DNA of 62,507 bases from Actinomycetota bacterium (GTDB lineage Bacteria; Actinomycetota; CADDZG01; JAHWKV01). Both the position numbers and the translations under genes were made by a program. This document shows, in pieces, positions 1 through 62,507 of the stretch. The stretch covers positions 1-62,507 of the forward strand of contig JBBDRQ010000004.1 in the NCBI GenBank assembly GCA_040905365.1, given 5' to 3'. Position 1 is the stretch's first letter; the number at the start of each line of letters is the position of its first letter. The notes under the pieces were generated by a model. The model had not been told where the DNA came from. It saw only the letters and a list, made by a program, of their open reading frames with translations, and ran no database searches.

Positions 1-9
1 AGGAAGCGC

Positions 10-54
10 CTCACGCGCCCCAAACCTCGCAAAAGTTAGTGGCCAGGGTACTAG
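10..54. repeat. Dispersed intergenic repeat (REP/MITE-like), copy 1
   Basis: 45 bp ctcacgcgccccaaacctcgcaaaagttagtggccagggtactag is identical to 23814-23858; diverged copies at about 10629-10668 (inverted) and 10744-10787. Confidence 0.85.
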
Positions 55-497
55 TCGACCGCGGCCTCCTGCAGGGCTGCACTGATCAGCTCGAAGTCCT
101 CGCTCGGTATCTCGTGCAGGTTTCCCTGGAAAGCCAGGCGCCAGTGCTCAGGCGGCCACTTGGACACGTAGGTCATCCGCCGGGCAATGCCTTCTACGTC
201 CACCCACTTGTCCCGATCCAACACCAGCTCGGGCTTGATCGGCACTCTCCAGGGGTAGTCCTCCCCCGCCTTTTTGCCCTCCCAGACGGGCTCGTGGTCC
301 TCGAAATACTCACCGGTTATGGTTGCGTGCCCGGCAAAGACCATCTCCTTGGTGATGTACCAGACCAGCCGGTCCCCCGCTCGCATCCGCTCGGCCTTGC
401 GGCGCTGGCGGGTCTTGAAACCCTGCATCTCGAAATTCAGTGCCTTGGTCTTCTCAAAGTTCTCTTCTCCGCTTACCGCGATCCAGTTGCTTGGCAT
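51..497 (-). CDS. EVE domain-containing protein (PUA-like)
   Basis: N-terminal W, RMRAGDRLVWY, YPWRV pattern typical of the EVE/DUF55 family. Confidence 0.75.
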   Translation of the reverse strand: MPSNWIAVSGEENFEKTKALNFEMQGFKTRQRRKAERMRAGDRLVWYITKEMVFAGHATITGEYFEDHEPVWEGKKAGEDYPWRVPIKPELVLDRDKWVDVEGIARRMTYVSKWPPEHWRLAFQGNLHEIPSEDFELISAALQEAAVD

Positions 498-592
498 CGG
501 TCTCCTTTTTCAGCCGGTTGGTACACCGAACACTTTATTGCGCCCATCCGCACATCGCATCCACAAGCTCTAGCGGCGGTACGCTGTAACCA

Positions 593-1039
593 ATGGAGCC
601 CAAGCCCCTGCACCCAGGCATACGCAAGGCTTGGCTCACCCTAGCCCTGCCTCCTGCCGCGTTTGCCGGTTTGGCCGCGATCCAGTTGACCCGCCCGCTG
701 GACATGCCCATCGGCTTTGGCGTCGTCGTCGCCGTTGCACTGCTGGCGCTGGCCGTAGGAGTCCCCAACCGTCTGTATAAACGCTGGCGCTACGCTATCC
801 GCGACCGGGACGTCTACACCTCCAGGGGCGCCATTTGGCATCTGGAGACGCTTATCCCCTTTGACCGCATCCAGTTCGTCGAATCACGGCAAGGTCCGCT
901 GGATCGAATGTACGGCCTTACGCAGGTACTCATCTACACCGCGGCGGGAAGAGCCGGGCGCATACCCGGGCTGGACTCAGCAACCGCGGAGTCGCTAAGA
1001 GAGGAGCTTTCCACGATTGCCGGAGCCCCAAGCGTCTGA
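593..1039 (+). CDS. bPH_2 (YdbS-like) membrane protein
   Basis: Two TM helices, then RWRY...IPFDRIQFVESRQGPLDRMYGL...IPGL. Confidence 0.85.
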   Translation: MEPKPLHPGIRKAWLTLALPPAAFAGLAAIQLTRPLDMPIGFGVVVAVALLALAVGVPNRLYKRWRYAIRDRDVYTSRGAIWHLETLIPFDRIQFVESRQGPLDRMYGLTQVLIYTAAGRAGRIPGLDSATAESLREELSTIAGAPSV

Positions 1040-2486
1040 GCCGCCGCCGGACCAACCGACCGATACGCAGGTAACCGCACCCGAGACGCCCAAACAGTTG
1101 CACGCGGCCGCCGTACCCATCTGGTTAATGTACGACGCGGGCCGCTTTTTCTTTGCTCTCATACCGGCCATCTTGCTGGGAGGGATCCAACCCGCTTTGC
1201 TGGTCGCCGTCCCGTTCATCGTCGGTGCTTCGGTTGTGCGGTTCCGCCGGTTTCACTATCAGCTAACCAGCGGGACCCTGATGGTGGAAGGCGGGCTCAT
1301 CAACCGTTGGCGGAGGGTCATCCCGCGCGAGCGGGTACAAAGCGTCGACGTCGTCGAGAAACTGCGCCACCGTGCCTTTGGCGTCGTGGAGGTACGCGTG
1401 GAGGCGATAGGAGCGCAGGAGACCGAAGCCGCTCTGGTAGCCCTCAGCCGGGAAGAGGCTGAGCGAATTAAGGGCTGGGCCTCCGGCGGAGGCCCGGTTG
1501 CCGCCGGAGTCGAAGGGGACGCAGAACGGCACCACCCGGTGCTGGCCCGGCTGACCCCCACGGGCCTGGTGCTGGCCGGCATCACCGGCGGACGCGTGGC
1601 GGTGCTTGCGGTGCTGCTGGGTTACGCGCAGGAGTTTCTGGGCGAGCAGACGCTTCAGCAGGCTCGCTCCTTAGTGCAAGACCTGATGCCCAGCACTTCG
1701 CTGGTCGCCGGCGCCGCCATCTTGGTCGCCGCCCTGATCCTGACCTCGCTGGTGTTGTCGGTGATCGCAACCGTGCTAGTCCATTGGGACTTCACCCTGA
1801 TTCTTGAGGATGACCGCCTGGTCATCACGCGCGGGCTGCTGGAACGCCGGCGCGCCCAGATTCCGCTGCGCCGGATCCAAGCGGTGGAGATCCACGAGAA
1901 CCTCCTGCGCAAGGTATTGGGCCTGGCCTCCCTGACCGTGGTAGTGGCCGGCTACAATCAGGAGGGTCAGCACAACGATCGCACCAACGTACTGCTGCCG
2001 ATCGGGCGCCGCAAGACCACATGGTCGATAGCGGCACAGGTGCTACGGGCGCGATCGGAGATCGATACCATTGCGCTCGAGCCCAGGCCTCGCCGGGCCT
2101 TGAGCAAGAACCTCGTTCTGTTGACGCTGCCATTAGGAGTCGCCGGGACTATAGCGACCTTACTGGGCGGAGCGCCGGGGGCCTTCGTTTTCCTGCTGCT
2201 CCCGCTGGGTTGGGTTGCGCTTTACCTAGGGTTCAAGGTGGCCGGTCACGGCATCAACGACGAGTGCGTCATTGTCCGCGGCGGCGTGGTGGTAACGACC
2301 ACCAGCATCGTCCCCATGGCCAACCTGCAGCATTTGCAGATGAGTTGGTCGGCCCTACAGGAGCGCTACGGGCTGGCCACCATCCGCGTGCACATCCCCC
2401 GCTCGGCCCCCCGCGCCCGGGACATGGACAAAAAGCAGGCAGCTCAGTGGTTCAAACAACTCGGCGCCGCGTCGGCCGAGATTTAA
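1017..2486 (+). CDS. bPH_2 repeat (YdbT-like) membrane protein
   Basis: Three PH-like repeats (IPRERVQSV, IPLRRIQAV, VPMANLQHL) between TM segments; paired with ydbS-like gene; start approximate. Confidence 0.85.
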   Translation: MPEPQASEPPPDQPTDTQVTAPETPKQLHAAAVPIWLMYDAGRFFFALIPAILLGGIQPALLVAVPFIVGASVVRFRRFHYQLTSGTLMVEGGLINRWRRVIPRERVQSVDVVEKLRHRAFGVVEVRVEAIGAQETEAALVALSREEAERIKGWASGGGPVAAGVEGDAERHHPVLARLTPTGLVLAGITGGRVAVLAVLLGYAQEFLGEQTLQQARSLVQDLMPSTSLVAGAAILVAALILTSLVLSVIATVLVHWDFTLILEDDRLVITRGLLERRRAQIPLRRIQAVEIHENLLRKVLGLASLTVVVAGYNQEGQHNDRTNVLLPIGRRKTTWSIAAQVLRARSEIDTIALEPRPRRALSKNLVLLTLPLGVAGTIATLLGGAPGAFVFLLLPLGWVALYLGFKVAGHGINDECVIVRGGVVVTTTSIVPMANLQHLQMSWSALQERYGLATIRVHIPRSAPRARDMDKKQAAQWFKQLGAASAEI

Positions 2487-2504
2487 CGAGCCGGCTAACG
2501 CGGT

Positions 2505-3572
2505 CTAACCGCCCAGCAGCCCGCCCAGCAGGTCGCCGCCTTGGCCGGCAGGTTCGGCCGGCGCCTCGGCGGGCTGAGCGGCGGCCGCCTCCAGTACCTC
2601 CGGCTCCTCCGGCTCCCGCTCCGGTTGCGGATTCTCTCCCGACGGCCCCCCGTAAACATAAACCGTGCTGCCTATGGTGGCTATGTCGGCAAACCAGTCG
2701 GCAAACTGCATCGGCAGCCGGACGCAGCCGTGAGAAGCCGGCGAAGTAGGAATCGACTTGCTGCCATGGAATGCGATGCCGCCGTTGAAGTACGAGGGAC
2801 GGTACAGAGCGCCCAGCGGCGCATAGCGCCAGCCTTGGCGCTTGAAGTCGATCTTGTAGGTGCCGTTGGGAGTCACCGCCCGCCGCGTATACCCCTGAGA
2901 GGTAAACAGCTCGTTGTTACCTGTCGAAGTGGGCAGCGTCGCCAGCACCGATCCGTTTTGTACCACGAAAACCACCTGACGCGGGATATCCACCTCGAAG
3001 TGGGTGGGCGGACCTGAAAACCTCGGCTCCGGACGGGTTGCAGTGTTTAGACGTGAAAGCGTCGCAGCGTCGAGCTCGCCGGTCCTGTTGAGCCCTTCAA
3101 CCTTCTGGAACGCGGTAATACCGTGCTTGAGCGCACCATCCATGACGCCATCGACCTCACCTACCAGGTAGCTGAGCTCGACCAGACGGTTCTCGATACC
3201 GGCGATGTCGCCGGCGTGAAATGGCCCCGCCGCAGCGGCAACCGCCGGCTGGGGTGCGGGCACCGGCGGGGCTGCCACCGCCGGCTGTGCGGCCCGCGGA
3301 GCGGCCGGAGAGGGCTGTGGAAGCGCCGGCAGCTGTGCCCTTGCCGGCGGTGGCGCCGGAGCCGGTAGGCCGGGATCCGCGGCTTCCGGCTCGGGCGCCA
3401 CCGCCGGCTGCCCAACGCGCTTTTGCACCGCGTCGACCCCGGCCGTGTCCTCGGCAAGCTCAGTCGGATCAGCGCCAAAGGTCTTGGCCAGCGTCGGCAC
3501 CGCGACGGCAACCGGAAGGATCAGGGCCAGGGCGACTATAATCGTCGTTGCCTTCGTCCACACAAAGCCCAT
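2505..3572 (-). CDS. L,D-transpeptidase with peptidoglycan-binding domain
   Basis: Signal/TM, Pro-Ala linker, AFQKVEGLNRTG PG-binding motif, YkuD motif IAFHG...SHGCVRL. Confidence 0.9.
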   Translation of the reverse strand: MGFVWTKATTIIVALALILPVAVAVPTLAKTFGADPTELAEDTAGVDAVQKRVGQPAVAPEPEAADPGLPAPAPPPARAQLPALPQPSPAAPRAAQPAVAAPPVPAPQPAVAAAAGPFHAGDIAGIENRLVELSYLVGEVDGVMDGALKHGITAFQKVEGLNRTGELDAATLSRLNTATRPEPRFSGPPTHFEVDIPRQVVFVVQNGSVLATLPTSTGNNELFTSQGYTRRAVTPNGTYKIDFKRQGWRYAPLGALYRPSYFNGGIAFHGSKSIPTSPASHGCVRLPMQFADWFADIATIGSTVYVYGGPSGENPQPEREPEEPEVLEAAAAQPAEAPAEPAGQGGDLLGGLLGG

Positions 3573-3617
3573 CGAACCAACTCCTAACGCCGGGTCAGCT
3601 GAGCCCTCCTTGTAGGG

Positions 3618-5927
3618 CTAGCCGCCTGTACCAGAATATTCCTTTCTCAACTCTACCGCGGCTGCGACCATATTCGTGAGGCTGGGCTCGGTCTCCTCCC
3701 AGCCACGGGTCTTCAGTCCGCAGTCGGGGTTTACCCAGATCCAGCGCCGGTCAAGCTTCTTGCTCGCAATTCGCAGCTTTTCGGCCATCTCTTCCACGGA
3801 TGGAACCCGCGGCGAGTGGATGTCGTACACCCCCGGACCCACCGACCGCTTGTAGCCCTGCTTGGCAAAATCCTCCAACAACTCCATGTTGGAACGCGAT
3901 GCCTCGATCAACGCCACATCGACGTCGAGAGCGTCGATCGCCTCGATGATGTCGCCGAACTCCGAATAGCACATATGCATCTGGATGTTGGTCTCGTCGG
4001 CTACTCCGGCGGTCGTCAGCCGGAAACAGCGCACAGCCCAGTCCAGGTAGTCGTCGCGGCGCTCGGAACGCAGCGGCAAACCCTCGCGGAACGCCGCCTC
4101 GTCTACCTGGATCACGTGAAAACCGGCCGCCTCAAGGTCCTTGACCTCATCCCGCAGGGCAAGCGCCAGTTGCAGGCAGGTATCCGACTCGGGTTGATCG
4201 TCGCGAACGAACGACCACATGAGCATAGTGACCGGACCCGTGAGCATGCCCTTGACGGGACGATCGGTCAGGGACTGGGCGTAGGTCAACCACTCCACCG
4301 TCATCGGGTACGGGCGGTGGATATCGCCGTAAATTATGGGCGGCCTGACGTATCGAGAGCCGTAGGACTGCACCCACCCATTGGTGGTGAACAAATAACC
4401 GTCCATCTGCTCGGCGAAGTACTGGACCATGTCGTTTCGCTCGGGCTCGCCGTGTACCAGCACGTCCAGGCCCACCTTTTCCTGGAACCTCACGACCCGC
4501 TCGACCTCTTCCTTCATGGCCTCCACGTACTGCTCTTTGGTGATGTCCTTCTTGCGCAGCGCGGCCCGCGCGCGGCGGATGCCGTCCGTCTGCGGATACG
4601 ACCCGATCGTGGTTGTGGGGAAGAGCGGGAGATTTAGCTGTGAACTCTGAACCGTTTGGCGCTCCGCATACTCAGATGTTCGCGAGTAGTCGGACTCGCT
4701 CAGTGACTTCATACGGTCACGCACGCTCGGGTTGACGCTGCGCGACGACGTCCGCCGGGACTGCAAAGCCTTGGCGTTGCTCTCTATCTCCGCGGTTACG
4801 GCTCCCACGCCCTGGCTCATACCGCCGGCCAGTATGACCACCTCGTCCACCTTCTGGACGGCGAATGCCAGCCAGGCCCCGACCTCCGGATCCAGCTGTG
4901 GGTCCAGCGTGAGATCTACAGGCACGTGCTGCAGCGAACAGGATGTGCTCACCACCACCTCGGACGCGAGGTCGGTCAACCGCCGCAGCAGCCTCAGGGA
5001 CTTGGCCAGGTCATTGATCCAAACGTTGTGCCCGTCGACGACTCCGGCGAACAGCGTTTTGCCTTCCAGTTTCCCGTGGCCGTCCAGCAAATCCATGTTC
5101 TTCTCACCGGCGACAAAATCGAGCCCCAGGCCTTCGATGGGGAGCCCGGCAAGGGGCGGGAGCGCTTCGCCCACGTGTTCGAAGTAGGTCTTGACCACCA
5201 TCTTGGGGCGTCCGGCTACCTCGGCCAGTCGTTCGTAGGCCCCGGCCAGCTCCTTCAGCTCCGCCGGGCTGCGGTCCTGCGCCAAGATGGGCTCTTCCAA
5301 CTGCACCCACTCAGCACCCAGCTCACCCAGCTTCGCGATGACCTGCTCGTAGACGGGTACCAGCGCGTCGAGCAGATCCAGGGGTTGAAAATCCTCCGCC
5401 ACACCCGGCGCCGGTTTACCTAACAGCAGGAAGGTCAGCGGACCCACCAGGGTGGGTACCGTCTGGATGCCCTGCTGCTTGGCTTCAAGATACTGGTCAA
5501 ACGGCTTGTCGCTGCTGAGCGCGAACTTGGTGTCGGGACCCAGCTCCGGCACGATGTAGTGGTAGTTGGTGTTGAACCACTTGGTCATCTCCATCGCGAT
5601 TACATCCTGGTCCGTCGTCTGCCGGCCGCGGGCCATCGCGAAGTAGGTGTCGAGATCCACCTTGCCGCCGGCGTGGCCGTAGCGGTCGGGAACGGCTCCC
5701 ACCAGGGCGATGGTGTCCAGAACCTGGTCGTAAAAAGAGAAATCTCCGGAAGGAATTAGATCCACGCCCTTGTCGCGCATCATCGCCCAGTTCTGGCGCC
5801 GGATATCGGCGCCCACCTTGTTGAGCTCCTCGGCCGAGGTCTTGCCTGCCCAATAAGCCTCGGTGGCAAATTTCAGTTCTCGATGCGGCCCTATCCGCGG
5901 GAATCCTGAGACGTTAGATTGTGCCAT
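3618..5927 (-). CDS. metE: Cobalamin-independent methionine synthase
   Basis: GFPRIG..RELK, MTKWFNTNYHY, HGEPERNDMV, HMCYSEF, WVNPDCGLKTR. Confidence 0.98.
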   Translation of the reverse strand: MAQSNVSGFPRIGPHRELKFATEAYWAGKTSAEELNKVGADIRRQNWAMMRDKGVDLIPSGDFSFYDQVLDTIALVGAVPDRYGHAGGKVDLDTYFAMARGRQTTDQDVIAMEMTKWFNTNYHYIVPELGPDTKFALSSDKPFDQYLEAKQQGIQTVPTLVGPLTFLLLGKPAPGVAEDFQPLDLLDALVPVYEQVIAKLGELGAEWVQLEEPILAQDRSPAELKELAGAYERLAEVAGRPKMVVKTYFEHVGEALPPLAGLPIEGLGLDFVAGEKNMDLLDGHGKLEGKTLFAGVVDGHNVWINDLAKSLRLLRRLTDLASEVVVSTSCSLQHVPVDLTLDPQLDPEVGAWLAFAVQKVDEVVILAGGMSQGVGAVTAEIESNAKALQSRRTSSRSVNPSVRDRMKSLSESDYSRTSEYAERQTVQSSQLNLPLFPTTTIGSYPQTDGIRRARAALRKKDITKEQYVEAMKEEVERVVRFQEKVGLDVLVHGEPERNDMVQYFAEQMDGYLFTTNGWVQSYGSRYVRPPIIYGDIHRPYPMTVEWLTYAQSLTDRPVKGMLTGPVTMLMWSFVRDDQPESDTCLQLALALRDEVKDLEAAGFHVIQVDEAAFREGLPLRSERRDDYLDWAVRCFRLTTAGVADETNIQMHMCYSEFGDIIEAIDALDVDVALIEASRSNMELLEDFAKQGYKRSVGPGVYDIHSPRVPSVEEMAEKLRIASKKLDRRWIWVNPDCGLKTRGWEETEPSLTNMVAAAVELRKEYSGTGG

Positions 5928-6097
5928 CTGCGGCGGTCATCCTCCTCTTGGCCTTTTGGCCGGTTCTCGGCGCCGGTCGAGCGTCTAGCTCCCGGCGCGA
6001 TTGTCGTACTGAACAAAACGTGGGGGCCCGGGCGAAATACCCTTGCCGCCCGGCGGGGACGGCACGCTACCGCCCACTACGCTTCTTAGACTACCGC

Positions 6098-7114
6098 CTA
6101 CAGCCTGACGGACAAGCTCAACCCGAATCGGCCGGCCCGATCGGTCCACCATTGCGCCGGTTTCAACCCGGCGGAGCTCAGCTCCCGCTCGATCCCCGTC
6201 CGGCGAAATTTGGTGCTGATTTCGGTATGGAGCAGCTCCGAGGAGCCAAAAGTTACACGAAGATCGATGGCTCTCAGGCTGACTTGCTGCTCGGTGGTGG
6301 AGCGCAACCACATGCGCATCTGCTCGGAGGTGGGATCGAACGAGGCAACGTGCTCGAACCGGTCCAGATTGAAGTCGCCGTCCAGCCGGTGGTTGAGCAC
6401 CCTCAAGACGTTGAGATTGAACTCGGCTGAGATTCCCGCCGAGTCGTTATACGCCGCCTCGATGTCGCCGGCCGCCTTGACCAGATCCACTCCCAGCAAG
6501 AACGAGTCACCGGGCTCCAAGTTGTCTGACAAATCCGCCAGCAGCCGGGCGCGGCCGGCGGGGTCGAGGTTTCCTATGGTACTACCCAAAAGGATGACCA
6601 GTTTTCGTCCGGGCATGGCGATCGCGTCCAGGTGACGCTCGAAGTCGCCGACGAGGCCGGCCACCTCAACCTCCGGATACCTCACCGCCAGCTCCCGGGC
6701 CGCGACCTTCAAAGTCGCTTCGTCGACGTCGAACGGGACGATACGGCGCAGGAAGCCGGTCCTGCGCGCGGCGTCGAGCAGCAAGCGGGTCTTCTCCGAG
6801 GTGCCCGAACCGAGTTCGATCAGGGTACCGGCCCCCGTCAACCCGGCTATTGCACCGGCCCGGTCGACCAAAATCTGCTTCTCGGCCCGCGTAAGGTAAT
6901 ACTCCGGCAGACGGGTAATCCGATCGAACAACCCCGAACCACGCTCGTCGTAGAACCACTTGGAGGGAATGCTCTTGTTCTCGGCGGTGAGCCCGGCCAG
7001 AGCATCCTCACGCAGCTGGCGCATCAAGTCGTCGGGGCCCAGGTAGCTTGAGATCTCCGGGTCCGATGCGAAGGCCAAGCCGCGGGTTGATGCATCCGTG
7101 GGTTCCGAACTCAT
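6098..7114 (-). CDS. egtD: L-histidine N-alpha-trimethyltransferase
   Basis: KWFYDERGSGLFDRITRLPEYY, ELGSGTSEKT, AAYND..G, HTEISTKF; within egt operon. Confidence 0.95.
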   Translation of the reverse strand: MSSEPTDASTRGLAFASDPEISSYLGPDDLMRQLREDALAGLTAENKSIPSKWFYDERGSGLFDRITRLPEYYLTRAEKQILVDRAGAIAGLTGAGTLIELGSGTSEKTRLLLDAARRTGFLRRIVPFDVDEATLKVAARELAVRYPEVEVAGLVGDFERHLDAIAMPGRKLVILLGSTIGNLDPAGRARLLADLSDNLEPGDSFLLGVDLVKAAGDIEAAYNDSAGISAEFNLNVLRVLNHRLDGDFNLDRFEHVASFDPTSEQMRMWLRSTTEQQVSLRAIDLRVTFGSSELLHTEISTKFRRTGIERELSSAGLKPAQWWTDRAGRFGLSLSVRL

Positions 7115-7878
7115 TCGTCCTCCTCCTTTATAGGGGTGATGTCAACTCGGCCATGGGCTGCGCGCACCAGCGACGCGTCGGGGACGCGGCGCCAAGCCGG
7201 GTCGTCGTCGTAGGGCTCCGATGCGACCGCGACACCACCCGGAACGCGACTCGAGCCCTCCAAGACAAACAGCGACTCCCCCGCCGCAGTGGCGGTGACG
7301 GCGCTGCCGTCGTGAAGGATGAAGTTAAACGTCCCGCCGGAGACTGTCCGGCACCGGCGAATTACCGACAGCAGCGCCCCGGCCGGATCGTCCGTAGTGT
7401 CCAAGAGGTCCATAACCAGCGCAAACAAGATTTCGGAGTCACTTGTTCCCCGAATCCGTGCGCGACGCGCTTTGGACACCATCTCGTGGACCGCTGTGCC
7501 TGCATGGTCGTAAAAACCGTCCAGCTTGCCGTTGTGTGCGTACAGCCACCGACCCTCGGCGAAAGGAAGCGCACTTGTCTCCTCCGCCGCACTACCGGGC
7601 GTGGCGTCACGCACCGAGGCAACCACCGCACCGGACCGGATCAACGGAGCCAAGCTGGAAAAGCTGGTGTCGCTCCAGATCGGCTTGTCCCGGCGGTACA
7701 GGGCCGGCTCCGGCCGGATGCCTTTGTCGAACCAGCCACATCCGAACCCATCGGCGTTTACCACTCCGTGGTTCTGGTACCGGGGACGGTAGGACTGGTG
7801 CAGCAGCGAGTGCGCCGGTGAGAGCAACAACGACTCCAGGCTCATAGGCGGCCCAATATAGGCCAGCTGCCGGCACAT
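7111..7878 (-). CDS. egtC: Ergothioneine biosynthesis amidohydrolase (Ntn)
   Basis: MCR N-terminal nucleophile, NADGFG, VRDATPG, HNG, VASEPYDDDP. Confidence 0.93.
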   Translation of the reverse strand: MCRQLAYIGPPMSLESLLLSPAHSLLHQSYRPRYQNHGVVNADGFGCGWFDKGIRPEPALYRRDKPIWSDTSFSSLAPLIRSGAVVASVRDATPGSAAEETSALPFAEGRWLYAHNGKLDGFYDHAGTAVHEMVSKARRARIRGTSDSEILFALVMDLLDTTDDPAGALLSVIRRCRTVSGGTFNFILHDGSAVTATAAGESLFVLEGSSRVPGGVAVASEPYDDDPAWRRVPDASLVRAAHGRVDITPIKEEDE

Positions 7879-7907
7879 GTCCTAGGAGACCCCCACCAAA
7901 ATTTTCA

Positions 7908-9197
7908 CTACGCCGTGCGGGCGCAGCGGAAGCCGCTGAAGATCTGCCGCCGGACCGGGTGATCCCAATTTCGAAACGTTGCGCGGATGGCCGACGGGTG
8001 GGTTGCCCAGGAGCCTCCCCGCAGGACCTTGTAGTCCTTGCCGTAGAACACGTCCGAGTACTCCCGGTACGGAAACCACACGGTGCCGGGGTAGGGATCG
8101 AAACCGGAGGAGGTCCACTCCCAGATGTCGCCCACCATTTGGTGGCATCCGTACGGACTGACGCCGCCGGGGTACGCGCCGATCTCGGCGGGTCGGAAGT
8201 GCCGCTGCTCCAGGTTCGCCAAACCGGGATGAGGATCCTCGTCGCCCCACGGGTACCTCCTCTTGAGTCCCCCCTTCGAGTCCCACGACGCGGCCTTCTC
8301 CCACTCCGCCTCGGTAGGCAGCCTCTTGCCGGCCCAAGCCGCGTAAGCCTGCGCCTCAAACCAGCACACGTGCTGCACCGGTTCGTTCGCCGGCACAGCT
8401 TCACGTCGACCGAACCGCGTCCGAAGCCACGCGCCGCCGGCGTCGCGGCTCCAAAACTGCGGATGCTCCACCGACTGCTCTTTGCGCCAGGTCCAACCCC
8501 GCTCGCTCCACCAACGGTCGTCGTGGTATCCGCCCGCCTCGATAAACTCTGCGTACTGCGCGTTTGAGACCGGCGCGGTGTCGATCCAGTAGCCGGGCAG
8601 ATCCACGAGGTGCGCGGGGCGCTCGTTGTCGAAAGCCCAGGGTTCGGTATCGGTCCCCATGATGAACTCGCCGGCCGGAACGAGTGCTTCTGGCGCCGGT
8701 ACAGAGCCTCCGGGAGGCGGCGGAGGTCCCGGGCAAGGATACCGACCGTCCCGCAGCTGCAGTGTGGCCAGCATGGTCTCGTCATGTTGCTGCTCGTGCT
8801 GGACCACCATTCCGTACACGTATCCGTCCCTCAAAAGAGGGTTGGCAGGGTCGAACTCAATCTCCTCCAGGATGTCGAGGACGCGACCCCGCACCTCGCC
8901 GATGTAGTTGCGGGACTCCTGTGGGTCCAGCAGCCTCAGCCTCGTGCGGTCCCTGCGGACATGGCGAAACGCATCGTAGACGTCGTCGAGTTGTGGGGCT
9001 TTGGCCGGCAGTCCTGCAACGGTACGCAGCAGCCAGATTTCCTCGTAGTTGCCCACGTGCGCCAGGTCCCACGCTAAGGGCGACATCAGCGGCGAGTGCT
9101 GGGTCATAAGATCGTCCTCCGGAACCGGATCCAACAGATCCAGCGAGCGCCGGCGGGCTCCCTCCAGTTGTCGGGCAGCGTGCTCCTTTAGGTCCAC
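7908..9197 (-). CDS. egtB: Hercynine sulfoxide synthase
   Basis: QHSPLMSPLAWDLAH, HEQQHDETM, FGE-sulfatase domain RLPTEAEWEKAA; GTG start at 9197 overlapping the egtA end is inferred. Confidence 0.95.
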   Translation of the reverse strand: MDLKEHAARQLEGARRRSLDLLDPVPEDDLMTQHSPLMSPLAWDLAHVGNYEEIWLLRTVAGLPAKAPQLDDVYDAFRHVRRDRTRLRLLDPQESRNYIGEVRGRVLDILEEIEFDPANPLLRDGYVYGMVVQHEQQHDETMLATLQLRDGRYPCPGPPPPPGGSVPAPEALVPAGEFIMGTDTEPWAFDNERPAHLVDLPGYWIDTAPVSNAQYAEFIEAGGYHDDRWWSERGWTWRKEQSVEHPQFWSRDAGGAWLRTRFGRREAVPANEPVQHVCWFEAQAYAAWAGKRLPTEAEWEKAASWDSKGGLKRRYPWGDEDPHPGLANLEQRHFRPAEIGAYPGGVSPYGCHQMVGDIWEWTSSGFDPYPGTVWFPYREYSDVFYGKDYKVLRGGSWATHPSAIRATFRNWDHPVRRQIFSGFRCARTA

Positions 9198-10435
9198 GTC
9201 TCCTCCAGGGTCTCGTCCGCAATCAGCACGGGCCGTCCTTGGCTCCACGCATCCAATTGGTCATCGGCCGGAGATCGCTGCGCCACCACGTAGCGTTCGT
9301 TGTAGGCGGCCATAATCCGCGCCGTCTCGTCATCGACGTCCAGGCGGTCGAGGGCCTCCAGAGCCGCCGCAAAACACACCCGAGCCGATTCGGCCAAGAG
9401 GGAGTGGCTCATGCCATGACGGGCAGCGACGGCCCACAGGTCCGCGGTGGGTTCGATCGCCTCCTGCACGCTTCGAGCAGCCTTTTCGTCGTAGACGATC
9501 GCCGAGGCCAAAGCGACCGGTACCCGCCACCAGGGATCGGGCAAAGCATCGATCATCCTCAGCTCGAGCCAGCCCTTGGGCCGGATCGGAGGGAACAGGG
9601 TCGTAAGATGCGCCTCGAGGTCGCTGAGTTCGGGAAACCCCAGCGCATGACCGTCGGCCAGCCACTCGCCAAAACTCATCGGCCGCCGCATCGGTTGGAG
9701 TTCCCCGTTGACGTTGATAAACATCACTCTGGCCTCCAGCGCATACCGCGCCCACACCTGAACCGGATCGCCCACGGGGGACGTGGGCAGGGTTCGGGAA
9801 GGGTCTATCGCCTGCCATATTCCCAGCCGGGTGGACCGCAGACCCGTAGGTCTGCCCCCGGCGATGGCCGAGTTGGCGAACACGGCGCTCAGCGTGGGTC
9901 CCAAGGCGTGGACGAGCCGCCAGCGCTCCGCCCCATCCTCGATGCCGGCTACGTCCAGATTCACGTGGACGGCCGAGGAAGCCCGCATCATCGAACGACC
10001 TGCCGGCCACTCGGAATCGAAATAGGACTCCATGCATCGGTAGCGGGGATGCTGCAGGAGCCGGCGACCGGGTCGATAGGGATCCAGACCGACGCCGTGG
10101 AGCTTGATGCCATGAGCCGACAGCTTTTGTTTAATGAACCGCAGATCGGCAGAGACGGATCTGCAGGTAACGGCTACGGATTGACCCGGAACCGAGCTCA
10201 ACTCAATCTGGCCGCCGGGTTCAAAAGTAACCCCGCTGCCTTGAGGTAACGGCACCGACGGATCGAGCAGGCCTTCCAGCAGCTCCAAGGGCACGTACGT
10301 GTCCGGGTCTTGCTCAAAGATCGGTAGCCACTCGACCTCGACCCCAACCCGGCCCTCTACCGAGGAGGTGAATATAGAAGTGCGAATGTGCTCGTGCACA
10401 TCCGCGACGGACAGGGCTTGTTTTGGGCTGACCAC
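9188..10435 (-). CDS. egtA: Glutamate-cysteine ligase (ergothioneine-associated)
   Basis: VGVEVEW, FEPGGQIELS, HLTTLFPPIRPKGWLELRMID. Confidence 0.92.
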   Translation of the reverse strand: MVSPKQALSVADVHEHIRTSIFTSSVEGRVGVEVEWLPIFEQDPDTYVPLELLEGLLDPSVPLPQGSGVTFEPGGQIELSSVPGQSVAVTCRSVSADLRFIKQKLSAHGIKLHGVGLDPYRPGRRLLQHPRYRCMESYFDSEWPAGRSMMRASSAVHVNLDVAGIEDGAERWRLVHALGPTLSAVFANSAIAGGRPTGLRSTRLGIWQAIDPSRTLPTSPVGDPVQVWARYALEARVMFINVNGELQPMRRPMSFGEWLADGHALGFPELSDLEAHLTTLFPPIRPKGWLELRMIDALPDPWWRVPVALASAIVYDEKAARSVQEAIEPTADLWAVAARHGMSHSLLAESARVCFAAALEALDRLDVDDETARIMAAYNERYVVAQRSPADDQLDAWSQGRPVLIADETLEETWT

Positions 10436-10628
10436 GGCTTACGGACCGAGCGGCAGGTGAAGAACCTGAAAACGGTTACGGTGCAACCTACGTGAACTCG
10501 CCAGCCGTCGTTTCACTCGTCTACCTCCCGGGGGCCCGCTGCTCGCCTGGTTCCTACCAACTCTTACCCCACCATCATCACATCAATCGATGGTTATTCA
10601 ATCTCGCACGCGTCGGTGCCTGCTAGGT

Positions 10629-10787
10629 GCCGTGACCACTAACGTTTGCGAGGTTTGGAGCGCGTGAGGTGTTTCCTGGCAAGGCCGCACTGAGCGCCGC
10701 TAGCTTCGCCCTAACGGTGCGAGGGAGAACGCAGAGGGGGCAGCTCACGCCGCCAAACGCCCCGAAGGTTGGTGGTCACGGCACTAG
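10629..10787. repeat. Two diverged copies of the dispersed repeat in opposite orientation
   Basis: 10629-10668 reverse-complements to ctcacgcgctccaaacctcgcaaacgttagtggtcacggc; 10744-10787 reads ctcacgccgccaaacgccccgaaggttggtggtcacggcactag. Confidence 0.7.
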
Positions 10788-10843
10788 CGAACGACTGCCG
10801 GGGAGGTGCGCCGGTCGAGCGTTGTTTCGGCGGCGGATCCGGT

Positions 10844-11641
10844 TCAAGCCCGGTCGGAGAGCTCCTCACCCTCGGGAATGCCCAACTCAGTGCGGAACTG
10901 GTCGTAGCCCTTGGCTTCCAGGTCCTGCGCCAGGTCCTTGCCGCCGGAGCGGACGATCTTGCCGCGTATCAGCACGTGGACGAAGTCGGGTTTGATGTAG
11001 TCGAGGAGGCGCTGGTAATGCGTGATCACCAGCAGGCCCCGCTGCTCGTTGTGTACCTTGAGCACGCCGCGGGAGACCTCTTGCAGTGCGTCAATATCCA
11101 AACCTGTGTCGGTTTCATCGAGCACTGCGAGCTGCGGGTCGAGCACCGCCATCTGGAGCACCTCGGCACGCTTGCGCTCGCCGCCGGAAAAACCGGAGTT
11201 CACGTACCGGTTGATCATCCCGTCCTGGACTTCGAGCAGGTCCATCTTGGTCTGCAGGTACTTGCGAAACTCCAAAGGACCCAGTTGGTTGTCGGAGTGA
11301 ACCGCGTTGTAGGCGGTCCGTAGAAAATTGACGACCGAGACACCCGGAACCTCCGTGGGGTACTGGAAGGCAAGAAAAATCCCCTTGCGGGCTCGCTCGT
11401 CCGGCTCATCATCGGTAAGCTCTTCGCCCTTATAGATGACCCGGCCGCTGGTTATTTCGTATCCGGGGCGCCCCATCAGGGCGCTGGCCAGAGTGGACTT
11501 TCCGCTTCCATTGGGCCCCATAAGGGCGTGGATCTCGCCCGGGAAGATCTTTAGATTGATACCGCGCAGGATCGGCTCGGCGTCCTCGCCTTCGCCAACA
11601 GAAACGTGCAGGTCTTCAATTACCAGGATCGGCTCAGTCAT
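10844..11641 (-). CDS. sufC: Fe-S cluster assembly ATPase
   Basis: HALMGPNGSGKSTL, FLAFQYP, GFSGGERKR, LDETDTGLDID, ITHYQRLL. Confidence 0.96.
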   Translation of the reverse strand: MTEPILVIEDLHVSVGEGEDAEPILRGINLKIFPGEIHALMGPNGSGKSTLASALMGRPGYEITSGRVIYKGEELTDDEPDERARKGIFLAFQYPTEVPGVSVVNFLRTAYNAVHSDNQLGPLEFRKYLQTKMDLLEVQDGMINRYVNSGFSGGERKRAEVLQMAVLDPQLAVLDETDTGLDIDALQEVSRGVLKVHNEQRGLLVITHYQRLLDYIKPDFVHVLIRGKIVRSGGKDLAQDLEAKGYDQFRTELGIPEGEELSDRA

Positions 11642-11963
11642 TGGCACTCCCCATCGGTCCTCTTACGTACACATCCTGCCCATCGACCTTCACTTCATAC
11701 GCTTCGATGGGCTTCGTTGCGGGCAAATTGAGCACCGCTCCGGTACGCATATTGAATTTTGATCCGTGCTGCGGGCACTCGATCTCCTCGCCCTCCAAAA
11801 AGCCGTCGTGCAATGTGACGTACTCGTGCGAGCAGATATCGCTGGTGGCCAGCAGATCTTCACCGGTATTGGCCAGGGCTACCGGCTCCCCGGATACCTC
11901 CACCTCGATAACACCGCCTTCGGGTATGTCGCCAACCGCCGCCACGCGTACCCAGTCGCTCAC
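11634..11963 (-). CDS. Rieske [2Fe-2S] ferredoxin in suf operon
   Basis: CSH...CPQHGSKF Rieske motif. Confidence 0.93.
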   Translation of the reverse strand: MSDWVRVAAVGDIPEGGVIEVEVSGEPVALANTGEDLLATSDICSHEYVTLHDGFLEGEEIECPQHGSKFNMRTGAVLNLPATKPIEAYEVKVDGQDVYVRGPMGSAND

Positions 11964-13243
11964 TGCTGCAGCCTCGCTTCCAAAGCGCTTTTGACCAGGT
12001 CCCGCACGTCCTCACGCACCACCCGGCTCAGGACTTCCTCCAAGAACCCCTTCACGATCAATTGCTTTGCCAGTTCACGATCGATACCTCGGCTCTGCAG
12101 GTAAAAGATTTCGTTCTCGTCGATCTGACCCACCGACGCCGCGTGCGAACACCTTACGTCGTTGTTCTCGATCTCCAGCTCCGGCTTGGAGTCGGCCTTG
12201 GCGTGGTCCGACAAAACCAGGTTCCGGTTGGTCTGGTAGGCATCCGTCTCAGCGCCCTCGGGACGAACATGAATCAGCCCCGAGTAGACGGTGTGGGCGT
12301 TGTTCCGCAGCGCCCCCTTGTAAAGCAAGTCCGACATGCAGTGGGCCGCGTGATGGTCCTGCAGCGTCCTGAAATCGAAATGCTGACCCTCGCCGGCCAG
12401 ATACAAACCCGTCATGCCCATCGTGATCCCCTCGCCGAGCAACGTCGACGTCGTCTCGGTGCGGGAGAACGTCCCCCCCAAGGTGACGACCAGCGACCTG
12501 AGGTTTGTATCGCGCTGAGCCGAGGTGCCCTGCATCTCAAAGTGCCAGGCATTGCGCTCGTACTCCTGCATGGTTACCACGTGAACCCGGCAGTTCTGAC
12601 CCGCAACCACCTCCAGGGCGGCGTCGGACAAAGCGCGTTCATCGAGCTCGGCTGAGCCATAGCGCTGGATGTAGGCCACCTCCGCCCCTTCTTCGGCTAC
12701 TATGAGCGTATGCGGAGCGATAATCGTTCCGGACTTGCCGATCCGGTACCTGGCCTCGATGGGCAGCGCTACCTTGACGCCGCGGGGAACGTAAACGAAC
12801 GTCCCGCCGCAGAACAACGCTCCGTGCAGCGCCGCAAAGATATGGCTGCTGGAGTCGACTTGCGCGAACAGATTGGGGCGCACCAGATCCGGGTGCTCGG
12901 CGATAGCCGTGTGAATGTCCGAGACAATCACTCCGGAGGAGGCGACCTCGGGGGTCACGCTCGCCGGCGCCCAACTGGAACCCTCCTGTACGAAGATGGC
13001 GCTGCGGCCGGTTTCGACGTTGGGAGCAGGCGCCTGCCTGTCCGCACCGGGCGCCGAAGCCGCAAAGGGATCGAGCTTAAACTTCAGCCGGGCGAGGTTG
13101 GTGTAGCGCCACTGCTCTTCCTTCTCGGCGGGTAACTCCAGCTTTTCGAACCAGTCCCAGGACTGCAGCCTACGATCCGTTACCCAACCAGGCTCCGATA
13201 GCGAAGCGCTTAGCCCCTCTACATCCTGCCTGCTAAATCCCAT
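11960..13243 (-). CDS. sufD: Fe-S cluster assembly protein SufD
   Basis: EEQWRYT, SDLLYKGAL, ADSKPELEIENNDVRCSHAASVG, FYLQSRGI. Confidence 0.95.
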   Translation of the reverse strand: MGFSRQDVEGLSASLSEPGWVTDRRLQSWDWFEKLELPAEKEEQWRYTNLARLKFKLDPFAASAPGADRQAPAPNVETGRSAIFVQEGSSWAPASVTPEVASSGVIVSDIHTAIAEHPDLVRPNLFAQVDSSSHIFAALHGALFCGGTFVYVPRGVKVALPIEARYRIGKSGTIIAPHTLIVAEEGAEVAYIQRYGSAELDERALSDAALEVVAGQNCRVHVVTMQEYERNAWHFEMQGTSAQRDTNLRSLVVTLGGTFSRTETTSTLLGEGITMGMTGLYLAGEGQHFDFRTLQDHHAAHCMSDLLYKGALRNNAHTVYSGLIHVRPEGAETDAYQTNRNLVLSDHAKADSKPELEIENNDVRCSHAASVGQIDENEIFYLQSRGIDRELAKQLIVKGFLEEVLSRVVREDVRDLVKSALEARLQQ

Positions 13244-13494
13244 CGATCCCCCGCGTCATTTGAATGCTTCACAGATTCAAGGCTAGCCCACAACGCAACT
13301 GGTGATTGGTTGAAGCCGCGTAGCTAACCGGTGAAGGTTGCTCTACAAATCGCGGTCCGGCAAACCCAGGGGTATACAACGCAGCCTACCTCTTTAGAGG
13401 TCTCGGAGACTTTGGTCTATCCTGCGCACATTCTTGCGCCGTTGTCTGCGCGGCGCGAGCGACCGGATCCGAGAGGTCCTTGCAAGACCGGCTC

Positions 13495-14925
13495 CTAGCC
13501 TATCGACCCCTCCATCTGCAGTTGAATCAGCCTATTGAGCTCAACCGAGTACTCAAGCGGCAACTCCTTGGTGATGGGCTCGATGAAGCCTCTCACGATC
13601 ATGCTCATAGCCTCGGTCTCCTCGATACCGCGGCTCTTCAGGTAGAAGAGCTGCTCGTCGCCCACCTTCGAGACCGTCGCTTCGTGTCCGACCGAACCCG
13701 TTTCCTCTTCAATCTCGTTGTAGGGGTAGGTGTCCGAGCGCGAATCCTCATCAAGGATCAAGGCGTCGCACCGTACGGTGGAGCGAGCGTTGGTGGCTCC
13801 GTCGTCGATACGTACCAAGCCTCGGTAGCCGGCCCGGCCGCCGTCCTTGGAGATGGACTTGGAGACGATGGTCGACTGGGTGTTGGGCGCTATGTGGGTA
13901 ACCTTGGCGCCGGCGTCAAGATGCATATCTGCACCCGCGTAGGCTACCGAGAGAATCTCTGCCTTAGCGCCTTCGCCGGCCAGAATTACCGCCGGGTACT
14001 TCATGGTCACCTTGGAACCCAGGTTGCCGTCGATCCACTCCATCGTGGCGTCTTTGTGGGCAACCGCCCGCTTGGTCACGAGATTGTAGACGTTCTGCGA
14101 CCAGTTCTGGATGGTCGTGTAGCGGCACCGCGCCTTATCCTTGACCACGATCTCCACTACCGCCGAGTGCAGCGAGTCGCTGGCGTAGGTCGGTGCAGAG
14201 CACCCCTCCACATAGTGAACCCAGGACTCGTCCTCACAAATGATCAGGGTCCGCTCGAACTGACCCATGTTTTCCTGATTGATGCGGAAGTACGCCTGCA
14301 GCGGTACTTCCACTGAAACGCCCTTCGGAACCCAAATAAAGGAACCTCCGGACCAAACGGCCGTGTTCAGGGCGGAAAACTTGTTGTCGTTGGCGGGGAT
14401 GATGGTGCCAAAGTACTCCTTCACCAAGTCCGGGTGCTCTCTTAGAGCGGTGTCCATGTCGGTGAAGATGACGCCCATATCCTCCAAATGCTTCTGGGTG
14501 GAGTGGTAAACGACCTCGGACTCGTACTGGGCCGTGACACCACCGAGGTAGTTCTTCTCCGCCTCCGGGATACCCAGTTTGTCCCAGGTTTCCCGGATGT
14601 TGTCCGGCATGTCTTCCCAGCGGCTCACCTTGTTGGTGGGCTTGATGTAGTAAAAAATGCTGTCGAAATCTATACCCGAAAGATCGGCACCCCAGGTCGG
14701 TACGGGACGCCGGTAGAAATATTCGAGCGCCTTGTGCCGGTTGGCCCGCATCCAATCCGGCTCATCCTTCCGGTCCGCAATCATGTCAATCACGTCGTGA
14801 GATAGACCGCGCGAAGGAGTCTCATCGTACGTGTGGACGTCGTGCCACCCGTACTTGTATCCCTGCTGAAGTTTCCTGACCTCTTCGTTCTCAGCGAGAA
14901 CTGGATCGATCTCTTCTATCGCCAT
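13495..14925 (-). CDS. sufB: Fe-S cluster assembly protein SufB
   Basis: [47 protein letters not shown]. Confidence 0.98.
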
Positions 14926-15174
14926 GATTGATACCCTTTCCGGGTGAAAAACCGCGCTTTGAGCTTCAAATAACTTCGCGCCTAAAGAGAGCAGCGGTCT
15001 CAGCTTAACAGTTTACCTACACCTGCATCCATAGGTAACTTCAAGCTCAAAACCAACGTGTAACACCCATGGTCGACGTCGGTCGCTCGGTCGGTTTTTG
15101 CTGCTGCCAGGGGCGGGTTGTGTAGATGCCCCACAAGGCCAAACTACAACAGATTCACCCTTAGTCAACAGGTG

Positions 15175-16476
15175 TTAGGGAACGAGATCGTCAAGCAGTC
15201 CGCCGTCCCCCGTCGGCGACGGCTCCGGCTCTTCGGTGGGCGACGGCCCCGGGCTGGGCTCCGGCTCTTCGGTAGGCGACGGCTCCGGGCTGGGCTCCGG
15301 CTCTTCGGTAGGCGACGGCTCCGGGCTGGGCGCCGGCTCTTCGGTGGGCGACGGCTCCGGGCTGGGCGCCGGCTCTACATCTACTGATCCAAACCCGTCT
15401 GCCGGGGCAGTCGGCGTGGGCTCCACCTGCTGAATTTCCGATCGATCGGTCGCCAGCACGTAGGCGATGGCCAGCAGCGCCACCACGGCCGCTACCGCGA
15501 TTACAAACTTGTAGTCTCCCAGGCTCGATGCCCGCTCCGGCGCGCCCCGCTCGACCACCTGGGTGGGGTGAGATCCCGTGGGGGCCCCGGCGGCCGCGAG
15601 GGTGGGGTCCGTCCCGGGTCCGCCGGCCGCGATCATCGAACCCGCCGCAGACCTGCCTCCGGCCAGCTCCTCCAGCGCACGGGCCATGGCGCCGGCCGAC
15701 TGGAATCGTTGACTGGGCTCCTTGGCCAGCGCCTTCATCACGACCCCATCCACAGCCTTGGGAATGCCGTCGTCGAACAGAGATGGACGGTCGGGTGTCT
15801 GGGTCTGGAGCCGGTTCATGGCCTCGGGAATGGTCTCGCCGGATAGAGGAGGAATCCCGGTCAACATCTGATAGACGGTGGCGCCCAGCGAGTAAATATC
15901 GGAGCGGCCGTCCAGCTTTTCACCTCTGGCCTGCTCGGGAGAGATGTATGCCACGGTACCGAGCACCGAACCTACCTGGGTGAGCTGGTTGGCGGTCGCC
16001 GCCTTGGCAATCCCAAAGTCCATCACCTTGGCCTGGCCCTTAGGTGTCACCATGATGTTGGCCGGCTTGATATCTCTGTGGGTCACCCCCTTGCGGTGAG
16101 CCTCCTCCAGAGCCCTGGCCACCTGGGCGGCTATAGCGGCTGCTTTGGCGGGCGCTATCGGGCCGTCGTCCGCCAGCATCTGCTGCACCGTCCGGCCCTG
16201 CAGGTACTCCATCACTATGTAGTGCAGGTTGCCGTCCGAGCCGGTGTCGTAGATCGCAACAATATTCGGGTGCGACAGGGAGGCTGCAGACTGGGCCTCC
16301 AACCGGAACCTGGACACGAACTTGGGGTCGGAAGCCAGTTCCTCGGAAAGTACCTTTATCGCCACGGTGCGACCGAGGGACAGGTCCTTGCCTTTGTAAA
16401 CGCGCGCCATCCCTCCCTGCGCGATAAACGACTCGATCTCGAACCGTCCGGCGATCAGTTCTGGATCCTGTGGCAT
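15175..16476 (-). CDS. Membrane Ser/Thr protein kinase (Hanks-type) with Pro/Glu-rich extracellular tail
   Basis: GGMARVY, VAIK, HRDIKPANI, DFGIA, DIYSLG; one TM; no PASTA domains. Confidence 0.95.
   Translation of the reverse strand: MPQDPELIAGRFEIESFIAQGGMARVYKGKDLSLGRTVAIKVLSEELASDPKFVSRFRLEAQSAASLSHPNIVAIYDTGSDGNLHYIVMEYLQGRTVQQMLADDGPIAPAKAAAIAAQVARALEEAHRKGVTHRDIKPANIMVTPKGQAKVMDFGIAKAATANQLTQVGSVLGTVAYISPEQARGEKLDGRSDIYSLGATVYQMLTGIPPLSGETIPEAMNRLQTQTPDRPSLFDDGIPKAVDGVVMKALAKEPSQRFQSAGAMARALEELAGGRSAAGSMIAAGGPGTDPTLAAAGAPTGSHPTQVVERGAPERASSLGDYKFVIAVAAVVALLAIAYVLATDRSEIQQVEPTPTAPADGFGSVDVEPAPSPEPSPTEEPAPSPEPSPTEEPEPSPEPSPTEEPEPSPGPSPTEEPEPSPTGDGGLLDDLVP
15217..15375 (-). repeat. Coding tandem repeat, about 4 x 36 bp (EPxPSPxPSPTE)
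   Basis: Seen directly in DNA and in the kinase C-terminal tail. Confidence 0.9.
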
Positions 16477-16539
16477 AGGTCTGCCCGCTTTTCCCTTTCC
16501 CTCAATCCACTATTTGTCGTTCCCTTATAGCCTTAATCG

Positions 16540-17040
16540 ATGCTCAGGCCAACTCGCATCGAGCCCGGACCGGGCCAAGAATCGGTCTGGGACTACCCCC
16601 GGCCACCGCGGGTAGAACCCGCCACTCGGCTGGTGACAATCCACTTTGCCGGTCAGATCGTGACACGAACCGATCGGGCGCTGCGGGTTTTGGAGACCGC
16701 CGGCGCTCCCACCTACTACGTCCCTGCACAGGACCTCCGCCTGGATCTGTTGAGGCCCTCCGGAGGCCGGGGCAGCTGGTGTGAATGGAAGGGTTCGGCC
16801 GAGTACTTCGATCTGGCTGTCGGGGACAGGGTAAGCAAGAAGGCGGCCTGGACCTACCCCCGGCCCACTCCGGCCTACAGGCAACTGGCCGGTCACTACT
16901 GCTTTTACCCGGCGGCCACCGACGGCTGCTATTTAGACGATGAGCGGGTTCGCCCGCAACCCGGAGGTTTCTACGGAGGCTGGGTAACCGTCGACATAGT
17001 CGGCCCCATCAAGGGGGAACCGGGAACCGGACACTGGTAG
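16540..17040 (+). CDS. DUF427 domain protein
   Basis: ESVWDYPRPP, RVLET, SWCEWKG, QPGGFYGGWVT. Confidence 0.9.
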   Translation: MLRPTRIEPGPGQESVWDYPRPPRVEPATRLVTIHFAGQIVTRTDRALRVLETAGAPTYYVPAQDLRLDLLRPSGGRGSWCEWKGSAEYFDLAVGDRVSKKAAWTYPRPTPAYRQLAGHYCFYPAATDGCYLDDERVRPQPGGFYGGWVTVDIVGPIKGEPGTGHW

Positions 17041-17048
17041 CCGGTCCG

Positions 17049-17336
17049 TTACGGTCTAACGCGAAACGACTCCTCTCCCCGGGGCTCCTCCCAGTCAACC
17101 TCAACGTTGCTGACCTGGGCACGCTCAGGCCCACGCCGGCACCATTCGATCAACCTTCCCACACCGTCGGCGGCACCCTCGAACACCGCCTCCACGCTTC
17201 CGTCCTGGGTGTTACGAACCCAGCCGGCCAAGCCGGCAGAGCGTGCCTTATCCACCGTCTGCTGACGGAAAAAGACGCCCTGAACGCGCCCGGACACCCA
17301 AATGTGGGCGCGCACCGGCTCGGAATCATTCATCAA
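17049..17336 (-). CDS. acyP: Acylphosphatase
   Basis: VSGRVQGVFFR, GWVRN.DGSVE. Confidence 0.95.
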   Translation of the reverse strand: MMNDSEPVRAHIWVSGRVQGVFFRQQTVDKARSAGLAGWVRNTQDGSVEAVFEGAADGVGRLIEWCRRGPERAQVSNVEVDWEEPRGEESFRVRP

Positions 17337-17379
17337 TCGTCCTCCGCAGTAGCATCGGCAACCAAGCTACCCTTTACCC

Positions 17380-17907
17380 ATGCTGTTGCCTATTTGGGTG
17401 GCCGCCAGAGAGCTTGACTGCTGCCAGCCGGAAGCCACGGTCGGCGAAACCTGGCGGATCCCGATGGTGGACCTGCGCTCGGCCGACCCGTGGTGGGCCG
17501 AGGACGCCTCGGAGCCCGTTCCACAAGACGTCATGTCGCTGGGCGTGGTCGAGATGCAGGCCGAGGTGGAATCAACCTCCTTCGGCGGCCAAAGCGCGAT
17601 AGCTTCCGTAGGGCCCGTGCGGATAGTCGTTCCGCAAGGCGCGTCCGAAGGTCTCATCCCCGCGAAGGGCCGTCTGTGGCTGGACGCACACAAGTACTCC
17701 GACGTACGCGGGGCGCCGGGTTTGGAGTTGAGCGGGATCGTTCGGCGCATTAGAGGAATACGGCTGGTCTACGAGCCGGTGACCGTCTACCTAGCAATCC
17801 CCAAACGGCAGGAACCCCCGATCGACCTGAACTCGACAAAGGCGCGGAACGACCCCGAAAAGGACTACGGCTTCGCCGAGCTGCTGATCGACCTGGAGAT
17901 CCAATAA
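17380..17907 (+). CDS. Hypothetical protein
   Basis: 175-aa ORF fills the gap with protein-like composition; family not recognised. Confidence 0.6.
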   Translation: MLLPIWVAARELDCCQPEATVGETWRIPMVDLRSADPWWAEDASEPVPQDVMSLGVVEMQAEVESTSFGGQSAIASVGPVRIVVPQGASEGLIPAKGRLWLDAHKYSDVRGAPGLELSGIVRRIRGIRLVYEPVTVYLAIPKRQEPPIDLNSTKARNDPEKDYGFAELLIDLEIQ

Positions 17908-17989
17908 AGCGGCCGGGCGGCGCGAGTCACGCCGTCAATCGGGCCTCAGGAGCCCTGGGGCCACGGGGCCTCCCCAAGCTGCCGCCACA

Positions 17990-18859
17990 CTACGCGGCCG
18001 CGTCTACCAGTCCGTAACGGCTGCGGATACGGTTGGTCAGGGCTCCGAAGATCAGCAGATCCACCAGAATTCCTATCACCAGGATCACGATCATCGTCGA
18101 CAACAGAGCTTCGGCGTCCCCCGCCACCCGGGCAAACTGCAGCCGTACCCCGATAGGGCGGGGCACGCCTATGTTCGCCAGAAGCTCCGCCGCCATCAGG
18201 CTGCGCCAGGAGAATGCCCAAGCCTGTTTCAAGCCCCCTATGAATGAGGGCAGCGCCGCGGGCAGCACTACGTGGCGATACGAGGACAGACCCCGAGCGC
18301 CCAGCATCTTCCCCGCGCGCAGCAGCACCGGCGGTACATGGTCGACCCCGGTGATGAGGCCGTTGGCCACCGAGGGCGCCGCTCCCAGTACGACCACGAA
18401 CAGGATGGCCCCTTCGCTCAGCGAGAACAGCAGCACCGCCAGGGGAAACCACGCGATCGACGGCATCGTCTGCAGCCCGGTAATCATCGAACCTATGGCT
18501 CTGCGCAGGAACTTGGACTGTGACACAGCCAAGCCGATGGCTCCCCCGATGACCAGGGACAGGCCGTAGCCCGTAAGAGCCCGGCGCAGCGTGACGCGGG
18601 CCGCCCCCAGTATCTCGCCGCTGGCCAGGTCCTCGAACAGCCGGGCGAACACCGCCTGCGGACCGGGCAGAGCGTACTCGGGCCGCCAGCCCGACCACAC
18701 CACCAACTGCCACACCAACAGCGCCGCCGCAATCGCCACCAGAGGCGGCCACGTCTTGGCCCACGCCCGGCGCAGCGAACCGGCGCCGGTCTGTACCGCC
18801 GACTGCAGGGCATCCAGGCCCGCCAGATCCGACTCGAGGTCGCCGGCGTTCTTACCCAT
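17990..18859 (-). CDS. Sulfonate/nitrate/taurine ABC permease (SsuC-like)
   Basis: GLQTMPSIAWFPLA, LPAALP, AFSWRSLMAAEL. Confidence 0.9.
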   Translation of the reverse strand: MGKNAGDLESDLAGLDALQSAVQTGAGSLRRAWAKTWPPLVAIAAALLVWQLVVWSGWRPEYALPGPQAVFARLFEDLASGEILGAARVTLRRALTGYGLSLVIGGAIGLAVSQSKFLRRAIGSMITGLQTMPSIAWFPLAVLLFSLSEGAILFVVVLGAAPSVANGLITGVDHVPPVLLRAGKMLGARGLSSYRHVVLPAALPSFIGGLKQAWAFSWRSLMAAELLANIGVPRPIGVRLQFARVAGDAEALLSTMIVILVIGILVDLLIFGALTNRIRSRYGLVDAAA

Positions 18860-19646
18860 GGCTACGTACCTCCAGCCGAAGACGATCGATAATGGTCCGG
18901 GCCAGCTCCCCCACCTCGGTCGACTCCGTACGCCTGGGGTGGTCGATCTTCACGTCGAACTCCGCCTTGATCCGGCCCGGCCGGCTCGACAACAGCACGA
19001 CCCGGTCGCCCAGCCTCACCGCTTCCCGGACGTTGTGGGTCACGAACACCACGGTCAGACCGGTGTTGCGCCACAGAGCCTCCAGCTCCTCGTGCAACAG
19101 GTCGCGCGTCATCGCATCCAGAGCACCAAAGGGTTCGTCCATCAGCAGGATCTCCGCCTGCTGAGCCAGGGCACGGGCCAAAGCGACCCGCTGCCGCATA
19201 CCGCCGGACAGGTCGTGCGGAAGGCGCTTGCGGAAATCCTGCAGGTGAACCATCTCCAGCAGGGCTTGGAGGGTGTCCTTACGAAGGTGCTTGTGCAGGC
19301 CCCGCAGTTTCAAAGCAAGCTCTATGTTCTTCTCGACGGTCAGCCACGGAAAGAGCGCCCCCTCCTGAAACATCAGGGTCGGTCGGCCGCCGAGCACCTC
19401 GACCGTGCCCGTGGTGGGCTTGTCGAGGCCGGCGATCATGTTGAGCAACGTCGTCTTGCCGCATCCCGAAGCGCCCACCAGGCACAGGAACTCACCCATT
19501 CCCACATCCAGGGATACGTCGTCCAGCGCGCTCACCGCAACCTTGCCGGTCCCGTAGATCTTCGACACATTGGCCAAAGACACCGCCGCACCGGGCCGGT
19601 GGTCGGAGTGCGGGTGCTCGGCTGGCGCCGGTTTGTACTTACTCAC
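18852..19646 (-). CDS. Sulfonate/nitrate/taurine ABC ATPase (SsuB-like)
   Basis: GASGCGKTT, LFPWLTV, LSGGMRQR, MDEPFGALD; GTG start at 19646 overlapping the upstream stop. Confidence 0.92.
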   Translation of the reverse strand: MSKYKPAPAEHPHSDHRPGAAVSLANVSKIYGTGKVAVSALDDVSLDVGMGEFLCLVGASGCGKTTLLNMIAGLDKPTTGTVEVLGGRPTLMFQEGALFPWLTVEKNIELALKLRGLHKHLRKDTLQALLEMVHLQDFRKRLPHDLSGGMRQRVALARALAQQAEILLMDEPFGALDAMTRDLLHEELEALWRNTGLTVVFVTHNVREAVRLGDRVVLLSSRPGRIKAEFDVKIDHPRRTESTEVGELARTIIDRLRLEVRSHG

Positions 19647-20737
19647 GGCACGGCCTTGATGCCAAGCGCCCCGTGGGCAACCCGCCGGGCATTCAGATGT
19701 TCGAGGTCGACCGCGTCCGCCACCTCGATCGGTTCGATGTAACCGAGCGCAGCGGCCTCGCGCGCGGATGCGGCCAGCGACGAGACCATCGGGTCGTCGG
19801 TGAACTCCAGATTTGCCCACGAGGACTCGAGAACTTCGACGGACAACGCGGCGCCGGTCAACCTGTCGATTGCCTCACCGGTGATTTGCAGCGCCTCGTT
19901 CGGGTGGCTGCGGATGAACTCATTGGCCTCAGCGTGCCCCCTGACCAGACCCTCAACCATTTCCGGGTGCTCGGCCAGCAGGCGGGGGTGTACGAGCAAA
20001 AGCGTTGCCGGATACCGGCCGCCGGGCCACAGGTCCTTTTCGTCGACCAGAACCTTGCCATCCGCCTCCAAGACCAGCCGGCTGGCCCAGGGTTCGGGCA
20101 CCCAGGCCCCGGCAACCCCTCCCGACTGAAATGTCTCCAGGGTCTGGGCGTTGTCCTGATACACGATCTCCACGTCGCCCTCACCGCTGGAAGTGGTACG
20201 AATGCCGTTTTCGCCCAGCCAGGTACGCAGCGCTACGTCCTGGGTATTGCCGTACTGCGGCGCGGCCAACCGGTGACCGCGTAGGTCGCCGGCGCCCGAA
20301 ACCCAAGGTTGCACGACGAAATAAACCCCTCCGGCAGTCGCTCCGGAGACTATGCGCACCGCCTCGCCGCCGGATTTCTCGAAAGCATTGATCGCCGGCC
20401 CCGGACCTACATAAGCCGCGTCAAGCGCGCCCGAAAAGAAGGCCTCAACCGCCTGCCCCCCGGCCTTGAACAGCTGCGGCTCCACTCGAGCGTCCCGTCC
20501 CAACTCCCGCTCAAAGATGCCCTTCTCCAGACCCACCAGCGCGGCCGCGTGGGTCAGGTTCGGCATATAGCCTAGCTTCAGTTCCGATTTTCGTTGCGTG
20601 GTCGAGGTGCCGGTACATGCCGCCAGCAGGCCGGCAAGAACCAAGGCCGTTGCCAACCCTGCGATTCTTGCCGGTTGTCCTTTGGCCGGCCGTAAGCGGT
20701 ACCTGATACCCGCCCACCGATTTTCCACTGTTATCAC
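19643..20737 (-). CDS. Aliphatic sulfonate-type ABC substrate-binding lipoprotein (SsuA-like)
   Basis: Lipobox LAAC, LGYMPNLTHA, YVGPGPAIN, GNTQDVALR, WVPEPW; true start may be downstream. Confidence 0.88.
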   Translation of the reverse strand: MITVENRWAGIRYRLRPAKGQPARIAGLATALVLAGLLAACTGTSTTQRKSELKLGYMPNLTHAAALVGLEKGIFERELGRDARVEPQLFKAGGQAVEAFFSGALDAAYVGPGPAINAFEKSGGEAVRIVSGATAGGVYFVVQPWVSGAGDLRGHRLAAPQYGNTQDVALRTWLGENGIRTTSSGEGDVEIVYQDNAQTLETFQSGGVAGAWVPEPWASRLVLEADGKVLVDEKDLWPGGRYPATLLLVHPRLLAEHPEMVEGLVRGHAEANEFIRSHPNEALQITGEAIDRLTGAALSVEVLESSWANLEFTDDPMVSSLAASAREAAALGYIEPIEVADAVDLEHLNARRVAHGALGIKAVP

Positions 20738-20784
20738 GTATGCAACAGTATAATCATGCCTCAGTTAGCAGCGGTCGGACCGCA

Positions 20785-20820
20785 AATAAAAGAGGCCGGC
20801 AATTGCCGGCCTCTTTTATT
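20785..20820. terminator. Intrinsic terminator after the cold-shock gene (symmetrical)
   Basis: Perfect palindrome aataaaagaggccggc-aatt-gccggcctcttttatt. Confidence 0.85.
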
Positions 20821-20840
20821 ACTTAGCGAACTGTAAGTAG

Positions 20841-21038
20841 TTATGCAGGCATAACTGAGTTGGCCTGAAGACCCTTGGGACCCTGGCTGACCTCAAATTC
20901 GACAACCTGTCCCTCGGATAGAGACTTGAAGCCGGAACCGACTATTCCGCTGTGATGTACGAAGACATCCTCGCCATCCTCCGGGGAAATGAAGCCGAAA
21001 CCCTTCTCGTCGCTAAACCACTTAACCGTTCCACGCAT
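20841..21038 (-). CDS. Cold-shock protein (CspA family)
   Basis: [24 protein letters not shown]; GGAGGAG RBS before ATG 21038. Confidence 0.96.
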
Positions 21039-21511
21039 TTGCTCTCCTCCTAACCCGCACTGTGCGGGCAATGTAGCGAAAGCTTTGGGTTGTAGAGAGA
21101 ACAAACACCAAGCTGCAGAAACGTTTCGATGGATCCGCTGCAAAGGATGCTGCCGAAAAGCACGAACTCTGACTAGAAACCAAAACTCCTATAAGCATCA
21201 GTGTACCCCGGTTGAGGTAAATCGGTAGCTCTTACCAACAGTTTGCCGTGGAATAACTTCGGGCTCACCGTCGTTTGACAATGTTAAGAAACCATGAAGA
21301 AAAGGCCGTAGACCTTGTCAAGTTGTCAAGTGAGGCCTACACTCAATGCCTGGTTTCCCGCTTGCCCAATGCTTATGCACCCCCCGGATAACGGTTGGCA
21401 CTGGATAATTGCGGGTAATCAACAGGTAGGGGCCAAAAGGCGATGGGCGCCTATTGCGGGTCCCCCCGAAACATCGAGAAGTAACCGGGGCCCATTAGGA
21501 AAGGGAAGACG

Positions 21512-22483
21512 TTGAGGAAAGAGCAGTTCAGGGATTACGAACCCACCCCCCGTGTCGAGAGCCGGGAAGATGCACCGCATGAGGATCTGGTAAGACAGTA
21601 CCTACGCGAGATCGGCCAGTACCCCCTGCTCACCGACGTCGACGAAGTCGAACTGGCCAAGGCCTACGAAGCCGGGCAGCAAGCTGCAGCCGATCTAGAG
21701 TCCGGCAAGCGCATGACGGCCAAGAAGAAGGCCCAGCTGCGCAACGTCGAGCAGGCCGGACTGGCCGCCAAGCGGCGCTTCATTCAGTCCAACCTGAGAC
21801 TGGTCGTTTCCATCGCCAAGCGTTACTCGGCGGCCGGACTTCCTCTTCTGGACCTCATCCAGGAAGGCAATCTGGGCCTTATGCGGGCGGTCGAGAAATT
21901 CGACTACCAGCGGGGCTTCAAGTTCTCCACGTATGCAACGTGGTGGATCCGTCAAGCAATTACACGAGCCATAGCCGACAAAGCCCGGACCATCCGTATA
22001 CCGGTTCACATGGTGGAGACCCTGTACCGGGTACGCAAGGTTCAGTCTGAGCTACTGGAACAGATGGGCCGCGAGGCCACCATCGACGAGATTGCGGCCG
22101 CCGCGGAGATGACCCCGGAGAAGGTGCGCGAAGCGTTTCGGGTTCTTCCCGAACCGGTTTCCATCCACGAACCTGTGGGCGACGAGGATGCAGAGCTAGG
22201 CGACTTCATCCAGGACGAGGATGCGCAAGGACCTTTCGAGGCCGCCGCTTTGGCGCTGCGACAAGAGGATCTATGGTCCATGCTCGGCACGCTGTCCGAT
22301 CGCGAGAAGAAGGTTCTCGCGCTGCGGTTCGGCCTGGTTACCGGGGAGCCCCGCACCTTGGAGGAGGTCGGACGCGAGTTCACCCTCACCAGGGAGCGCA
22401 TCCGGCAGATCGAAGCAAAGGCGTTGTCCAAACTGCGGCATCCTTCCAGCCCCGGAAAGCTCCGCGACATGGTTACCCTGTAG
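21512..22483 (+). CDS. RNA polymerase sigma-70 factor, RpoD/SigB-like, no region 1.1
   Basis: [50 protein letters not shown]. Confidence 0.95.
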
Positions 22484-22555
22484 CAGCCGCCCACTCGGGG
22501 AACAAGTTCCCCGGCAACAACTCGCAGGTGGCAAGCGACAGGTAAGGAATCCAGC

Positions 22556-23773
22556 TTGAACTTGCTAACCTCCAAGGCAGACAAGGCCGAGGCCCAACGC
22601 CCCGGCCTTGTTGTTGCCCATTATCAGGAGCTCGGCCTCAAAGGCCGCAACCGCTCTTTTTTTGAACGTAAGCTGACGGAGAACCTCCGGCGGCTTCTGT
22701 CGGGAGTGGCCGGAGCTAAAGTCGTACCCATCTCCGGGCGCGTGTTAATCCGCTTTGCCGACCGGGCGGACACCGACTTCGTAACCGGACAGCTTGCCTG
22801 TGCGTTTGGGTTGGGCAGCTTCTCCCCCGCCGAGGAGATGGTCGACCCTACCCTGGATGAGCTGGCCTCCAAGGCGATCGAGATGGCCGACGAATCGAAC
22901 TTTGAAAGCTTCCAGGTAAGGGCTCGCCGCGGCAACAGCTCCTTCCCGATTTCCTCCACGCAGATCAACGTAGCGGTTGGTCAAGCCGTCAAGGACCACA
23001 GCGGAGCACGCGTGGACCTGACCAACCCGCAGTGGTCCTGCCACATCGAGCTGGTAACCAACAAGGCCTACCTGTACAGCAAGAAGCTTCCGGGTCCGGG
23101 AGGCCTGCCGGTAGGCACCTCAGGCAAGGTGCTCACCCTCCTCTCCGGTGGCATCGACTCCCCCGTCGCGGCGTGGCGAATGGCGCGCCGCGGCGCCAGG
23201 GTTGACTACATACACTTCCACGGACAGCCCTTTGCGGATCCATCCAGCTCCCGGCAGGCGACGCATCTGGCCAAGCAGCTGGCGCCCTGGACTCTGCAGT
23301 CCAAGTTGTGGCTCGTCTCCTTCGGCCAGATCCAATCCGAAATCGTGACCTGCGCTCCCCAGGAGCTGCGCATTGTGCTTTACCGGCGCTTCATGATGCG
23401 AATCGCCGAAGAGCTAGCCCTAAGAGAGGGAGCCCAGGGCCTGGTCACCGGCGAATGCCTGGGCCAAGTCGCATCGCAGACCATAACCAACCTCCAGGCC
23501 ATCTCGACGGTAGTGAAGACCCTGCCGATCCTTCGTCCGCTGATCGGCCACGACAAGCTGGAAATAGAGCACACGGGCAAGCAAATCGGCACCTATGACA
23601 TCTCCATCCAGCCGCACCAGGACTGCTGCGTACTGTTCACACCGAGACGGGTGGCCACCGCAGCCAAGATCCCGGATCTAATCCAGGCGGAGTCTTCCCT
23701 ACCGGTCGAGCAGATGGTTCGAGATGCGGTAACGGACGCGCAATGTACGGAGATTGCTTTTCCGCTCCAGTAA
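22556..23773 (+). CDS. thiI: tRNA 4-thiouridine synthase (THUMP + PP-loop, no rhodanese domain)
   Basis: ELGLKGRNR, GPGGLPVG, LLSGGIDSPVA, LGQVASQT, DCC. Confidence 0.95.
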   Translation: MNLLTSKADKAEAQRPGLVVAHYQELGLKGRNRSFFERKLTENLRRLLSGVAGAKVVPISGRVLIRFADRADTDFVTGQLACAFGLGSFSPAEEMVDPTLDELASKAIEMADESNFESFQVRARRGNSSFPISSTQINVAVGQAVKDHSGARVDLTNPQWSCHIELVTNKAYLYSKKLPGPGGLPVGTSGKVLTLLSGGIDSPVAAWRMARRGARVDYIHFHGQPFADPSSSRQATHLAKQLAPWTLQSKLWLVSFGQIQSEIVTCAPQELRIVLYRRFMMRIAEELALREGAQGLVTGECLGQVASQTITNLQAISTVVKTLPILRPLIGHDKLEIEHTGKQIGTYDISIQPHQDCCVLFTPRRVATAAKIPDLIQAESSLPVEQMVRDAVTDAQCTEIAFPLQ

Positions 23774-23813
23774 GCCGGCGTGCGGGCACGCCTGCGGACC
23801 GAGTGGCCCTAGT

Positions 23814-23858
23814 CTCACGCGCCCCAAACCTCGCAAAAGTTAGTGGCCAGGGTACTAG
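23814..23858. repeat. Dispersed intergenic repeat, identical to 10-54
   Basis: Exact 45-bp match; terminal CTAG overlaps the stop codon of the minus-strand gene. Confidence 0.85.
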
Positions 23859-24433
23859 CCGACCGCAAGGAGCCGGTACACAACCAAGGTTACGGTCTCC
23901 CGAATCAAGTTGTTTCGATCGGTCTCCACGCTGGTTGGTATGTGGGAGGCGGATACCGACGCTTCAAATCCCAGATCCTCAGCGATCTCCCGGGCCCTGC
24001 CCAAATGCAGCGAATCGCTAACCAGCACTATGCTGTGCAGATTGCGGTCCTGGGCCATTCCGGTGAACTTCTTAAGGCTGTCCAGGGTCGTGGCGCCGGC
24101 CTTGACGCCGGTCACCCGATCCGCCGGCAGAACCGCTTCCAGGTAGGCCGCCCCCGCTTGAGCTTCGGTGAAACGGTCGCCTTGCTGCTTGCCGCCCAGT
24201 ACGACGATCAGCGGGGCGACCCCCTCGTCGTAAAGCTCTTTAGCGTGGTCCAGTCGCGCCCGGAACACCGGCGAGGGGGTGCCGTCGTACTGGGCGGCGC
24301 CGAGTACGACTATGGCATCCGAGCGTGGGCGCTCGTCCAACTGAGAGCTTTGCCAAATGTAGTTGGCAGTCCAGGATAAATAGACAACGGGCACCAAGGC
24401 CGCCAGTGCGGCTATCTTCAGCAGTAGGCGCAT
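23855..24433 (-). CDS. YdcF/DUF218 family protein
   Basis: DAIVVLGAAQYDG.PSPV..ARLDHA, GD.FTEA, LVSD..H..R. Confidence 0.9.
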   Translation of the reverse strand: MRLLLKIAALAALVPVVYLSWTANYIWQSSQLDERPRSDAIVVLGAAQYDGTPSPVFRARLDHAKELYDEGVAPLIVVLGGKQQGDRFTEAQAGAAYLEAVLPADRVTGVKAGATTLDSLKKFTGMAQDRNLHSIVLVSDSLHLGRAREIAEDLGFEASVSASHIPTSVETDRNNLIRETVTLVVYRLLAVG

Positions 24434-24561
24434 ACCTTGAGCTTAAGGCGTGTCGGTAGAGTCGTCCGGTAGGGGCGGCGGCGCCAACGCGAAAGATGCC
24501 CCCGGGTTCGTCCTTTCGAGACGTCCCCGAGGGCACCGTTGCGAGCCGTTGCTCTCACGTA

Positions 24562-25182
24562 CTACATCCTCTCGATGCTGATCGTGCGGCTGCCGTACTG
24601 ACGGGCGGCCCCACAGTTGCCCGGATAGGCGATGTCGAACTGGCTGCCCCAGCCGATCCGGTCCTCGATGGTGAAGACCCGGCCGGCGGCCGGACCGCTG
24701 AGCACCCGGTACCTGGCACCGAGCGGCACTCCGTTCATGGCGGCCGCACCCGTGTAGGTCCTGCGACCGGACGCCATCTGACCAGTCAGGCAGTAGGCCG
24801 TGCTGTGCACGGTCCTGCTGGGACCGGAAGCCGTCCGGGGCGCCGGCGCAGCTGGCTGCGCCGGTTGCGTGGTCTGGCTTCGAGGCGGAGTACTTACGCC
24901 GCTGGACGAAGCCGGAGTTTCGTCGCTGCTAACCTGCGTTTCTTCGCCCGTTTGTTCGCCGGCGCCGTCTGAAGCCTCAGCCTCTTCGAGTCCGTCCGAA
25001 GCCGAGCGCATCGCCTGTTCAACAAGCCGGGAGCCCGAGCTTTGCTCATCTCGCTCCGTTGGAAAGTGCTCGTTGAACAAGTCGGCCATCATTGGGCTTC
25101 GTTGCTGTGTGCTCGCGTACGCAGGCATCGAGGCTAAAGGAACCGCGAAGCTCAATACACATATCGTCAGAACTCTTCTCAA
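24562..25182 (-). CDS. Secreted 3D-domain (double-psi beta-barrel) cell-wall protein
   Basis: Signal peptide, low-complexity linker, STAYCLTGQMASG...IEDRIG..SQFDIA. Confidence 0.75.
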   Translation of the reverse strand: MRRVLTICVLSFAVPLASMPAYASTQQRSPMMADLFNEHFPTERDEQSSGSRLVEQAMRSASDGLEEAEASDGAGEQTGEETQVSSDETPASSSGVSTPPRSQTTQPAQPAAPAPRTASGPSRTVHSTAYCLTGQMASGRRTYTGAAAMNGVPLGARYRVLSGPAAGRVFTIEDRIGWGSQFDIAYPGNCGAARQYGSRTISIERM

Positions 25183-25650
25183 AACTCAAATCCTCCTTAT
25201 CGATTTAGTGCGCGTCACTCCTTCCTCTCGTGGATGTGGGATGAAAAACGGCTCGAGGCGCTGTGTGTTGGGCCTCAGCGGCGCGGGTTACCCACCGCGC
25301 AGGGATGTATGCGTAACTTTTGTAACTACAGCAAACGGGGTTCGGAGGCCTGGATCTCGATCTGGAGACCTACTCGGCCCTGCAACCAAACGGAACTATC
25401 CGGGCCGCCTCCTAGGCGACCGAGCCGGCAAATTAGTCTGCAATTATTACTTTGCGTGTTCGCACGATCGAATATTACCACGCAGCGTGCTCATACCGCA
25501 CGACTCCCATCGACTGAAAGGTCAAGGGGAGGGGGTGGCGGAGGGACAGCTGCCCGATGCCGGGGTCCTGTGCATCTGGGATTAACCCTTGTTTTCCACT
25601 GTAACGGGTATTGGTGGTAAAGCCAGTGATACGAAAAAACTGGGGCCTGC

Positions 25651-28611
25651 TCAGCCGGTGGGGGCCAGCTCGTCGGTGACCAGCTCCCCCTCGGCCGTGC
25701 GGTACTCGACGGGGCCCAGCCTCAACGCCTGCAGCTGAGGCTCGATCGCGGCCCTATCTCCCACCGCGATGACCTTCATCTCATCCGGCCGCAGGTAGGT
25801 CTCCGCGACGGCTTGCACCTGCTCCACGGTGACCTCCTGCAAGCGGGAGACGAGACCGTCGAAATAGTCCAGCGGCAGACCCATGACATAGAGGTGGGCA
25901 AGCGTACTTGCCGTAGAGGCGTTGGTCATGAACTGTGCGGGCAAGCTCTGTACAAGCGACTCCCTGGCGTCGGCAAGCTCTTCGGCAGTTACCGGCGATT
26001 CGATCATTCGCTCAACTTCGCGAAGTATCTGCTGCACGGCAGCCCCGGTAACCGGGGTATCCACGGAGGTGAAGATATTCAGCGTTCCCACCCCGCGGGT
26101 CTGAGTGATCTCGGAGGTGACTCCGTAGGTGTAGCCCAGCGTTTGACGCAGGTTCTGGTTCAGGCGGCTGTAGAAGAGGCGGCCCAACACCCGATTCACC
26201 AGCTGAAGCTGCTCAAAGTCGGGGTTGTCCCTGGAGATTCCCGGCTGGGCAACTACGAGCGAGGTCTGGGCAGAGGACGGCTTGTCGACCACCGTCAATC
26301 GAGCTTGGCCGGCCTCGCCGGATCCCGGAGTCTGCGGCTGCTGCGCCTGGTTGTCCCAGGACCCGAAGTAGCGCTCGGCAAGATCCCGGGCCTCCGCCGC
26401 ACCGAGGTCGCCGGTGAGGAACAGTGCTGCGTTGTTGGGCCCGAAAGTGCGTCGGTACGCCTCAACCAGGTCCGATCGACTCACGTTCTCAACAGTTTGC
26501 TTAGAACCCAGCGTCAGATGCCCGTAAGGGTGATCCGGGCCGAACAAGTCGTCCCACATAATCTTGAACGCGGTAGTCAGCGGTCTGTCGGCCTGTTGGC
26601 GATAATCGACCAGCCGATCGTTACGGACACGGGCAAGCTCATCCTCGGCAAAGGTGGGCCTGAGCACCACGTCGGACATGATCGACATCGACTCATCCAA
26701 CTTGCCGGTCAGCGCCTGCAGCACCACCCAGCTTCCCTCCTTGGACGAGCCCGTGGCAAGAGTTGACCCTGCCGCGGTGAGATCGTTGGCTATCTCGAGC
26801 GCGTTGCGGCCAGCCACCCCTTCATTCATCATCGCCGTGGCAAAGCTCGTCACCCCCTGCATCCCAGGGGGATCCGACGCGCTCCCCGAACGCGCCGTCA
26901 ACTGGGCGGTGACCAAAGGTAGATCGCGCGACTCCACCCAATACACGGGCATACCGTTGTCCAGCTCAAACCGCTCGGCGGAGGGCAAATCCACCTCCGG
27001 CGCAGGACCCGCCTCCGGCACTTCGAAGCGCCACGACTGAGCAGACCGCGGCTCTGCCTCTGCGGATTCGTCCGGCGCCTTTTCGGTCAAAGGGCTGGGC
27101 GAACCGCCCGGGTCTAGCGGGCCGGGCTCCGGCGCCGGCTCACCGGCTTGGGCAGCGGCCGGTCCCTCCTGCGGCTGCGATCCTGCGGCGCCCGACTCCG
27201 CCGGCGAGGGCAACGCCCTCTCCACGGGCGGATCGTCGGGCAAAGTCTTCTCCCCCGGTTCCACATGAATAACCACGCCCTTGCTGCTAGAGAGGTCACG
27301 GGCAACAAAGCTCTCTATGTCGGTGGTCGTTACTCTCGAGAACCGCTGCAAATCCTCATTCAGGTAATCGGGCCTGCCCAAAAAGTGGTTGTATGCATTC
27401 AGCCGGTCGGCTACTCCGGAAAAGGGCTCCAGACTCTTGAGGGCGACGGCCTTGGTAGCCGTTTGGGTCGCGTCCAACTCCTCCACCCCGGCTCCCAAGG
27501 TAACCAAACGGTCCAACTCCTCGCGAATGGCCTCCTCCAGCTCCCCGGCACTGTGGCCCGGCTTGGCTGTCGCTGTGATCTGAAAAACGGATCCGTGAGC
27601 AAGCGACCGCTGCTGCGCGGACACGGACCGGGCAATCTGCAGGTCGTAGACCAGACGCTTGTACAGCCGGCTGGCCTTCCCACCGCCAAGCATGCGAGCT
27701 GCCAGCGTCGCTTCGGCATCTCCGATCTGAAACGCGGGCGGCGTTATCCAGGCCATGTACACCCGGGGCAGCTCCACCTGATCGGTCATGTTCAGACGAA
27801 TCTGCTCGTCAAGCTGAGGAGTGGCAACGCTGGGCTCCTCTACCTCGGGGCCGCCCGGCAGGGTTCCAAAATACTTCTCGATCAGCTCCTTGGTCCGGTC
27901 AAGGTCGATGTTGCCGGTGATCGACAGGCTTGCGTTGCTGGGGGCGTAGTAACGTTCGTAGAACTCCTCCACGTCGTCGAGCTGCGCAGCCTGGATCTGT
28001 TCGTGGCTACCATAGATATACCCGTGGTAAGGGTGCTCGGGCGGAAACAGCGACTTGTAGATGCGCTCTTGAGCCAACCCGTAGGGCGCGTTGTCGATCG
28101 CCTCCCGCCGCTCGTTTCGCACCACCGCCTTCTGGTTGGCCAAAACCGCCTCGTCCAGGGCTTGCACCAAGAACCCCATACGGTCGCTCTCCGCCCACAG
28201 GGCCAGCTCCAGCTGGTTGGAGGGCACGTCCTGCAAAAAGGCGGTACGGTCCAAGTCCGTGTTGCCGTTGACCCCCGTAGCGCCGATCGCCTGCAACCGG
28301 CTCAGATAATCGCCCGGAGCGTGCAGCGAACCCTGCAGCATCATGTGCTCGAACAGGTGCGCCAGGCCCGCAAGGCCCTCGGGCTCGTTGGCGGGGCTCA
28401 CGTCGTACCAGATGTTTACCGAGGCCACTGGAACACGGTCGTCTTTGCGCAGGATCACGTCCAGACCGTTGGGCAGGGTGTAATGCTGAAAGTCCAGGTC
28501 GACGGTGGGCTGTACGTCCTCCTGGGGCTCCGTAGCACAACCCCACAGGGCAAAACACAGCACAACCGCCGTCAATGCCCTCGCCGCCTTCATCTCCAAC
28601 CATTGTCGCAT
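25651..28611 (-). CDS. M16 family zinc peptidase, lipoprotein
   Basis: Lipobox LWGC, AHLFEHMM inverted zincin motif, duplicated halves (LPNGL / LDNGM). Confidence 0.93.
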   Translation of the reverse strand: MRQWLEMKAARALTAVVLCFALWGCATEPQEDVQPTVDLDFQHYTLPNGLDVILRKDDRVPVASVNIWYDVSPANEPEGLAGLAHLFEHMMLQGSLHAPGDYLSRLQAIGATGVNGNTDLDRTAFLQDVPSNQLELALWAESDRMGFLVQALDEAVLANQKAVVRNERREAIDNAPYGLAQERIYKSLFPPEHPYHGYIYGSHEQIQAAQLDDVEEFYERYYAPSNASLSITGNIDLDRTKELIEKYFGTLPGGPEVEEPSVATPQLDEQIRLNMTDQVELPRVYMAWITPPAFQIGDAEATLAARMLGGGKASRLYKRLVYDLQIARSVSAQQRSLAHGSVFQITATAKPGHSAGELEEAIREELDRLVTLGAGVEELDATQTATKAVALKSLEPFSGVADRLNAYNHFLGRPDYLNEDLQRFSRVTTTDIESFVARDLSSSKGVVIHVEPGEKTLPDDPPVERALPSPAESGAAGSQPQEGPAAAQAGEPAPEPGPLDPGGSPSPLTEKAPDESAEAEPRSAQSWRFEVPEAGPAPEVDLPSAERFELDNGMPVYWVESRDLPLVTAQLTARSGSASDPPGMQGVTSFATAMMNEGVAGRNALEIANDLTAAGSTLATGSSKEGSWVVLQALTGKLDESMSIMSDVVLRPTFAEDELARVRNDRLVDYRQQADRPLTTAFKIMWDDLFGPDHPYGHLTLGSKQTVENVSRSDLVEAYRRTFGPNNAALFLTGDLGAAEARDLAERYFGSWDNQAQQPQTPGSGEAGQARLTVVDKPSSAQTSLVVAQPGISRDNPDFEQLQLVNRVLGRLFYSRLNQNLRQTLGYTYGVTSEITQTRGVGTLNIFTSVDTPVTGAAVQQILREVERMIESPVTAEELADARESLVQSLPAQFMTNASTASTLAHLYVMGLPLDYFDGLVSRLQEVTVEQVQAVAETYLRPDEMKVIAVGDRAAIEPQLQALRLGPVEYRTAEGELVTDELAPTG

Positions 28612-28739
28612 CGAGCCGTACCCGTCTAAACCGTTTTTGAACAGTTGACAGCCAACCCGACCCCGCCTAGCGTGGGTTGAGTCGCGTCAGTTTGATCCCG
28701 GTGCGGTCCTGTTGTTAGCTTGCGGGGTTCGCCAGGCGA

Positions 28740-30005
28740 TTGAGCTGCCGAAAACATCCATCGCTTCGTCTTTCCGGCTGCGACCGGTTCACGCTGTCAA
28801 CCCCGCAGGAGGAACCCGTGAAGCTAGCAGCGGCGTCACCCGGGCAAGCATGCACGGACGAGCACGGCTGGATCTGCGAAAAGCTCTTCGCTCTAACCGA
28901 CAACGAGACTATAGCCAGCGTCTCCGACCAGATTCTCGGGCCGGCCCTGCGCATAGCCGGAGTTGTGCTCATCGCATTCCTCATGCGCAAGCTCCTCAAG
29001 CGCGTAATCGAGCGGATAATCAAGGCAGCGATCGTCAAGGGCCTCGAGGCAAACGCATCCGCGAGCCCCGCCGCCATGCAGCGCAGTTCGGTGCGGGGCC
29101 AGACGGTAGCGGGTGTGCTAAAGGCTCTGGGTTCGGCAACCATCTGGGTGCTGGCATCCCTGATCGTCCTAGGTGAGCTGGGCATCAACCTGGCGCCGCT
29201 GATCGCCGGACTGGGTATCGTGGGCATAGCGCTTGGCTTTGGCGCACAGAACCTGGTCTCAGACCTGGTGTCGGGGCTGTTCATGCTGGTCGAAGACCAG
29301 TTCGGCGTGGGCGACATTATCGAGGTGGACGGCCTGTGGGGCGAGGTAGAGCACGTGGGTCTGAGAACCACCCAGGTGCGCGGGCTCGACGGGATGCTGT
29401 ACACGCTTAGAAACGGCAACATCAAACTCACCGGCAACGCCAACAAGGGCTGGACCCGGGTTCTGCTCGACATCAACGTGGCTTACGCCACCGACCTCCG
29501 CCGGGCGGCGTCAGTCATCAAGCAAGTGGCCGAGGAGGCAAGCCGGGAGGCTGAGCTCGCCGGTATGTTCAAGGGCGAACCCGAGATCTGGGGTGTGACG
29601 GACTTTGGAGACAACTCGATATCGATACGACTGGTCGTAAAGAGCGCTCCCGCCGCGCACTGGCAGCTCGGACGGGATCTACGGCTGAGGATCAAGGAAG
29701 CCTTCGACCGCGAGGGCATAGAGATTCCACTCCCGCAGCGGACCACGTGGATACGCACGGAGCCAGGAACCCTTCCCGCGCCCATTCCACTGACCGTGGC
29801 GGACGGTGTAAGCGGCAACGGATCCGGTGGCCCATCTGCTAAGCCCCGATCGCAGCCGGAGACAAAGCCACAAAAACACGGCCGATCGGAGAAGGTCCCG
29901 GCACCCGATGAGGATTCCTGGTCCACCATGTACGCCGGACCGGACCCGGACCCCTCCGTCGATCAGCCCCCAGGATCGGAGGGCGCGGAACCCCCGAACC
30001 CATAG
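28740..30005 (+). CDS. Small-conductance mechanosensitive channel (MscS family)
   Basis: GIALGFGAQNLVSD, EDQFGVGD, GLRTT, AFDREGIEIP; start uncertain. Confidence 0.92.
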   Translation: MSCRKHPSLRLSGCDRFTLSTPQEEPVKLAAASPGQACTDEHGWICEKLFALTDNETIASVSDQILGPALRIAGVVLIAFLMRKLLKRVIERIIKAAIVKGLEANASASPAAMQRSSVRGQTVAGVLKALGSATIWVLASLIVLGELGINLAPLIAGLGIVGIALGFGAQNLVSDLVSGLFMLVEDQFGVGDIIEVDGLWGEVEHVGLRTTQVRGLDGMLYTLRNGNIKLTGNANKGWTRVLLDINVAYATDLRRAASVIKQVAEEASREAELAGMFKGEPEIWGVTDFGDNSISIRLVVKSAPAAHWQLGRDLRLRIKEAFDREGIEIPLPQRTTWIRTEPGTLPAPIPLTVADGVSGNGSGGPSAKPRSQPETKPQKHGRSEKVPAPDEDSWSTMYAGPDPDPSVDQPPGSEGAEPPNP

Positions 30006-30006
30006 C

Positions 30007-30780
30007 CTAGTGAATGAGCACCGCTTTCAGGAAGCTGCGCGTGCGCTCGTTTTGGGGGTCTTTGAGGATCTGGTTGGGCGGGCCTTCCTCGATGATGCGG
30101 CCCTGATCGAACATCAATACCCGGTCGGCCATCTCGCTGGCAAAGCCCATCTCGTGGGTGACGAGCACCATCGTCATCTCACCGCTTCGGGCTAGATCCC
30201 GCAGCACCTCCAGCACGTCCCCCACCAGCTCCGGGTCGAGCGCCGAGGTAACCTCGTCGAAGAGCATGACTTTGGGGTGCATGGCCAGTGCGCGTGCGAT
30301 CGCGACCCGCTGCTGCTGGCCCCCGGAGAGTTGTATGGGCCTTTGATTCGCCTTGTCCTGCAAGCCCACCTGCGCCAGTAGCTCGTCGGCTCGCTGGGAG
30401 GCTTCCTCTTTGCTCAACCCCAGTACCTTTATGGGAGCCAGCATTACATTCGCCTTGGCGCTCATGTGGGGGAACAGGTTGAAGTGCTGGAACACCATGG
30501 ATATATCCGAGCGGATCTCCCGGATATGCTTTTCCGACGCACGCGCCAGTTTGCCGTTGCGCTCCTCGTGGTACAGATGCCTTTCGTCTATCTCGATAGT
30601 GCCCTCGTCCGGCCTCTCCAGCGTCATGATGACCCGCAAGATGGTGGTCTTGCCCGAACCGCTGGGGCCGATGATCACTACCTTCTCGCCGGCCTGCACC
30701 TCCAAATCGAGCTTGTCAAGGACCACGTTGTCCCCGAACGCCTTGGTTACGCCGCTCATCTTCACCATCGGCTTGCTCAA
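30007..30780 (-). CDS. ehuA: Ectoine/hydroxyectoine ABC ATPase
   Basis: [29 protein letters not shown]; in ehu operon. Confidence 0.85.
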
Positions 30781-30789
30781 GAGCTCACC

Positions 30790-31473
30790 TCAAGTCTCAT
30801 ATCCCATCCGCCTTTCCAGGTAGCGCACGAACATTGCGGCCGGGATGCTAACGGCCAGGAACATCGCTCCGGCAACCATCATGGGCTCAACCGAACGAAA
30901 AGTTTGGCTCTGTATTGAGCGTGCCACAAACAGCACACCGACGACGCTGATCGACGATCCGATGGGGGCATCTTTGAACATGGCTACGAAGTAGTTGCCC
31001 AGCGCCGGAAGGGTCCGGGGGATCGCCTGGGGCAGGACCACGTGCCGCCAGGTGTGAAACGTGCCCAGGTTCATGGCGGTAGCGGCTTCCCACTGGCCCC
31101 TTGGGACGCTGTTGATGCCGGCGCGGTACGCCTCCGACGCGTAGGTCGCGTAGTGAACACCGAGCCCGAGGATCAGCGCGGTGAGCGGCCTGATGACCCG
31201 CGCGAAATCGGGGAGGAAGGTAAGACTAGGCAGGGCGTAGTACAGAAAGAACAGCTGAATCAAAATAGGGGTGGAGCGGATGAACTCGATCAACCCGGCC
31301 ACCGGCATCGAAAGCCACTTCTTCTTCGACCGGCGGCCCAGCGCAAGAAACAGCCCGAGGATCACCGCTATCACTATGCCGACCAAGGTCGCCTTGATCG
31401 TCACCCACATGCCTCCGGCCATGCGGGGAAGGATCTCCCACACCAGGTCCCAATCCCACTTGCTCCGGGTCAT
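30790..31473 (-). CDS. ehuD: Ectoine/hydroxyectoine ABC permease
   Basis: WDW start, EFIRSTP, GVHYATYASEAYRAGI..VPRGQWEA. Confidence 0.85.
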   Translation of the reverse strand: MTRSKWDWDLVWEILPRMAGGMWVTIKATLVGIVIAVILGLFLALGRRSKKKWLSMPVAGLIEFIRSTPILIQLFFLYYALPSLTFLPDFARVIRPLTALILGLGVHYATYASEAYRAGINSVPRGQWEAATAMNLGTFHTWRHVVLPQAIPRTLPALGNYFVAMFKDAPIGSSISVVGVLFVARSIQSQTFRSVEPMMVAGAMFLAVSIPAAMFVRYLERRMGYET

Positions 31474-32160
31474 CTAAACACTCCCCAAGCGGGTTTCTAC
31501 CTGCCGCTCCGCAAAACGGAACAGGCGAGCCAGCACCTGCGCGATAACGAAGTAAATAATCAACGCGTTCAGGTACAGTGCGATCGTCGTCGCCGAGTCT
31601 TCGATCACCACGCGGTTGACCCGTAGCTTTTGAACCTCGAAGGCCAGCTCCGACAAAGTGATCAGCGAGACAAGAGCCGTGCCTTTGAGGATCTCGATGC
31701 TCAGGTTGCCGAACGGCGGCAGAATAACCGTCAGTGCCTGCGGGAGCACCACGTAGCGAAGCCTCTGGTAGGCGGTCATGTTTAGCGAGACCGTTGCCTC
31801 GGCTTGGCCCTTGGGCACAGCCCTGATAGCCCCGCGCACGATCTCGGCGCCGTAGGCCCCCATGTTCAGGCCCAGCGCCAGCACACCGGCAACCATCGGT
31901 GACAGTCCGCGGACGTCGAACAGGATCGGCACCGCGAAGAACATGATGAACAGCAAGATGATCGCCGACAGGCCGCGCGCGATCTCGACGTAGACCAGAG
32001 CCAGCGCCCGGACCAGCCGAAACCGGGACAGCCGCGCCACCCCCATAACCAGGGACATTACCGAGCCCAGCAGCATCGCCCAGCCCAGGAGCTGGAGCGT
32101 AACCGCCGTACCCTCCCCCAAGCGGGCCCATTGGTTGGAGTTGAGAAAGAATTCCGGCAC
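31474..32160 (-). CDS. ehuC: Ectoine/hydroxyectoine ABC permease
   Basis: LGLNMGAYGAEIVRGAI.AVPKGQ, LKGTALVSLITL. Confidence 0.85.
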   Translation of the reverse strand: MPEFFLNSNQWARLGEGTAVTLQLLGWAMLLGSVMSLVMGVARLSRFRLVRALALVYVEIARGLSAIILLFIMFFAVPILFDVRGLSPMVAGVLALGLNMGAYGAEIVRGAIRAVPKGQAEATVSLNMTAYQRLRYVVLPQALTVILPPFGNLSIEILKGTALVSLITLSELAFEVQKLRVNRVVIEDSATTIALYLNALIIYFVIAQVLARLFRFAERQVETRLGSV

Positions 32161-32190
32161 GGCGCTGGCTAGAGGGGTTGGACCAAACCA

Positions 32191-32223
32191 GCAGTCCCCG
32201 GGCAGCTATTGCCCGGGGACTGC
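32191..32223. terminator. Hairpin between ehuB and ehuC (mRNA-stabilising or attenuating)
   Basis: Perfect 14-bp stem gcagtccccgggca / tgcccggggactgc. Confidence 0.6.
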
Positions 32224-32247
32224 GTAGCAATCAGCGCAAAGTGCGCC

Positions 32248-33222
32248 TTACTCATCCGATTCGTCGGGAGATTCCTCAGCGTCGGGAGATTCCTCCTCCG
32301 ACTCCTCGCCGTCTCCGGCGTCCTCGGTGTCCTCGGTGTCCTCGACGAGATCCTCGACCGTGAGCCCTTCGGCCAAGTCAACGTCCTCCTCGGCGAAGCC
32401 GAAGCTGGTGACGATGCCCTTGACGGTGCCGTCCGCCTGTAGGTTCTTTAGCTCGGCGTTGAACGCATCGCGGAACTCCTGGTCCAGGAAGCCGAAGCCT
32501 CCGCAACCGAGAATCGGTTCACCGTCGGGGTAGGAATCCAGTGGGAAGAACGGATCGACCGCCTCGAACCCGTCCATGTCGTCGGTCTGGGTCTTGACCG
32601 TCAGAAAGGTTCCCGTGACGGCGTCTACCCGACCGGCCTCCAGGGCGTCGTACTGAGCGTTGACGTCGGGAAACAGCTCGATCTGGTCGTCGGGAACTCC
32701 GGCGGTTTCGGCATAACCTTCTTCAACCGCACCCGAGAGGATAGCGATCGTCACGTCGGGGTTCTCCACCACCGACGGGTAGTCCACCAGGCCGTCGGGG
32801 TTGCCCTCCGGGACCGCGAAGGACTCGGATACGCAGTAGTCCGGATCGGAGAAGATCATCTGCTCGGCTCGCTCGGCATTGATGAACATGCCCGCTGCGA
32901 TCATGTCGAATCGGCCGGCCTGCAACCCCGGGATAAGGGAACCGAAATCGACCACCACGGCCTCGACGTCGTCGATGCCCAACTCGGCCAGTACCGCCTT
33001 GGCCACCTCGGGAGCCTCTCCGGTTACGTTGCCGTCCTCGTCCTCATAGCCGTAGGGGACCTCGTTGGCAATGCCAATCCGGACGCTGCCCTGTTCCTGA
33101 AGCTCCTCCAGCAGAGACTGCTCACCAGTGTCCTCCGATGCACAGGCACCGCCGACCAAGGCCAAAACCGCCAGCAGCGATAGGAGCTGACGCGACCAGG
33201 GCCGCCGTTTTCTATCTCGCAT
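32248..33222 (-). CDS. ehuB: Ectoine/hydroxyectoine ABC substrate-binding lipoprotein
   Basis: Lipobox GGAC, GIANEVPYGY, TGEAPEVA, FGSLIPGL.AGRFD; acidic tail. Confidence 0.87.
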   Translation of the reverse strand: MRDRKRRPWSRQLLSLLAVLALVGGACASEDTGEQSLLEELQEQGSVRIGIANEVPYGYEDEDGNVTGEAPEVAKAVLAELGIDDVEAVVVDFGSLIPGLQAGRFDMIAAGMFINAERAEQMIFSDPDYCVSESFAVPEGNPDGLVDYPSVVENPDVTIAILSGAVEEGYAETAGVPDDQIELFPDVNAQYDALEAGRVDAVTGTFLTVKTQTDDMDGFEAVDPFFPLDSYPDGEPILGCGGFGFLDQEFRDAFNAELKNLQADGTVKGIVTSFGFAEEDVDLAEGLTVEDLVEDTEDTEDAGDGEESEEESPDAEESPDESDE

Positions 33223-33534
33223 GCTTTCCCCCTGACATAACCCAACCAATGTGGAGCGCCAACCGAGCGCTCCCTTAAACCCTCGCAGAACCAGCGTAGC
33301 CACCTGCCCGGCCTGTGCCGACCCTGCCTCGGTTCTTCGAGTCTAGAGAGCCCCGGGGCCAGTGTCCAACCCTCCTGGCTGAAGCTGTCAGTCCACGCCC
33401 GAATTTCCGGGCCGTCCCCCGGGAATCCAAAACGCGGGTACTCGCCATCATGAAGGTCAGAGCAGCCACACCGAAAGTTGCCGGCACCGGTCGCGCCGCC
33501 CCGCGACCGGTTTTGGTGTAAGCTGCCGACCGTC

Positions 33535-33753
33535 TTGGAATACTCCGATCACGCCACTAAGCGTATGAAACAACGCCAGATCACGCCTGCCGAGGTAGAA
33601 GAGGCGTTGCGAGACATGGACGCAACCTCCCGGGGTGACAGGTCCACGCGGATCATCCGCTGGGGTACGACCGGTTCGGGATCCCGTCTGCGCGTCGTGC
33701 AGTACGCAGGCAGAAACGATTTCGTCATAACCGCCGCCCGGGTAGGTGAGTAA
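33535..33753 (+). CDS. DUF4258-like putative toxin (RelE-fold)
   Basis: YSDHATKRMKQRQIT..EVEEAL...LRVV...VITA; start uncertain; upstream of DUF2283. Confidence 0.7.
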   Translation: MEYSDHATKRMKQRQITPAEVEEALRDMDATSRGDRSTRIIRWGTTGSGSRLRVVQYAGRNDFVITAARVGE

Positions 33754-33755
33754 CG

Positions 33756-34016
33756 ATGAAGGTGCTATACGACGATGAGGTCGACGCCCTCTACGTGCCG
33801 ATCCGGCCCGAGTTCTTCGTTCACATCACCAAGGAAGTCGACGAGGCGCGCACCATGGATTTCGACGATAAGGACCGGGTGGTAGGCATCGAGGTGCTGG
33901 GAGCATCACAGCGTGTGCGTCTTAGCGACCTCATCGAGCCGTTCGGCCTGGAGTCGTTTAAGGAATCCTTCGAACAGATCGAACAACACCCTTTCCGGTC
34001 ACGCGAACACACGTAG
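33756..34016 (+). CDS. DUF2283 family putative antitoxin
   Basis: YDDEVDALY...DFDDKDRVVGIEVLGAS. Confidence 0.85.
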   Translation: MKVLYDDEVDALYVPIRPEFFVHITKEVDEARTMDFDDKDRVVGIEVLGASQRVRLSDLIEPFGLESFKESFEQIEQHPFRSREHT

Positions 34017-34064
34017 GAGCCCGGCCGGAGCCAACAACCACCCTCTCACGGTAGTTTTGAAGCA

Positions 34065-35708
34065 ATGAGCGCGCACACCGGCCGGCGGATCGCCCTTTTG
34101 GCGGCAGGCCTTCCCCTGGTACTGGCCATTGCGCTGGTCGTGCTTTGGCGGATCGATACCGGTACCTCCGGGGAGGTCGGACGCAACGTAACCCTGGCCG
34201 GGAAATCGATCGACGGTGCAACCGCTTCGGAGGTAGAAGCTGCGGCAGCCGACCTGGAGCGCAGGTATGCCCGGTCGACCGTACAGGTCGTTGCACCGGA
34301 GGGCGGGTTCACGATTAAAGCTGGCGAACTGGATCTTTCTCTGCAGGTCGAACCAACAACAGAGGCTGCGCTGCAGATCGGCCGGACGGGCGGGCAGATC
34401 CAAAGGTTCGGCAGCTGGCTGGGCTCCTTCTTCTCGCCCCGGCGGGTCCCTGTAGTCATATCCTTCGACGCAACCGGGGTCTTTGATCTGGTAAGCGAAC
34501 AAGACCCGGGGCCGCGCTCGGAGCCGCGCGAACCCTCTATCGAGTACGCCCTGGGCGAGCTGCGGCCAGTGCAGGGGCGTCCCGGTAAGGGCATCGACGC
34601 TCACGAAGTAATCGATCAGCTGCCCATCGCCGCGCGGGAGGGGTTGCCGGTGCGGGTGGAGGTGGACCGCGGCGTCGTATATCCGCGCTTTACCGAACAG
34701 GACGCCGAAGAGCTGGCGCAACGGGGCGACAGACTCACCACCGGGGGGATTCGTGTGACCGACGGTTTGCAGGAAGCCAACGTCCCCGAAGAGCAGCTGC
34801 GGTCGTGGTTGGGAACCAAGGTGACACCCTCCGGGCTGGAACTGGCGATAAAAACCGACGACGCCGTCGAAGGTCTGGCTGCGCTCATGCCCGAGCTCGA
34901 CCGGGATCCGGTGGATGCAGCCTTTACGGTGGTCGACGGCCGGGTCGAAATCGTGCCGGGCCAGAACGGCTTGGCTTGCTGCGACGAACAAGCCGCGCTG
35001 ATCGTCGAGAAGGCGGTGCTCGATCAAACCCGCGGCCGGTTGGAGCTGCCGCTGGCCGAAGTGGAGCCCGAGGTAACCAAAGAGGATCTAGAGGAGCTGG
35101 GCATCACCGATCAGGTATCCACCTTCACCACCAACCATAGGCAGGGGCAGCCCCGGGTGCAGAACATCCACCGGATCGCCGATCTGGTGCGCGGGCAGAT
35201 CATCCACCCGGGCGAGTCGTTCTCCATCAACGAGTTCATCGGCCCGCGCACCAAAGAGAAGGGGTTCGTCGTCGACGGGGTCATAGAAAACGGCGTTTTC
35301 ACCGAATCGGTCGGCGGCGGCATCTCCCAGTTCGCCACCACGTTGTTTAACGCGGCATTCTTTGCGGGCCTCGACTTTCCCCAGTACCGGTCGCACAGCA
35401 TCTACATTTCCCGGTATCCGTACGGGCGGGAAGCCACGCTCTCCTTCCCTCAGCCCGACCTCGAGATCGCCAACCCCAACCCGAAGAGCGTGCTGATATG
35501 GACCACCTACACCGACTCCAGCATCACGGTGAGCCTGTACTCCACCCCTTGGGCGGAGGTGGAGCAGACAGGTCAGCGCACAAGCAGCCGCGGGCCCTGC
35601 ACGCTGGTACGCACCGAGCGCACCCGCACCTATCCAGTCGAAGCAAGATCGGAAACCGACCAGGTTATCGCCTTGTATCGTCCGGGCGAGGGTGTGAACT
35701 GTCGCTAA
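34065..35708 (+). CDS. VanW family protein with PG-binding-type repeats
   Basis: N-terminal TM; PGESFSIN, GGGISQFATTLFNA, HSIYISRYP.GREAT. Confidence 0.9.
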   Translation: MSAHTGRRIALLAAGLPLVLAIALVVLWRIDTGTSGEVGRNVTLAGKSIDGATASEVEAAAADLERRYARSTVQVVAPEGGFTIKAGELDLSLQVEPTTEAALQIGRTGGQIQRFGSWLGSFFSPRRVPVVISFDATGVFDLVSEQDPGPRSEPREPSIEYALGELRPVQGRPGKGIDAHEVIDQLPIAAREGLPVRVEVDRGVVYPRFTEQDAEELAQRGDRLTTGGIRVTDGLQEANVPEEQLRSWLGTKVTPSGLELAIKTDDAVEGLAALMPELDRDPVDAAFTVVDGRVEIVPGQNGLACCDEQAALIVEKAVLDQTRGRLELPLAEVEPEVTKEDLEELGITDQVSTFTTNHRQGQPRVQNIHRIADLVRGQIIHPGESFSINEFIGPRTKEKGFVVDGVIENGVFTESVGGGISQFATTLFNAAFFAGLDFPQYRSHSIYISRYPYGREATLSFPQPDLEIANPNPKSVLIWTTYTDSSITVSLYSTPWAEVEQTGQRTSSRGPCTLVRTERTRTYPVEARSETDQVIALYRPGEGVNCR

Positions 35709-35754
35709 CGAGGTTCGCCCCGAGTGCCCCGACCGCGCAGGACGGGGGCGCACA

Positions 35755-36408
35755 TTAGTGCTTTCCGGCTTGTTCGGACGGCCCGGACGCGACTAAAGCC
35801 GCCACTTCCTCGTCGGAGACCTGGGTGAAGTCTCGGTACCACTGGCCCACCGCCATGAAGTCGGGCGGGATCTGCAAAACGACCACCTGATCGGCTATCT
35901 CCTCGAGGGACGTTACAGCTTGGCGGGGGGCTACCGGCACGGCAAGCACAACCCTGGCAGCTTCCAGCCGGCGCACCACCCCCACAGCCGCGCCGGCCGT
36001 GAAGCCCGTAGCCAGACCGTCGTCCACCAAGATCGCGGTTCGCCCCTGTAGCTTCACCGGGGACATGCTCCGCCGGTACCGAGCGACCCGCCGGTCGACC
36101 TCCGCGCCCTCCCTCTCGGCAATCTGCTCGACCTGTTCGTCGGAAAGTCCGAGCTTGGCGATCAGTTTGGAGTTCAGTACGGTTACGCCCAGCTCGCCCA
36201 CCGCACCGATACCGAGCTCCGGCTGCCCCGGACAGCCGAGCTTGCGAACAACCAGGACGTCGAGCGGCGCATCGAGCTCCCGGGCAACCGCTGCAGCCAC
36301 CGGGACTCCCCCGCGCGCCAATCCAAGCACTGCAGGATGCTCAATACAAAACCCTCGAAGCTCTTCGGCGAGTTGCCGGCCAGCGTCGGACCGGTCTGCG
36401 AATACCAT
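35755..36408 (-). CDS. Phosphoribosyltransferase family protein
   Basis: FADRSDAGRQL, RGGVPVA, LVDDGLATG, AVGQWY.DF.QVSDEEV. Confidence 0.9.
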   Translation of the reverse strand: MVFADRSDAGRQLAEELRGFCIEHPAVLGLARGGVPVAAAVARELDAPLDVLVVRKLGCPGQPELGIGAVGELGVTVLNSKLIAKLGLSDEQVEQIAEREGAEVDRRVARYRRSMSPVKLQGRTAILVDDGLATGFTAGAAVGVVRRLEAARVVLAVPVAPRQAVTSLEEIADQVVVLQIPPDFMAVGQWYRDFTQVSDEEVAALVASGPSEQAGKH

Positions 36409-36459
36409 GTACTACCCCCGAACCAGTGTCGCGCCAGTTAGTGCCTACTACCCTGGCCA

Positions 36460-37608
36460 CTAGGTGCGCACGGCCACCAAGCAGTGCGACAGGTAAACGT
36501 TCCAGCGGCGCTGCGCAAGTCGCAGCAGCCAAGGCACCATGTCCGCTTCCTCCAGGACCCGAAACTCCTTCCGAAGGGCCGAACGGGTAAAGGCGGGTCC
36601 ACCCCGAGCGAACTCCGAATCACCGTCCGCCCCGGGATCCGCCCAGTAAGGAGTCGCCAGCAAGAGCAAGCCCTCCGGCCCCAGTCCACGGGAAAATTCC
36701 TCGAACAGGCTCATGGGGTCGGCCGCCGCGCACAGCACATTTATGGCTGCCAGACACTGCGCGTGAGCGCCGGCTACCGGCAAACGCGCGCCGTCGGCCA
36801 CAACGAAGTCGAGGTTGTCCCGCTGCGCTGGCCGCTGCAGCGGACGATCGGTAAACGAGCCCTTCTCGGTCTCCAGCTCGTAGCCCTCGAGCGGCAAGGG
36901 GCTGGACAGAAAGTAGCGGCGTGCCGTCAAGACCGCGGTGAAGGACCAGTCAAAGCCTAGGCAGTAGCCATAGTCGCGAGCCAACTCAGCAGCGCCCCAC
37001 CCAATTCCGGCTCCCACCTCGACCGCCAGGAGACCGCCGCCATCCGTCCGGTGGCGGCCGGCCGCATCGAGCAGATACCGGTAGGGGTCGGGGCCCTCTG
37101 TGCCGTAGCGGCCGACCAAACTGCGCCACCATCCCTCGGGCAAGCCGAGCATCATCGACTCCCGGTCGCCGTGCACCTGCAGGTACGGCGAGACGCTCCA
37201 GCCCAGATTCTCCTCGGGCTGCGGCGGCGGTCCGGCGTGTCCTATATGCGCGCTGGCGATTCCCAAATACCCCAGCATCGTTCGGGATATCTGCACGTCC
37301 TGCAGCTGCCGTCCCCACCGCTCGATCTCAGGCCAAAACCCCCATAGATACTGCTGAAGATCGGGTACGAGCAGAGCGACCCCCAAAAGTACCGGGTAGT
37401 CGGCACCACAGCTGCGGCAGCGAAGGATTCCCTCAATGAGCTCGGACCCATCCCCAAGCACCTCCGACGGCTCCGCCTCATCGACGTACAACTCACCGGC
37501 GCACTCGGCCGACGGACACGCGAGCCGGCTCAAGCTCTCTATTTTCACCCGACCACAATAGCCAGTTAAGGCGCCGGAGATCGTTGCGGCAGCGCGCCCG
37601 GCTTCCAT
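36460..37608 (-). CDS. Class I SAM-dependent methyltransferase with N-terminal Trm112-like Zn-ribbon
   Basis: LACP...C, LRCRSC...YPV..GV; VEVGAGIG SAM motif, FVVADG..LP; start may be slightly downstream. Confidence 0.75.
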   Translation of the reverse strand: MEAGRAAATISGALTGYCGRVKIESLSRLACPSAECAGELYVDEAEPSEVLGDGSELIEGILRCRSCGADYPVLLGVALLVPDLQQYLWGFWPEIERWGRQLQDVQISRTMLGYLGIASAHIGHAGPPPQPEENLGWSVSPYLQVHGDRESMMLGLPEGWWRSLVGRYGTEGPDPYRYLLDAAGRHRTDGGGLLAVEVGAGIGWGAAELARDYGYCLGFDWSFTAVLTARRYFLSSPLPLEGYELETEKGSFTDRPLQRPAQRDNLDFVVADGARLPVAGAHAQCLAAINVLCAAADPMSLFEEFSRGLGPEGLLLLATPYWADPGADGDSEFARGGPAFTRSALRKEFRVLEEADMVPWLLRLAQRRWNVYLSHCLVAVRT

Positions 37609-37640
37609 GCCGCCGGCGGAGCAGGCTCAAGTGGTACCGG

Positions 37641-38192
37641 TTAACTCGACACGGTGATGGTCCCAACCATGCCGCCTTCGTAATGGCCGGGCTCGTGGCA
37701 TCCGTAGAGAAGCTCGCCCTCCGTGGTGAACGTCCAGGTGAGCTCCGCGGTCTCGCCCGGGTCCACATCCAAACCGTTGGGAAGCTCCTCATGCTCCATG
37801 CCGTCATCCATCTCGGTCATCTCTTGCGCGTGATCTTGCTGGTAATGCTCGTCCCCAATAAGAAACTCATGAACGATCTGGCCTGTGTTGGTCAACACGA
37901 ACGTGACGGTTTCGCCGACCTGGACGTCCACCGCATCGGGTTCGAAGCGAAGCGCGTCGAGCATGTCTATCTCGATGGTGCGGTCGGCAGCTGCGGGGTC
38001 GCCGGGTTCGCCGAAGTCCACCATTTCGTCGTCGTGGTCGTCACCGGCCTCCTCGCCTCGCTCTTCACCGGAGGGGGCGCCCTCGATTGCGGGATCTTCC
38101 TGGGCACATCCCCCCAAGATCAACCCCACGGCCAGCAACAGGGCCAAGAGCACGCTCCCCCTAATCGTCGTCCGATCCTTCGACCAGCCCAC
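37641..38192 (-). CDS. Cupredoxin (plastocyanin/azurin-like) lipoprotein
   Basis: Lipobox LGGC, HEF, CHEPGHYEGGM type-1 copper ligands. Confidence 0.9.
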   Translation of the reverse strand: MGWSKDRTTIRGSVLLALLLAVGLILGGCAQEDPAIEGAPSGEERGEEAGDDHDDEMVDFGEPGDPAAADRTIEIDMLDALRFEPDAVDVQVGETVTFVLTNTGQIVHEFLIGDEHYQQDHAQEMTEMDDGMEHEELPNGLDVDPGETAELTWTFTTEGELLYGCHEPGHYEGGMVGTITVSS

Positions 38193-38243
38193 GTAACGCT
38201 CCTTTCTGTCGGTTCTCCGACCCTACTGAATATTAAGCCTGCA

Positions 38244-38864
38244 TTAACCGGAGGCTTCCGTATCCCCCAGCAGCGTTACGCCCGACCGCCTCATCTGTTC
38301 GTTGGCAGCTTCGAAGTCTCCCTCGTTGAGGTTGACCGACCGGGTTGCAGAAAGAACCACGCAGGTGTCGTAGCCTAAACGCCGCGCGTCCAGGGCCGTC
38401 TCCTTGACGCACACGTCCTGCGCCAGCCCGACCACGACCACCTTCTCTACGCCACCGTCTCGCAGAGTCGAATCCAGATCGGTCGGCCGGTCGGAGCCGG
38501 TGTTGACGTCTCGGGCGGTGAACCCCGAGTAGCCGTCTTCGGCCCCGGACCCCTTACGTACCACCGGCCCCACGACCTCGAGATCGGGATGGAACGCGGC
38601 CCCCCACGTACCCTGCACGCAGTGCACCGGCCATGTCCCTCCGTAGGCCTGGAAATGCGGGGTCAAAGGCGGGTGCCAATCTTGCGTGTAAACCACCAAA
38701 GATCCAGCGTTGGCGGCAGCCGCCACCATCTGGTTGACGCCCGGGATTATGGTTTGCCCGTCCTGCACGTACAGACCGCCTTGGGGATCGGCGAAGTCAT
38801 TTTGGACGTCGACGACTATCAGGGCGGTGTGCTCGTCAAAATGAGGTTGCTGCAAAGTTGCCAA
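38244..38864 (-). CDS. pncA: Nicotinamidase/pyrazinamidase
   Basis: VVDVQNDF, TQDWHP, WPVHCV, DGYSGF, GLAQDVCV. Confidence 0.93.
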   Translation of the reverse strand: MATLQQPHFDEHTALIVVDVQNDFADPQGGLYVQDGQTIIPGVNQMVAAAANAGSLVVYTQDWHPPLTPHFQAYGGTWPVHCVQGTWGAAFHPDLEVVGPVVRKGSGAEDGYSGFTARDVNTGSDRPTDLDSTLRDGGVEKVVVVGLAQDVCVKETALDARRLGYDTCVVLSATRSVNLNEGDFEAANEQMRRSGVTLLGDTEASG

Positions 38865-38867
38865 AAT

Positions 38868-40214
38868 TCATCCCTCCTTACGGCCGGCATCTATTCTTAC
38901 CGCCGCTTGCTGCAGTCGATCCGATATCTTGACCGGGTGCCGGTCGGGATCGATCAACCGGCGCAAGGCCGGCAAAAGCTGTCTCCACTGCTCTTCGAAG
39001 TGCCGGTGATTTTCGACCAGAGAGCGCTCCCCGACCCCCACCCGGGAACCCTTGATCATCGCCGGCTCGAGCAAGGGAGAGTAGTCCGGTCCGGGAGAGG
39101 GCTCCTCGGCCAGCGCAATCACATCGTCACCCCAATCGTTGCCGCGCCACACCTGTTTGGAACCCGGCCATATCGCTTTGCCGGTGGAGGTCTTACGCAC
39201 CATACGGCCGTCGTATTCGACCAGCTTGTAAACGCTGTCCAGACTGGGAGCGTCGGCCGAGACCCCGAGCGCCGAGCCCACGCCGAAGCCGTCGATCGGC
39301 GCCTTGTCGAACTCCACCAGGCGGTGAATCGAATACTCGTCCAAACCTCCGCTGGCGAAGATCTTCACCTGCGGTAGCCCGGCCTCATCCAGCCGGCCGC
39401 GGGCCCAATGGGCAAGCTTGCCCAAATCCCCCGAGTCCAGCCGGATGCCCCGCAGGGCGATTCCGCGCTCACGCATCTCGCGGGCGACCGTAATGGCGTT
39501 GCGCACACCCTGCTCGGTGTCGTAGGTGTCGACCACCAAAACCGTGGCGTCCGCGTACGCCCCGGCAAAAGCGCGAAAGGCCTCGGTCTCGTTCCCGTAC
39601 GCCTGAACGAAGGCGTGGGCCATCGTACCGCTGGCCGGTACCCCGTACCGGGCCGCGCCGGCCACGTTGCTAGTCGCGGACAGGCCGACCAAACCGCATA
39701 TCCTTGCGAGCTTCATCCCGGCATCGATCCCCTGGGTGCGGCGCAGGGCAAAGTCGACCACAGCTCTTCCACCCGCGGCGTCCCGGCACCGGGCCGCTTT
39801 GGTGGCCAGCGTGGTTTGAAGGGTGATCTGATTGAGCAGGAAGGTCTCCGCCAGCTGAGCCTGACCAATCGGGGCCTCCACCTCCAAGATGGGCTCCTCC
39901 GCAAAGACGATCGTTCCTTCCGGAACCGCCCGCACCGATCCCGTGAAGCGCATCTCGCCCAGCCACTCCAAAAACTCGTCCGGGAACAATCCGAGTTGAT
40001 CCAGAGCAGCCAGATCTTCTGGCTCGAAACGCATCTGCTCCAGCCAGCTAAGACCGTCATCCAATCCGGCCGCAACCAGGTAACCCCGCTCAGAGGGAAG
40101 CCGCCGCACGAACAAGCTGAAAATCGCGGTCCGGTCCGCCATCGCCTCCCGGCGGTAGACGTCCACCATGGTCAACTCGTACAGATCGGTAAACAGGGTC
40201 TTCAACTCATTCAT
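38868..40214 (-). CDS. pncB: Nicotinate phosphoribosyltransferase
   Basis: TDLYELTM, GTMAH, VDTYDT, IRLDSGD, VYKLVEY. Confidence 0.95.
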   Translation of the reverse strand: MNELKTLFTDLYELTMVDVYRREAMADRTAIFSLFVRRLPSERGYLVAAGLDDGLSWLEQMRFEPEDLAALDQLGLFPDEFLEWLGEMRFTGSVRAVPEGTIVFAEEPILEVEAPIGQAQLAETFLLNQITLQTTLATKAARCRDAAGGRAVVDFALRRTQGIDAGMKLARICGLVGLSATSNVAGAARYGVPASGTMAHAFVQAYGNETEAFRAFAGAYADATVLVVDTYDTEQGVRNAITVAREMRERGIALRGIRLDSGDLGKLAHWARGRLDEAGLPQVKIFASGGLDEYSIHRLVEFDKAPIDGFGVGSALGVSADAPSLDSVYKLVEYDGRMVRKTSTGKAIWPGSKQVWRGNDWGDDVIALAEEPSPGPDYSPLLEPAMIKGSRVGVGERSLVENHRHFEEQWRQLLPALRRLIDPDRHPVKISDRLQQAAVRIDAGRKEG

Positions 40215-40223
40215 AAGTATCGG

Positions 40224-40538
40224 CTAGCCGATACCCGATTCCCTGGAGGACATCGGGTTGGCGCCTAAATGCTCCTTCAGCTCCACGCTGTCGCATCGCG
40301 TGCACAGGTAAACCGTCTTGTAAGCCACTATAGAGCGCTGGTTTCCCCGCACCTTCGCCCACACCGGTTCGGGAACCGGCCGGACCTCCGTCGAGCCGCA
40401 TCCCGGGCATCGGGGGGCGGGGTCCCGGTCCCACACCAGGCAGCAGGCGGAACAGGTTATTCGGACCATATCCCCACGGCGTTCACCGGCCAGGTGGTCG
40501 TCGGTGCCGCACTTGGGGCAAACGACTGCAGCCATCAA
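40224..40538 (-). CDS. Small multi-CxxC zinc-ribbon protein
   Basis: CPKC, CSAC, CPGC, CTRC. Confidence 0.75.
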   Translation of the reverse strand: MMAAVVCPKCGTDDHLAGERRGDMVRITCSACCLVWDRDPAPRCPGCGSTEVRPVPEPVWAKVRGNQRSIVAYKTVYLCTRCDSVELKEHLGANPMSSRESGIG

Positions 40539-40542
40539 GCTC

Positions 40543-42129
40543 TCATTCGGTCAGGATCGGTTCCAGGCACCACTCGGGATGTTCTCCTTTTAGCCGGTCC
40601 AACCAGAACGGACTCTCGAACAACGCTAGCAAGGTCCCGTCTGCGCGGGCCATCACCGTAGCGCCCATACCTGCACCCAGTTGCTCGGCGGTCTGCTCAT
40701 CGGTGCGCCGGGCCACCTTGTACGGGGTCGGCGAAAGCTCCACCCGGGCTCCGAACTCGAATTCCAAGCGGTGAGCAAACACTTCGAACTGCATCTGTCC
40801 TACGGCGGCCAGCACCGGAACCGGACCGCCGGCAGGGTCCCGCAGCACCTGAACCACCCCTTCGGTCTCCAACTGCTCAAGCCCCCGGCGGAACTGCTTG
40901 TAGCGGCCCGTGTCCAGGGCGCGCGCCCGTACGAAAAGCTCCGGCGCAAAGGTAGGAATGGACGGGTACACGACCCGGTCGCGCTCGTAGAGCGTGTCGC
41001 CGATGCTCAAGCCGCCCGCGTTGACCAACCCGATGACGTCGCCCGGGTAGGCCTCCTCGATGGTGTGTCGATCGGACCCGAAGACCGAAGCCACGTGCTT
41101 GGTGGTGAAGGGCTTGCCGGTAGCAGCGTGCGTCAGCGTCATACCCCTTTGAAACCGCCCGGAACACACCCGAACAAACGCAACATGATCGCGATGCGAT
41201 GGATCCATGTTGGCCTGGATCTTGAACACGAATCCGGACATGGCCGACTCGAGCGGGCGCCGGTTACCTTCACGGTCGTCGCGCGCGCGCGGCGACGGGG
41301 CAAACTCGACGATAGCGTCGAGCATGTGACGTACTCCGAAGTTGGTCAGGGCCGAGCCGACGAACAGCGGGGTGGTCTCACCGTCCAAAAATGATTCGAC
41401 ATCCAATTCGGCGCCCACCTCGCTCAGCAGTTCACACTCCTCATGGGCCTGCTGCCAAAACGTCTCCTCCACCTGGGCCCGCTCTTCGCTGACCAGCTCC
41501 TCTCCCGCAGTAGTTGCTCCCCGGGCGGTTCGGCTGAACCGTATGAACTCGCCGTTTCGGCGGTCGATGACCCCTCGAAATGCGCCGGGAATCCCGACCG
41601 GCCAGGTCACCGGCGTGGGGCGCAGGTTGAGCTTGTTCTGTATCTCGTCCAGCAACTCCAGCGGGTCCCGCCCCGGCCGGTCGTACTTGTTCAAGAAAGT
41701 GATGATCGGCACTCCCCGGGCCCGGCAGACCTCGAAGAGCTTAAGCGTCTGGGCCTCGATCCCTTTCGCAACATCCAGGACCATGACCGCCGCATCCGCG
41801 GCGGCCAGGACGCGGTAGGTGTCTTCCGAGAAGTCCCGGTGGCCGGGAGTGTCGAGCAGGTTGATCACCCGATCGGCGTAGGTGAACTGCAAAACGGTGG
41901 AGCTGATCGAGATGCCCCGCTGCTTCTCCATGGCCATCCAGTCCGACGTTGTCCGCCGGCGGCCGGCGCGCGCCTGGACCGCGCCGGCCTCCGACACCGC
42001 TCCGCCGTAGAGAAGAAACTTCTCCGTCAGAGTGGTCTTACCGGCATCGGGATGGCTGATGATGGCAAAAGTTCGCCGTCGAGCCGCCTGCTCGGCCACC
42101 TCGCTTACCGCGGGCGCCGCTAAGGTCAC
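40543..42129 (-). CDS. prfC: Peptide chain release factor 3
   Basis: RRRTFAIISHPDAGKTTLTEK, SDWM..E..RGIS, DTPGH.DFSEDTYR, FKIQANMD. Confidence 0.97.
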   Translation of the reverse strand: MTLAAPAVSEVAEQAARRRTFAIISHPDAGKTTLTEKFLLYGGAVSEAGAVQARAGRRRTTSDWMAMEKQRGISISSTVLQFTYADRVINLLDTPGHRDFSEDTYRVLAAADAAVMVLDVAKGIEAQTLKLFEVCRARGVPIITFLNKYDRPGRDPLELLDEIQNKLNLRPTPVTWPVGIPGAFRGVIDRRNGEFIRFSRTARGATTAGEELVSEERAQVEETFWQQAHEECELLSEVGAELDVESFLDGETTPLFVGSALTNFGVRHMLDAIVEFAPSPRARDDREGNRRPLESAMSGFVFKIQANMDPSHRDHVAFVRVCSGRFQRGMTLTHAATGKPFTTKHVASVFGSDRHTIEEAYPGDVIGLVNAGGLSIGDTLYERDRVVYPSIPTFAPELFVRARALDTGRYKQFRRGLEQLETEGVVQVLRDPAGGPVPVLAAVGQMQFEVFAHRLEFEFGARVELSPTPYKVARRTDEQTAEQLGAGMGATVMARADGTLLALFESPFWLDRLKGEHPEWCLEPILTE

Positions 42130-42536
42130 GTTTTGACGCCTGAAGGGCGCTTACCCGAGGCTTCTCTGCTGAGCATGCTGGCCACAGCAGTTACCGCTTC
42201 GAGCTGATCCCTCAGCTTCTCACATCGTTGTTCCGCCGCCGCCGCGTACATGCCCAGCCTCTCCGCCAGGCTCTTGCGTTCGGAATCATCTGGAGAGCCG
42301 GCCAGTTGATCGCGCACCCCCAGTAGATCCCTCATCTCCTCTAAAGAGAACTCCAGGGGCTTCATGTGCCTTACCAGCCGCAACCGGTCGATGTCCTGGT
42401 CGGTATAGAGGCGAAAACCGCCCGCGGTCCGGCCCGACGGGAGGACCAGCCCGACCTCCTCGTAATGGCGGATCGTGCGCAGCGACAATCCAACCGAATC
42501 CGCCGCCTCGCCGATCTGATGCATCCCGTGATTCAC
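42126..42536 (-). CDS. MerR family transcriptional regulator
   Basis: IGEAA..GLSLRTIRHYEEVGL, RT.GGFRLY, MKPLEFSLEEM. Confidence 0.93.
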   Translation of the reverse strand: MNHGMHQIGEAADSVGLSLRTIRHYEEVGLVLPSGRTAGGFRLYTDQDIDRLRLVRHMKPLEFSLEEMRDLLGVRDQLAGSPDDSERKSLAERLGMYAAAAEQRCEKLRDQLEAVTAVASMLSREASGKRPSGVKT

Positions 42537-42558
42537 GCCTGCTCCAACTCATCGAACC

Positions 42559-42584
42559 ATACCCTAACGTTAGGGTATATTATA
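42559..42584 (-). promoter_or_regulatory. Palindromic operator plus -10 box of merR-prfC
   Basis: Perfect 20-bp palindrome ataccctaacgttagggtat (42559-42578) directly after a minus-strand TATAAT (42584-42579). Confidence 0.75.
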
Positions 42585-42748
42585 CGTGTGCAGCCCTCAT
42601 CCAGCACTTGACTGTCAACGCGTGCTTACAGTTGATCCAGCGATTCAGCAGGGCCGCGCGCACGCCGTATCCAACGACCAAATCTTAACCGTTCGTTGCG
42701 CACGGGCCTGCATACAGCAGTGCGCAGCAATAATCACAAGGAGGAAAA

Positions 42749-43003
42749 TTGAGCACCCATCTAGCCGGGCGAAGATCTCCCGAATCCACCCAGCAAGTCC
42801 CAGTTACCCGTATCGAGGTCGTGGATCACCTGGGGTCCGCGTTCTCCAAGACCTCGGCCACCAAATCCGACCTGCTGACCGAAGCCGAGCAAGCCGGGGC
42901 TCGAGGCGAGGTCATCGAGCTGCTCTCGAGACTTCCCGAACGGCGGTTCGGCCGGATAAACGAACTGTGGACCGAGCTGCAAGACGTCCCGATTGAGCCC
43001 TAG
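42749..43003 (+). CDS. DUF2795-like small protein
   Basis: ATKSDLL..A...GA..EVIE.L..LPERRF..INELW. Confidence 0.65.
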   Translation: MSTHLAGRRSPESTQQVPVTRIEVVDHLGSAFSKTSATKSDLLTEAEQAGARGEVIELLSRLPERRFGRINELWTELQDVPIEP

Positions 43004-44006
43004 TGCAGTGACCACTAGCAACAGCACGCGAAGCGGTTTGCAGGCATCGATGAAACCCGGGGCTTCGGCCGGTGGATACCGTGAGGAACTGCGTACCAGG
43101 TTCCGGGGAGCATTGGTCGGCGCGGTGGTCGGCGATGCGCTGGGTGCGCCCTTCGAGGGCTACCCACACCAATTGAGCGCCGGCCAGCTCGACGGCGTTA
43201 CGACCGCGGTCTCGGAACTGAGATACACCGACGACACCGCTTTGACTCACGCTCTGGCCGAATCACTGATTGCACGCGGATCTTTGGATCTGGACCACCT
43301 GGCCGGCAGGTTCTCCAGCGCCTACAGCCGCGACCCTCACCGAGGCTACGGCGCCGGCGCCGCTCATCTGCTGGAGCGCGTTGCCGCCGGCGAAGACTGG
43401 CGAGGTCTGGCTGCGAATCAATTCGGCGGACGCGGGTCTTTCGGCAACGGCGCCGCTATGCGGGTTGCGCCCGTTGCTCTGCTCGCCTACCCGGCGGTAA
43501 ACCGGGCCGTAAGTATGGGGCGCAGCAGCGCCTCGGTTACCCACACCCACCCCGAGGCAATCGACGCGGCCGGCATACAGGCCGCCGCGGTTGCACTGGC
43601 ACTGACCACGGCCGCGGGGGTTGATCGCTTTGCCGTAGACCACCTGCTGTCCCAGGCGACCACACCGAGTCTACGAAAAGCGCTGCGGGCGGTAGCGCAG
43701 CTAAAGCCCTCCAGTACCGCGGCCCAAGTGGCCGCGGTGACCGGAACCGGCATCAGAGCAGTCGAAGCGGTCCCGGCCGCCCTGGCCGCGGTGCTGCTGA
43801 ACATGCAGTCCTTTTCCGCTACCGTCCGGTTTGCGATCACGCTGGGTGGAGATACCGACACCATCGCCTCCATGGCCGGAGCCATCGCCGGCGCCCGTCT
43901 GGGTGAGCAGGCCATCCCTACTGCGTGGCGCGCTCAGGTAGAGGGAGCGCGGCAAGCAGGGAACCTGGCCGACCGGCTCTGGATGAAAAAATACGGCGAG
44001 TCATAA
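42993..44006 (+). CDS. ADP-ribosylglycohydrolase family protein
   Basis: GDALGAPFEG, YTDDT, GNGAAMRVAP, THTHP, GGDTDTIASMAGA; true start probably downstream. Confidence 0.93.
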   Translation: MSPSAVTTSNSTRSGLQASMKPGASAGGYREELRTRFRGALVGAVVGDALGAPFEGYPHQLSAGQLDGVTTAVSELRYTDDTALTHALAESLIARGSLDLDHLAGRFSSAYSRDPHRGYGAGAAHLLERVAAGEDWRGLAANQFGGRGSFGNGAAMRVAPVALLAYPAVNRAVSMGRSSASVTHTHPEAIDAAGIQAAAVALALTTAAGVDRFAVDHLLSQATTPSLRKALRAVAQLKPSSTAAQVAAVTGTGIRAVEAVPAALAAVLLNMQSFSATVRFAITLGGDTDTIASMAGAIAGARLGEQAIPTAWRAQVEGARQAGNLADRLWMKKYGES

Positions 44007-44018
44007 CTCGGTACACCC

Positions 44019-44762
44019 TCAGCGGTGCTCGGGGTTCTCGAAGTCCGAACGGCAGCCGGCGTCCCAGCAAGCGCGCTGGTTGCCGTGCGCGGGAATGCCG
44101 CCGGCGTCGCGCAGCATTCGGGCCACGTGCAGCAGGTTCCAAGTCATAAACGTCGTGTTGCGGTTGGTGAAATCGTTCTCCGGGCCGCCGGAACCTTCGT
44201 CGAGATAGGAGGGTCCCGGTCCCGCCTCGCCGATCCAAGCTGCGTCGACCTGGGGTGGAATCGTGTAGCCGAGATGCTGCAGTGAGTAGAGGATGTTCAT
44301 CGCGCAGTGCTTGGCGCCGTCCTCGTTGCCGGTTATGACGCACCCTCCGGCCCGGCCGTAGTACTTGTACTGGCCGGCGTCGTTTAGCTCGGCGGAGTTG
44401 CCGTAGAGACGTTCGATGACCCGGGTGCACACCGAGCTCTTCTCTCCCAGCCAGATCGGAGTGCCCAGTATGAGGATGTCGGCGGCCATGACCCGCTCGA
44501 CGAGCGCCGGCCAGTCGTCGGTGGCAAAGCCGTGCTCGCGCATGTCCGGATACACGCCGGGCGGCAGGTCGTGGTCTACGGCGCGCGCGACGTCCACCCC
44601 TACGCCGTTTCTTTCCATGATCGCGATTGAGCGGTCGAGCAGACCTTGAGTGTGCGAAAGCCCCGGCGACGGCTTCAGCGTGCAGTTGATAACCATAGCC
44701 TGCAGGTCGCTGAAATCCCACCGGCTCTCGCTGCACAGTGCTTCCTGGCGTTCGTCGAGCAT
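44019..44762 (-). CDS. Flavodoxin family / NADPH-dependent FMN reductase-like protein
   Basis: NCTLK, GTPIWLGE.SS, ITGNEDG.KH, NDFTNRNTTFMTWN. Confidence 0.88.
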   Translation of the reverse strand: MLDERQEALCSESRWDFSDLQAMVINCTLKPSPGLSHTQGLLDRSIAIMERNGVGVDVARAVDHDLPPGVYPDMREHGFATDDWPALVERVMAADILILGTPIWLGEKSSVCTRVIERLYGNSAELNDAGQYKYYGRAGGCVITGNEDGAKHCAMNILYSLQHLGYTIPPQVDAAWIGEAGPGPSYLDEGSGGPENDFTNRNTTFMTWNLLHVARMLRDAGGIPAHGNQRACWDAGCRSDFENPEHR

Positions 44763-44901
44763 ATTTCCTCCTGGGAGCCCAGATCCGACGGCGATTTTGC
44801 TACACCAACCCGCTTACCGTGGCGGACTATTCCTGCTGGACGGCGCCGATTGTGACGTATGCATCCTTGCACAATGCCAGGCCTGCCCGGGACGCGGTTG
44901 A

Positions 44902-45423
44902 CGCGGCTTTTCGCGGCAACTCGATCCCGGACGACCGACCGTCGTCTACTGCTGGGACTACCGGTGAGACCTCAGTCCACGAGCCGCGTGGCGGCTCGAG
45001 AGTCTGGGGTTTAGCGACGTTTACGAATTTGCACCGGGAAAAGCAGCCTGGCTCGCCATCAGCTGGCCCTCGGAGGGAGATCTGGCCGACCAACCAACCG
45101 CGGGCAAACTGGCCCGCGCGGACGTGCCGATCGCGCGTCTGGGAGAAACAGTCGGCGACGCCAAGAGCAGAGTCGACGAGGCGGAGCTCGACCTGTGCCT
45201 TGTCGTCAACGCGGCCGGCATCTTCATGGGCCGGCTGCGGGGAGAGTCACTGGAGGTCGAGCCGGCCACACCGGTCGAGCAGGCCATGGAGCATGGATCC
45301 AGCACGGTACGGCCCAACGAGCCATACGATGCCCTGGCGTCCCGCATGTCGAAGCGGAAAATCGGCTCAGTAGTCGTCAGCGACCTAAAAGGCCGGCTGA
45401 TTGGTGTGTTGTTCGCCGGTTAA
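44902..45423 (+). pseudogene. Rhodanese + CBS-pair protein with in-frame UGA (possible selenocysteine), 5' end missing
   Basis: Frame reads LDPGRPTVVYCWDYR-UGA(44965)-DLSPRAAWRLESLGFSDVY...W.A and continues into CBS motifs; hairpin after UGA; no in-frame start after the stop at 44899-44901. Confidence 0.7.
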
Positions 45424-45495
45424 CTTTTACGACCTTTACGCTGCATCGCAGTAATAATCCTGCATCAGATGTTTTCAATGCTAACATCAAGCGTC

Positions 45496-45723
45496 ATGAC
45501 GAGAACCACCGTTGATATCGATGCCACAGTCCTGCGGGAACTGAAAGAGAAGGCCACCCGAGAAGGCAAGAGCTTGGGTCAGGTGATCTCGGAGGTCGCA
45601 GCGGTCGCTTTGGGCTCAACGCCCGCCCTCCGGCCCGAGCCCTTCGTCTGGACCTCCCGGCCAATGGGCGCGCGGGTGGAGATCAGCGATAAGGATGCCC
45701 TGTATCGCGCCCTCGACGGCTGA
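45496..45723 (+). CDS. VapB-like antitoxin (RHH)
   Basis: MTRTTVDID..VL..LK...EGKSLGQVISE; upstream of PIN gene. Confidence 0.85.
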   Translation: MTRTTVDIDATVLRELKEKATREGKSLGQVISEVAAVALGSTPALRPEPFVWTSRPMGARVEISDKDALYRALDG

Positions 45724-45726
45724 TAG

Positions 45727-46167
45727 ATGAGCTTTGCGGTTGACGCCAACCTGCTCCTCTACGCCTCCGACCTGTCCAGTCCTCGCCAGCCCAAGGCTTA
45801 CGAGCAGTTGCACCGGCTTGCCCGGGGCCCGGAGATTGTCTACCTGTTCTGGCCCGTGCTCATGGCCTATCTGCGTATATCCACCCACTCGTCGATATTT
45901 TCCGCACCCCTGAGCACGGAGGAGGCGATGGATAACGTGAGAGCGCTCGTGGCTCTTCCGCACGTCCGGTGTCCCGGTGAAAACTCGGGCTTTTGGAAGG
46001 TGTATGAACAAATTGGGGCCGGTCAAAATATTCGAGGCAACCTGGTGCCCGACGCACACATCGTGGCGCTGATGATGCAGCACGGAGTTACCGTCATCTG
46101 GACCGACGATCGGGACTTCAGGCGTTTCGAGGGAATTACCGTCCGCTTTTTGGAGGATCTGGACTGA
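45727..46167 (+). CDS. VapC PIN-domain toxin
   Basis: VDANLLLYA, YLRISTH, GNLVPDAHIVAL, TDDRDFRRF. Confidence 0.92.
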   Translation: MSFAVDANLLLYASDLSSPRQPKAYEQLHRLARGPEIVYLFWPVLMAYLRISTHSSIFSAPLSTEEAMDNVRALVALPHVRCPGENSGFWKVYEQIGAGQNIRGNLVPDAHIVALMMQHGVTVIWTDDRDFRRFEGITVRFLEDLD

Positions 46168-46243
46168 GGCTGCGGGCGCGGGCGATGACAGGACACAGTG
46201 GCAATAGGGTTAATAGCGGCCTACCCTGGTGTATTATAGGTGT

Positions 46244-46447
46244 ATGTCACGCACCAACATCGATCTCGACGACCAGGCCTGCCGGGCCGTCATGGAGCGC
46301 TACCACTTTGCGAGCAAGCGGGAGGCGGTCAACTTCGCCCTCCGCACGGTGGCATCGGAGCCGCTCGGCCTCTCCGAGGCCCGCTCACTGCGCGGCTCCG
46401 GCTGGGAAGGGGACCTGGAGATAATGAGGGCCGGCCGCACCGGGTGA
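46244..46447 (+). CDS. VapB antitoxin (resembles mycobacterial VapB11 type)
   Basis: MSRTNIDLDD...KREAVNFALR...GWEGDL; probably leaderless. Confidence 0.88.
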   Translation: MSRTNIDLDDQACRAVMERYHFASKREAVNFALRTVASEPLGLSEARSLRGSGWEGDLEIMRAGRTG

Positions 46448-46833
46448 TTCTTATCGACACCTCGGCCTGGATCGAATTTCTGCGCGACACCGCAAGCCCG
46501 GTGGCCGATAGGGTGGGCGCTGCATTGGACCAGGCCATCGCCGTTTGTGATCCGGTGCGAATGGAGGTCCTGGCAGGCGCCCGGGACGAGAGCCATCTGA
46601 GCGATATGCGCCGGCTGCTCGCCCGGGCATCCACCATTCCGATCGGGCCGGCCGACTACGAGGAGGCCGCCGTTTTGTATCGCATGTGCCGGCGTAAAGG
46701 CGACACGGTGCGCAAGGTCATCGACTGCCTCATCGCAACGGCTGCCATCAAATCCTCGGCCGCAGTACTGCACCTCGATGCCGACTTCGACATCCTGGCG
46801 AGGCATACGCCTCTGCGCACCGTTGAGCTTTGA
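46444..46833 (+). CDS. VapC PIN-domain toxin (VapC11 type)
   Basis: ILIDTSAWIEFLR, MEVLAGAR, DCLIA, LHLDADFD; GTGA overlap with vapB. Confidence 0.92.
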   Translation: MILIDTSAWIEFLRDTASPVADRVGAALDQAIAVCDPVRMEVLAGARDESHLSDMRRLLARASTIPIGPADYEEAAVLYRMCRRKGDTVRKVIDCLIATAAIKSSAAVLHLDADFDILARHTPLRTVEL

Positions 46834-46971
46834 GAGCCGCTGGGCCACGATGATTCCTGGGGTCTAACCGCTGGTGGTGGTGTGACACTGATCTGGCCCG
46901 GAAGGTGAACCTTGAGGCGGCTGGGGGGCTCGGGAAACTCGGTGCCATCGGGTAGATCGCAGATGAACAGC

Positions 46972-47189
46972 GAGGGGATGCGGTAACCCCGGTAGCGGTA
47001 GCGGGTTATCGCGACCTCGGCGGGCCAGGCGAGCCTCGCGCCGTTGACGCCGTCCCATGTGCGTTGCCAGTACCGCCGCTTGATCTGTTTCCAGGTCAGA
47101 CGCGGATACTTCTTGCGCAGCCAGCGTACGACTCGCCACCACAGGTAGTGGCTGAGGTAGGCGAAGCAGCGCTTGCTCGCGCCGTGGCG
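46972..47189 (-). pseudogene. Group II intron RT/maturase C-terminal (domain X) fragment
   Basis: Manual translation RHGASKRCFAYLSHYLWWRVVRWLRKKYPRLTWKQIKRRY...ITRYRYRGYRIP; no RT core present. Confidence 0.75.
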
Positions 47190-47269
47190 TTTTCTCGGGC
47201 GAGAGCGTCAAACGCATCTGCTCGCGCATGAACTCGGCCGTTTGCTCTTTGAGCGCCCGAATCCCCAGC

Positions 47270-47443
47270 GCGGACAATCAGTGGCGGTCGTTCCAGCGCC
47301 AGCGCGAGAAGTCAACTGCAACCTTCTTCGTCGGCCTTTCTCGTGCAAAGCAGCGCACGATCTTCACGTACTGTGTGTCGCGCGGCGACCGTGACTCGGT
47401 TGATGCGCTCTACCGCCTGCTGGCGACGCCCGGTTCCAAATGA
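47270..47443 (+). pseudogene. C-terminal fragment of a UvrD/SF1 helicase
   Basis: FFVGLSRAKQR resembles SF1 motif VI; no upstream helicase body. Confidence 0.5.
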
Positions 47444-47500
47444 AGGATCGCCCGGACCTCCCAGGGCGAGAGCGACCTACGACATCCGACCGGCCACTGC

Positions 47501-48358
47501 CTACTTGCCGCCCATTCGCGCAAGGAACTCCTCGACGGTCGCCACGGCCTGGCGGCGAAGCCGCGCGGTAGCCTCGTCATCGCCGACCTCTGCGAGAAAC
47601 GAGGCGTAGCCGATTGGCCCGTCCTGAGCGACGTCGGCAAACCGCTCCCGTAGGAGAGTCAGCGCCTCGGCAACCTGCTCTCGGCGGGCGATTGGGCTCT
47701 TGACGGCTTCGGTCGCGGCTTCATCAGGCCCGGCACCGAAGTGCAGCAAGCAGAAGATCAGATCGTACGCGTCCTTGTTTTCGTGGCGATCCTGGAAGGC
47801 GAAGATCTTAAGCACAGTGCAGGAGAACAAATTGGCCACCCTCACCTTCACCCGAGACATGCCACCGTCATCGAGTCGTTCAGCTTCGATCTCGCGCTCG
47901 AGATAGTCCTGTGTGACCAGCTGCGCACCTCGAACGTTGAAGGCACCTAGTCCGCTGCCAGCTCCCTCACCCTTGGGCTTGAAGATGTGGCCGGGGTTGA
48001 CCCGATTGGTCTCGCAGAGGAATTCAACCTGGACCTTCACGCCGTCGACATCTCTTTTCCACCGGAAGCTGTTCTCAGCCCTGAATTGCGCCTTCTTGAG
48101 GTTGTTCTCCAGGGTTCGGTAGGTCTCGGGCGCGGCATCACCCAGAACCAGTCCGATGACGACGTCGATGTCGGTCGTCCCCACGTGGGCTCGGGCCCCC
48201 TCAGGCAGCTCACCTACGATGTAGCGCGGCGCCAAACCGCCGGCCAGGTAGATCCTCTCACTCCATGGGCCGATCTCGCCGAGGAGCGTTACCAGCGCAC
48301 GTTCGCACCGAGCCGTGGTCACCTCGTCGTACTCGGAGTAGTGCTCTCGAGGACTCAA
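47501..48358 (-). CDS. Nucleotidyltransferase toxin, AbiEii/MenT-like (type IV TA)
   Basis: LAGGLAP...GTTDIDV (pol-beta G..DxD), K..AF.DR...KDAYDL. Confidence 0.75.
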   Translation of the reverse strand: MSPREHYSEYDEVTTARCERALVTLLGEIGPWSERIYLAGGLAPRYIVGELPEGARAHVGTTDIDVVIGLVLGDAAPETYRTLENNLKKAQFRAENSFRWKRDVDGVKVQVEFLCETNRVNPGHIFKPKGEGAGSGLGAFNVRGAQLVTQDYLEREIEAERLDDGGMSRVKVRVANLFSCTVLKIFAFQDRHENKDAYDLIFCLLHFGAGPDEAATEAVKSPIARREQVAEALTLLRERFADVAQDGPIGYASFLAEVGDDEATARLRRQAVATVEEFLARMGGK

Positions 48359-49410
48359 AATCCGATCACCTCTCGACGCAGGTTGTCGGCCTGCTCGCGG
48401 CCTCGTCGGGGATCGCGGCGCAGGTCTACGTACGTGCGAAAGAGGTTGGCGAGCGACAATCCACCGCGCTTCTCACGGAAGGCGAGCGGACCGTCGTCCC
48501 TGACCTGAAGGAACACGACGTTGTGGCCATCTGTGACCAAGTCTGCTCGCGTCGCTTGCGCCAGCTCGTGCACTCCGACTCTTGCAGTCACCCAGACCTC
48601 GACGACGGGAACCGCCGTCACGAACGGCGCCACCAAGGTTGCGGCCGCGGCCCCGGTGACCGCGTAATTGATGCCGGCGCGCCCGAGGTTATTGGCAACC
48701 TTTTCGGCAAGCAGCCGTGGCGTTTGCGCCAGCACGTACGCGGTTGTTCTGGTCGGCTGCTCCGTGTTCTCTTCCGTCCAAAGGTCGAGCAGCGCGCCGG
48801 GGTCCGTAAGAGTCCGAGTGAGGTTCGGTCCTGTCCCCTGCGCCGCAACCACACCCTCGTGCTCAAGTCGAGCCAGAACGCGATGCGCGAGCCCAGTAGA
48901 CACACCTGCCTCCTCGACAACATCTTTCACTTGCCACCTGCGCTCGGGATGCAGCAGCAGAGCCTGAGTCACCACGCCGGCTTTCCCCTTGAGGCGAGTG
49001 GGTGGGGTAGTGGTATAAGTCCGCCGCTTTCGGCGTTCATGGCCTTCGACGTGAAAGAGAAGCCCCGGCAACTCCAAGTGCGCGTTCCCGAGCCCATCAA
49101 TGATCCCGATGCCATGGTCCTCCAAAATCCGGCGGGTCTCCTCTGTGGTCTCCTCTGCAATGAGTAGGTGGCGCCTCTCAGGGTGCGCCTCGGCGTAATG
49201 AACGAGCTGCCAGGCAGTGGCGGCGTTCGCCCGCCGCTTGAAATCCACAACGACCTCTTCCTGGCGGTCGGCGAAGGTCAGGATGGCGTCGACCCCCCGG
49301 TCGGTGCCGCCAGAGTCGGCGTCCACGGTCAGCCACGGGATCTCCCGTAGGATGCGGAGCGCCTCCGTCTCCAGCGAGCCCCTAATATTCACAAGCTCAC
49401 GCTTATTCAC
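48355..49410 (-). CDS. AbiEi-like antitoxin / wHTH regulator (type IV TA)
   Basis: Central wHTH (AGVSTGLAHRVL..L), LLDLW, YAVTG..AA, C-terminal YVDL..DPRRGREQA; 4-nt overlap with the toxin gene. Confidence 0.75.
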   Translation of the reverse strand: MNKRELVNIRGSLETEALRILREIPWLTVDADSGGTDRGVDAILTFADRQEEVVVDFKRRANAATAWQLVHYAEAHPERRHLLIAEETTEETRRILEDHGIGIIDGLGNAHLELPGLLFHVEGHERRKRRTYTTTPPTRLKGKAGVVTQALLLHPERRWQVKDVVEEAGVSTGLAHRVLARLEHEGVVAAQGTGPNLTRTLTDPGALLDLWTEENTEQPTRTTAYVLAQTPRLLAEKVANNLGRAGINYAVTGAAAATLVAPFVTAVPVVEVWVTARVGVHELAQATRADLVTDGHNVVFLQVRDDGPLAFREKRGGLSLANLFRTYVDLRRDPRRGREQADNLRREVIGF

Positions 49411-49440
49411 AGCGTCTATGAATATAGACGATTCTGTGAA
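49406..49440. promoter_or_regulatory. Nested inverted repeat at the antitoxin start (putative autoregulatory operator)
   Basis: ttcacag-cgtctat-gaat-atagacg-att-ctgtgaa. Confidence 0.6.
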
Positions 49441-49660
49441 CCTTATCTAGTTCACTTGGCAAGTCCTGAGTCACCCTCTCAGGAGTCGACAACGCCGCCG
49501 CCGGCGGCGTCCACCGCCCTGCGGGCGACTGACCCGAGACTCACGGGGGGCATGACGGCATGCACGACTGGGCCGACACCCCCGGACCACCACGGCGTTC
49601 TGATCACACACCGGCCGCCGAGAGCGACTGGGTTCTGGACACAGCGGCAAGACGAGACCG

Positions 49661-49840
49661 GCCGTTGGTGTTCTCGTTGCTGCCGCGCTGCCAGGGACTG
49701 TTGGGATCACAGAAGTACACGGCCACCCCGGTGTCGATGGTGGACAGGGCGTGGCGGGCCATCTCCTTGCCCTGGTCCCAGATCAGCGATTGGCTCAGCT
49801 GCTCAGGCAGCCGGAGGATGTGGTCACGTAGCGCGGCAGC
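49661..49840 (-). mobile_element. IS30 family transposase fragment
   Basis: SLIWDQGKEMARH...VYFCDPNSPWQRGSNENTNG. Confidence 0.9.
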
Positions 49841-50187
49841 GGCGGGCTCCGCGGGCCTGTCCCTTTCCCATCCTGCGAGAATCTTTGCCGCCGCGGAATG
49901 CCCACCGTACTTACCGGGTTTATCCAGGAGATTCACCCCACAACGGCTTCGAACCAGTCACCAATACGAAGTCGGTAGGCAGACCGGCCATGGATTGTTG
50001 CGCCGGGTCGGCTCCACCGGCTAGAAGGGGGGGAGGTTCCGCGATGGTCCGTCAACCGCCGCCTGTCTGGTCGAACAATCAGGGCCGGACCGGTCCAGCC
50101 AGCGTCGACGCATCCATTACCCGCCGGGCAGTAGCTCCCGGGCTCCTTGCACATGCTGCGGCGTCCACGGGCAGGGGGCTGCGCCAT

Positions 50188-50571
50188 ATGCGCTATCTGG
50201 TAGAGCTGTCAGTACTTCTGGTAATCGTGCGGGTGCGCCTGAGCCGGCGGGGATTCCAGCCAACCGTGGCTTGGTCCACGACGTTGAACCCAGCGCGCCA
50301 CTGCCATGAGGCTGGGGTGCACAGGACCATTGAGCTGGCGATGACAGATGCTCAGCGGGTGTTCCGCTGGCATCCCGTGGCCAACAAGTGCCTCGAGCAG
50401 TCCCTGGTCCTCTGCAAGTTTCTCGCCCGGCGCGGAATCAGGGCCGAGTTGATTGTCGCAGTGCGGAAGTACCCGTTCGGGTCCCATGCGTGGGCTCGCT
50501 GGGGTGAGGTGCTCTTGACCGACCCTCCCGCCCAGGATCCCGAGCATTTCCACGTGATCGCACGATTCTAG
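50188..50571 (+). CDS. Lasso peptide leader peptidase (B2, transglutaminase-like)
   Basis: KCLEQSL, PFGSHAW, LTD catalytic Cys-His-Asp; ATG 50188 lies within ORF 49456-50571. Confidence 0.9.
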   Translation: MRYLVELSVLLVIVRVRLSRRGFQPTVAWSTTLNPARHCHEAGVHRTIELAMTDAQRVFRWHPVANKCLEQSLVLCKFLARRGIRAELIVAVRKYPFGSHAWARWGEVLLTDPPAQDPEHFHVIARF

Positions 50572-50580
50572 GAGGCACAC

Positions 50581-52602
50581 GTGAGTGGAATCGCCGTCGT
50601 CTACAACCGTGTCGATCCTTCTATCGATCTGGCCTTGCTCGAACGGGTCGTCAAGGACCTTGCCTGGCGAGGTCCTGACCAGGCAGGCACGTGGCACGAT
50701 GACCACGTCGGACTCGGCGCGACGCAACTCTGGACGACCACCGAGGACTGGGGTTCCCGGCAGCCGGTCGTCGGCCACGACGCCAGGAGTGTCCTGGCCT
50801 TCGACGGGCGGTTGGACAACCGGCCGGAACTGCAGGCGGAGCTCGGTCTGGCTGCTGGTGGGAAGGAGACACCCAGCGACGCGGATCTGGCGCTTGCGGC
50901 GTATGGCCGATGGCGCGAGTCATTCCCACAACAACTGATGGGACCATTCTCGGTCGCCGTTTGGGACCGTGCGCAGCACCGGCTGGTCTGCGCCCGCGAT
51001 CCCATCGGCCAAAGACCCTTCTACTACCACATGAGCCGGGGGTGCTTCTACGCGGCCTCGACCATCGAGGCGCTCCGGAGGGTTCCCGGGGTCAGTGCCA
51101 CCTTGAACAACGACTACATCTGGGACTTTCTGTGCACCGGTGGGATGGCCGGCTCGCTCGACCCGGAAGAGACACCGTTCACGGATGTCCGCCGCCTGCC
51201 GCCCGGCCACACGCTGGTGGTCACGCGGAACGGACTGCGACTCGAGCGTTACTGGGAGCCCTGGAGCCTCCCGCCGCTGCGCTACCGTGACGATCGAGAG
51301 TATGCCGAGCACTTCCGCGAACTCTTCACCGAGGTGGTGCGTGCGCACAGCCGGGCCGCCGGACCTGTCTGCGCCACCCTGTCCGGCGGTCTGGACTCCT
51401 CTTCGATCGTATGCGTGATCCGCCAACTGGAGCGGTCAGGCCGGCTCACCGGCGAGCCGCTTCAGACGTTGACGCTGGCTTGGGAGGATGCCGCAGGGTA
51501 CAGAGCGGGCTATGACGAGCGCCAGTACGTCGACGAGGTGGTCGCCCAGTACCCGGGACCAGCGCACTACCTCCGCGAGCAGCGCCTCGACACCTTCGAC
51601 GCCTCTGCCGACACGACCCCTCCCCGCGACGAGCCGTTCAGTCTGGTGGGCCCCCTTTGGTCCGCACTCGCCGACAAGACCCACGCGCTGGGCAGCCGGG
51701 TGCTGGTTGCCGGCAGCGGCGGCGACCACCTGCTGACCGGCAACCGCTTCGCCATCACCGACCTGTTGAGGCGGGGCGCGCTCGGGGAGCTGGCCGAGCA
51801 ACTGCGCGATCTGGCCCACCGGCAGGGCCTGCCGTACCCGGCGCTGGTCGCCGGCTACCTGATCTCTCCCCACCTCCCCCGCCATCTCGGCGCCGCGCTG
51901 CTGGCAGCGCTGACCAAAGACACCGACCGCAGGCGCATCGACTCCTTGTACTACTGGCGGGTCCCCGACTGGGTGCAGGACCGCTCCAGCCACAAGCAGC
52001 GTGGCCGTCAGCGCCACAAGCTGCTGCGTCGCCAGTTCTCTTCCCTGGCTGCGCAGAAGGACTACGAGCAGCTCGGCGTCGGCTCGCAGGACCACCGGCT
52101 CGTGTCCCTGCCGAACGTGGCGCTCGCAAGCGGAGTCGACCTGCGCAACCCGTTCTTCGACACTCGACTCGTCAACTACTGTCTCCGCCTCCCCGCCGAC
52201 CTCAAGTACCGCGACGGGATCACAAAGGTCGCGCTGCGACTGGCGCTGCAGGACATCCTGCCCCCGCAGATCGCCAACCGTCGCGGCAAGACTGCATACA
52301 CGTTCGCTGCAACCGATTACGTCAAGCGCAACTGGGCATCCATCCAGGACACCTACCGGCAGTCGGAGGCGCAGCGGCGGGGCTACGTGAACGCGTCCCT
52401 CCTTCTGGACGAGATCGCACAGCTCCAGCAGGGCGGCAGCGGCGCACTCGACCTGCCCTCGCTACTAGCCGCAATCGGTCTCGAGGACTGGCTGCGACGA
52501 GTCGAGCGCTCACCCGTCCGCGAGACGTGCGGTCAGCACTCCACGGTCATCAACACCGATCGTGACCCTACGAGCATGAAAGGAGGTGACAACCGTGCCT
52601 AA
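50581..52602 (+). CDS. Lasso peptide cyclase (C, asparagine synthetase-like)
   Basis: MSGI (Ntn Cys replaced by Ser), RGPD, RLDNR, ARDPIG.RP, LSGGLDSS, GSGGD; GGAGG RBS; flanked by B2, precursors and RRE. Confidence 0.92.
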   Translation: MSGIAVVYNRVDPSIDLALLERVVKDLAWRGPDQAGTWHDDHVGLGATQLWTTTEDWGSRQPVVGHDARSVLAFDGRLDNRPELQAELGLAAGGKETPSDADLALAAYGRWRESFPQQLMGPFSVAVWDRAQHRLVCARDPIGQRPFYYHMSRGCFYAASTIEALRRVPGVSATLNNDYIWDFLCTGGMAGSLDPEETPFTDVRRLPPGHTLVVTRNGLRLERYWEPWSLPPLRYRDDREYAEHFRELFTEVVRAHSRAAGPVCATLSGGLDSSSIVCVIRQLERSGRLTGEPLQTLTLAWEDAAGYRAGYDERQYVDEVVAQYPGPAHYLREQRLDTFDASADTTPPRDEPFSLVGPLWSALADKTHALGSRVLVAGSGGDHLLTGNRFAITDLLRRGALGELAEQLRDLAHRQGLPYPALVAGYLISPHLPRHLGAALLAALTKDTDRRRIDSLYYWRVPDWVQDRSSHKQRGRQRHKLLRRQFSSLAAQKDYEQLGVGSQDHRLVSLPNVALASGVDLRNPFFDTRLVNYCLRLPADLKYRDGITKVALRLALQDILPPQIANRRGKTAYTFAATDYVKRNWASIQDTYRQSEAQRRGYVNASLLLDEIAQLQQGGSGALDLPSLLAAIGLEDWLRRVERSPVRETCGQHSTVINTDRDPTSMKGGDNRA

Positions 52603-52768
52603 CCCATCACTGTCCTCATCCGGCACCGCCCGGAAGCCATACCACGGCGTGACTCTCGTGCGATTCGGCAATGCGGCCCGTATCACGCTCGGCTGCGATT
52701 GCGGCGAGGACATCGATTGCGACTGTAATTTCCGCAACGACGACGACGGATCGGATGGCCTCGGCTAA
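52595..52768 (+). CDS. Lasso peptide precursor A1 (57 aa; core GCDCGEDIDCDCNFRNDDDGSDGLG)
   Basis: AGGAGG RBS, GTG 52595; leader Y-17, L-12, G-8, T-2; core Gly1, Asp9. Confidence 0.88.
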   Translation: MPNPSLSSSGTARKPYHGVTLVRFGNAARITLGCDCGEDIDCDCNFRNDDDGSDGLG

Positions 52769-52802
52769 CCGCTTGTCAGGCTAGCAGTTTCTTCCGATCG
52801 AG

Positions 52803-52858
52803 TAGCCCACGGCAGGGTCACGGGAGCGCTTGTGAATACATTCATCAGTGCTCCCGTG
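52803..52858 (+). promoter_or_regulatory. Conserved box plus hairpin after precursor A1
   Basis: tagcccacggcagggt, then stem cacgggagcgct / agtgctcccgtg. Confidence 0.7.
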
Positions 52859-52901
52859 CACCCAGCCATTGACCCTATATACACGAAAGGCGGTGAAACG
52901 G

Positions 52902-53078
52902 ATGAATGATTCCACAGATGCCTTGGTCGACGCTGCCAAGCGTCCGTATCACGGCACGACGCTGGCGAGGTTCGGCGACGCTGTACAGGTCACGCTGGGT
53001 TGCACTACCGGCGACACCCTGGACGCTGACCCCCAGGGGGTCCAGTGGCACGACGACAACGGGGACGGCTTGTACTGA
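52902..53078 (+). CDS. Lasso peptide precursor A2 (58 aa; core GCTTGDTLDADPQGVQWHDDNGDGLY)
   Basis: GAAAGG RBS; leader PYHGTTLARFGDAVQVTL paralogous to A1; core Gly1, Asp9. Confidence 0.88.
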   Translation: MNDSTDALVDAAKRPYHGTTLARFGDAVQVTLGCTTGDTLDADPQGVQWHDDNGDGLY

Positions 53079-53112
53079 CCGCTATGCAGGTTGGCAATCG
53101 TCCGTTGGCCCC

Positions 53113-53167
53113 TAGCCCACGGCAGGGTAGCGGGAGCCCTTTTTAGTGTATTGCATAGCGCTCCCGC
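53113..53167 (+). promoter_or_regulatory. Conserved box plus hairpin after precursor A2
   Basis: Same 16-mer tagcccacggcagggt, then stem gcgggagc / gctcccgc. Confidence 0.7.
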
Positions 53168-53198
53168 GGCCCGGTGCGGCCCGGTCGGAAGGAATTGC

Positions 53199-53468
53199 AT
53201 GTCATCAACGATGTACAACACAAGCGAACAGGTATTCATAACCGAATTCGACGGTGAAGCAGTGCTCTTCCACCTCGTCTCTGGTGCGTACTACGGCTTG
53301 GACGAGGTGGGCACCGACGTGTGGCGCATGCTGGATGAGCGCAAGCCGGTCGAGGAGATCGTGCGCGCTCTGCTCGGGCGCTACGACGTCAACGAGTCCC
53401 GGTTGCGTTCGGATGTGCACCGGCTGCTTGCTGACCTCCACCAGGAAAACCTGGTCGAGACGACCTGA
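53199..53468 (+). CDS. RiPP recognition element (PqqD family, lasso B1)
   Basis: 89 aa; DGEAVLF...G.YYGLDEVG..VW.ML...YDV...L..DV..LL..L...LV. Confidence 0.92.
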   Translation: MSSTMYNTSEQVFITEFDGEAVLFHLVSGAYYGLDEVGTDVWRMLDERKPVEEIVRALLGRYDVNESRLRSDVHRLLADLHQENLVETT

Positions 53469-53476
53469 GCGATCAG

Positions 53477-54475
53477 ATGCCCAGCTCGCAAGCGACGCTC
53501 CGGCGCACCGTCGCGCAGCTCGAGGGTCGCCGGTTGACCTACGCCGTGGCGACGGTCGTGGCAATAGGTGAAGCGGCCGCGATGCTGACCTTCCCCTTGG
53601 TGCAACAGTCGTTCTACGATCGGGTCCTCATCGGCGGCGAGACCGAGATCCTGGCGCCTGTATTGCTGGCGATGCTCGCCCTCGTGGTGACGATGCTTGC
53701 AGCGAAGGCGGTCTCTGGGTACCTGTACGCGTCGGTCGGCGAGGCTGTCAAGGTCGACGTCCGGTCACAGCTGACGCAGGCAGAGCTCTCACGGTCGTTG
53801 ACCGCCGGGGACCGGGAGGCGACCGGGGAGCTGGTGTCGGTGGCCACCAACGACGTCGCCAAGATGGGCGAGCTGTATCGCCGAGTCTTTGGACCCGGAG
53901 TAGTCCAGGTGCTGAGGCTCGTCGGCACACTCGCAGTGCTCGCCGTCATCGACCCGCGGCTGCTGGTCGTCGCGCTCCCTCTGCTGGCGCTCTATGCGGC
54001 CGTGCCGATCGGGGTGACGCCAGGACTGCGACGGACAGGGGAGATGGTCCAGCAACGAACGGGCCAGCTCATCACGACCCTGCAGGAGGGGTTCTCGGGC
54101 ACTCGGGACATCAAAGCGTTCGGGCGGGTGGGCTGGGGGGTGGCACGCCAACGTACGTCCGGCGACGCGCTGCGGGAGGCGCAGCTTCGCCTGACCCGCT
54201 TGGAGCTGCTTTCTTCGGGGAGCTTCATCGCCTACTGGCTGAGCGTGGTAGGCATCAGCTGGTACGGAGCCCTGGCGGTCTCGGAGAACCGGCTGACCGT
54301 AGGGGGACTCCTCGCGCTCCTGTTGTACTTCGGTCAACTGCAACAACCGGTGAGTTTCCTCGTGAAGCTGAACAACCGCTTGCAGGTCGGCCTCGCCGCT
54401 TCTGCGCGGGTGTTCGCACACCTCGACCAGCCGCCCGCCGCACACACAGCAGCCGGTGGCCGCCCCCCCCGGTAA
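53477..54475 (+). CDS. ABC exporter transmembrane domain (lasso D, N-terminal half)
   Basis: Six-TM ABC_membrane pattern, TGELVS...ND, EGFSG.RDIKAFG, LTVGGL; ends at TAA in a G/C tract. Confidence 0.85.
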   Translation: MPSSQATLRRTVAQLEGRRLTYAVATVVAIGEAAAMLTFPLVQQSFYDRVLIGGETEILAPVLLAMLALVVTMLAAKAVSGYLYASVGEAVKVDVRSQLTQAELSRSLTAGDREATGELVSVATNDVAKMGELYRRVFGPGVVQVLRLVGTLAVLAVIDPRLLVVALPLLALYAAVPIGVTPGLRRTGEMVQQRTGQLITTLQEGFSGTRDIKAFGRVGWGVARQRTSGDALREAQLRLTRLELLSSGSFIAYWLSVVGISWYGALAVSENRLTVGGLLALLLYFGQLQQPVSFLVKLNNRLQVGLAASARVFAHLDQPPAAHTAAGGRPPR

Positions 54476-54511
54476 CGCGGGGGGCCCCCGCCCCGCCCCC
54501 CGTCAGCAGCC

Positions 54512-55351
54512 GTGGCAGTGCAAGACCTGTCCTTTTGCTACCCTGGCAACAGCGCCTGCCTGCAGAACGTGTGCTTGCGCGCGAGCGCCGGGGAGTTCGT
54601 CGCGATCGTCGGCGAGACAGGCTCGGGCAAGACCACGCTGCTCAACGCTATCCTCGGCTTCGTCGACACCGACCAGGGACATGTGCTGATCGACGGCCAC
54701 GAGCTGGCCGACCTGAGCGACGACGACCTACGCCGGCAGGTCTCGGTGAGCTCGTCAGACGCGGTCCTGTTCGACATGACCATCGCCGATAACATCCGCT
54801 TCGGCAACCTCGACGCCTCCGACGACGAGGTCCGGTCCGCCGCCCATGCCAGCGCCGCCGACGAGTTCATCGAATCCCTACCGGAGGGCTACCAGACCAA
54901 AATCGGCGAACGCGGTGGACGCCTGTCCACCGGCCAACGCCAGCGCATCGCCTTGGCCCGCGCGCTCATCCGCCAGCTCTCGATCCTTCTACTAGACGAA
55001 GCCACCGCCGGCCTGGACGGACCCACGGAGCGGTTGGTCATGGACCGCCTCCTAAGCCGGCCGGACCGCCCGACTATCGTGATGGTCACCCATCGCCTGT
55101 ACACACTCAAGCAGGCCGATCGGATCTACGTCCTGGAGGACGGCCGCATCACCGAGCAGGGAAACCACCACACATTGCTCCAACAGGGTGGCCTGTACCA
55201 TCGGCTCTGCCGGAACCAAGGATTCGCCTCGGACCCGCCCCCAGCTCCTGGCCAATCGCGGCGAGCCCCGTTGAGCCTGCCTGGGCAGGAGCGACAACAG
55301 CGTCTCCACCCCGGAGACGAGGGTATCGGTGGCGTCCCGTCCTCGGTATAA
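54512..55351 (+). CDS. ABC exporter ATPase domain (lasso D, C-terminal half)
   Basis: GETGSGKTT, LSTGQRQR, LLDEATAGLD, VTHRL; same frame as the TMD. Confidence 0.88.
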   Translation: MAVQDLSFCYPGNSACLQNVCLRASAGEFVAIVGETGSGKTTLLNAILGFVDTDQGHVLIDGHELADLSDDDLRRQVSVSSSDAVLFDMTIADNIRFGNLDASDDEVRSAAHASAADEFIESLPEGYQTKIGERGGRLSTGQRQRIALARALIRQLSILLLDEATAGLDGPTERLVMDRLLSRPDRPTIVMVTHRLYTLKQADRIYVLEDGRITEQGNHHTLLQQGGLYHRLCRNQGFASDPPPAPGQSRRAPLSLPGQERQQRLHPGDEGIGGVPSSV

Positions 55352-55384
55352 AAGCGTCACGGGCGCAGGTCTGTGTAATATTGC

Positions 55385-55523
55385 GTGACGCCGCAGACTC
55401 TGTTGCGCTGGCACCGTGAGCTGATCGCACGCAAATAGACGTTTCGTAAAGCCGCCAGGCCGGGTCGGCGGTCTCTCGCTCCTTTCGTTGTTTCAGCTGT
55501 TGTTCGTCTCGCCCAGGACCCGA
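55385..55523 (+). pseudogene. Transposase (rve integrase-core type) N-terminal remnant
   Basis: VTPQTLLRWHRELIARK*TF...PGR...VVRLAQDP with an internal stop. Confidence 0.65.
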
Positions 55524-55743
55524 AGCTCCAGATCGACCGAATCCGGGATCACGCCTCGGAGCACAGCTTCAACCCGGCTTCTCAGGTCCGACGAAACAAC
55601 CCCTCATACCTCACACAATGTTTATATCTAACATTTACGTGAGGTATAGCTTACTCATGAGGTATCACCTTTTTGCTCCCTTTCGAGCACCGCGTCGACC
55701 AAGAACTGGGTGAAACTGGCCCGAAATATGCCTAATTTCATCG

Positions 55744-55815
55744 TGGGCGCTACTGGGATCGAACCAGTGACCCCTGCCTTGTAAGGGCAGTGCTCTCCCG
55801 CTGAGCTAAGCGCCC
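55744..55815 (-). tRNA. tRNA-Val (anticodon TAC), CCA not encoded
   Basis: gggcgct acceptor stem, tagctcagcgggagagc D arm, ctgcc-cTTACaa-ggcag anticodon arm, ggttcgatcc T arm. Confidence 0.96.
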
Positions 55816-55868
55816 GGAACTAACGCATTGTCGCAGGCCGCCGGCCGGGCGTCCACGCCCCGCGCGAG

Positions 55869-56219
55869 CTACCTGTCTTTCAGTACCGGCGGCGGCGTAA
55901 GGGTCACACCACCGTCGAGGTTGTTCTCGGCTCCGGCCAAGAAGTCCCTCACGGCTTCCAGGTCTACCGTTTCGTGCGTCTGGGGGTACCCCTCGATCCG
56001 GCGCCTCGCCTTGCGAAACTGCAAACCGGCTCCCTTGAGATTACCCTTTTCGTGGTGCAGAAGCCCTACGGCTACGTGAATCAGGGCCTGCAGGAGGTCG
56101 CGCTCGGACTCGGGCGCGTCGATCCAGTGCTCTTCCAGGGTTTCGTGCGCCATGAAGTAGTCGCCCTCGGCCAATAGACGCGCACCCTCAACCAGGTAGG
56201 GAGAAACCTCTGGGTTCAT
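55869..56219 (-). CDS. DUF309 domain protein
   Basis: YFMAHETLEEHW, LQALIHVAVGLLH...GN..GA. Confidence 0.9.
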   Translation of the reverse strand: MNPEVSPYLVEGARLLAEGDYFMAHETLEEHWIDAPESERDLLQALIHVAVGLLHHEKGNLKGAGLQFRKARRRIEGYPQTHETVDLEAVRDFLAGAENNLDGGVTLTPPPVLKDR

Positions 56220-56233
56220 GCCCTGGAGCCTAA

Positions 56234-56716
56234 TTAATCCTCGGCCTTGGGCCTAACGGGAGAGGGTCTTTCCGGCGGAAAGAAATCGGAGCCGGACTGG
56301 CCTTCACCGGCGTCCCTCTCGTAGCAGTTACGACCGGCATCATGTTCGATCTCCGAGAAACCCCGATACCCCTCGGCGTCGTCGATGGAGGCGTTGAAAA
56401 CTGCGCAGACCTCGTACTGGGAGTCGGACAGTTTCGTGTATTCGAAAAATTCTCCGGTCTCCGGGTCCCGGCGGGGGTCGAAGGAGCGACTGTACCGATT
56501 GATCGAATCCAGCTCCTCGAGTGAATCGGGCAGGCTGCCCTCGTTGATCCGGTGCTGCGACAACTCGAAGTGCAACTCTGTGAGGTCCTGACGCCTTTGG
56601 TCGTCGGCTCGAAGCTCCCGAGCGGTGTTAGGGGAGCCGACTGCGAACAAACCCGCAATAACTGCGGCAGCAACCAGGACCGTTGCCACAATGCCTACCA
56701 GCTTCGAGTTTTTCAT
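56234..56716 (-). CDS. Membrane-anchored exported protein associated with DUF5671
   Basis: TM, then GSP..AR..R.D..R..DL, LP.SL, DPETG..FEY, YEVCA.F. Confidence 0.7.
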   Translation of the reverse strand: MKNSKLVGIVATVLVAAAVIAGLFAVGSPNTARELRADDQRRQDLTELHFELSQHRINEGSLPDSLEELDSINRYSRSFDPRRDPETGEFFEYTKLSDSQYEVCAVFNASIDDAEGYRGFSEIEHDAGRNCYERDAGEGQSGSDFFPPERPSPVRPKAED

Positions 56717-57309
56717 GTCTGAGGCTCCGGTTGTTTGGATGCAGCAACGCTCGCCTCTTCATCTGCGGGGAAGGAGTCGCTGCGGTAATAAAGAAATACC
56801 AGCGCCGCCATCAGCATCACTCCGGCCGCCCGGACGGCAAAACGGGAGGTCAGATCGCCGCTGAGGTAGCTGTTGATAACGATCATTAGGTCTACCAGCA
56901 CTGTCACCATTACGACGAACAAGTTGAGATAAGCAAACACCTGGCGAAGGCCCGCGGTTTCTGGAGACCGCCTTTTCCTGGTGTAGATGCTCATGTAGAC
57001 GAAGACCGGAAAGGCCACCACCGCCATGGAGATCCCCGCCCGCATAGGACCCTCCCGCACCCCCTGAGCACCCGCGTCCGGAAACTCCGGGAACCAGTAA
57101 TCGGCCAAACCCCATATGAGCACCAGTACGCCCACTACCGTCAAGTAGAGGGTGGCCGTGATGAGCAGGTGGGTCAGCACGTCCCGAGCCACCACCGTCC
57201 CAGACCCCGAGCCCTTCTTCTTCTTGTTCACCAGCAGGACCACACCGGCGACTATGCCGGCGATGATAAGCACCTGTATCAGCAGTGCGATAAGACCGAG
57301 CGCCGCCAC
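56713..57309 (-). CDS. DUF5671-like membrane protein
   Basis: ADYWFP, RAGISMAVVAFPVF, YLNLFV, GDLTSRF; paralog of the next gene. Confidence 0.7.
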   Translation of the reverse strand: MAALGLIALLIQVLIIAGIVAGVVLLVNKKKKGSGSGTVVARDVLTHLLITATLYLTVVGVLVLIWGLADYWFPEFPDAGAQGVREGPMRAGISMAVVAFPVFVYMSIYTRKRRSPETAGLRQVFAYLNLFVVMVTVLVDLMIVINSYLSGDLTSRFAVRAAGVMLMAALVFLYYRSDSFPADEEASVAASKQPEPQT

Positions 57310-57311
57310 AG

Positions 57312-57899
57312 CTACTTACCCTCAACCGGGCCGGACCTGGTCGAGCTGTCCGGCGAGGTCCGGTCATCCGTTTTCTCGGACTTTTCCCGATCACCCTCCG
57401 GCGGCTGCTTTTCGTCGTTTTGATCCTTGCCGGCAGCCTCCTGTTTCGGCTCGCGCAGCTCGCCCAGGTAGTAAAGGAAGACAAAGCCGGCAATCAGCAG
57501 TATCCCCACCGCCTTGGTCGCAAACCTGGCGGTAAGCTCGCCGCCCAGAAACTGGTAGATTATCGAGATCAAATCGATAATGGCAGTTAACGCGATGACG
57601 AACAGCGTCACGTAAGTAAGGATCCGCTTGACCCCCGAGCGCTCCGGCAGCTCGCCGGAGGCAATCTTGCGGCGCACATTGACGGTCAACAGCAGAAAGG
57701 CGGGGTAGGCGACCACTACCATTGCTATACCGGTCCTAATGGCCTCGCTCGGGTAGTTGTAGCTGAACCGCTCGAGCGGATCCTGGAACCAATGGTCGGC
57801 CAGGCCCCAGGTCAAGATAGCCATCCCGATAGCGCTGAGGTAAAGCGTGAGGAAGCTGGCTACGTAAACGAACACGCTTCTTGGGCCGCTGTAAGACAC
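57312..57899 (-). CDS. DUF5671-like membrane protein
   Basis: ADHWF, IRTGIAMVVVAYP, YVTLFV, FLGGELTARF. Confidence 0.72.
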   Translation of the reverse strand: MSYSGPRSVFVYVASFLTLYLSAIGMAILTWGLADHWFQDPLERFSYNYPSEAIRTGIAMVVVAYPAFLLLTVNVRRKIASGELPERSGVKRILTYVTLFVIALTAIIDLISIIYQFLGGELTARFATKAVGILLIAGFVFLYYLGELREPKQEAAGKDQNDEKQPPEGDREKSEKTDDRTSPDSSTRSGPVEGK

Positions 57900-58004
57900 T
57901 GCCGCTCCTTTCGGGACCCAGTTATTTTACCTCAGTTAACTACCACAAAGGGCGCGATTTCTCGCGCCCTTTGTGGAGTTTGGCGTAATTTACCGCTGAG
58001 TCGA

Positions 58005-58853
58005 CTACCTCTCGACGGGCACGCCCACCAGCGATCCGTACTCCGTCCAGGAACCGTCGTAGTTCTTGACGTTATCGAAGCCGAGCAGCTCGTGCAGGAC
58101 GAACCAGCTGTGCGACGAGCGCTCGCCGATGCGGCAGTAAGCGATCACTTCCGGCAGGTCCTTGGTTATACCTTCGTCGCCGTACAGCTCGATGAGCTCG
58201 TCCGCGGACTTGAAGGTACCGTCCTCGGCCGCGGCCTTGGCCCAGGTGATGTTGGCCGATCCGGGTATATGGCCCGGAACCTGTGCCTGCTCCTGCGGCA
58301 GGTGCGGCGGCGCCAGCAGTTCGCCCCGAAACTCCTCGGGGGACCGCACGTCCACGAACGCACCCTTGTTCTCCACGGCCTTCATCACGTCGTCGCGCAG
58401 CGCCCGCAGGTGCGGACGGTCTCCGGCCAGCGTGACGGGGTTGCTGGCTGGAGTAGGCGTCACCGGCTCGGCGCTGAGCGGCCGGTTGTCCAGTTCCCAC
58501 TTTTTGCGGCCGCCGTTGAGCAGCTTCACGCTGTCGAAACCCCGGTACTTGAGCAGCCAGTACGCGTACGCGGCAAACCAGTTGTTGTTGCCGGCGTACA
58601 AGACGACGGTGTCGCCTTCATTTACTCCCGAGCGCGTCAGAAGAGCCTGTAGCTGCTTGCCGTCAACGAACTCGCGGCGCAGGGGATCGTGCAGATCGCT
58701 GGACCAATCCCACGCTATGGCTCCCGGGATGTGACCCTTCTCGTACAAGCTGGTGTCCTCGTCGACTTCGACGATTACCAACGACTCGTCGTCCAGTCTG
58801 TCGGCCAGCTGGTCCGTTTCGATTAGCGTGTCCTTGTTTACGTATTCCGCCAC
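58005..58853 (-). CDS. Thiosulfate sulfurtransferase (tandem rhodanese, CysA/SseA-like)
   Basis: EVDED..LY..GHIPGA, NNWFAAYAYW, YCRIGERSSHSWF, NYDGSWTEYG. Confidence 0.95.
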   Translation of the reverse strand: MAEYVNKDTLIETDQLADRLDDESLVIVEVDEDTSLYEKGHIPGAIAWDWSSDLHDPLRREFVDGKQLQALLTRSGVNEGDTVVLYAGNNNWFAAYAYWLLKYRGFDSVKLLNGGRKKWELDNRPLSAEPVTPTPASNPVTLAGDRPHLRALRDDVMKAVENKGAFVDVRSPEEFRGELLAPPHLPQEQAQVPGHIPGSANITWAKAAAEDGTFKSADELIELYGDEGITKDLPEVIAYCRIGERSSHSWFVLHELLGFDNVKNYDGSWTEYGSLVGVPVER

Positions 58854-59690
58854 CTACAACCCTCCTTTGTCACTGCCTTTTGTTTGGCTGACTTGCGCGT
58901 CTTTATCACCCTTTTTGCGAATGATCTCCCTGCACACCCGGTCGCCCCGGGCTACCGAGGCTTCCGTCTCCACCTCACTCGGGTGGCCCAGCGCCGCCAT
59001 CGCTCCTTCCTTGAGCGCCGGATCTATCAACGCCACCAGATCCGAGTGCTCCAACGCGATATCCCGGAAGGGGCAGTCCGGCGTCTCGATCTCCGCGTAG
59101 TCGTGTTCGAGCCGTACCACCTCGGTCATAGGCGAGAAGCGGCGCAGCTCCTCCACCAGCGCCCCGACGGCCGCCGCGAAGTCCAGTCCGCCGCCCCGGT
59201 ACTCGAGCATCAACTTGCGGCCCTCGTCCATCGCCACCTGCTCGGCCAGGGCGTAGACCTGTTCGCTGTCGATCTTGTCGGCCAGCCTGACAAAAATCTG
59301 CGCAATGAGGCGGTAGGGGTTGGGTGTGCCCACCGAAGCCGGCTCAACCGACTGGATGAGCTCCGGCACCAACGACCGACCCTCACCGGCCTCATCCTCG
59401 GCAGGAGGCGAAACCTCCCAATCTTCGAGGGCGCCCATCTCGCCCTCCCAAGTGAAGTAAACCTTGGAAGGTCTGCCTTTACCCTTGCGCCGAATTCCGG
59501 TAGCCAAGAACCCCGCTTCCACCAGCAGGTCCAGGTGGGCACGCGCGACGTTGGCGTGCAGTGAGAACTCGTCAGCAACCTCCTTGGCCGTCAGGGATCC
59601 TGCCTTAAGCAAGTGCCCGAGGATAGCCGAACGGGTTGGTAGCGCTAGCGCCTTTGCTGCCTTTACGGACTGATCGTCGCCTACGGGCAC
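58854..59690 (-). CDS. ArsR-like HTH regulator with SufR/V4R-like sensory domain
   Basis: TR..IL..L...LTAKEVA...LH.N.AR.HL..L, GRPSK, CPF, GDRVC. Confidence 0.8.
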   Translation of the reverse strand: MPVGDDQSVKAAKALALPTRSAILGHLLKAGSLTAKEVADEFSLHANVARAHLDLLVEAGFLATGIRRKGKGRPSKVYFTWEGEMGALEDWEVSPPAEDEAGEGRSLVPELIQSVEPASVGTPNPYRLIAQIFVRLADKIDSEQVYALAEQVAMDEGRKLMLEYRGGGLDFAAAVGALVEELRRFSPMTEVVRLEHDYAEIETPDCPFRDIALEHSDLVALIDPALKEGAMAALGHPSEVETEASVARGDRVCREIIRKKGDKDAQVSQTKGSDKGGL

Positions 59691-59864
59691 GAGTGCTCCT
59701 CCTTTGATTAACCAACTCTAGGACCACTTAATACTTTTTGCAAGGTGATAAATCACTAATCGACACCCGGCAAACCCACTTCCTTAGGTTATTACCCGCG
59801 CGCCTGCGTGAGGCTGCACAAACCGATGTTTAACAGTTTGGCTAAAGGGTAGAATTTCAACATC

Positions 59865-59981
59865 GTGAATTTTCTAATAATTGTTCTGGTCCCGACCGCT
59901 ATCGCGGCGCTGCTGTACCTGGGTTCCTGGGCTGAGCGCCGGATGGAAACCCAACAAGCTTCGGAGTCCGCCGGCCTTTAA
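59865..59981 (+). CDS. Putative 38-aa single-TM small protein
   Basis: MNFLIIVLVPTAIAALLYLGSWAERRMETQQASESAGL; TAGAAT -10-like box at 59850-59855. Confidence 0.55.
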   Translation: MNFLIIVLVPTAIAALLYLGSWAERRMETQQASESAGL

Positions 59982-60796
59982 GTAAGACCCAGCACTGTTG
60001 CAGCGATACCCCCGGCCGCTATGCAGTACACGGCAAAACCGATCAGACCCCGTCGCTGCAGGAATGCGACCATTCCCGCTATCGATAAGTAACTTGAGAT
60101 TCCGGCGGATACAAAGCCGGCCGCCAATGCCCCCGCGCCTACTGAATCGCCGGACAGTTGCGGTACCTGGAAGACCGCGGTACCGATAAGTATGGGAATG
60201 GCCATCAGGAACGAGAATCTAGCTGCCTGGGCGCGGGAAAGCCCGGCCAGCATTGCTGCCGATATGGTCGAGCCGGATCGTGAGATTCCCGGCAGAATCG
60301 CAGCCGCCTGGGCCAGTCCCACACCCAGCGCAGCACGCCACGAAACCTGCTCTGTTAACCCCTTCACCCCGGTGAGAACCTCCTTACGATCAGAAGCATC
60401 TTTACGTCGGGTGAGGGCTTCGGCCCCTATGAGAATTACACCGGTGCCTATCAGCTGGATCGCAACCTGGTACGGGTTGCCGAAAACCTGCTCGAACCAC
60501 TCCTCGAAGACCACGCCGATCACCGCAGCCGGCAGCGTGGCCAGCGCCAGCAGCCACACAAACCGGCGTTGTGGACCGGACCGCACCATCCCGAACGCGG
60601 TCTCGATCAGCTCCCGCCGAAAGTAGACCACCAGCGCAAGCAGGGTGGCAGCGTGCAGAAGTACGAAAAAAGGCAGGCTGGGCTGATCCCAGCCGGCAAA
60701 CTCAGGGACCAGGACCAGGTGACCGGAGGAGGAGATCGGAAGAAACTCAGTCAGTCCTTGAACGATCCCTAGGACAATCGCTTCAAAAATGCTCAA
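59978..60796 (-). CDS. uppP: Undecaprenyl-diphosphatase (BacA)
   Basis: GIVQGLTEFLPISSSGHL, PGISRSGSTI, AARFSFL. Confidence 0.96.
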   Translation of the reverse strand: MSIFEAIVLGIVQGLTEFLPISSSGHLVLVPEFAGWDQPSLPFFVLLHAATLLALVVYFRRELIETAFGMVRSGPQRRFVWLLALATLPAAVIGVVFEEWFEQVFGNPYQVAIQLIGTGVILIGAEALTRRKDASDRKEVLTGVKGLTEQVSWRAALGVGLAQAAAILPGISRSGSTISAAMLAGLSRAQAARFSFLMAIPILIGTAVFQVPQLSGDSVGAGALAAGFVSAGISSYLSIAGMVAFLQRRGLIGFAVYCIAAGGIAATVLGLT

Positions 60797-60906
60797 TTAG
60801 TACCCTATCGGTTAACCGGCCCTCGAGGGGGACTTCACCAAGACGCCCCCCTAGATCCGCAGAGTCCGGACAACAGTGGCAGATACTGCCCGCTGAGGAG
60901 GTGCGC

Positions 60907-61959
60907 TTGGCCGTATCTGTCACCAAGACCTACGAGGGTCACCGGCTGGTTGGTGAGGGGCCAATAACCGATTTGGCCAACTCCTACCTTGCCCATTTGA
61001 CTGCCCGCGGCTTCTCCGCGGCAACGGTCAGAGGATACGCCTTCGACCTGCTGAACTTCAGTCGATTCCTGCATGGTAGGGACATCGACCCGGGTAATGT
61101 AGCTCCCAGCGACCTGTTCGATTGGCTTCAGTGGCAGTCCGAGATGCCTGCCCACCCCAACGACAACAACGTCGTCAGCATTCAAGCCAACCGAGGCGCC
61201 TCGCCGGCCACTATGAACCGGCGCGTGGCGGCGGTCAGGGGCCTGTTCGAGTACAGCGTGATCACCGGATTCAGAGACGACAACCCGGTTCCACCTGGAC
61301 GAAGAGCTACCGGACTGCGGGCTCGCCCCCGCGGCACGCTGGGTCACCTCGACACCGGCAAGACCCGCTCCGGGGGCCGTCTGGTCAAGCAGCATCAGCG
61401 CCTTCCCGAGAGCATCGATCTCGCCGATGTCGCAGACTTCGTCGCGGATCTTGCAACCTATCGCGACCGGGCGATGGCTCTGGCGATGGTGCTGGGCGGT
61501 CTGCGGGCCGCCGAAGTGCGTGCCCTCCGGCTCGCTGACGTGGACATGGGGCTGCGCCGTTTACGGGTGACCGGCAAAGGCGGACGGCAACGGGTGGTCC
61601 CGGTGGACCGGCCCTTCTTCGCTGAGCTGGCCGGCTACCTGCACTCCGAGCGCCCCAGCGGCCTTGCGACACCGGAGTGCTTTGTGGTGCTTCGAGGACC
61701 AACCAGGGGCCAGGCAATGACCGAGGCCGGGATGCGCAAGATCTTTCGGGTTCACCGGCAGCGCTCAGGTGCTACCCGAGTCCGTCCCCACCGCCTGCGC
61801 CACACCTACGGGACCGAGCTGGCCGCCGCCGGCATCGATCTGCTGGTGCTCAAGGACCTGATGGGCCACGCCCATTCCGAGACCACGGCAATGTACGTCC
61901 ATCTGTCCCCTGAGCATCTCGCGGCCGAGTACGCCCGGGCCCATGAGGCCTTGCAATGA
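60907..61959 (+). CDS. Tyrosine recombinase/integrase
   Basis: SAM-like N-terminal domain, GLRAAEV, GKGG, HRLRHT, LMGH, Y; GAGGAGG RBS before TTG 60907. Confidence 0.93.
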   Translation: MAVSVTKTYEGHRLVGEGPITDLANSYLAHLTARGFSAATVRGYAFDLLNFSRFLHGRDIDPGNVAPSDLFDWLQWQSEMPAHPNDNNVVSIQANRGASPATMNRRVAAVRGLFEYSVITGFRDDNPVPPGRRATGLRARPRGTLGHLDTGKTRSGGRLVKQHQRLPESIDLADVADFVADLATYRDRAMALAMVLGGLRAAEVRALRLADVDMGLRRLRVTGKGGRQRVVPVDRPFFAELAGYLHSERPSGLATPECFVVLRGPTRGQAMTEAGMRKIFRVHRQRSGATRVRPHRLRHTYGTELAAAGIDLLVLKDLMGHAHSETTAMYVHLSPEHLAAEYARAHEALQ

Positions 61960-62507
61960 CTCTTTCCACTGCGCTGGCCGTGGATCAGAGCCCCGACTTG
62001 CTGGGGCACTACATCCACCACGTCAGAGGCCTACCGCTTAAGCCTGCCATGAAATCCGCTCGGATTCGCAGTGCCCGCAAGCTCCTTTGCCATCACCCGG
62101 ATCTCGGGGCCTGGATGAAGCGGCCCACTCCCGCTCGCCTGACTGACCTTCACCGCTGCGGGGCTTGGCCCTTGGTGATCTGGGCTGGCGTTTACCGGCG
62201 AATAGCGATGGATGCCGAGTTGCTGCTGTGCAAGCCCGGAGGAGTGGATCTGTCCGCCGTGTACGAGCTGGCCTACCCTAACGACATCAGCCGGGTCACC
62301 AGGACCGGCCTCGACCTGGGCTGGAGCCCCAACTGGGTCCGCCAGGTCGCGCGGCACGCTCTGCCCGTGATCTGTATCTGGGCCGCCAAGACCGTCGATG
62401 AGCTGGGTGACCAGGACTTCGAGGCCTTTGCCGACGAGGTGCAGCGTTCGCCGTACGTCAGCGCGTCGGCCCGTTACCGAGCCCACACTAGAAGCCTTGC
62501 TCTTCAG
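61956..62507 (+). CDS. Partial ORF coupled to the integrase, probably the N-terminus of a second large tyrosine recombinase
   Basis: ATGA overlap with the integrase stop; open to the window end (MTLSTALAVDQ...LGWSPNW...DFEAF). Confidence 0.6.
   Translation, partial: MTLSTALAVDQSPDLLGHYIHHVRGLPLKPAMKSARIRSARKLLCHHPDLGAWMKRPTPARLTDLHRCGAWPLVIWAGVYRRIAMDAELLLCKPGGVDLSAVYELAYPNDISRVTRTGLDLGWSPNWVRQVARHALPVICIWAAKTVDELGDQDFEAFADEVQRSPYVSASARYRAHTRSLALQ

Follow-up and report, generated by a model that had tools for sequence, protein, structure and literature searches.

Positions 50188-55351 of the window, by which we mean the whole 62,507-nt stretch of DNA that was analysed, very probably hold a genuine lasso-peptide gene cluster in the order B2-C-A1-A2-B1-D, with the Gly1-Asp9 macrolactam pathway that an earlier note on this sequence had proposed. 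The host is an uncultured sediment Actinomycetota bacterium with a small genome. The cluster is a new example of a well-known system: its machinery is canonical and its biosynthetic logic is ordinary. What is new here, judging from sequence, is a pair of very acidic precursors from a rare family and a cysteine pattern that appears to lie outside the current class scheme. The analysis established to which families four of the proteins belong, which positions of leader and core are conserved, that the precursor region is duplicated in tandem, and that the precursor family is rare. Every gene listed in the earlier note was recovered in its place on the + strand, and the features are as follows.

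49604..49936, - strand: left boundary, IS30-family transposase fragment (NF033563)
50188..50571, + strand: B2 leader peptidase, transglutaminase-like fold, 127 aa (PF13471, NF033537)
50581..52602, + strand: C, ATP-dependent macrolactam synthetase, asparagine-synthetase homologue, 673 aa (PF00733, NF033535)
52595..52768, + strand: A1 precursor, 57 aa, GTG start (ORF, Shine-Dalgarno); leader 52595-52690 (32 aa), core 52691-52765 (25 aa, GCDCGEDIDCDCNFRNDDDGSDGLG)
52819..52858, + strand: stem-loop just after A1 (inverted repeat I3, 19-nt arms, 84% complementary)
52902..53078, + strand: A2 precursor, 58 aa, ATG start (ORF); leader 52902-52997 (32 aa), core 52998-53075 (26 aa, GCTTGDTLDADPQGVQWHDDNGDGLY)
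53125..53172, + strand: weaker stem-loop after A2, a duplicated copy of the one after A1 (inverted repeat I5)
53199..53468, + strand: B1, stand-alone PqqD-type RiPP recognition element, 89 aa (PF05402, likeness to TbiB1)
53477..54475, + strand: membrane half of the ABC exporter D, 332 aa, ending at an in-frame TAA (PF00664)
54473..54475, + strand: in-frame TAA in the exporter linker, in a stretch of C/G runs (this assembly)
54512..55351, + strand: ATPase half of D, 279 aa if GTG 54512 is the start (PF00005)
55743..55815, - strand: right boundary, tRNA-Val (anticodon TAC) with its 3' end towards the cluster (ARAGORN; Rfam RF00005, 70 bits)

All cluster genes are co-oriented and tightly packed. 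Nine nucleotides separate B2 from C, C and A1 overlap by 8 nt, and the remaining gaps measure 133 nt (A1 to A2), 120 nt (A2 to B1) and 8 nt (B1 to D). The frames of B2, C, A1, A2 and B1 are all open and have good ribosome-binding sites; a search upstream of B2 found no sigma-70-like promoter. As the earlier note had observed, kinase, isopeptidase and oxidoreductase families are absent from the ORFs scanned, which reached about 7 kb upstream and 1 kb downstream.

The cluster sits by a tRNA-Val gene amid mobile-element scraps. The IS30 fragment scores 73.7 bits against NF033563 (cut-off 80), covers model positions 168-238 of 267 only, and gives a weak rve match. A group II intron maturase fragment lies near the cluster, and a short scrap at about 55390-55440 is presumably transposase-like. 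In a relative (L107), the same tRNA lies 26 nt from the DUF309 gene.

The biosynthetic proteins

B2, C, B1, and both halves of D exceed the cut-offs of their Pfam families. These matches, those to NCBIfam models, and the nearest structure to B1 bear out the lasso gene set with a split B1/B2 that had been read from the letters, and the three profiles named in the earlier note as checks all found their gene: PF13471 on B2 (69.9 bits, cut-off 26, E 2.3e-19), PF00733 on C (154.9 bits) and PF05402 on B1 (71.3 bits, cut-off 23.4). According to the available text of PMC9266682, the split architecture is common among lasso clusters.

B2 also passes the lasso-specific equivalog model NF033537 (73.2 bits, cut-off 33). 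Its catalytic candidates are Cys68, His100 and Asp112. When B2 was aligned with 27 B2-like stretches of other loci, every row had Cys68 and His100, and position 112 was acidic in 25 (Asp in 20, Glu in 5), which agrees with the Cys-His-Asp peptidase described earlier. Residue 104 is Arg where 26 of the 27 homologues have Glu, and residues 107 and 111 likewise differ from the majority.

C starts at a GTG with AGGAGG 5 nt upstream. The protein begins M-S-G, and its SGGLDSS loop occupies residues 268-274. Across the cyclase clade, M1, S2 and S268-G-G-L-D-S273 are invariant (17/17), so that Ser2 stands in for the glutaminase Cys in every member; the Ser-for-Cys replacement noted before and the SGGLDS part of the loop hold in all 17 members. 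The top NCBIfam model for C is the lasso cyclase NF033535, at 382.3 bits and under its cut-off of 525, and two named homologues (P0056 and P0096) carry a lasso cyclase annotation. GATase_7 and GATase_6 were matched as well, as were the asparagine-synthase model TIGR01536 (228.7 bits) and the amidotransferase model TIGR03108 (184.9 bits), and the nearest solved relatives of C by sequence are amidotransferases.

B1 lies under the cut-offs of both lasso-specific NCBIfam models, NF033536 and NF033530; the two scores are 64.5 bits against 80 and 49 against 70. Its closest solved structure is TbiB1 (5v1u/5v1v), aligned over B1 residues 8-87 with an E of 2.7e-13. A predicted complex of B1 with A1 scored 0.51, where the best of three controls reached 0.02; at least 95% of contacts are common to the runs, and the partner pLDDT is at least 56. 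Of 80 solved complexes, 58 reached the mark for such predictions, against 2 of 110 mismatched pairs; those that reached it with a score of 0.60 or less were just 7 of the 80 solved complexes plus both passing mismatches. Since a TbiB1-leader complex has already been solved (5v1v), the pass may reflect likeness only, and the predicted complex would weakly support leader binding.

Both domains of the ABC exporter were matched in the right place and on the right strand. The membrane half gives 103.8 bits with PF00664 and covers positions 3-319 of the 572 in TIGR02203, an MsbA model; the ATPase half gives 110.3 bits with PF00005 and covers positions 334-567, its last ~40 residues falling outside the ATPase models. 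The two halves share one frame across the full span 53477-55351. However, the earlier note had overlooked that this frame is cut by the TAA at 54473-54475.

Two precursors of a rare family

A1 has the Shine-Dalgarno sequence AAGGAGGTGA 5 nt upstream of GTG 52595. A2 lies within a tandem duplication of about 310 nt (repeats D1 and D2), which also takes in the ribosome-binding region and the hairpin downstream. The two precursors share 50% identity across 46 aa (E 6e-11). The fold of 52769-52880, which spans the stem-loop after A1, reaches -49.1 kcal/mol (z -5.71), and none of 200 shuffles was as good; this stem-loop may act as a partial terminator or a transcript stabiliser. The fold of 53079-53198, after A2, was no better than shuffles (z 0.70), and a terminator-like scan gave a match at 53124-53140 followed by TTTTT.

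Both leaders have 32 aa with Y-17, L-12, G-8 and T-2, followed by Gly1 and Asp9 in the core. Together with the family alignment, this sustains the earlier picture of two paralogous precursors and of their leader/core boundary. The leader motif itself needs one amendment: the four positions are present as described, but at position -14, where the usual YxxPxL motif has Pro, all five close family members have Val or Thr. The accessible part of PMC10368454 names YxxPxL (positions -17 to -12) and Thr-2 as recognition elements. The register of the A1 and A2 leaders is fixed by the finding that peptides of the KPYxxPxLxxxGxxxxxTxG type follow the cyclase by at most 450 nt in 12 of 95 other loci screened; in 20 of the 95, a B2-like stretch lies upstream of the cyclase, its end no further than about 175 nt away.

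Members of the precursor family are very rare: among 1.84 billion representative proteins scanned with a profile, only A1, A2, two more close peptides, and one distant one were found. A fifth close member is a fusion to a cyclase homologue. The five close cores are those of A1 (P0121), A2 (P0122), P0123, P0124 and the P0004 tail. Because A1 and A2 are paralogues, and because independent metagenome peptides have the same leader and the same start of the core, these small ORFs are more than chance frames. The five core strings had no match in the searchable text of the literature; within this scope, the claimed novelty of both cores against characterised lasso peptides stands.

The five close cores have Gly1, Cys2, Gly5, Asp9 and Asp11 in common, and Asp9 is the sole acidic residue at positions 7-9 that all of them share. 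Asp7 is also found in A1 and P0124, and A2, P0123 and the P0004 tail carry no acidic residue at 7 or 8. The pattern G-C-x-C-G-x3-D-C-D-C occurs in three of the five (A1, P0123 and the P0004 tail). A1 thus has cysteines at 2, 4, 10 and 12 and contains no Lys, and A2 has Cys2 alone. Both cores are very acidic.

Proposed pathway and its alternatives

From the established lasso pathway we infer where the leader is cut, which residue closes the ring, threading of the tail, the cysteine state, export, and any biological activity. B1 would bind the A1 and A2 leaders through Y-17, L-12, G-8 and T-2, and B2 would then cut the Leu-1/Gly1 bond as a Cys-His-Asp peptidase. C would adenylate the Asp9 side chain and couple it to the Gly1 amine, giving a nine-residue ring around the tail, and D, if intact, would export the product. 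The expected products are two very acidic peptides, 25 residues long for A1 and 26 for A2. In A1, Cys2, Cys4, Cys10 and Cys12 lie symmetrically about the isopeptide junction and would most likely form ring-to-loop disulfides after export.

The state of the exporter raises the question of whether the cluster is a decaying remnant, its exporter truly broken and surrounded by dead mobile elements, from which a lasso peptide is no longer made or exported. Beyond the TAA and the flanking scraps, the GTG at 54512 has no Shine-Dalgarno before it, D is a single ORF of 602-617 aa in all three other lasso loci examined, and B2 is unusual at three otherwise conserved positions. Nevertheless, the five upstream frames are open, tightly spaced, and provided with good ribosome-binding sites, and fragments identical to the cluster are present in a second run from the same study (X2). 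The stop also falls exactly where independent contigs, from what is likely the source run, break and differ: they stop at 54466 and resume at 54479, and the second piece differs at 5 letters. The TAA is therefore unconfirmed, as it lies inside the 12-base gap between these contigs, and it may be an assembly error. We consider decay unlikely.

The choice of ring is a separate matter. Rings closing at residues 7, 8 and 9 are all known (PMC9266682, available text), and A1 carries Asp7 beside Asp9, as P0124 also does, so A1 could close a seven-residue ring on Asp7 or the two precursors could use different acceptors. We regard this as quite improbable: a single cyclase has to serve both A1 and A2, A2 is among the three close members that lack an acidic residue at 7 or 8, and Asp9 is invariant. 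As Asp9 alone is acidic at positions 7-9 in all five, a Gly1-Asp9 ring is the best reading, and the pair proposed in the earlier note is present in every close core. We give almost no credence to a non-lasso reading, with C as an ordinary asparagine synthetase or amidotransferase and the small ORFs as frames open by chance. The asparagine-synthase and amidotransferase matches of C and its nearest solved relatives would fit it, but Ser2 removes the glutaminase nucleophile throughout the clade, NF033535 outscores every other model for C, B2 passes a lasso-specific model, and the small ORFs are conserved with a lasso leader motif in other metagenomes.

Significance and comparison with known systems

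Lasso peptides are prized as stable scaffolds and antibiotics. According to the available text of PMC12214591, structures have been solved for only about 50, and as of October 2025 a single one had come straight from a metagenome, by the account in the accessible part of PMC12670498. With four enzyme or chaperone genes and an exporter, the cluster described here is compact and thus a practical candidate for refactored expression. If its cysteines bridge ring and loop or bind metal, known lasso topologies or functions would widen.

The Tbi system, which we take to come from Thermobaculum terrenum, resembles this cluster in its stand-alone PqqD-type B1 (TbiB1). In contrast to Tbi, the leaders here have Val or Thr for Pro-14, B2 precedes C, B1 follows the precursors, and the cores are unrelated. 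Lasso clusters with a B2-C-A order in soil and sediment metagenomes and MAGs have ABC exporters of like type, whereas their cyclases are only 25-41% identical to C, Pro-14 is retained in their leaders, and their cores bear no relation to those here.

Class I peptides (siamycin/MS-271, aborycin, sviceucin and humidimycin) have four core cysteines, as A1 does, and a nine-residue ring closed on Asp9. In the available text of PMC9266682, class I has two disulfides, one of them made by a required Cys at position 1, all its characterised members come from Streptomyces, and no dedicated enzymes are believed to make its disulfides. All family members here instead have Gly at position 1, which places them outside class I; the A1 cysteines sit close around the ring junction, and A2 has a single Cys. 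Class II is free of disulfides, with the tail held by bulky residues only; class III has one ring-tail disulfide, class IV one tail-tail disulfide, and class V a second, Lys-to-C-terminus macrocycle (PMC9266682 and PMC13178200, available text). With one Cys and hence no internal disulfide, A2 would fall in class II, and the absence of Lys excludes A1 from class V.

As far as the disulfide classes are defined in the available text of PMC9266682, the G-C-x-C-G-x3-D-C-D-C pattern, taken as sequence, appears to fit none of them. We tentatively suggest that these cores may represent a natural lasso type outside classes I-V, in which either two ring-to-loop disulfides lock a very short loop or four thiolates form a metal site to which the invariant Asp11 and the acidic tail also contribute. 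The latter would make the product a lasso metallophore. Cysimiditides, RiPPs in which four conserved cysteines hold Zn (bioRxiv 10.1101/2024.10.02.616296, available text), offer a precedent for a metal-site reading of the CxC...CxC motif; as described there they differ in having a methyltransferase and an aspartimide, no lasso, and CXXCXGXG twice instead of CxC, with no sequence relation to these cores. For the disulfide reading, the stlassin variants Val2Cys/Ala11Cys and Val3Cys/Pro12Cys form bridges from the ring to the next loop in a fold outside the traditional four classes (PMC9266682, available text), the geometry that Cys2 and Cys4 with Cys10 and Cys12 would allow in A1. Those are laboratory mutants with a single bridge, whereas the pattern here is natural, is kept in three of the five close family members, and might yield two bridges.

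Gene order and enzymes of the cluster

The lasso peptide cluster consists of six units, all on the plus strand, within positions 50188-55351 of the window.

Units of the cluster (window coordinates, strand, description)
50188-50571, +, B2, leader peptidase, 127 aa
50581-52602, +, C, asparagine synthetase-like cyclase, 673 aa
52595-52768, +, A1, precursor, 57 aa, start codon GTG with AAGGAGGTGA 5 nt upstream
52902-53078, +, A2, precursor, 58 aa
53199-53468, +, B1, PqqD-type RRE, 89 aa
53477-55351, +, D, ABC exporter, two ORFs in one frame

C and A1 overlap by 8 nt, and the intergenic distances are 9 nt (B2-C), 133 nt (A1-A2), 120 nt (A2-B1), and 8 nt (B1-D). Pfam searches assigned B2 to PF13471, C to PF00733 together with GATase_6 and GATase_7, B1 to PF05402, and D to PF00664 and PF00005; A1 and A2 matched no Pfam family. 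The earlier note had read this stretch as a co-oriented, tightly spaced lasso gene set with a split B1/B2 and had named PF00733, PF13471, and PF05402 as the families to look for; the layout and the matches of C, B2, and B1, respectively, bear this out. Its statement that no kinase, isopeptidase, or oxidoreductase gene is visible also holds, as no tailoring enzyme family appeared in the ORFs scanned from ~7 kb upstream to ~1 kb downstream. B2 passes the lasso-specific NCBIfam model NF033537 (73.2 bits vs a cut-off of 33), and the nearest NCBIfam models for B1 are lasso PqqD models, with scores under their cut-offs. The biosynthetic machinery is canonical. No sigma-70-like promoter was found upstream of B2, and no RNA run is listed among the sequencing runs containing the sequence.

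From their conserved residues, the enzymes look competent. On the question of cyclase versus AsnB, C scores highest among NCBIfam models with the lasso cyclase NF033535 (382 bits, under its cut-off of 525), ahead of the asparagine synthase TIGR01536 (229 bits); a PDB sequence search with C matched only amidotransferases. When C is aligned with the 16 homologues nearest to it, all 17 rows keep M1, S2, and SGGLDS (268-273) unchanged. Thus, the glutaminase cysteine is absent and the ATP loop is kept across the whole cyclase clade, in line with the serine and SGGLDSS loop previously described for C. B2 was aligned with 27 B2-like stretches from other lasso loci, where Cys68 and His100 are conserved throughout (27/27) and 25 rows are acidic at residue 112 (20 Asp, 5 Glu), which agrees with the proposed Cys-His-Asp peptidase. 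We take the Cys-to-His and His-to-Asp spacings of McjB to be 32 and 12, the same as those of B2. Residue 104 of B2 is Arg, where 26 of the 27 stretches have Glu, and residues 107 and 111 are atypical as well. No solved structure matched B2 in a PDB sequence search.

A precursor pair and its rare family

A1 and A2 share 50% identity across 46 aa (E 6e-11), which supports their description as paralogs, and no further copies exist in the genome (next best match, E 0.02). Both lie within a ~310-nt tandem duplication (repeats D1 and D2), which spans the ribosome-binding region as well as a hairpin further downstream. The hairpin 3′ of A1 is strong (−49.1 kcal/mol, z −5.7); the fold 3′ of A2 is no better than shuffles. 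Another Actinomycetota genome carries two tandem lasso precursors with YEAP...FGTVE.ITLG leaders beside a cyclase (L116, G049:C17, ~431-716, minus strand), so paired precursors recur within the phylum.

Both leaders are 32 aa long and carry Y-17, L-12, G-8, and T-2 followed by Gly1, just as the earlier note had them. This register is supported by KPYxxPxLxxxGxxxxxTxG peptides, which 12 of 95 other loci screened carry at up to 450 nt downstream from the cyclase (tblastn, weak but consistent), and by a passage in PMC10368454 describing YxxPxL at −17 to −12 with Thr-2 in lasso leaders. The usual Pro-14 is replaced by Val in A1 and Thr in A2. Of the 25 residues of the A1 core, 4 are Cys and 9 are acidic; the 26-residue A2 core has a single Cys and 6 acidic residues. 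The monoisotopic masses calculated for the cores after loss of water are 2590.86 Da for A1 (2586.83 Da if two disulfides form) and 2731.11 Da for A2.

Precursors of this family are rare. With a three-row profile, a word-indexed search across 5.8 billion proteins returned three peptides: A1, A2, and the metagenome peptide P0123. A full HMM scan of 1.84 billion representatives returned seven proteins at E ≤0.001, namely these three, P0124, the distant P0127, and two long G/D/T-rich repeat proteins; the last two (P0125 and P0126) lack CxC and were discarded as spurious. P0004, a cyclase homologue with 53% identity, continues directly into a precursor, and its 46 C-terminal residues make up the fifth close member. 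P0004 is a 719-aa metagenome protein in which residues ~674-719 are precursor-like without an intervening stop (core GCTCGSGLDCDC...); either cyclase and precursor are naturally fused in it, or the join is an artefact of a frameshift or of gene calling.

Gly1, Cys2, Gly5, Asp9, and Asp11 are common to the aligned cores of the five close members (A1, A2, P0123, P0124, and the P0004 tail). Since no acidic residue at positions 7-9 other than Asp9 recurs in all five, and lasso rings close on residues 7-9 according to a passage in PMC9266682, the best reading of the sequences is a predicted Gly1-Asp9 ring, the pair also put forward in the earlier note. A1 and P0124 additionally have Asp7 and may form a 7-residue ring. 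The pattern G-C-x-C-G-x3-D-C-D-C is common to A1, P0123, and P0004, with D-A-D instead of D-C-D at positions 9-11 in A2 and P0124. We also considered a calcium loop in the acidic tails, presumably marked by Dx[DN]xDG, and rejected it: A2 fits, A1 fits only with a gap, and P0123, P0124, and P0004 lack the motif.

Host, genomic setting, and the exporter stop

The genome comprises 2.2 Mb in 83 contigs and is 92% complete, with the window being the entire contig C4 (62,507 bases). Its tmRNA (134.6 bits) identifies the host as a bacterium. For the SufB of this genome, each of the nearest named relatives (73-87% identity) carries the label of an Actinomycetota or Actinobacteria MAG, and the runs containing the sequence are sediment metagenomes. 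The closest cyclase homologues (P0002-P0017, 68% down to 33% identity) come from metagenome sources only. No close homologue was found among 40 related genomes (best 31% identity, E 1.9e-37), some of which are flagged unpublished (G021, G027, G030), nor among 400 genomes sampled from the phylum (six at E ≤1e-45, best 33%). A single-protein scan of genome contigs with too-specific patterns gave 8 loci (25-34% identity), with the close clade unrepresented. An alignment-based metagenome contig scan with two generic patterns gave 80 loci among the matches listed, all at ≤41% identity and none on the P0002-P0017 contigs.

The cluster is flanked on its left by scraps of mobile elements and by addiction-type genes, and on its right by a tRNA gene.

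Features flanking the cluster (window coordinates, strand, description)
left of cluster, IS30 transposase fragment
46240-46833, left of cluster, PIN-domain gene
46989-47207, −, group II intron maturase fragment (PF08388, 27.7 bits, cut-off 23)
47501-49410, −, overlapping gene pair: 285-aa AbiEii-like protein (PF08843, 22.8 bits, weak) and 351-aa partner without clear family
55390-55440, +, short frame ...TPQTLLRWHRELIARK then stop, too short for a family search
55743-55815, tRNA-Val(TAC), right of cluster, 3′ end toward cluster
60571-61959, +, 462-aa tyrosine recombinase, C-terminal half XerC/XerD-like (271-459), long N-terminal part unmatched

The 47501-49410 pair may act in abortive infection or as a type IV toxin-antitoxin system; PADLOC gave one weak match among the genes upstream of the cluster. 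Rfam matched only the tRNA in 46000-57000, with no intron RNA detected. Past the tRNA, a block encoding DUF309, membrane proteins, a rhodanese, and ArsR is conserved in relatives: DUF309 occurs in 16 of 20 other genomes (some flagged unpublished: G021, G022), and all six loci fetched keep the block in synteny, one of them with tRNA-Val 26 nt from DUF309. The recombinase is on this conserved side, ~4.8 kb from tRNA-Val. None of 11 left-flank genes was matched in the same six loci, and a search of 20 relatives found the ADP-ribosylglycohydrolase gene of position 42993 in just 2. Together with the conserved right block, these counts fit a variable region adjoining a tRNA gene. A search of 30000-56000 for att-like direct repeats of the tRNA gave none. 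Base composition shows no sign of recent transfer, as the cluster GC of 65.7% is reached or exceeded by 16% of 760 genome windows and its GC3 is similar to that of housekeeping genes.

The ABC exporter claimed previously stands as to its domains, PF00664 and PF00005; in this assembly, a TAA at 54473-54475 and 12 further codons separate two same-frame ORFs. Against the MsbA model (572 positions), the first half aligns at 3-319 and the second at 334-567. All three other lasso loci examined have both halves in a single 602-617-aa ORF whose linker is of like length, so the gene is normally fused. Runs of C and G surround the stop. In the likely source run, a 4715-base public contig covers 49752-54466 with 0 differences and the next begins at 54479 with 5 differing letters; no public contig covers 54467-54478, which leaves the TAA without independent support. 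Either the gene carries a true nonsense mutation or the assembly is wrong at this point. Identical cluster fragments are present in another run from the same study.

Separately, the ATPase half of D has ~40 C-terminal residues past the ABC models (match to ~residue 241 of 279; 55230-55351, plus strand). This 3′ end may be remodelled, adjoining the transposase-like scrap at 55390-55440, a frame which we take to resemble the N-terminal part of some actinobacterial transposases. Summed contig depth is 868 at 49617-49833 and 144 at 54608-55041, vs ~11 for the cluster; IS30-like and ABC-ATPase stretches at least 90% alike occur in many further organisms of these samples, and the jumps are not evidence of higher copy number in this genome.

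Proposed pathway and comparison with known lasso peptides

Following the established lasso pathway as outlined in PMC9266682, B1 would bind the leader, B2 would cleave before Gly1, C would adenylate Asp9 and close the ring around the pre-folded tail, and D would export the product. A predicted B1-A1 complex scored 0.51 against 0.02 for the best control, with at least 95% contact agreement between runs and partner pLDDT of at least 56. Of 80 solved complexes, 58 reach this mark, as do 2 of the 110 mismatches; among those passing, scores of ≤0.60 are found for only 7 of the 80 solved complexes and for both mismatches. The model thus lends weak support to the predicted binding. The pass may reflect likeness only, because a complex of a leader with TbiB1, the solved lasso RRE with which B1 aligns (E 2.7e-13), is solved.

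The earlier note recognized no characterised lasso peptide in these cores, and the five core strings are indeed absent from the searchable literature, a search outside which lie the supplementary lists of predicted lasso precursors; the family may already be present there unnoticed. Word searches of the literature found no cysteine-rich or metal-binding lasso peptide of the A1 type. We hold it to be rather unlikely that the four-cysteine cores represent a new lasso type in topology or function.

The cores are not canonical. Class I lasso peptides require Cys1, whereas the family cores start with Gly1, and classes III and IV have one disulfide each; in the same passages of PMC9266682, ring-to-loop disulfides are described for engineered stlassin variants only. 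Class V, as a passage in PMC13178200 defines it, has a ring from Lys to the C-terminus. The cysimiditides, as described in bioRxiv 10.1101/2024.10.02.616296, are Zn-tetracysteine RiPPs and belong to another class than lasso peptides.

Follow-up and report, generated by a model that had tools for sequence, protein, structure and literature searches.

As read from its sequence, A1 is a real, rare lasso peptide precursor of an uncultured sediment bacterium, and the cross-links of its mature form probably follow a new pattern, with cysteines where no described lasso class has them. The reading as a whole, namely that A1 is a genuine substrate of the lasso pathway and yields a polycyclic lasso outside classes I-V, is given here a probability of roughly one half. 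The disulfide pattern is the basis on which lasso peptides are classed, and their extreme stability makes them attractive as drug scaffolds. If the reading is true, A1 would represent natural use of a ring-loop staple that has so far been made only by protein engineering; it would add to the known classes and offer a scaffold that is both compact and strongly anionic. The window referred to below is the whole stretch of DNA that was analysed (62,507 nucleotides).

The preliminary description had taken A1 for a lasso precursor, and its surroundings bear this out: judged by Pfam and NCBIfam matches, A1 is part of a complete lasso cluster in which B2, the cyclase, A1, A2, B1 and an ABC exporter are co-directional. 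The features are as follows.

50188-50571, + strand: B2 leader peptidase, transglutaminase-like, 127 amino acids (PF13471, NF033537)
50581-52602, + strand: C, Asn-synthase-like lasso macrolactam cyclase, 673 amino acids (Pfam, NCBIfam)
52595-52690, + strand: A1 leader peptide, 32 amino acids, motif Y16..L21.RFG25.A...T31-L32
52691-52768, + strand: A1 core GCDCGEDIDCDCNFRNDDDGSDGLG and stop codon (translation and scripted placement)
52811-52867, + strand: strong RNA hairpin between A1 and A2 (fold of 52766-52900)
52902-53078, + strand: A2 paralogous precursor, 58 amino acids, core GCTTGDTLDADPQGVQWHDDNGDGLY with Cys2 as its lone Cys
53124-53150, + strand: terminator-like stem and T-run 3' of A2 (consensus scan)
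53199-53468, + strand: B1, PqqD-type leader-recognition protein (RRE), 89 amino acids (ATG at 53199; Pfam PqqD)
53477-54475, + strand: ABC exporter, transmembrane half (ABC_membrane, 103.8 bits)
54512-55351, + strand: ABC exporter, ATPase half (ABC_tran, 110.3 bits)

B2 scored 73.2 bits with NF033537 (lasso_biosyn_B2), whose cut-off is 33, and 65.6 bits with PF13471 over its last 117 residues; its start is the ATG at 50188, the listed 371-amino-acid frame from 49456 being too long. The cyclase matched Pfam Asn_synthase (PF00733) at 154.9 bits as well as GATase_7 and GATase_6. Its best NCBIfam model was NF033535 (lasso cyclase) at 382 bits, which is under the strict cut-off of 525, and lasso cyclase is the annotation of its named homologs in the database, which are about 32-35% identical to it. 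It is the sole Asn-synthase-family match in the 2.2-Mb, 92%-complete assembly (G000), in which no housekeeping AsnB was found with PF00733. B1 matched PqqD (PF05402) at 71.3 bits (cut-off 23.4), with NF033536 (lasso_PqqD_Bac) as the best NCBIfam model at 64.5 bits, under its cut-off of 80. The two precursors A1 and A2 are 42% identical. The region 52766-52900 between them folds at -57.7 kcal/mol (z = -5.58), and none of 200 shuffles was as stable; the terminator consensus scan gave 6 sites versus 3.1 expected. A hairpin or terminator-like layout past the precursor genes is common for RiPPs.

By alignment, the exporter is of the MsbA/McjD type; its membrane and ATPase halves align to positions 3-319 and 334-567, respectively, of the same MsbA-type half-transporter models. 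The halves stand in one frame, parted by an in-frame TAA (54473-54475) and 36 nt, within C/G homopolymer runs. In the source run, independent Logan contigs end at this very point (54466-54479); the TAA may be an assembly error, a true split gene or a nonsense mutation. No recognisable tailoring enzyme or thiol-disulfide oxidoreductase was found among the scanned genes flanking the lasso cluster. Two DSBA-family genes are located on other contigs of the genome, and VKOR and Thioredoxin_4 gave no match in the genome.

The A1 precursor comprises 57 amino acids (52595-52768, + strand; translation of 52586-52768 as ...KPYHGVTLVRFGNAARITLGCDCGEDIDCDCNFRNDDDGSDGLG and stop). Its likely start is the GTG at 52595, which lies 8 nt past the Shine-Dalgarno sequence AAAGGAGG; the stop of the cyclase gene is reached only within A1, so that the two genes overlap by 8 nt. 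The core consists of 25 residues at 52691-52765, followed by the stop codon at 52766-52768 (scripted placement). The content given in the preliminary description, Cys at core positions 2, 4, 10 and 12 with nine Asp/Glu and one Arg, is exact by translation and script count; the Cys codons are at 52694 (TGC), 52700 (TGC), 52718 (TGC) and 52724 (TGT). Relative to the background of the window, which was taken from 62 long open frames that are stop-to-stop and uncurated as genes and is hence crude, at least four Cys per 25 residues has a binomial P of about 2e-4 (background 1.2% Cys) and at least nine acidic residues one of about 8e-4 (background 10.9% Asp+Glu). The monoisotopic masses calculated for the core are 2608.868 (linear), 2590.858 (lactam) and 2586.826 (lactam with two disulfides). 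Near the C-terminus, A1 (52736-52765) and A2 (53046-53075) share the acidic motif DD[DN]G(S)DGL, which is absent from the four metagenomic members of the family described below; we take it to bear a loose likeness to Ca-binding DxDxDG loops.

Relatives of A1 are few. A1 alone, in a word-indexed search of 5.8 billion proteins, retrieved only itself (1/1 candidates). With a profile of A1 and A2, an exhaustive HMMER search of 1.84 billion representatives gave seven matches at E <=0.001, comprising both queries, the precursors P0128, P0129 and P0130, and two long repeat proteins; a profile search of the 5.8-billion set (6 matches among 84 candidates) added P0132. The family members besides A1 and A2 are these four precursors, all of them metagenomic and all singleton clusters. 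The repeat proteins, P0127 (845 amino acids) and P0131 (761 amino acids), were rejected; they reach E <=3e-4 only via 5-6 summed weak repeat matches. The repeat ...KPFSGVTLGDTNANSTDAVSITLAG... in the P0127/P0131 set mimics the leader, which calls for caution with summed scores when short (58-position) profiles are used. Searched with the precursor profile, 113 class and 401 phylum genomes gave a match in G000 alone, weak matches in G026 (E 0.004) and G197 (E 7e-4) lying inside 229- and 307-amino-acid frames and being taken as spurious. No further family member was found by regular expression and HMM in 115 fetched loci, which held only distant lasso precursors. The best score in the ESM Atlas was 0.88, under the lead threshold of 0.9, and a lasso 'subterisin' family cluster scored 0.77; neither carries evidential weight.

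The cyclase belongs to a clade with 16 metagenome proteins at 34-68% identity, beyond which bit scores fall from 394 to 308; the SGGLDS PP-loop is invariant in the 17 members. The longest contig is 8092 bp for both P0128 and the closest cyclase, P0006 (68% identity), and 7954 bp for both P0132 and the cyclase P0009 (46% identity), which suggests that each precursor-cyclase pair lies on one contig. No ortholog of the cyclase was found in 60 related genomes, a negative that partly rests on six unpublished genomes (G021, G022, G027, G030, G042 and G057); Asn-synthase-like matches occurred in 28 of 61 genomes (G000 included), all at 24-39% identity. A pattern scan of GTDB species representatives gave no close relative (8 loci, 25-34% identity). 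The metagenome scan with the 17-member cyclase alignment, which rested on generic motifs (DGRLDNR.., SGGLDSS), gave at least 80 loci at 26-41% identity, and the close clade was not among the matches listed. Apart from the likely source run, the cluster was found in one more sequencing run, from that same study, and no RNA run was listed. The short contigs of this other run are identical in sequence, and there is therefore no population variation on which to test selection on the Cys codons.

The leaders of A1 and A2 have Y-H-G-x-T-L-x-R-F-G-x-A-x-x-x-T-L-G in common, and in the alignment of all six family members no change is seen at the Y, the L, RFG and T-L-G. From Tyr to Thr the spacing is 15 residues, which is canonical for lasso leaders. 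At the Pro position of the Y-x-x-P-x-L motif the six members have Val (A1), Thr (three times), Ser and Gly, with Tyr and Leu invariant. Among the matches listed, the leader Y-x-x-P-x-L...T-x was read by eye in 21 of 40 short frames of distant C-then-A lasso loci; Gly follows T-x directly in 14 of these 21 leaders and is the commonest junction (see also locus L102). Thr at position -2 is given as invariant in lasso leaders in the consulted part of a review (PMC10885120). The family has both this Thr(-2) and a small first core residue, T31-L32/G33 being invariant in 6/6 members. Because of the Thr(-2) rule, the core would, as the preliminary description had proposed, start at Gly1 and not at Cys1; cleavage by B2 after T-L is, on these grounds, highly probable.

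With Gly1 as the first residue, every family member has Asp at core position 8 or 9. Among positions 7-9, A1 offers Asp7 and Asp9 as acceptor candidates, and P0129 and A2 only Asp9. Asp9 is conserved in 4/4 members of the 'GC' subfamily, while the remaining two members, P0130 and P0132, have only Asp8. This conservation supports the G1-D9 ring claimed earlier, and Asp9 is likely to be the ring acceptor of A1. In the MAFFT alignment, however, D8, the one residue of the GGPGCQADC subfamily that could serve as acceptor, falls opposite the invariant Asp11 of A1, and the acceptor assignment is therefore not secure; an 11-residue ring via Asp11 would be unprecedented, lasso rings having 7-9 residues as far as the consulted text of two reviews goes (PMC12427821, PMC9266682). 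At the column of A1 Phe14 the four 'GC' members each carry an aromatic residue (F, Y, W and W), with R, Y, R and H in the column after it. The proposed F14/R15 plugs gain support from this column pair; Phe14 and Arg15 are likely candidates, with a short loop of four residues (10-13).

The Cys patterns of the six cores are as follows.

A1, core GCDCGEDIDCDCNFR...: Cys 2, 4, 10, 12
P0129, core GCSCGSGVDCDCMYY...: Cys 2, 4, 10, 12
P0128, core GCGCGCDFDADFTWRC...: Cys 2, 4, 6, 16
A2, core GCTTGDTLDADPQGVQWH...: Cys 2
P0130, core GGPGCQADCS...: Cys 5, 9
P0132, core GGPGCQADCH...: Cys 5, 9

P0129 keeps G-C-x-C-G-x-x-x-D-C-D-C, although 4 of its first 12 core positions differ from A1 and the overall identity is 47%. 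The recurrence of 2/4/10/12 in this independent homolog means that the pattern is no chance feature of one sequence. Conservation of the cysteines in homologs, which had been put forward as a check, was only half borne out: 1/5 relatives has the full pattern, and the paralog A2 has a single Cys. Position by position, Cys2 occurs in 4/6 members, Cys4 in 3/6, and Cys10 and Cys12 in 2/6 each, which points to a pattern selected in a sub-lineage and not to a family-wide constant. Cys directly follows the presumed acceptor Asp in A1, P0129 and the P0130/P0132 type. With A2 having one Cys and P0128 lacking Cys10 and Cys12, bridges are not essential to the family fold.

The chances that the A1 product has two disulfides are put at about even. 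The pairings 2-10/4-12, 2-12/4-10 and 2-4/10-12 are all possible, so that ring-to-loop is one option among three, and that connectivity is proposed tentatively. Cys2 and Cys4 would lie in the ring and Cys10 and Cys12 where the loop begins, so that ring and loop are likely to be joined by at least one bridge; two disulfides with at least one such bridge would be the most likely outcome. A Cys2-Cys10 bridge would, by bond counting, close a 15-membered ring across the isopeptide junction.

Three other explanations were weighed. The four thiols could stay reduced and form a tetrathiolate site (for Zn, Cu, Cd or similar), perhaps aided by carboxylates, which would make A1 a metal-binding lasso serving as metallophore or metal buffer. 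The CxC...CxC spacing is metallothionein-like, nine of the 25 core residues are acidic, the C-terminal DD[DN]G.DGL of A1 and A2 loosely recalls Ca-binding loops, an oxidoreductase gene is absent from the cluster, and the source is a sediment metagenome, where thiols could stay reduced. Against this, the number of Cys varies among the six homologs (1, 2 or 4), the positions shift (2/4/10/12, 2/4/6/16, 5/9), and A2, from the A1 operon, has just one Cys. An even number of Cys occurs in 5/6 members (4, 4, 4, 2, 2, 1) and positions move pairwise, 10 and 12 being lost together and 6 and 16 gained together. Even counts and pairwise moves favour disulfide partners over a fixed Cys4 metal site; the joint gain or loss of Cys10 and Cys12 fits ring-loop pairing and equally a local C10-C12 bridge (with C2-C4). 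The cluster contains no metal transporter or sensor, an ArsR-type HTH and a rhodanese being 3 kb off on the opposite strand. A RiPP precedent with an obligate Zn-Cys4 site exists in the cysimiditides, as described in the part of the report consulted (10.1101/2024.10.02.616296), but their motif, CXXCXGXG twice, is absent from A1. The metal site offered as an alternative in the preliminary description is weakened by the variable number and position of Cys, and we consider it unlikely. Still less likely is a class-I-like lasso made by a cut past T-L-G, whose core, CDCGEDIDCDC..., would be ring-closed between Cys1 and Asp8 and carry two disulfides, with Cys1 taking part in one. Counted from a Cys1 start, each of the six members would still have an acceptor Asp, at position 7 or 8, and the invariance of both Leu32 and Gly33 is unusual for a -1 residue; moreover, a distant locus, L031 (...EITKGCDKQLGSTDGF...), has no acid at positions 7-9 counted from Gly and has Asp9 counted from Cys. 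On the other hand, the 15-residue spacing from Tyr to Thr fits the canonical leader, T-x-G is the commonest junction of related loci (14/21 leaders among the matches listed), and Gly, not Cys, follows T-L-G in P0130 and P0132, so that Cys1 is no family trait. A Cys1 start would also put Thr at -3, contrary to the Thr(-2) described as invariant in the consulted part of PMC10885120. The L031 precursor itself (L031:2515-2685, + strand; ...KAYSTPKLTTHGSVEEITKGCDKQLGSTDGFTFMGLNIVCKTS) has, as a Gly1 core, only Asp3 and Asp10 and no Asp/Glu at 7-9; either Thr(-2) would be broken there, with a Cys1-Asp9 ring, or the ring would be 10-membered.

The third explanation concerns the cluster and its flanks. 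Immediately upstream of the cluster, 49604-49936 (- strand) is a truncated remnant of an rve-type transposase (DDE integrase core; E 0.0011, under the Pfam cut-off). Contig depth at 49607-49813 is hundreds to thousands versus about 11 elsewhere, and this stretch is therefore a widespread multi-copy element. Further upstream are PIN-domain frames (45727-46167 and 46240-46833), an AbiEii-like nucleotidyltransferase (47501-48358, - strand) and a 351-amino-acid frame with a weak HTH match (48355-49410, - strand), so that 45727-49410 looks like a toxin-antitoxin-rich island beside the lasso cluster. At 56713-59690 (- strand), 1.4-4.3 kb downstream of the cluster, are two adjacent DUF5671 membrane paralogs, a double-rhodanese sulfurtransferase and an ArsR-type HTH. 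At 59978-61959, the listed frames of UppP/BacA (- strand) and a tyrosine recombinase (+ strand) share about 225 nt; the recombinase probably starts later than listed and may mark a mobile-element boundary. The cluster could be a horizontally acquired remnant that is decaying or silent and has lost its exported product, in keeping with the TAA that splits the exporter, the rve-type remnant upstream, the integrase and toxin-antitoxin genes nearby, and the failure to find the precursor family in 112 further genomes of its class and a sample of 400 from its phylum. Yet B2, C, A1, A2 and B1 are all open and the family-invariant residues are kept; the TAA lies in a homopolymer run where the Logan contigs break (54466-54479), so that an assembly problem or a two-gene exporter is possible; and the GC content of the cluster (0.61-0.69) shows no sharp contrast with the flanks. 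Decay is accordingly regarded as improbable.

Against the preferred reading of A1 as a functional lasso-pathway substrate stand the replaced Pro of the leader motif, the cyclase and B1 scores under the lasso-specific NCBIfam cut-offs, and the in-frame stop in the exporter. Under this reading, maturation would proceed as follows. The leader would be bound by B1 (PqqD/RRE), and B2 would cut after Thr(-2)-Leu(-1) to expose Gly1. The cyclase would then link the Gly1 amine to the side chain of Asp9, forming a 9-residue macrolactam around the tail; in the threaded form Phe14 and Arg15 would serve as plugs, the loop (residues 10-13) would be short, and the tail long and very acidic. After secretion by the ABC exporter, the four thiols would oxidise to two disulfides, either spontaneously or via housekeeping DsbA-like proteins. 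A more specific proposal for A1 and P0129, which we regard as rather doubtful, is a 'laddered' lasso, in which two parallel bridges or one tetrathiolate metal ion clamp ring positions 2/4 to loop positions 10/12 on either side of the isopeptide junction. If that proposal is true, an uncultured sediment bacterium would make a lasso of a sixth structural class or the first metallo-lasso, its net charge being about -8. Metal binding by the thiols would make A1 the first lasso metallophore. The variable Cys patterns (2/4/10/12, 2/4/6/16, 5/9 and 2 alone) on one conserved leader and cyclase would provide a natural experiment on the role of disulfides in lasso folding and stability.

In the open full-text literature searched, neither a natural lasso with Gly1 and two disulfides nor a metal-binding lasso was found described; predicted cores of this kind may already figure in the large lists that genome mining has produced. 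Siamycins, aborycin and humidimycin are class I lassos, with a 9-residue ring closed on Asp9. Class III (BI-32169, 9401-LP1) and class IV (LP2006, pandonodin, felipeptins) start at Gly1. In the consulted parts of the reviews of 2025 and 2026 (PMC12427821, PMC13352647), classes I-IV are defined by disulfide pattern, and in the former class V by a second isopeptide bond; class I has Cys1 plus a ring-loop and a ring-tail bridge, and classes III and IV have one bridge. The earlier claim that four Cys without Cys1 fall outside the usual classes agrees with these definitions, since A1 fits none of I-V as reviewed there.

Like A1, the class I peptides sviceucin and arcumycin have four Cys, which in class I form two disulfides (consulted parts of PMC9266682 and PMC13352647). 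A1 differs from them in its start, its first core residue by Thr(-2) being Gly, and in having no Cys past position 12; a ring-tail bridge below the predicted F14/R15 plug is thus impossible. Genes similar to sviE and sviF of class I were not found in the A1 cluster. Cluster-encoded oxidoreductases are described as dispensable in classes I and IV, and the single disulfide of classes III and IV is thought to form without dedicated enzymes, as stated in the consulted part of PMC9266682. That disulfide is ring-tail or tail-tail, whereas A1 has four Cys (2/4/10/12) and none in the tail. P0128, with Cys 2/4/6/16, could have a class-III-like bridge. The cysimiditides resemble A1 as RiPPs with four Cys in two pairs, and set the precedent of an obligate Zn-tetracysteine site; unlike A1, they are non-lasso and carry CXXCXGXG twice, modified by a methyltransferase (consulted part of 10.1101/2024.10.02.616296). 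The A1 motifs are CxC, and neither a PIMT-type nor any other methyltransferase was found among the scanned frames, which covered part of 45.7-62.5 kb.

The nearest precedent is engineered stlassin, taken here from the consulted part of its report (PMC8480316). Stlassin closes its ring from Leu1 to Asp8, has a loop of four residues and is plugged by W14/F15. Its variants V2C/A11C (compound 18) and V3C/P12C (compound 19) formed ring-loop disulfides spontaneously, the threaded fold of 18 was confirmed by NMR, and the authors placed both outside classes I-IV (PMC8480316; PMC9266682). A1 resembles them in its predicted 4-residue loop, its predicted plug pair at 14/15 and its ring and loop Cys, and A1 Cys2 and Cys12 (acceptor +3) match stlassin positions 2 and 11 (acceptor +3). 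Compounds 18 and 19 are, however, laboratory mutants with one bridge and an 8-residue ring, and are hydrophobic, whereas A1 is natural, has four Cys and probably a 9-residue Gly1-Asp9 ring, and is strongly anionic.

Follow-up and report, generated by a model that had tools for sequence, protein, structure and literature searches.

Acidic Asp/Gly tails of two paralogous lasso-peptide precursors from an Actinomycetota bacterium and their relation to calcium-binding motifs

The six-residue pattern Dx[DN]xDG is a Ca2+-binding motif for which Rigden et al. (2011, PMC3123361) report convergent evolution in no fewer than 16 unrelated contexts. As described there, the metal ligands are the side chains at positions 1, 3 and 5 together with the carbonyl that the residue following the motif provides; in each of the 16 structural contexts, these are joined by one or more additional acidic (or amide) side chains, always from later in the sequence. 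In the EF-hand, this arrangement comprises Gly at position 6, Ile, Leu or Val at position 8, a position-9 ligand and, at position 12, an acidic residue that is usually Glu, within a helix-loop-helix. The same source states that the motif is absent from disordered regions and that such motifs tend to originate in acidic regions and from (Dx)3 regularity. In calcium-dependent lipopeptide antibiotics, the sequence Asp-X-Asp-Gly is described as essential to Ca2+ binding (PMC8905900).

Lasso peptides close their ring on Asp or Glu at positions 7-9 (PMC9266682). Among ribosomally synthesized products, the cysimiditides are, according to a 2024 preprint, the first class of RiPPs for which a metal ion is obligate. 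Among the papers listed by the literature searches, none describes a lasso peptide that binds calcium or another metal, as judged by titles and the openings of abstracts, and in the Metanodin paper, the word 'calcium' is confined to the reference list. An earlier note on the DNA analyzed here had suggested that two lasso-peptide cores end in acidic tails with a calcium-loop-like motif and could bind Ca2+ or lanthanides. The two motifs on which it relied, Dx[DN]xDG and the DxDG of calcium-dependent lipopeptides, are both in print as Ca2+-binding sequences (PMC3123361, PMC8905900). Here we compare the locus with these systems.

The lasso-peptide gene set

The source contig, from an Actinomycetota bacterium (62,507 nt; the whole stretch is referred to as the window), encodes a complete lasso-peptide cluster that consists of B2, C, A1, A2, B1 and an ABC exporter, with all of these genes, and all the precursor features given below, on the forward strand. 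B2-C-A-A-B1-D is an unusual gene order compared with the usual lasso orders. The transglutaminase-like leader peptidase B2 (50188..50571) matches Pfam Transglut_core3 (4.9e-18) and NCBIfam lasso_biosyn_B2 (2.4e-19), the latter with 70 bits, exceeding the cut-off of 33 bits. The open reading frame is longer (49456-50571), with the transglutaminase-like domain confined to its final ~120 residues, and the ATG at 50188 is the likely start. The lasso macrolactam (isopeptide bond-forming) cyclase C (50581..52602) contains Asn_synthase (5.7e-45) and GATase_7/6 domains of Pfam, and its top NCBIfam model is lass_lactam_cya (4.7e-114), for which it scores 382 bits, below the curated cut-off of 525 bits. 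B1 (53199..53468) is a PqqD-type leader-recognition protein (RRE) that matches Pfam PqqD at 3.5e-20 (72.5 bits against a 23.4-bit cut-off); its leading NCBIfam models are lasso PqqD chaperones (7.4e-18 and 5.2e-13, each below cut-off). The exporter comprises a transmembrane half (53477..54475; Pfam ABC_membrane, 1.7e-29) and an ATPase half (54512..55351; Pfam ABC_tran, 1.5e-31, and NCBIfam models of the C-terminal halves of MsbA-type exporters, 3.1e-79).

The two precursor genes are located between C and B1. A1 (52595..52768; 57 aa) starts with the GTG at 52595 and has its core at 52691-52765. The open reading frame as listed begins at a second in-frame GTG upstream, at 52586; a GGAGG is found at 52582-52586, 8 nt 5' of the GTG at 52595, and database protein P0001 shares the latter start, which is the better of the two. 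The reading frame of A2 (52902..53078; 58 aa) begins about 130 nt downstream of A1, with the leader at 52902-52997 and the core plus stop at 52998-53078, and its product is identical to database protein P0002. No precursor family model in Pfam or NCBIfam matches A1 or A2. The flanking cyclase, B2, PqqD-type B1 and ABC exporter, together with Thr(-2), Gly1 and Asp9 in the precursors themselves, support the assignment of A1 and A2 as lasso-peptide precursors and bear out the lasso identity of the cores that was proposed originally.

The cluster is surrounded by toxin-antitoxin genes, DUF309 and DUF5671 genes and a tRNA-Val gene, with an integrase 5 kb away. By Pfam annotation of the neighborhood, the cluster is adjoined neither by genes for tailoring enzymes or a thiol oxidoreductase nor by metal-related genes; the annotation detected no lipidation or NRPS genes within it, and no methyltransferase beside it, the closest Pfam methyltransferase match being ~13 kb off (36460-37608). 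In an Rfam search over the whole window, tRNA was the sole match.

The transmembrane half of the exporter terminates at a TAA codon (54473-54475) that shares its frame with the ATPase half. Conceivably, the cluster is decaying or silent, in which case the precursor tails would have no current function; apart from the divided exporter, this would fit the lack of a visible Shine-Dalgarno sequence 5' of the downstream GTG and the setting among toxin-antitoxin genes, with an adjoining tRNA and an integrase at 5 kb. However, the remaining genes are intact, with normal third-position GC, and the leaders of A1 and A2 appear to be under purifying selection (dN 0.29 against dS 1.96 in the 19 codons of the conserved leader part, from tiny counts). 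Moreover, peptide synthesis does not need the exporter, and the TAA, located in a homopolymer-rich linker, may reflect either a split of natural origin or a mistake in the assembly. We consider a decaying or silent cluster decidedly unlikely.

Cores, acidic tails and duplication

The interval 52998-53078, which was flagged in the earlier note, is exactly the 26-residue A2 core plus the TGA stop codon; the 25-residue A1 core (52691-52765) falls outside it. The A2 core ends with W17-H18-D19-D20-N21-G22-D23-G24-L25-Y26, where D19-D20-N21-G22-D23-G24 (53052..53069) is the sole exact Dx[DN]xDG in the two cores, with just L25 and Y26 beyond it. The A1 core ends with F14-R15-N16-D17-D18-D19-G20-S21-D22-G23-L24-G25, where the segment D17-D18-D19-G20-S21-D22-G23 (52739..52759) contains DxDG (D17-G20) but not Dx[DN]xDG, which is abolished by the register shift due to the additional Ser21. 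Thus, the residues of both tails, the exact match in A2 and the near variant in A1 are as they had been described, whereas the claim of a Dx[DN]xDG-like motif in both cores was overstated, given that A1 has DxDG only; overall, the observation on the tails was partly confirmed. Two other patterns reported as shared by the cores were recovered as well: GCxxG[ED]xxDxD is common to A1 and A2 in the alignment, and DDxG(x)DGL is common to both tails once a one-residue gap is put, by eye from the codon list, at Ser21.

Acidic residues account for 9 of the 25 positions of the A1 core (net charge -8) and for 6 of the 26 positions of the A2 core (net charge -6). A net charge as low as -6 to -8 has, to our knowledge, no counterpart among the lasso peptides described. 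The A1 core contains cysteines at positions 2, 4, 10 and 12, and the A2 core contains Cys2 only. There are two D/N-Gly pairs in each tail.

The earlier note cautioned that short Asp/Gly motifs can arise by chance. When each core was shuffled 200,000 times, Dx[DN]xDG appeared in its exact form in 4.3% of the sequences of A2 composition and in 13.9% of those of A1 composition, which translates arithmetically into a chance of ~18% for a match in at least one of the two cores; the shorter DxDG appeared in 38% (A1) and 21% (A2). Because shuffles of the same composition yield the motif this often, the order of the residues is not significant. The real signal is the extreme acidity and composition of the cores rather than residue order. 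A six-frame translation of the window contains 2 matches to Dx[DN]xDG in a total of 125,010 residues, the second being located opposite the A1 leader, in an antisense frame.

The duplication that gave rise to A1 and A2 extended from the ribosome-binding site through the gene to a hairpin on its 3' side. An exact 16-mer is present in 2 copies in the window. Downstream of A1, it precedes a GC-rich hairpin (word plus hairpin at 52803..52863, hairpin bounds approximate; -49.1 kcal/mol, z = -5.96), and downstream of A2, it again precedes a hairpin (53113..53172, hairpin bounds approximate). The second hairpin is found in both the MFE and the centroid structures; the 123-nt stretch downstream of A2, taken overall, is no more stable than shuffles (z = 0.09). 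Judging by a leader dS of about 2, the duplication appears to be old. In the core (25 codons), dN is 0.76 and dS is 0.79, from tiny counts, as would be expected of a variable mature peptide.

With the gap at Ser21, the tails align as D-D-x-G-D-G-L-x, with 6 of the 8 positions identical, a degree of retention that hinges on the placement of this gap, considering that, in the automatic alignment, plug plus tail are identical at merely 5 of 12 positions. Synonymous codon differences are found at 3 of the 6 identical tail residues (GGA/GGG, GAT/GAC and CTC/TTG), whereas the ring plus loop of A1 and A2 are identical at just 5 of 13 positions. Because the tail was kept while accumulating synonymous changes and the core mostly diverged, this comparison points to selection, and compositional accident does not explain it. 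This suggests selection acting on the tail in this lineage, which would fit cation binding as well as specific recognition, for example, by a target or by the exporter.

A rare precursor family and its proposed maturation

A word-index search of ~5.8 billion proteins with the A1 and A2 alignment retrieved the window's own two proteins only. When 1.84 billion cluster representatives were scanned in full with HMMER, 5 matches were obtained: the two window proteins and P0003, P0004 and P0005. The latter two, of 49 aa and 45 aa, respectively, are short metagenomic proteins and represent outside relatives of A1 and A2. P0003, an 845-aa protein of repeated units with six core matches, was rejected as a chance match to a repeat. 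A second word-index search with the alignment of the four sequences produced 67 candidates and zero new members. The precursor family is therefore very rare, with four members among about 5.8 billion proteins. A tblastn search of plasmids with A2 gave one chance match (E 0.9) within a LamG-domain gene. In the ESM Atlas, the top scores (0.87) were to unnamed clusters, and the nearest named entries, Subterisin, DUF5974 and DUF5972, scored 0.79-0.80; all of these are leads only.

The cyclase C has metagenomic relatives with 68% (P0007), 58% (P0008), 53% (P0009) and 41-46% (P0010-P0013) identity. The 8 cyclase loci found in the genome collection are merely 25-34% identical to C, and a scan of these 8 loci for the leader motif identified 5 candidate precursors, none with an acidic Asp/Gly tail or a resemblance to the family.

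In the four-way alignment, the leader positions Y, G, T, L, R, F, G, A and the T-L dipeptide are invariant in all four members, as are the core positions G1, C2, G5, D9 and D11. Thus, every member has the T-L dipeptide, followed by G1 and D9, as expected of a lasso precursor. A bulky pair (F-R in A1, W-H in A2, W-R and Y-Y in the relatives) aligns, or nearly so, in all four. The tails are a different matter: Dx[DN]xDG is present in one of the four members (A2) and DxDG in one (A1), and the tails of P0004 and P0005, each with two terminal acidic residues and a net charge of -4, contain neither Dx[DN]xDG nor DxDG and are devoid of D/N-Gly pairs. The earlier note had proposed the conservation of the motif among homologous precursors as a check; the outcome is negative, with the motif kept in 0 of the 2 outside relatives, a tiny sample that covers P0004 and P0005.

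The cysteines raise the prospect of a different kind of site, one in which a soft or borderline metal (Zn, Cu or Fe) would be bound not by the tail but by the ring and loop, rich in Cys and Asp (CxC...CxC in A1 and P0005), or in which these would carry two disulfides, with the tail as an accessory. P0005 has cysteines at positions 2, 4, 10 and 12, exactly as in A1, and P0004 has them at 2, 4, 6 and 16; C2, D9 and D11 are invariant in the family; and a RiPP with a Zn-tetracysteine site exists, namely, the cysimiditides described in the preprint. However, A2 retains Cys2 only, so that such a site cannot account for A2 or for the tail shared by the paralogues. In addition, the cysteines of the known Cys-bearing lasso classes, as presented in PMC9266682, form disulfides, and the cluster lacks a metal-related gene. 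This reading is, in our assessment, quite improbable.

The machinery and the invariant residues suggest the following route of maturation. B1 would bind the conserved leader, Y..G.TL.RFG.A...TL, B2 would cleave following Thr(-2)-Leu(-1), and the cyclase C would link Gly1 to Asp9, forming a 9-residue ring. The Gly1-Asp9 ring was assigned because D9 is the only acceptor at positions 7-9 that is common to all four members. The bulky pair, F14-R15 in A1, W17-H18 in A2 and W-R or Y-Y in the relatives, is the likely steric plug; with the pair at 17-18 as opposed to 14-15, the loop of A2 is three residues longer than that of A1. If the bulky pair is the plug, the Asp/Gly stretch would, therefore, be a free C-terminal tail below the ring, of ten residues in A1 (N16-G25) and of eight in A2 (D19-Y26). 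The gene content, the sequences, the motif statistics and the distribution of the family are observed; the ring position, the plug, the threading and the exposure and function of the tail we infer.

The calcium-site reading and known systems

The tail, alone or together with the ring and C-terminal carboxylates, might form a specific Ca2+ or lanthanide site, making A1 and A2 metal-binding or calcium-dependent lasso peptides. In its favor, the match of A2 to Dx[DN]xDG is exact, position 6 is Gly, and a residue is available that could provide the position-7 carbonyl; A1 carries DxDG; the tails of the paralogues were kept despite synonymous divergence; and the peptides have net charges of -6 and -8, at which some cation dependence is physically plausible. 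There are precedents as well: Dx[DN]xDG emerged repeatedly, in at least 16 unrelated contexts and often in acidic regions (PMC3123361), and the lipopeptide antibiotics depend on Asp-X-Asp-Gly to bind Ca2+ (PMC8905900).

However, the details do not fit a canonical site. EF-hand positions 1, 3, 5 and 6 are filled in A2 (D19, N21, D23 and G24), whereas A1, out of register, fails at position 5. A2 supplies residue 7 but terminates at loop position 8, which is Tyr26 rather than Ile, Leu or Val; it has neither the position-9 and position-12 ligands nor a helix-loop-helix, and only L25 and Y26 follow the motif, so that the later acidic side chain is missing. The C-terminal carboxylate or the ring carboxylates could replace the missing ligand in A2. 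Furthermore, a free tail would be neither an ordered loop, as in the proteins covered by PMC3123361, nor part of a macrocycle, as in the lipopeptides of PMC8905900: the Asp-X-Asp-Gly of A1 is in a linear tail, not within the macrocycle of a lipidated peptide.

Searches for known domains gave no indication of a calcium site either. No EF-hand or other Ca-binding Pfam model matched the precursors or cores at E<=10, in a search where the HMMER filters drop many weak matches; the matches obtained at this threshold were at chance level (NTS_2, DUF5974 and Endothelin, E 0.02-0.25). A PDB sequence search with both cores found 0 matches at E<=10. In the shuffles, as described above, the motif appeared in 4-14% of cases, and it is missing from both outside relatives.

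Taken together, the interpretation in the earlier note is partly supported: the cores are of the lasso type and their tails strongly acidic, but a canonical Ca2+ site is not supported by the sequences, and the calcium-site reading is weakened because one of the four family members matches, the defining ligand is missing, and neither outside relative keeps the motif. We consider the tail as a specific Ca2+ or lanthanide site unlikely, and the probability of specific, functionally relevant binding of either kind of ion is similarly low or slightly lower. A little more doubtful still is a composite site, in which the tail below the ring would bind Ca2+ or lanthanides jointly with ring and loop carboxylates (D3, E6, D7 and D11 in A1; D6 and D11 in A2) and the C-terminal carboxylate. 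Dx[DN]xDG alone is weak evidence, and A1 and A2 should not be annotated as calcium-binding.

The tails contain chemically labile pairs. Asp-Gly is prone to succinimide-type rearrangement. Asn-Gly likewise rearranges, to Asp or isoAsp through a succinimide within hours to days (PMC11659308). Isomerization of the Asp-Gly pairs and of Asn21-Gly22 may render the exposed tails chemically heterogeneous unless they are structured. The motif would survive if Asn21 were deamidated to alpha-Asp, whereas isoAsp would distort the loop, and the expected isomerization (PMC11659308) would accordingly count against a calcium loop. Alternatively, the D/N-Gly pairs might serve not metal binding but aspartimide or isoaspartate conversion, either as a timed or maturation modification or as ageing. 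Each tail has 2 such pairs, compared with zero in the two relatives, the rearrangement of Asn-Gly is fast (PMC11659308), and aspartimides are known in lasso peptides (PMC9266682 and the preprint). However, the known cases, as given in PMC9266682, require a methyltransferase encoded in the cluster, and none adjoins this one, whereas spontaneous isomerization needs no selection and so leaves the conservation of the tail unexplained. A role of the pairs in aspartimide or isoaspartate chemistry is very improbable.

With somewhat better than an even chance, the tail is a polyanionic, lineage-specific element of recognition or solubility, with the motif match following from composition. The tail is common to the two paralogues rather than family-wide, and an exposed surface for recognition or solubility would be its most likely role. 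Such a tail would attract divalent cations weakly, by electrostatics, and would include no canonical calcium site of the EF-hand or daptomycin type; the Dx[DN]xDG of A2 would then be best seen as a by-product of Asp/Gly richness combined with (Dx)n regularity.

Should the tails bind calcium or lanthanides specifically, metal dependence would be added to the lasso-peptide repertoire, along with a very small, heat-stable, genetically encoded metal-binding scaffold. If the composite site is real, this would be the first metal-dependent lasso peptide, and the cation could switch the shape or activity of the mechanically interlocked molecule, much as daptomycin is armed by Ca2+. Even if no metal is bound, the rare four-member family, the Gly1/Cys2 pattern and the unusually negative charge make this locus a useful lead.

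Several known systems resemble parts of this locus. With the Dx[DN]xDG loops and EF-hands surveyed by Rigden et al. (PMC3123361), A2 shares the six-residue motif, Gly at position 6 and the acidic region but differs from them in lacking the position-9 and position-12 ligands and flanking secondary-structure elements, and A1 is unmatched. Daptomycin, laspartomycin and friulimicin are, like A1, anionic peptide products with Asp-X-Asp-Gly (D17-G20 in A1). In these lipopeptides, the motif is part of a macrocycle of mostly 10 residues, and the products are non-ribosomal and lipidated and contain D-amino acids (PMC8905900); A1, in contrast, is ribosomal, has the motif in a linear tail, eight residues past the ring-closing Asp9, and is accompanied by no lipidation gene. 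The cysimiditides, as described in the preprint, are ribosomal products with four cysteines and reactive Asp residues, as is A1, but they contain two CXXCXGXG motifs, need a methyltransferase and involve no lasso machinery. In the lasso peptides cellulonodin-2 and lihuanodin, Asp is converted to a succinimide at the ring Asp6-Thr7 by a cluster-encoded methyltransferase (PMC9266682), whereas in A1 and A2 the D/N-Gly pairs are in the tail, with no such enzyme adjacent.

The lasso peptides with a 9-residue ring and cysteines (siamycin and sviceucin of class I; BI-32169 and 9401-LP1 of class III) have machinery like that of the present locus, with split B1/B2, an Asn-synthetase-like cyclase and an ABC exporter. 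As proposed for A1 and A2, the Asp that closes their ring is at one of positions 7-9, and the ring contains cysteines (PMC9266682). Class I peptides have two disulfides, one of which is formed by Cys1 (PMC9266682), whereas A1 and A2 have Gly1. Judging by sequence, the Gly1/Cys2 pattern fits none of the classes I-IV as described in PMC9266682. The locus is thus of a known kind, a lasso cluster, with unusual traits: a precursor outside the curated family models and an Asp/Gly tail conserved between the two paralogues.

Genomic setting of the lasso cluster

The surroundings of the lasso cluster (B2 peptidase, cyclase C, the tandem precursor genes A1 and A2, PqqD-type B1 and the ABC exporter) are island-like. 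Toxin-antitoxin genes (45727-49410), two of which encode PIN domains while another is AbiEii-like and has an HTH partner, lie on one side of the cluster, and a tRNA-Val gene (55743-55815) lies on the other, with a tyrosine integrase (60571-61959) 5 kb beyond the latter. The gap of ~780 bp between the HTH gene and the start of B2 (49411-50187) is overlapped by a listed ORF of 371 aa in which the B2 domain is confined to the last ~120 residues. The same gap holds a minus-strand ORF of 110 aa (49604-49936) with gene-like third-position GC, for which no Pfam family was found.

Elsewhere in the window, three neighbouring genes (6098-9248) together have the domains typical of ergothioneine synthesis. 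One encodes a histidine-specific methyltransferase, another a class-II amidotransferase, and the third a protein combining DinB_2 and FGE-sulfatase domains; enzymes of these types in the pathway are named EgtD, EgtC and EgtB.

Precursor duplication and the two-ORF exporter

An identical 16-nt word, present in only two copies in the window, is located 3' of both precursor genes, each time together with a GC-rich hairpin (52803-52863 and 53113-53172; z = -5.96 against shuffled sequences for the first hairpin). The duplication unit consists of the RBS, the gene and the hairpin, which were copied together. No Rfam family matched the word and hairpin elements, which may stabilise or attenuate the transcript and so set the ratio of precursor to enzymes.

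The exporter (53477-55351) is encoded by two ORFs in one frame, the first for the transmembrane half and the second for the ATPase half, separated by a TAA codon (54473-54475) and a 12-codon spacer within a Pro/Gly/Arg linker. The TAA may have arisen by nonsense mutation or by an error in the assembly, or it may mark a genuine split. Runs of C and G are abundant in the linker around the stop codon, and no Shine-Dalgarno sequence was seen upstream of the GTG at 54512, with which the ATPase half would begin.

Cyclase relatives and cysteine pattern of the cores

With its metagenomic relatives P0007-P0022, the cyclase forms a small clade that is graded in similarity (34-68% identity, 394-1027 bits) and stands apart from most lasso cyclases, which score near 300 bits. 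P0007 is encoded on a contig of listed size 8092, the same as that of the contig carrying the metagenomic precursor P0004. Further members of the precursor family probably exist, with their precursors uncalled.

D11 is invariant in all four family members (A1, A2, P0004 and the second metagenomic relative, P0005), without an obvious role. The cores of A1 (52691-52765) and P0005 share Gly1 and cysteines at positions 2, 4, 10 and 12, the P0004 core has cysteines at 2, 4, 6 and 16, and that of A2 has Cys2 only. When compared with lasso classes I-IV, as defined in a review (PMC9266682), this pattern fits none, so the disulfides may have a new topology, or the thiolates may form a metal site.
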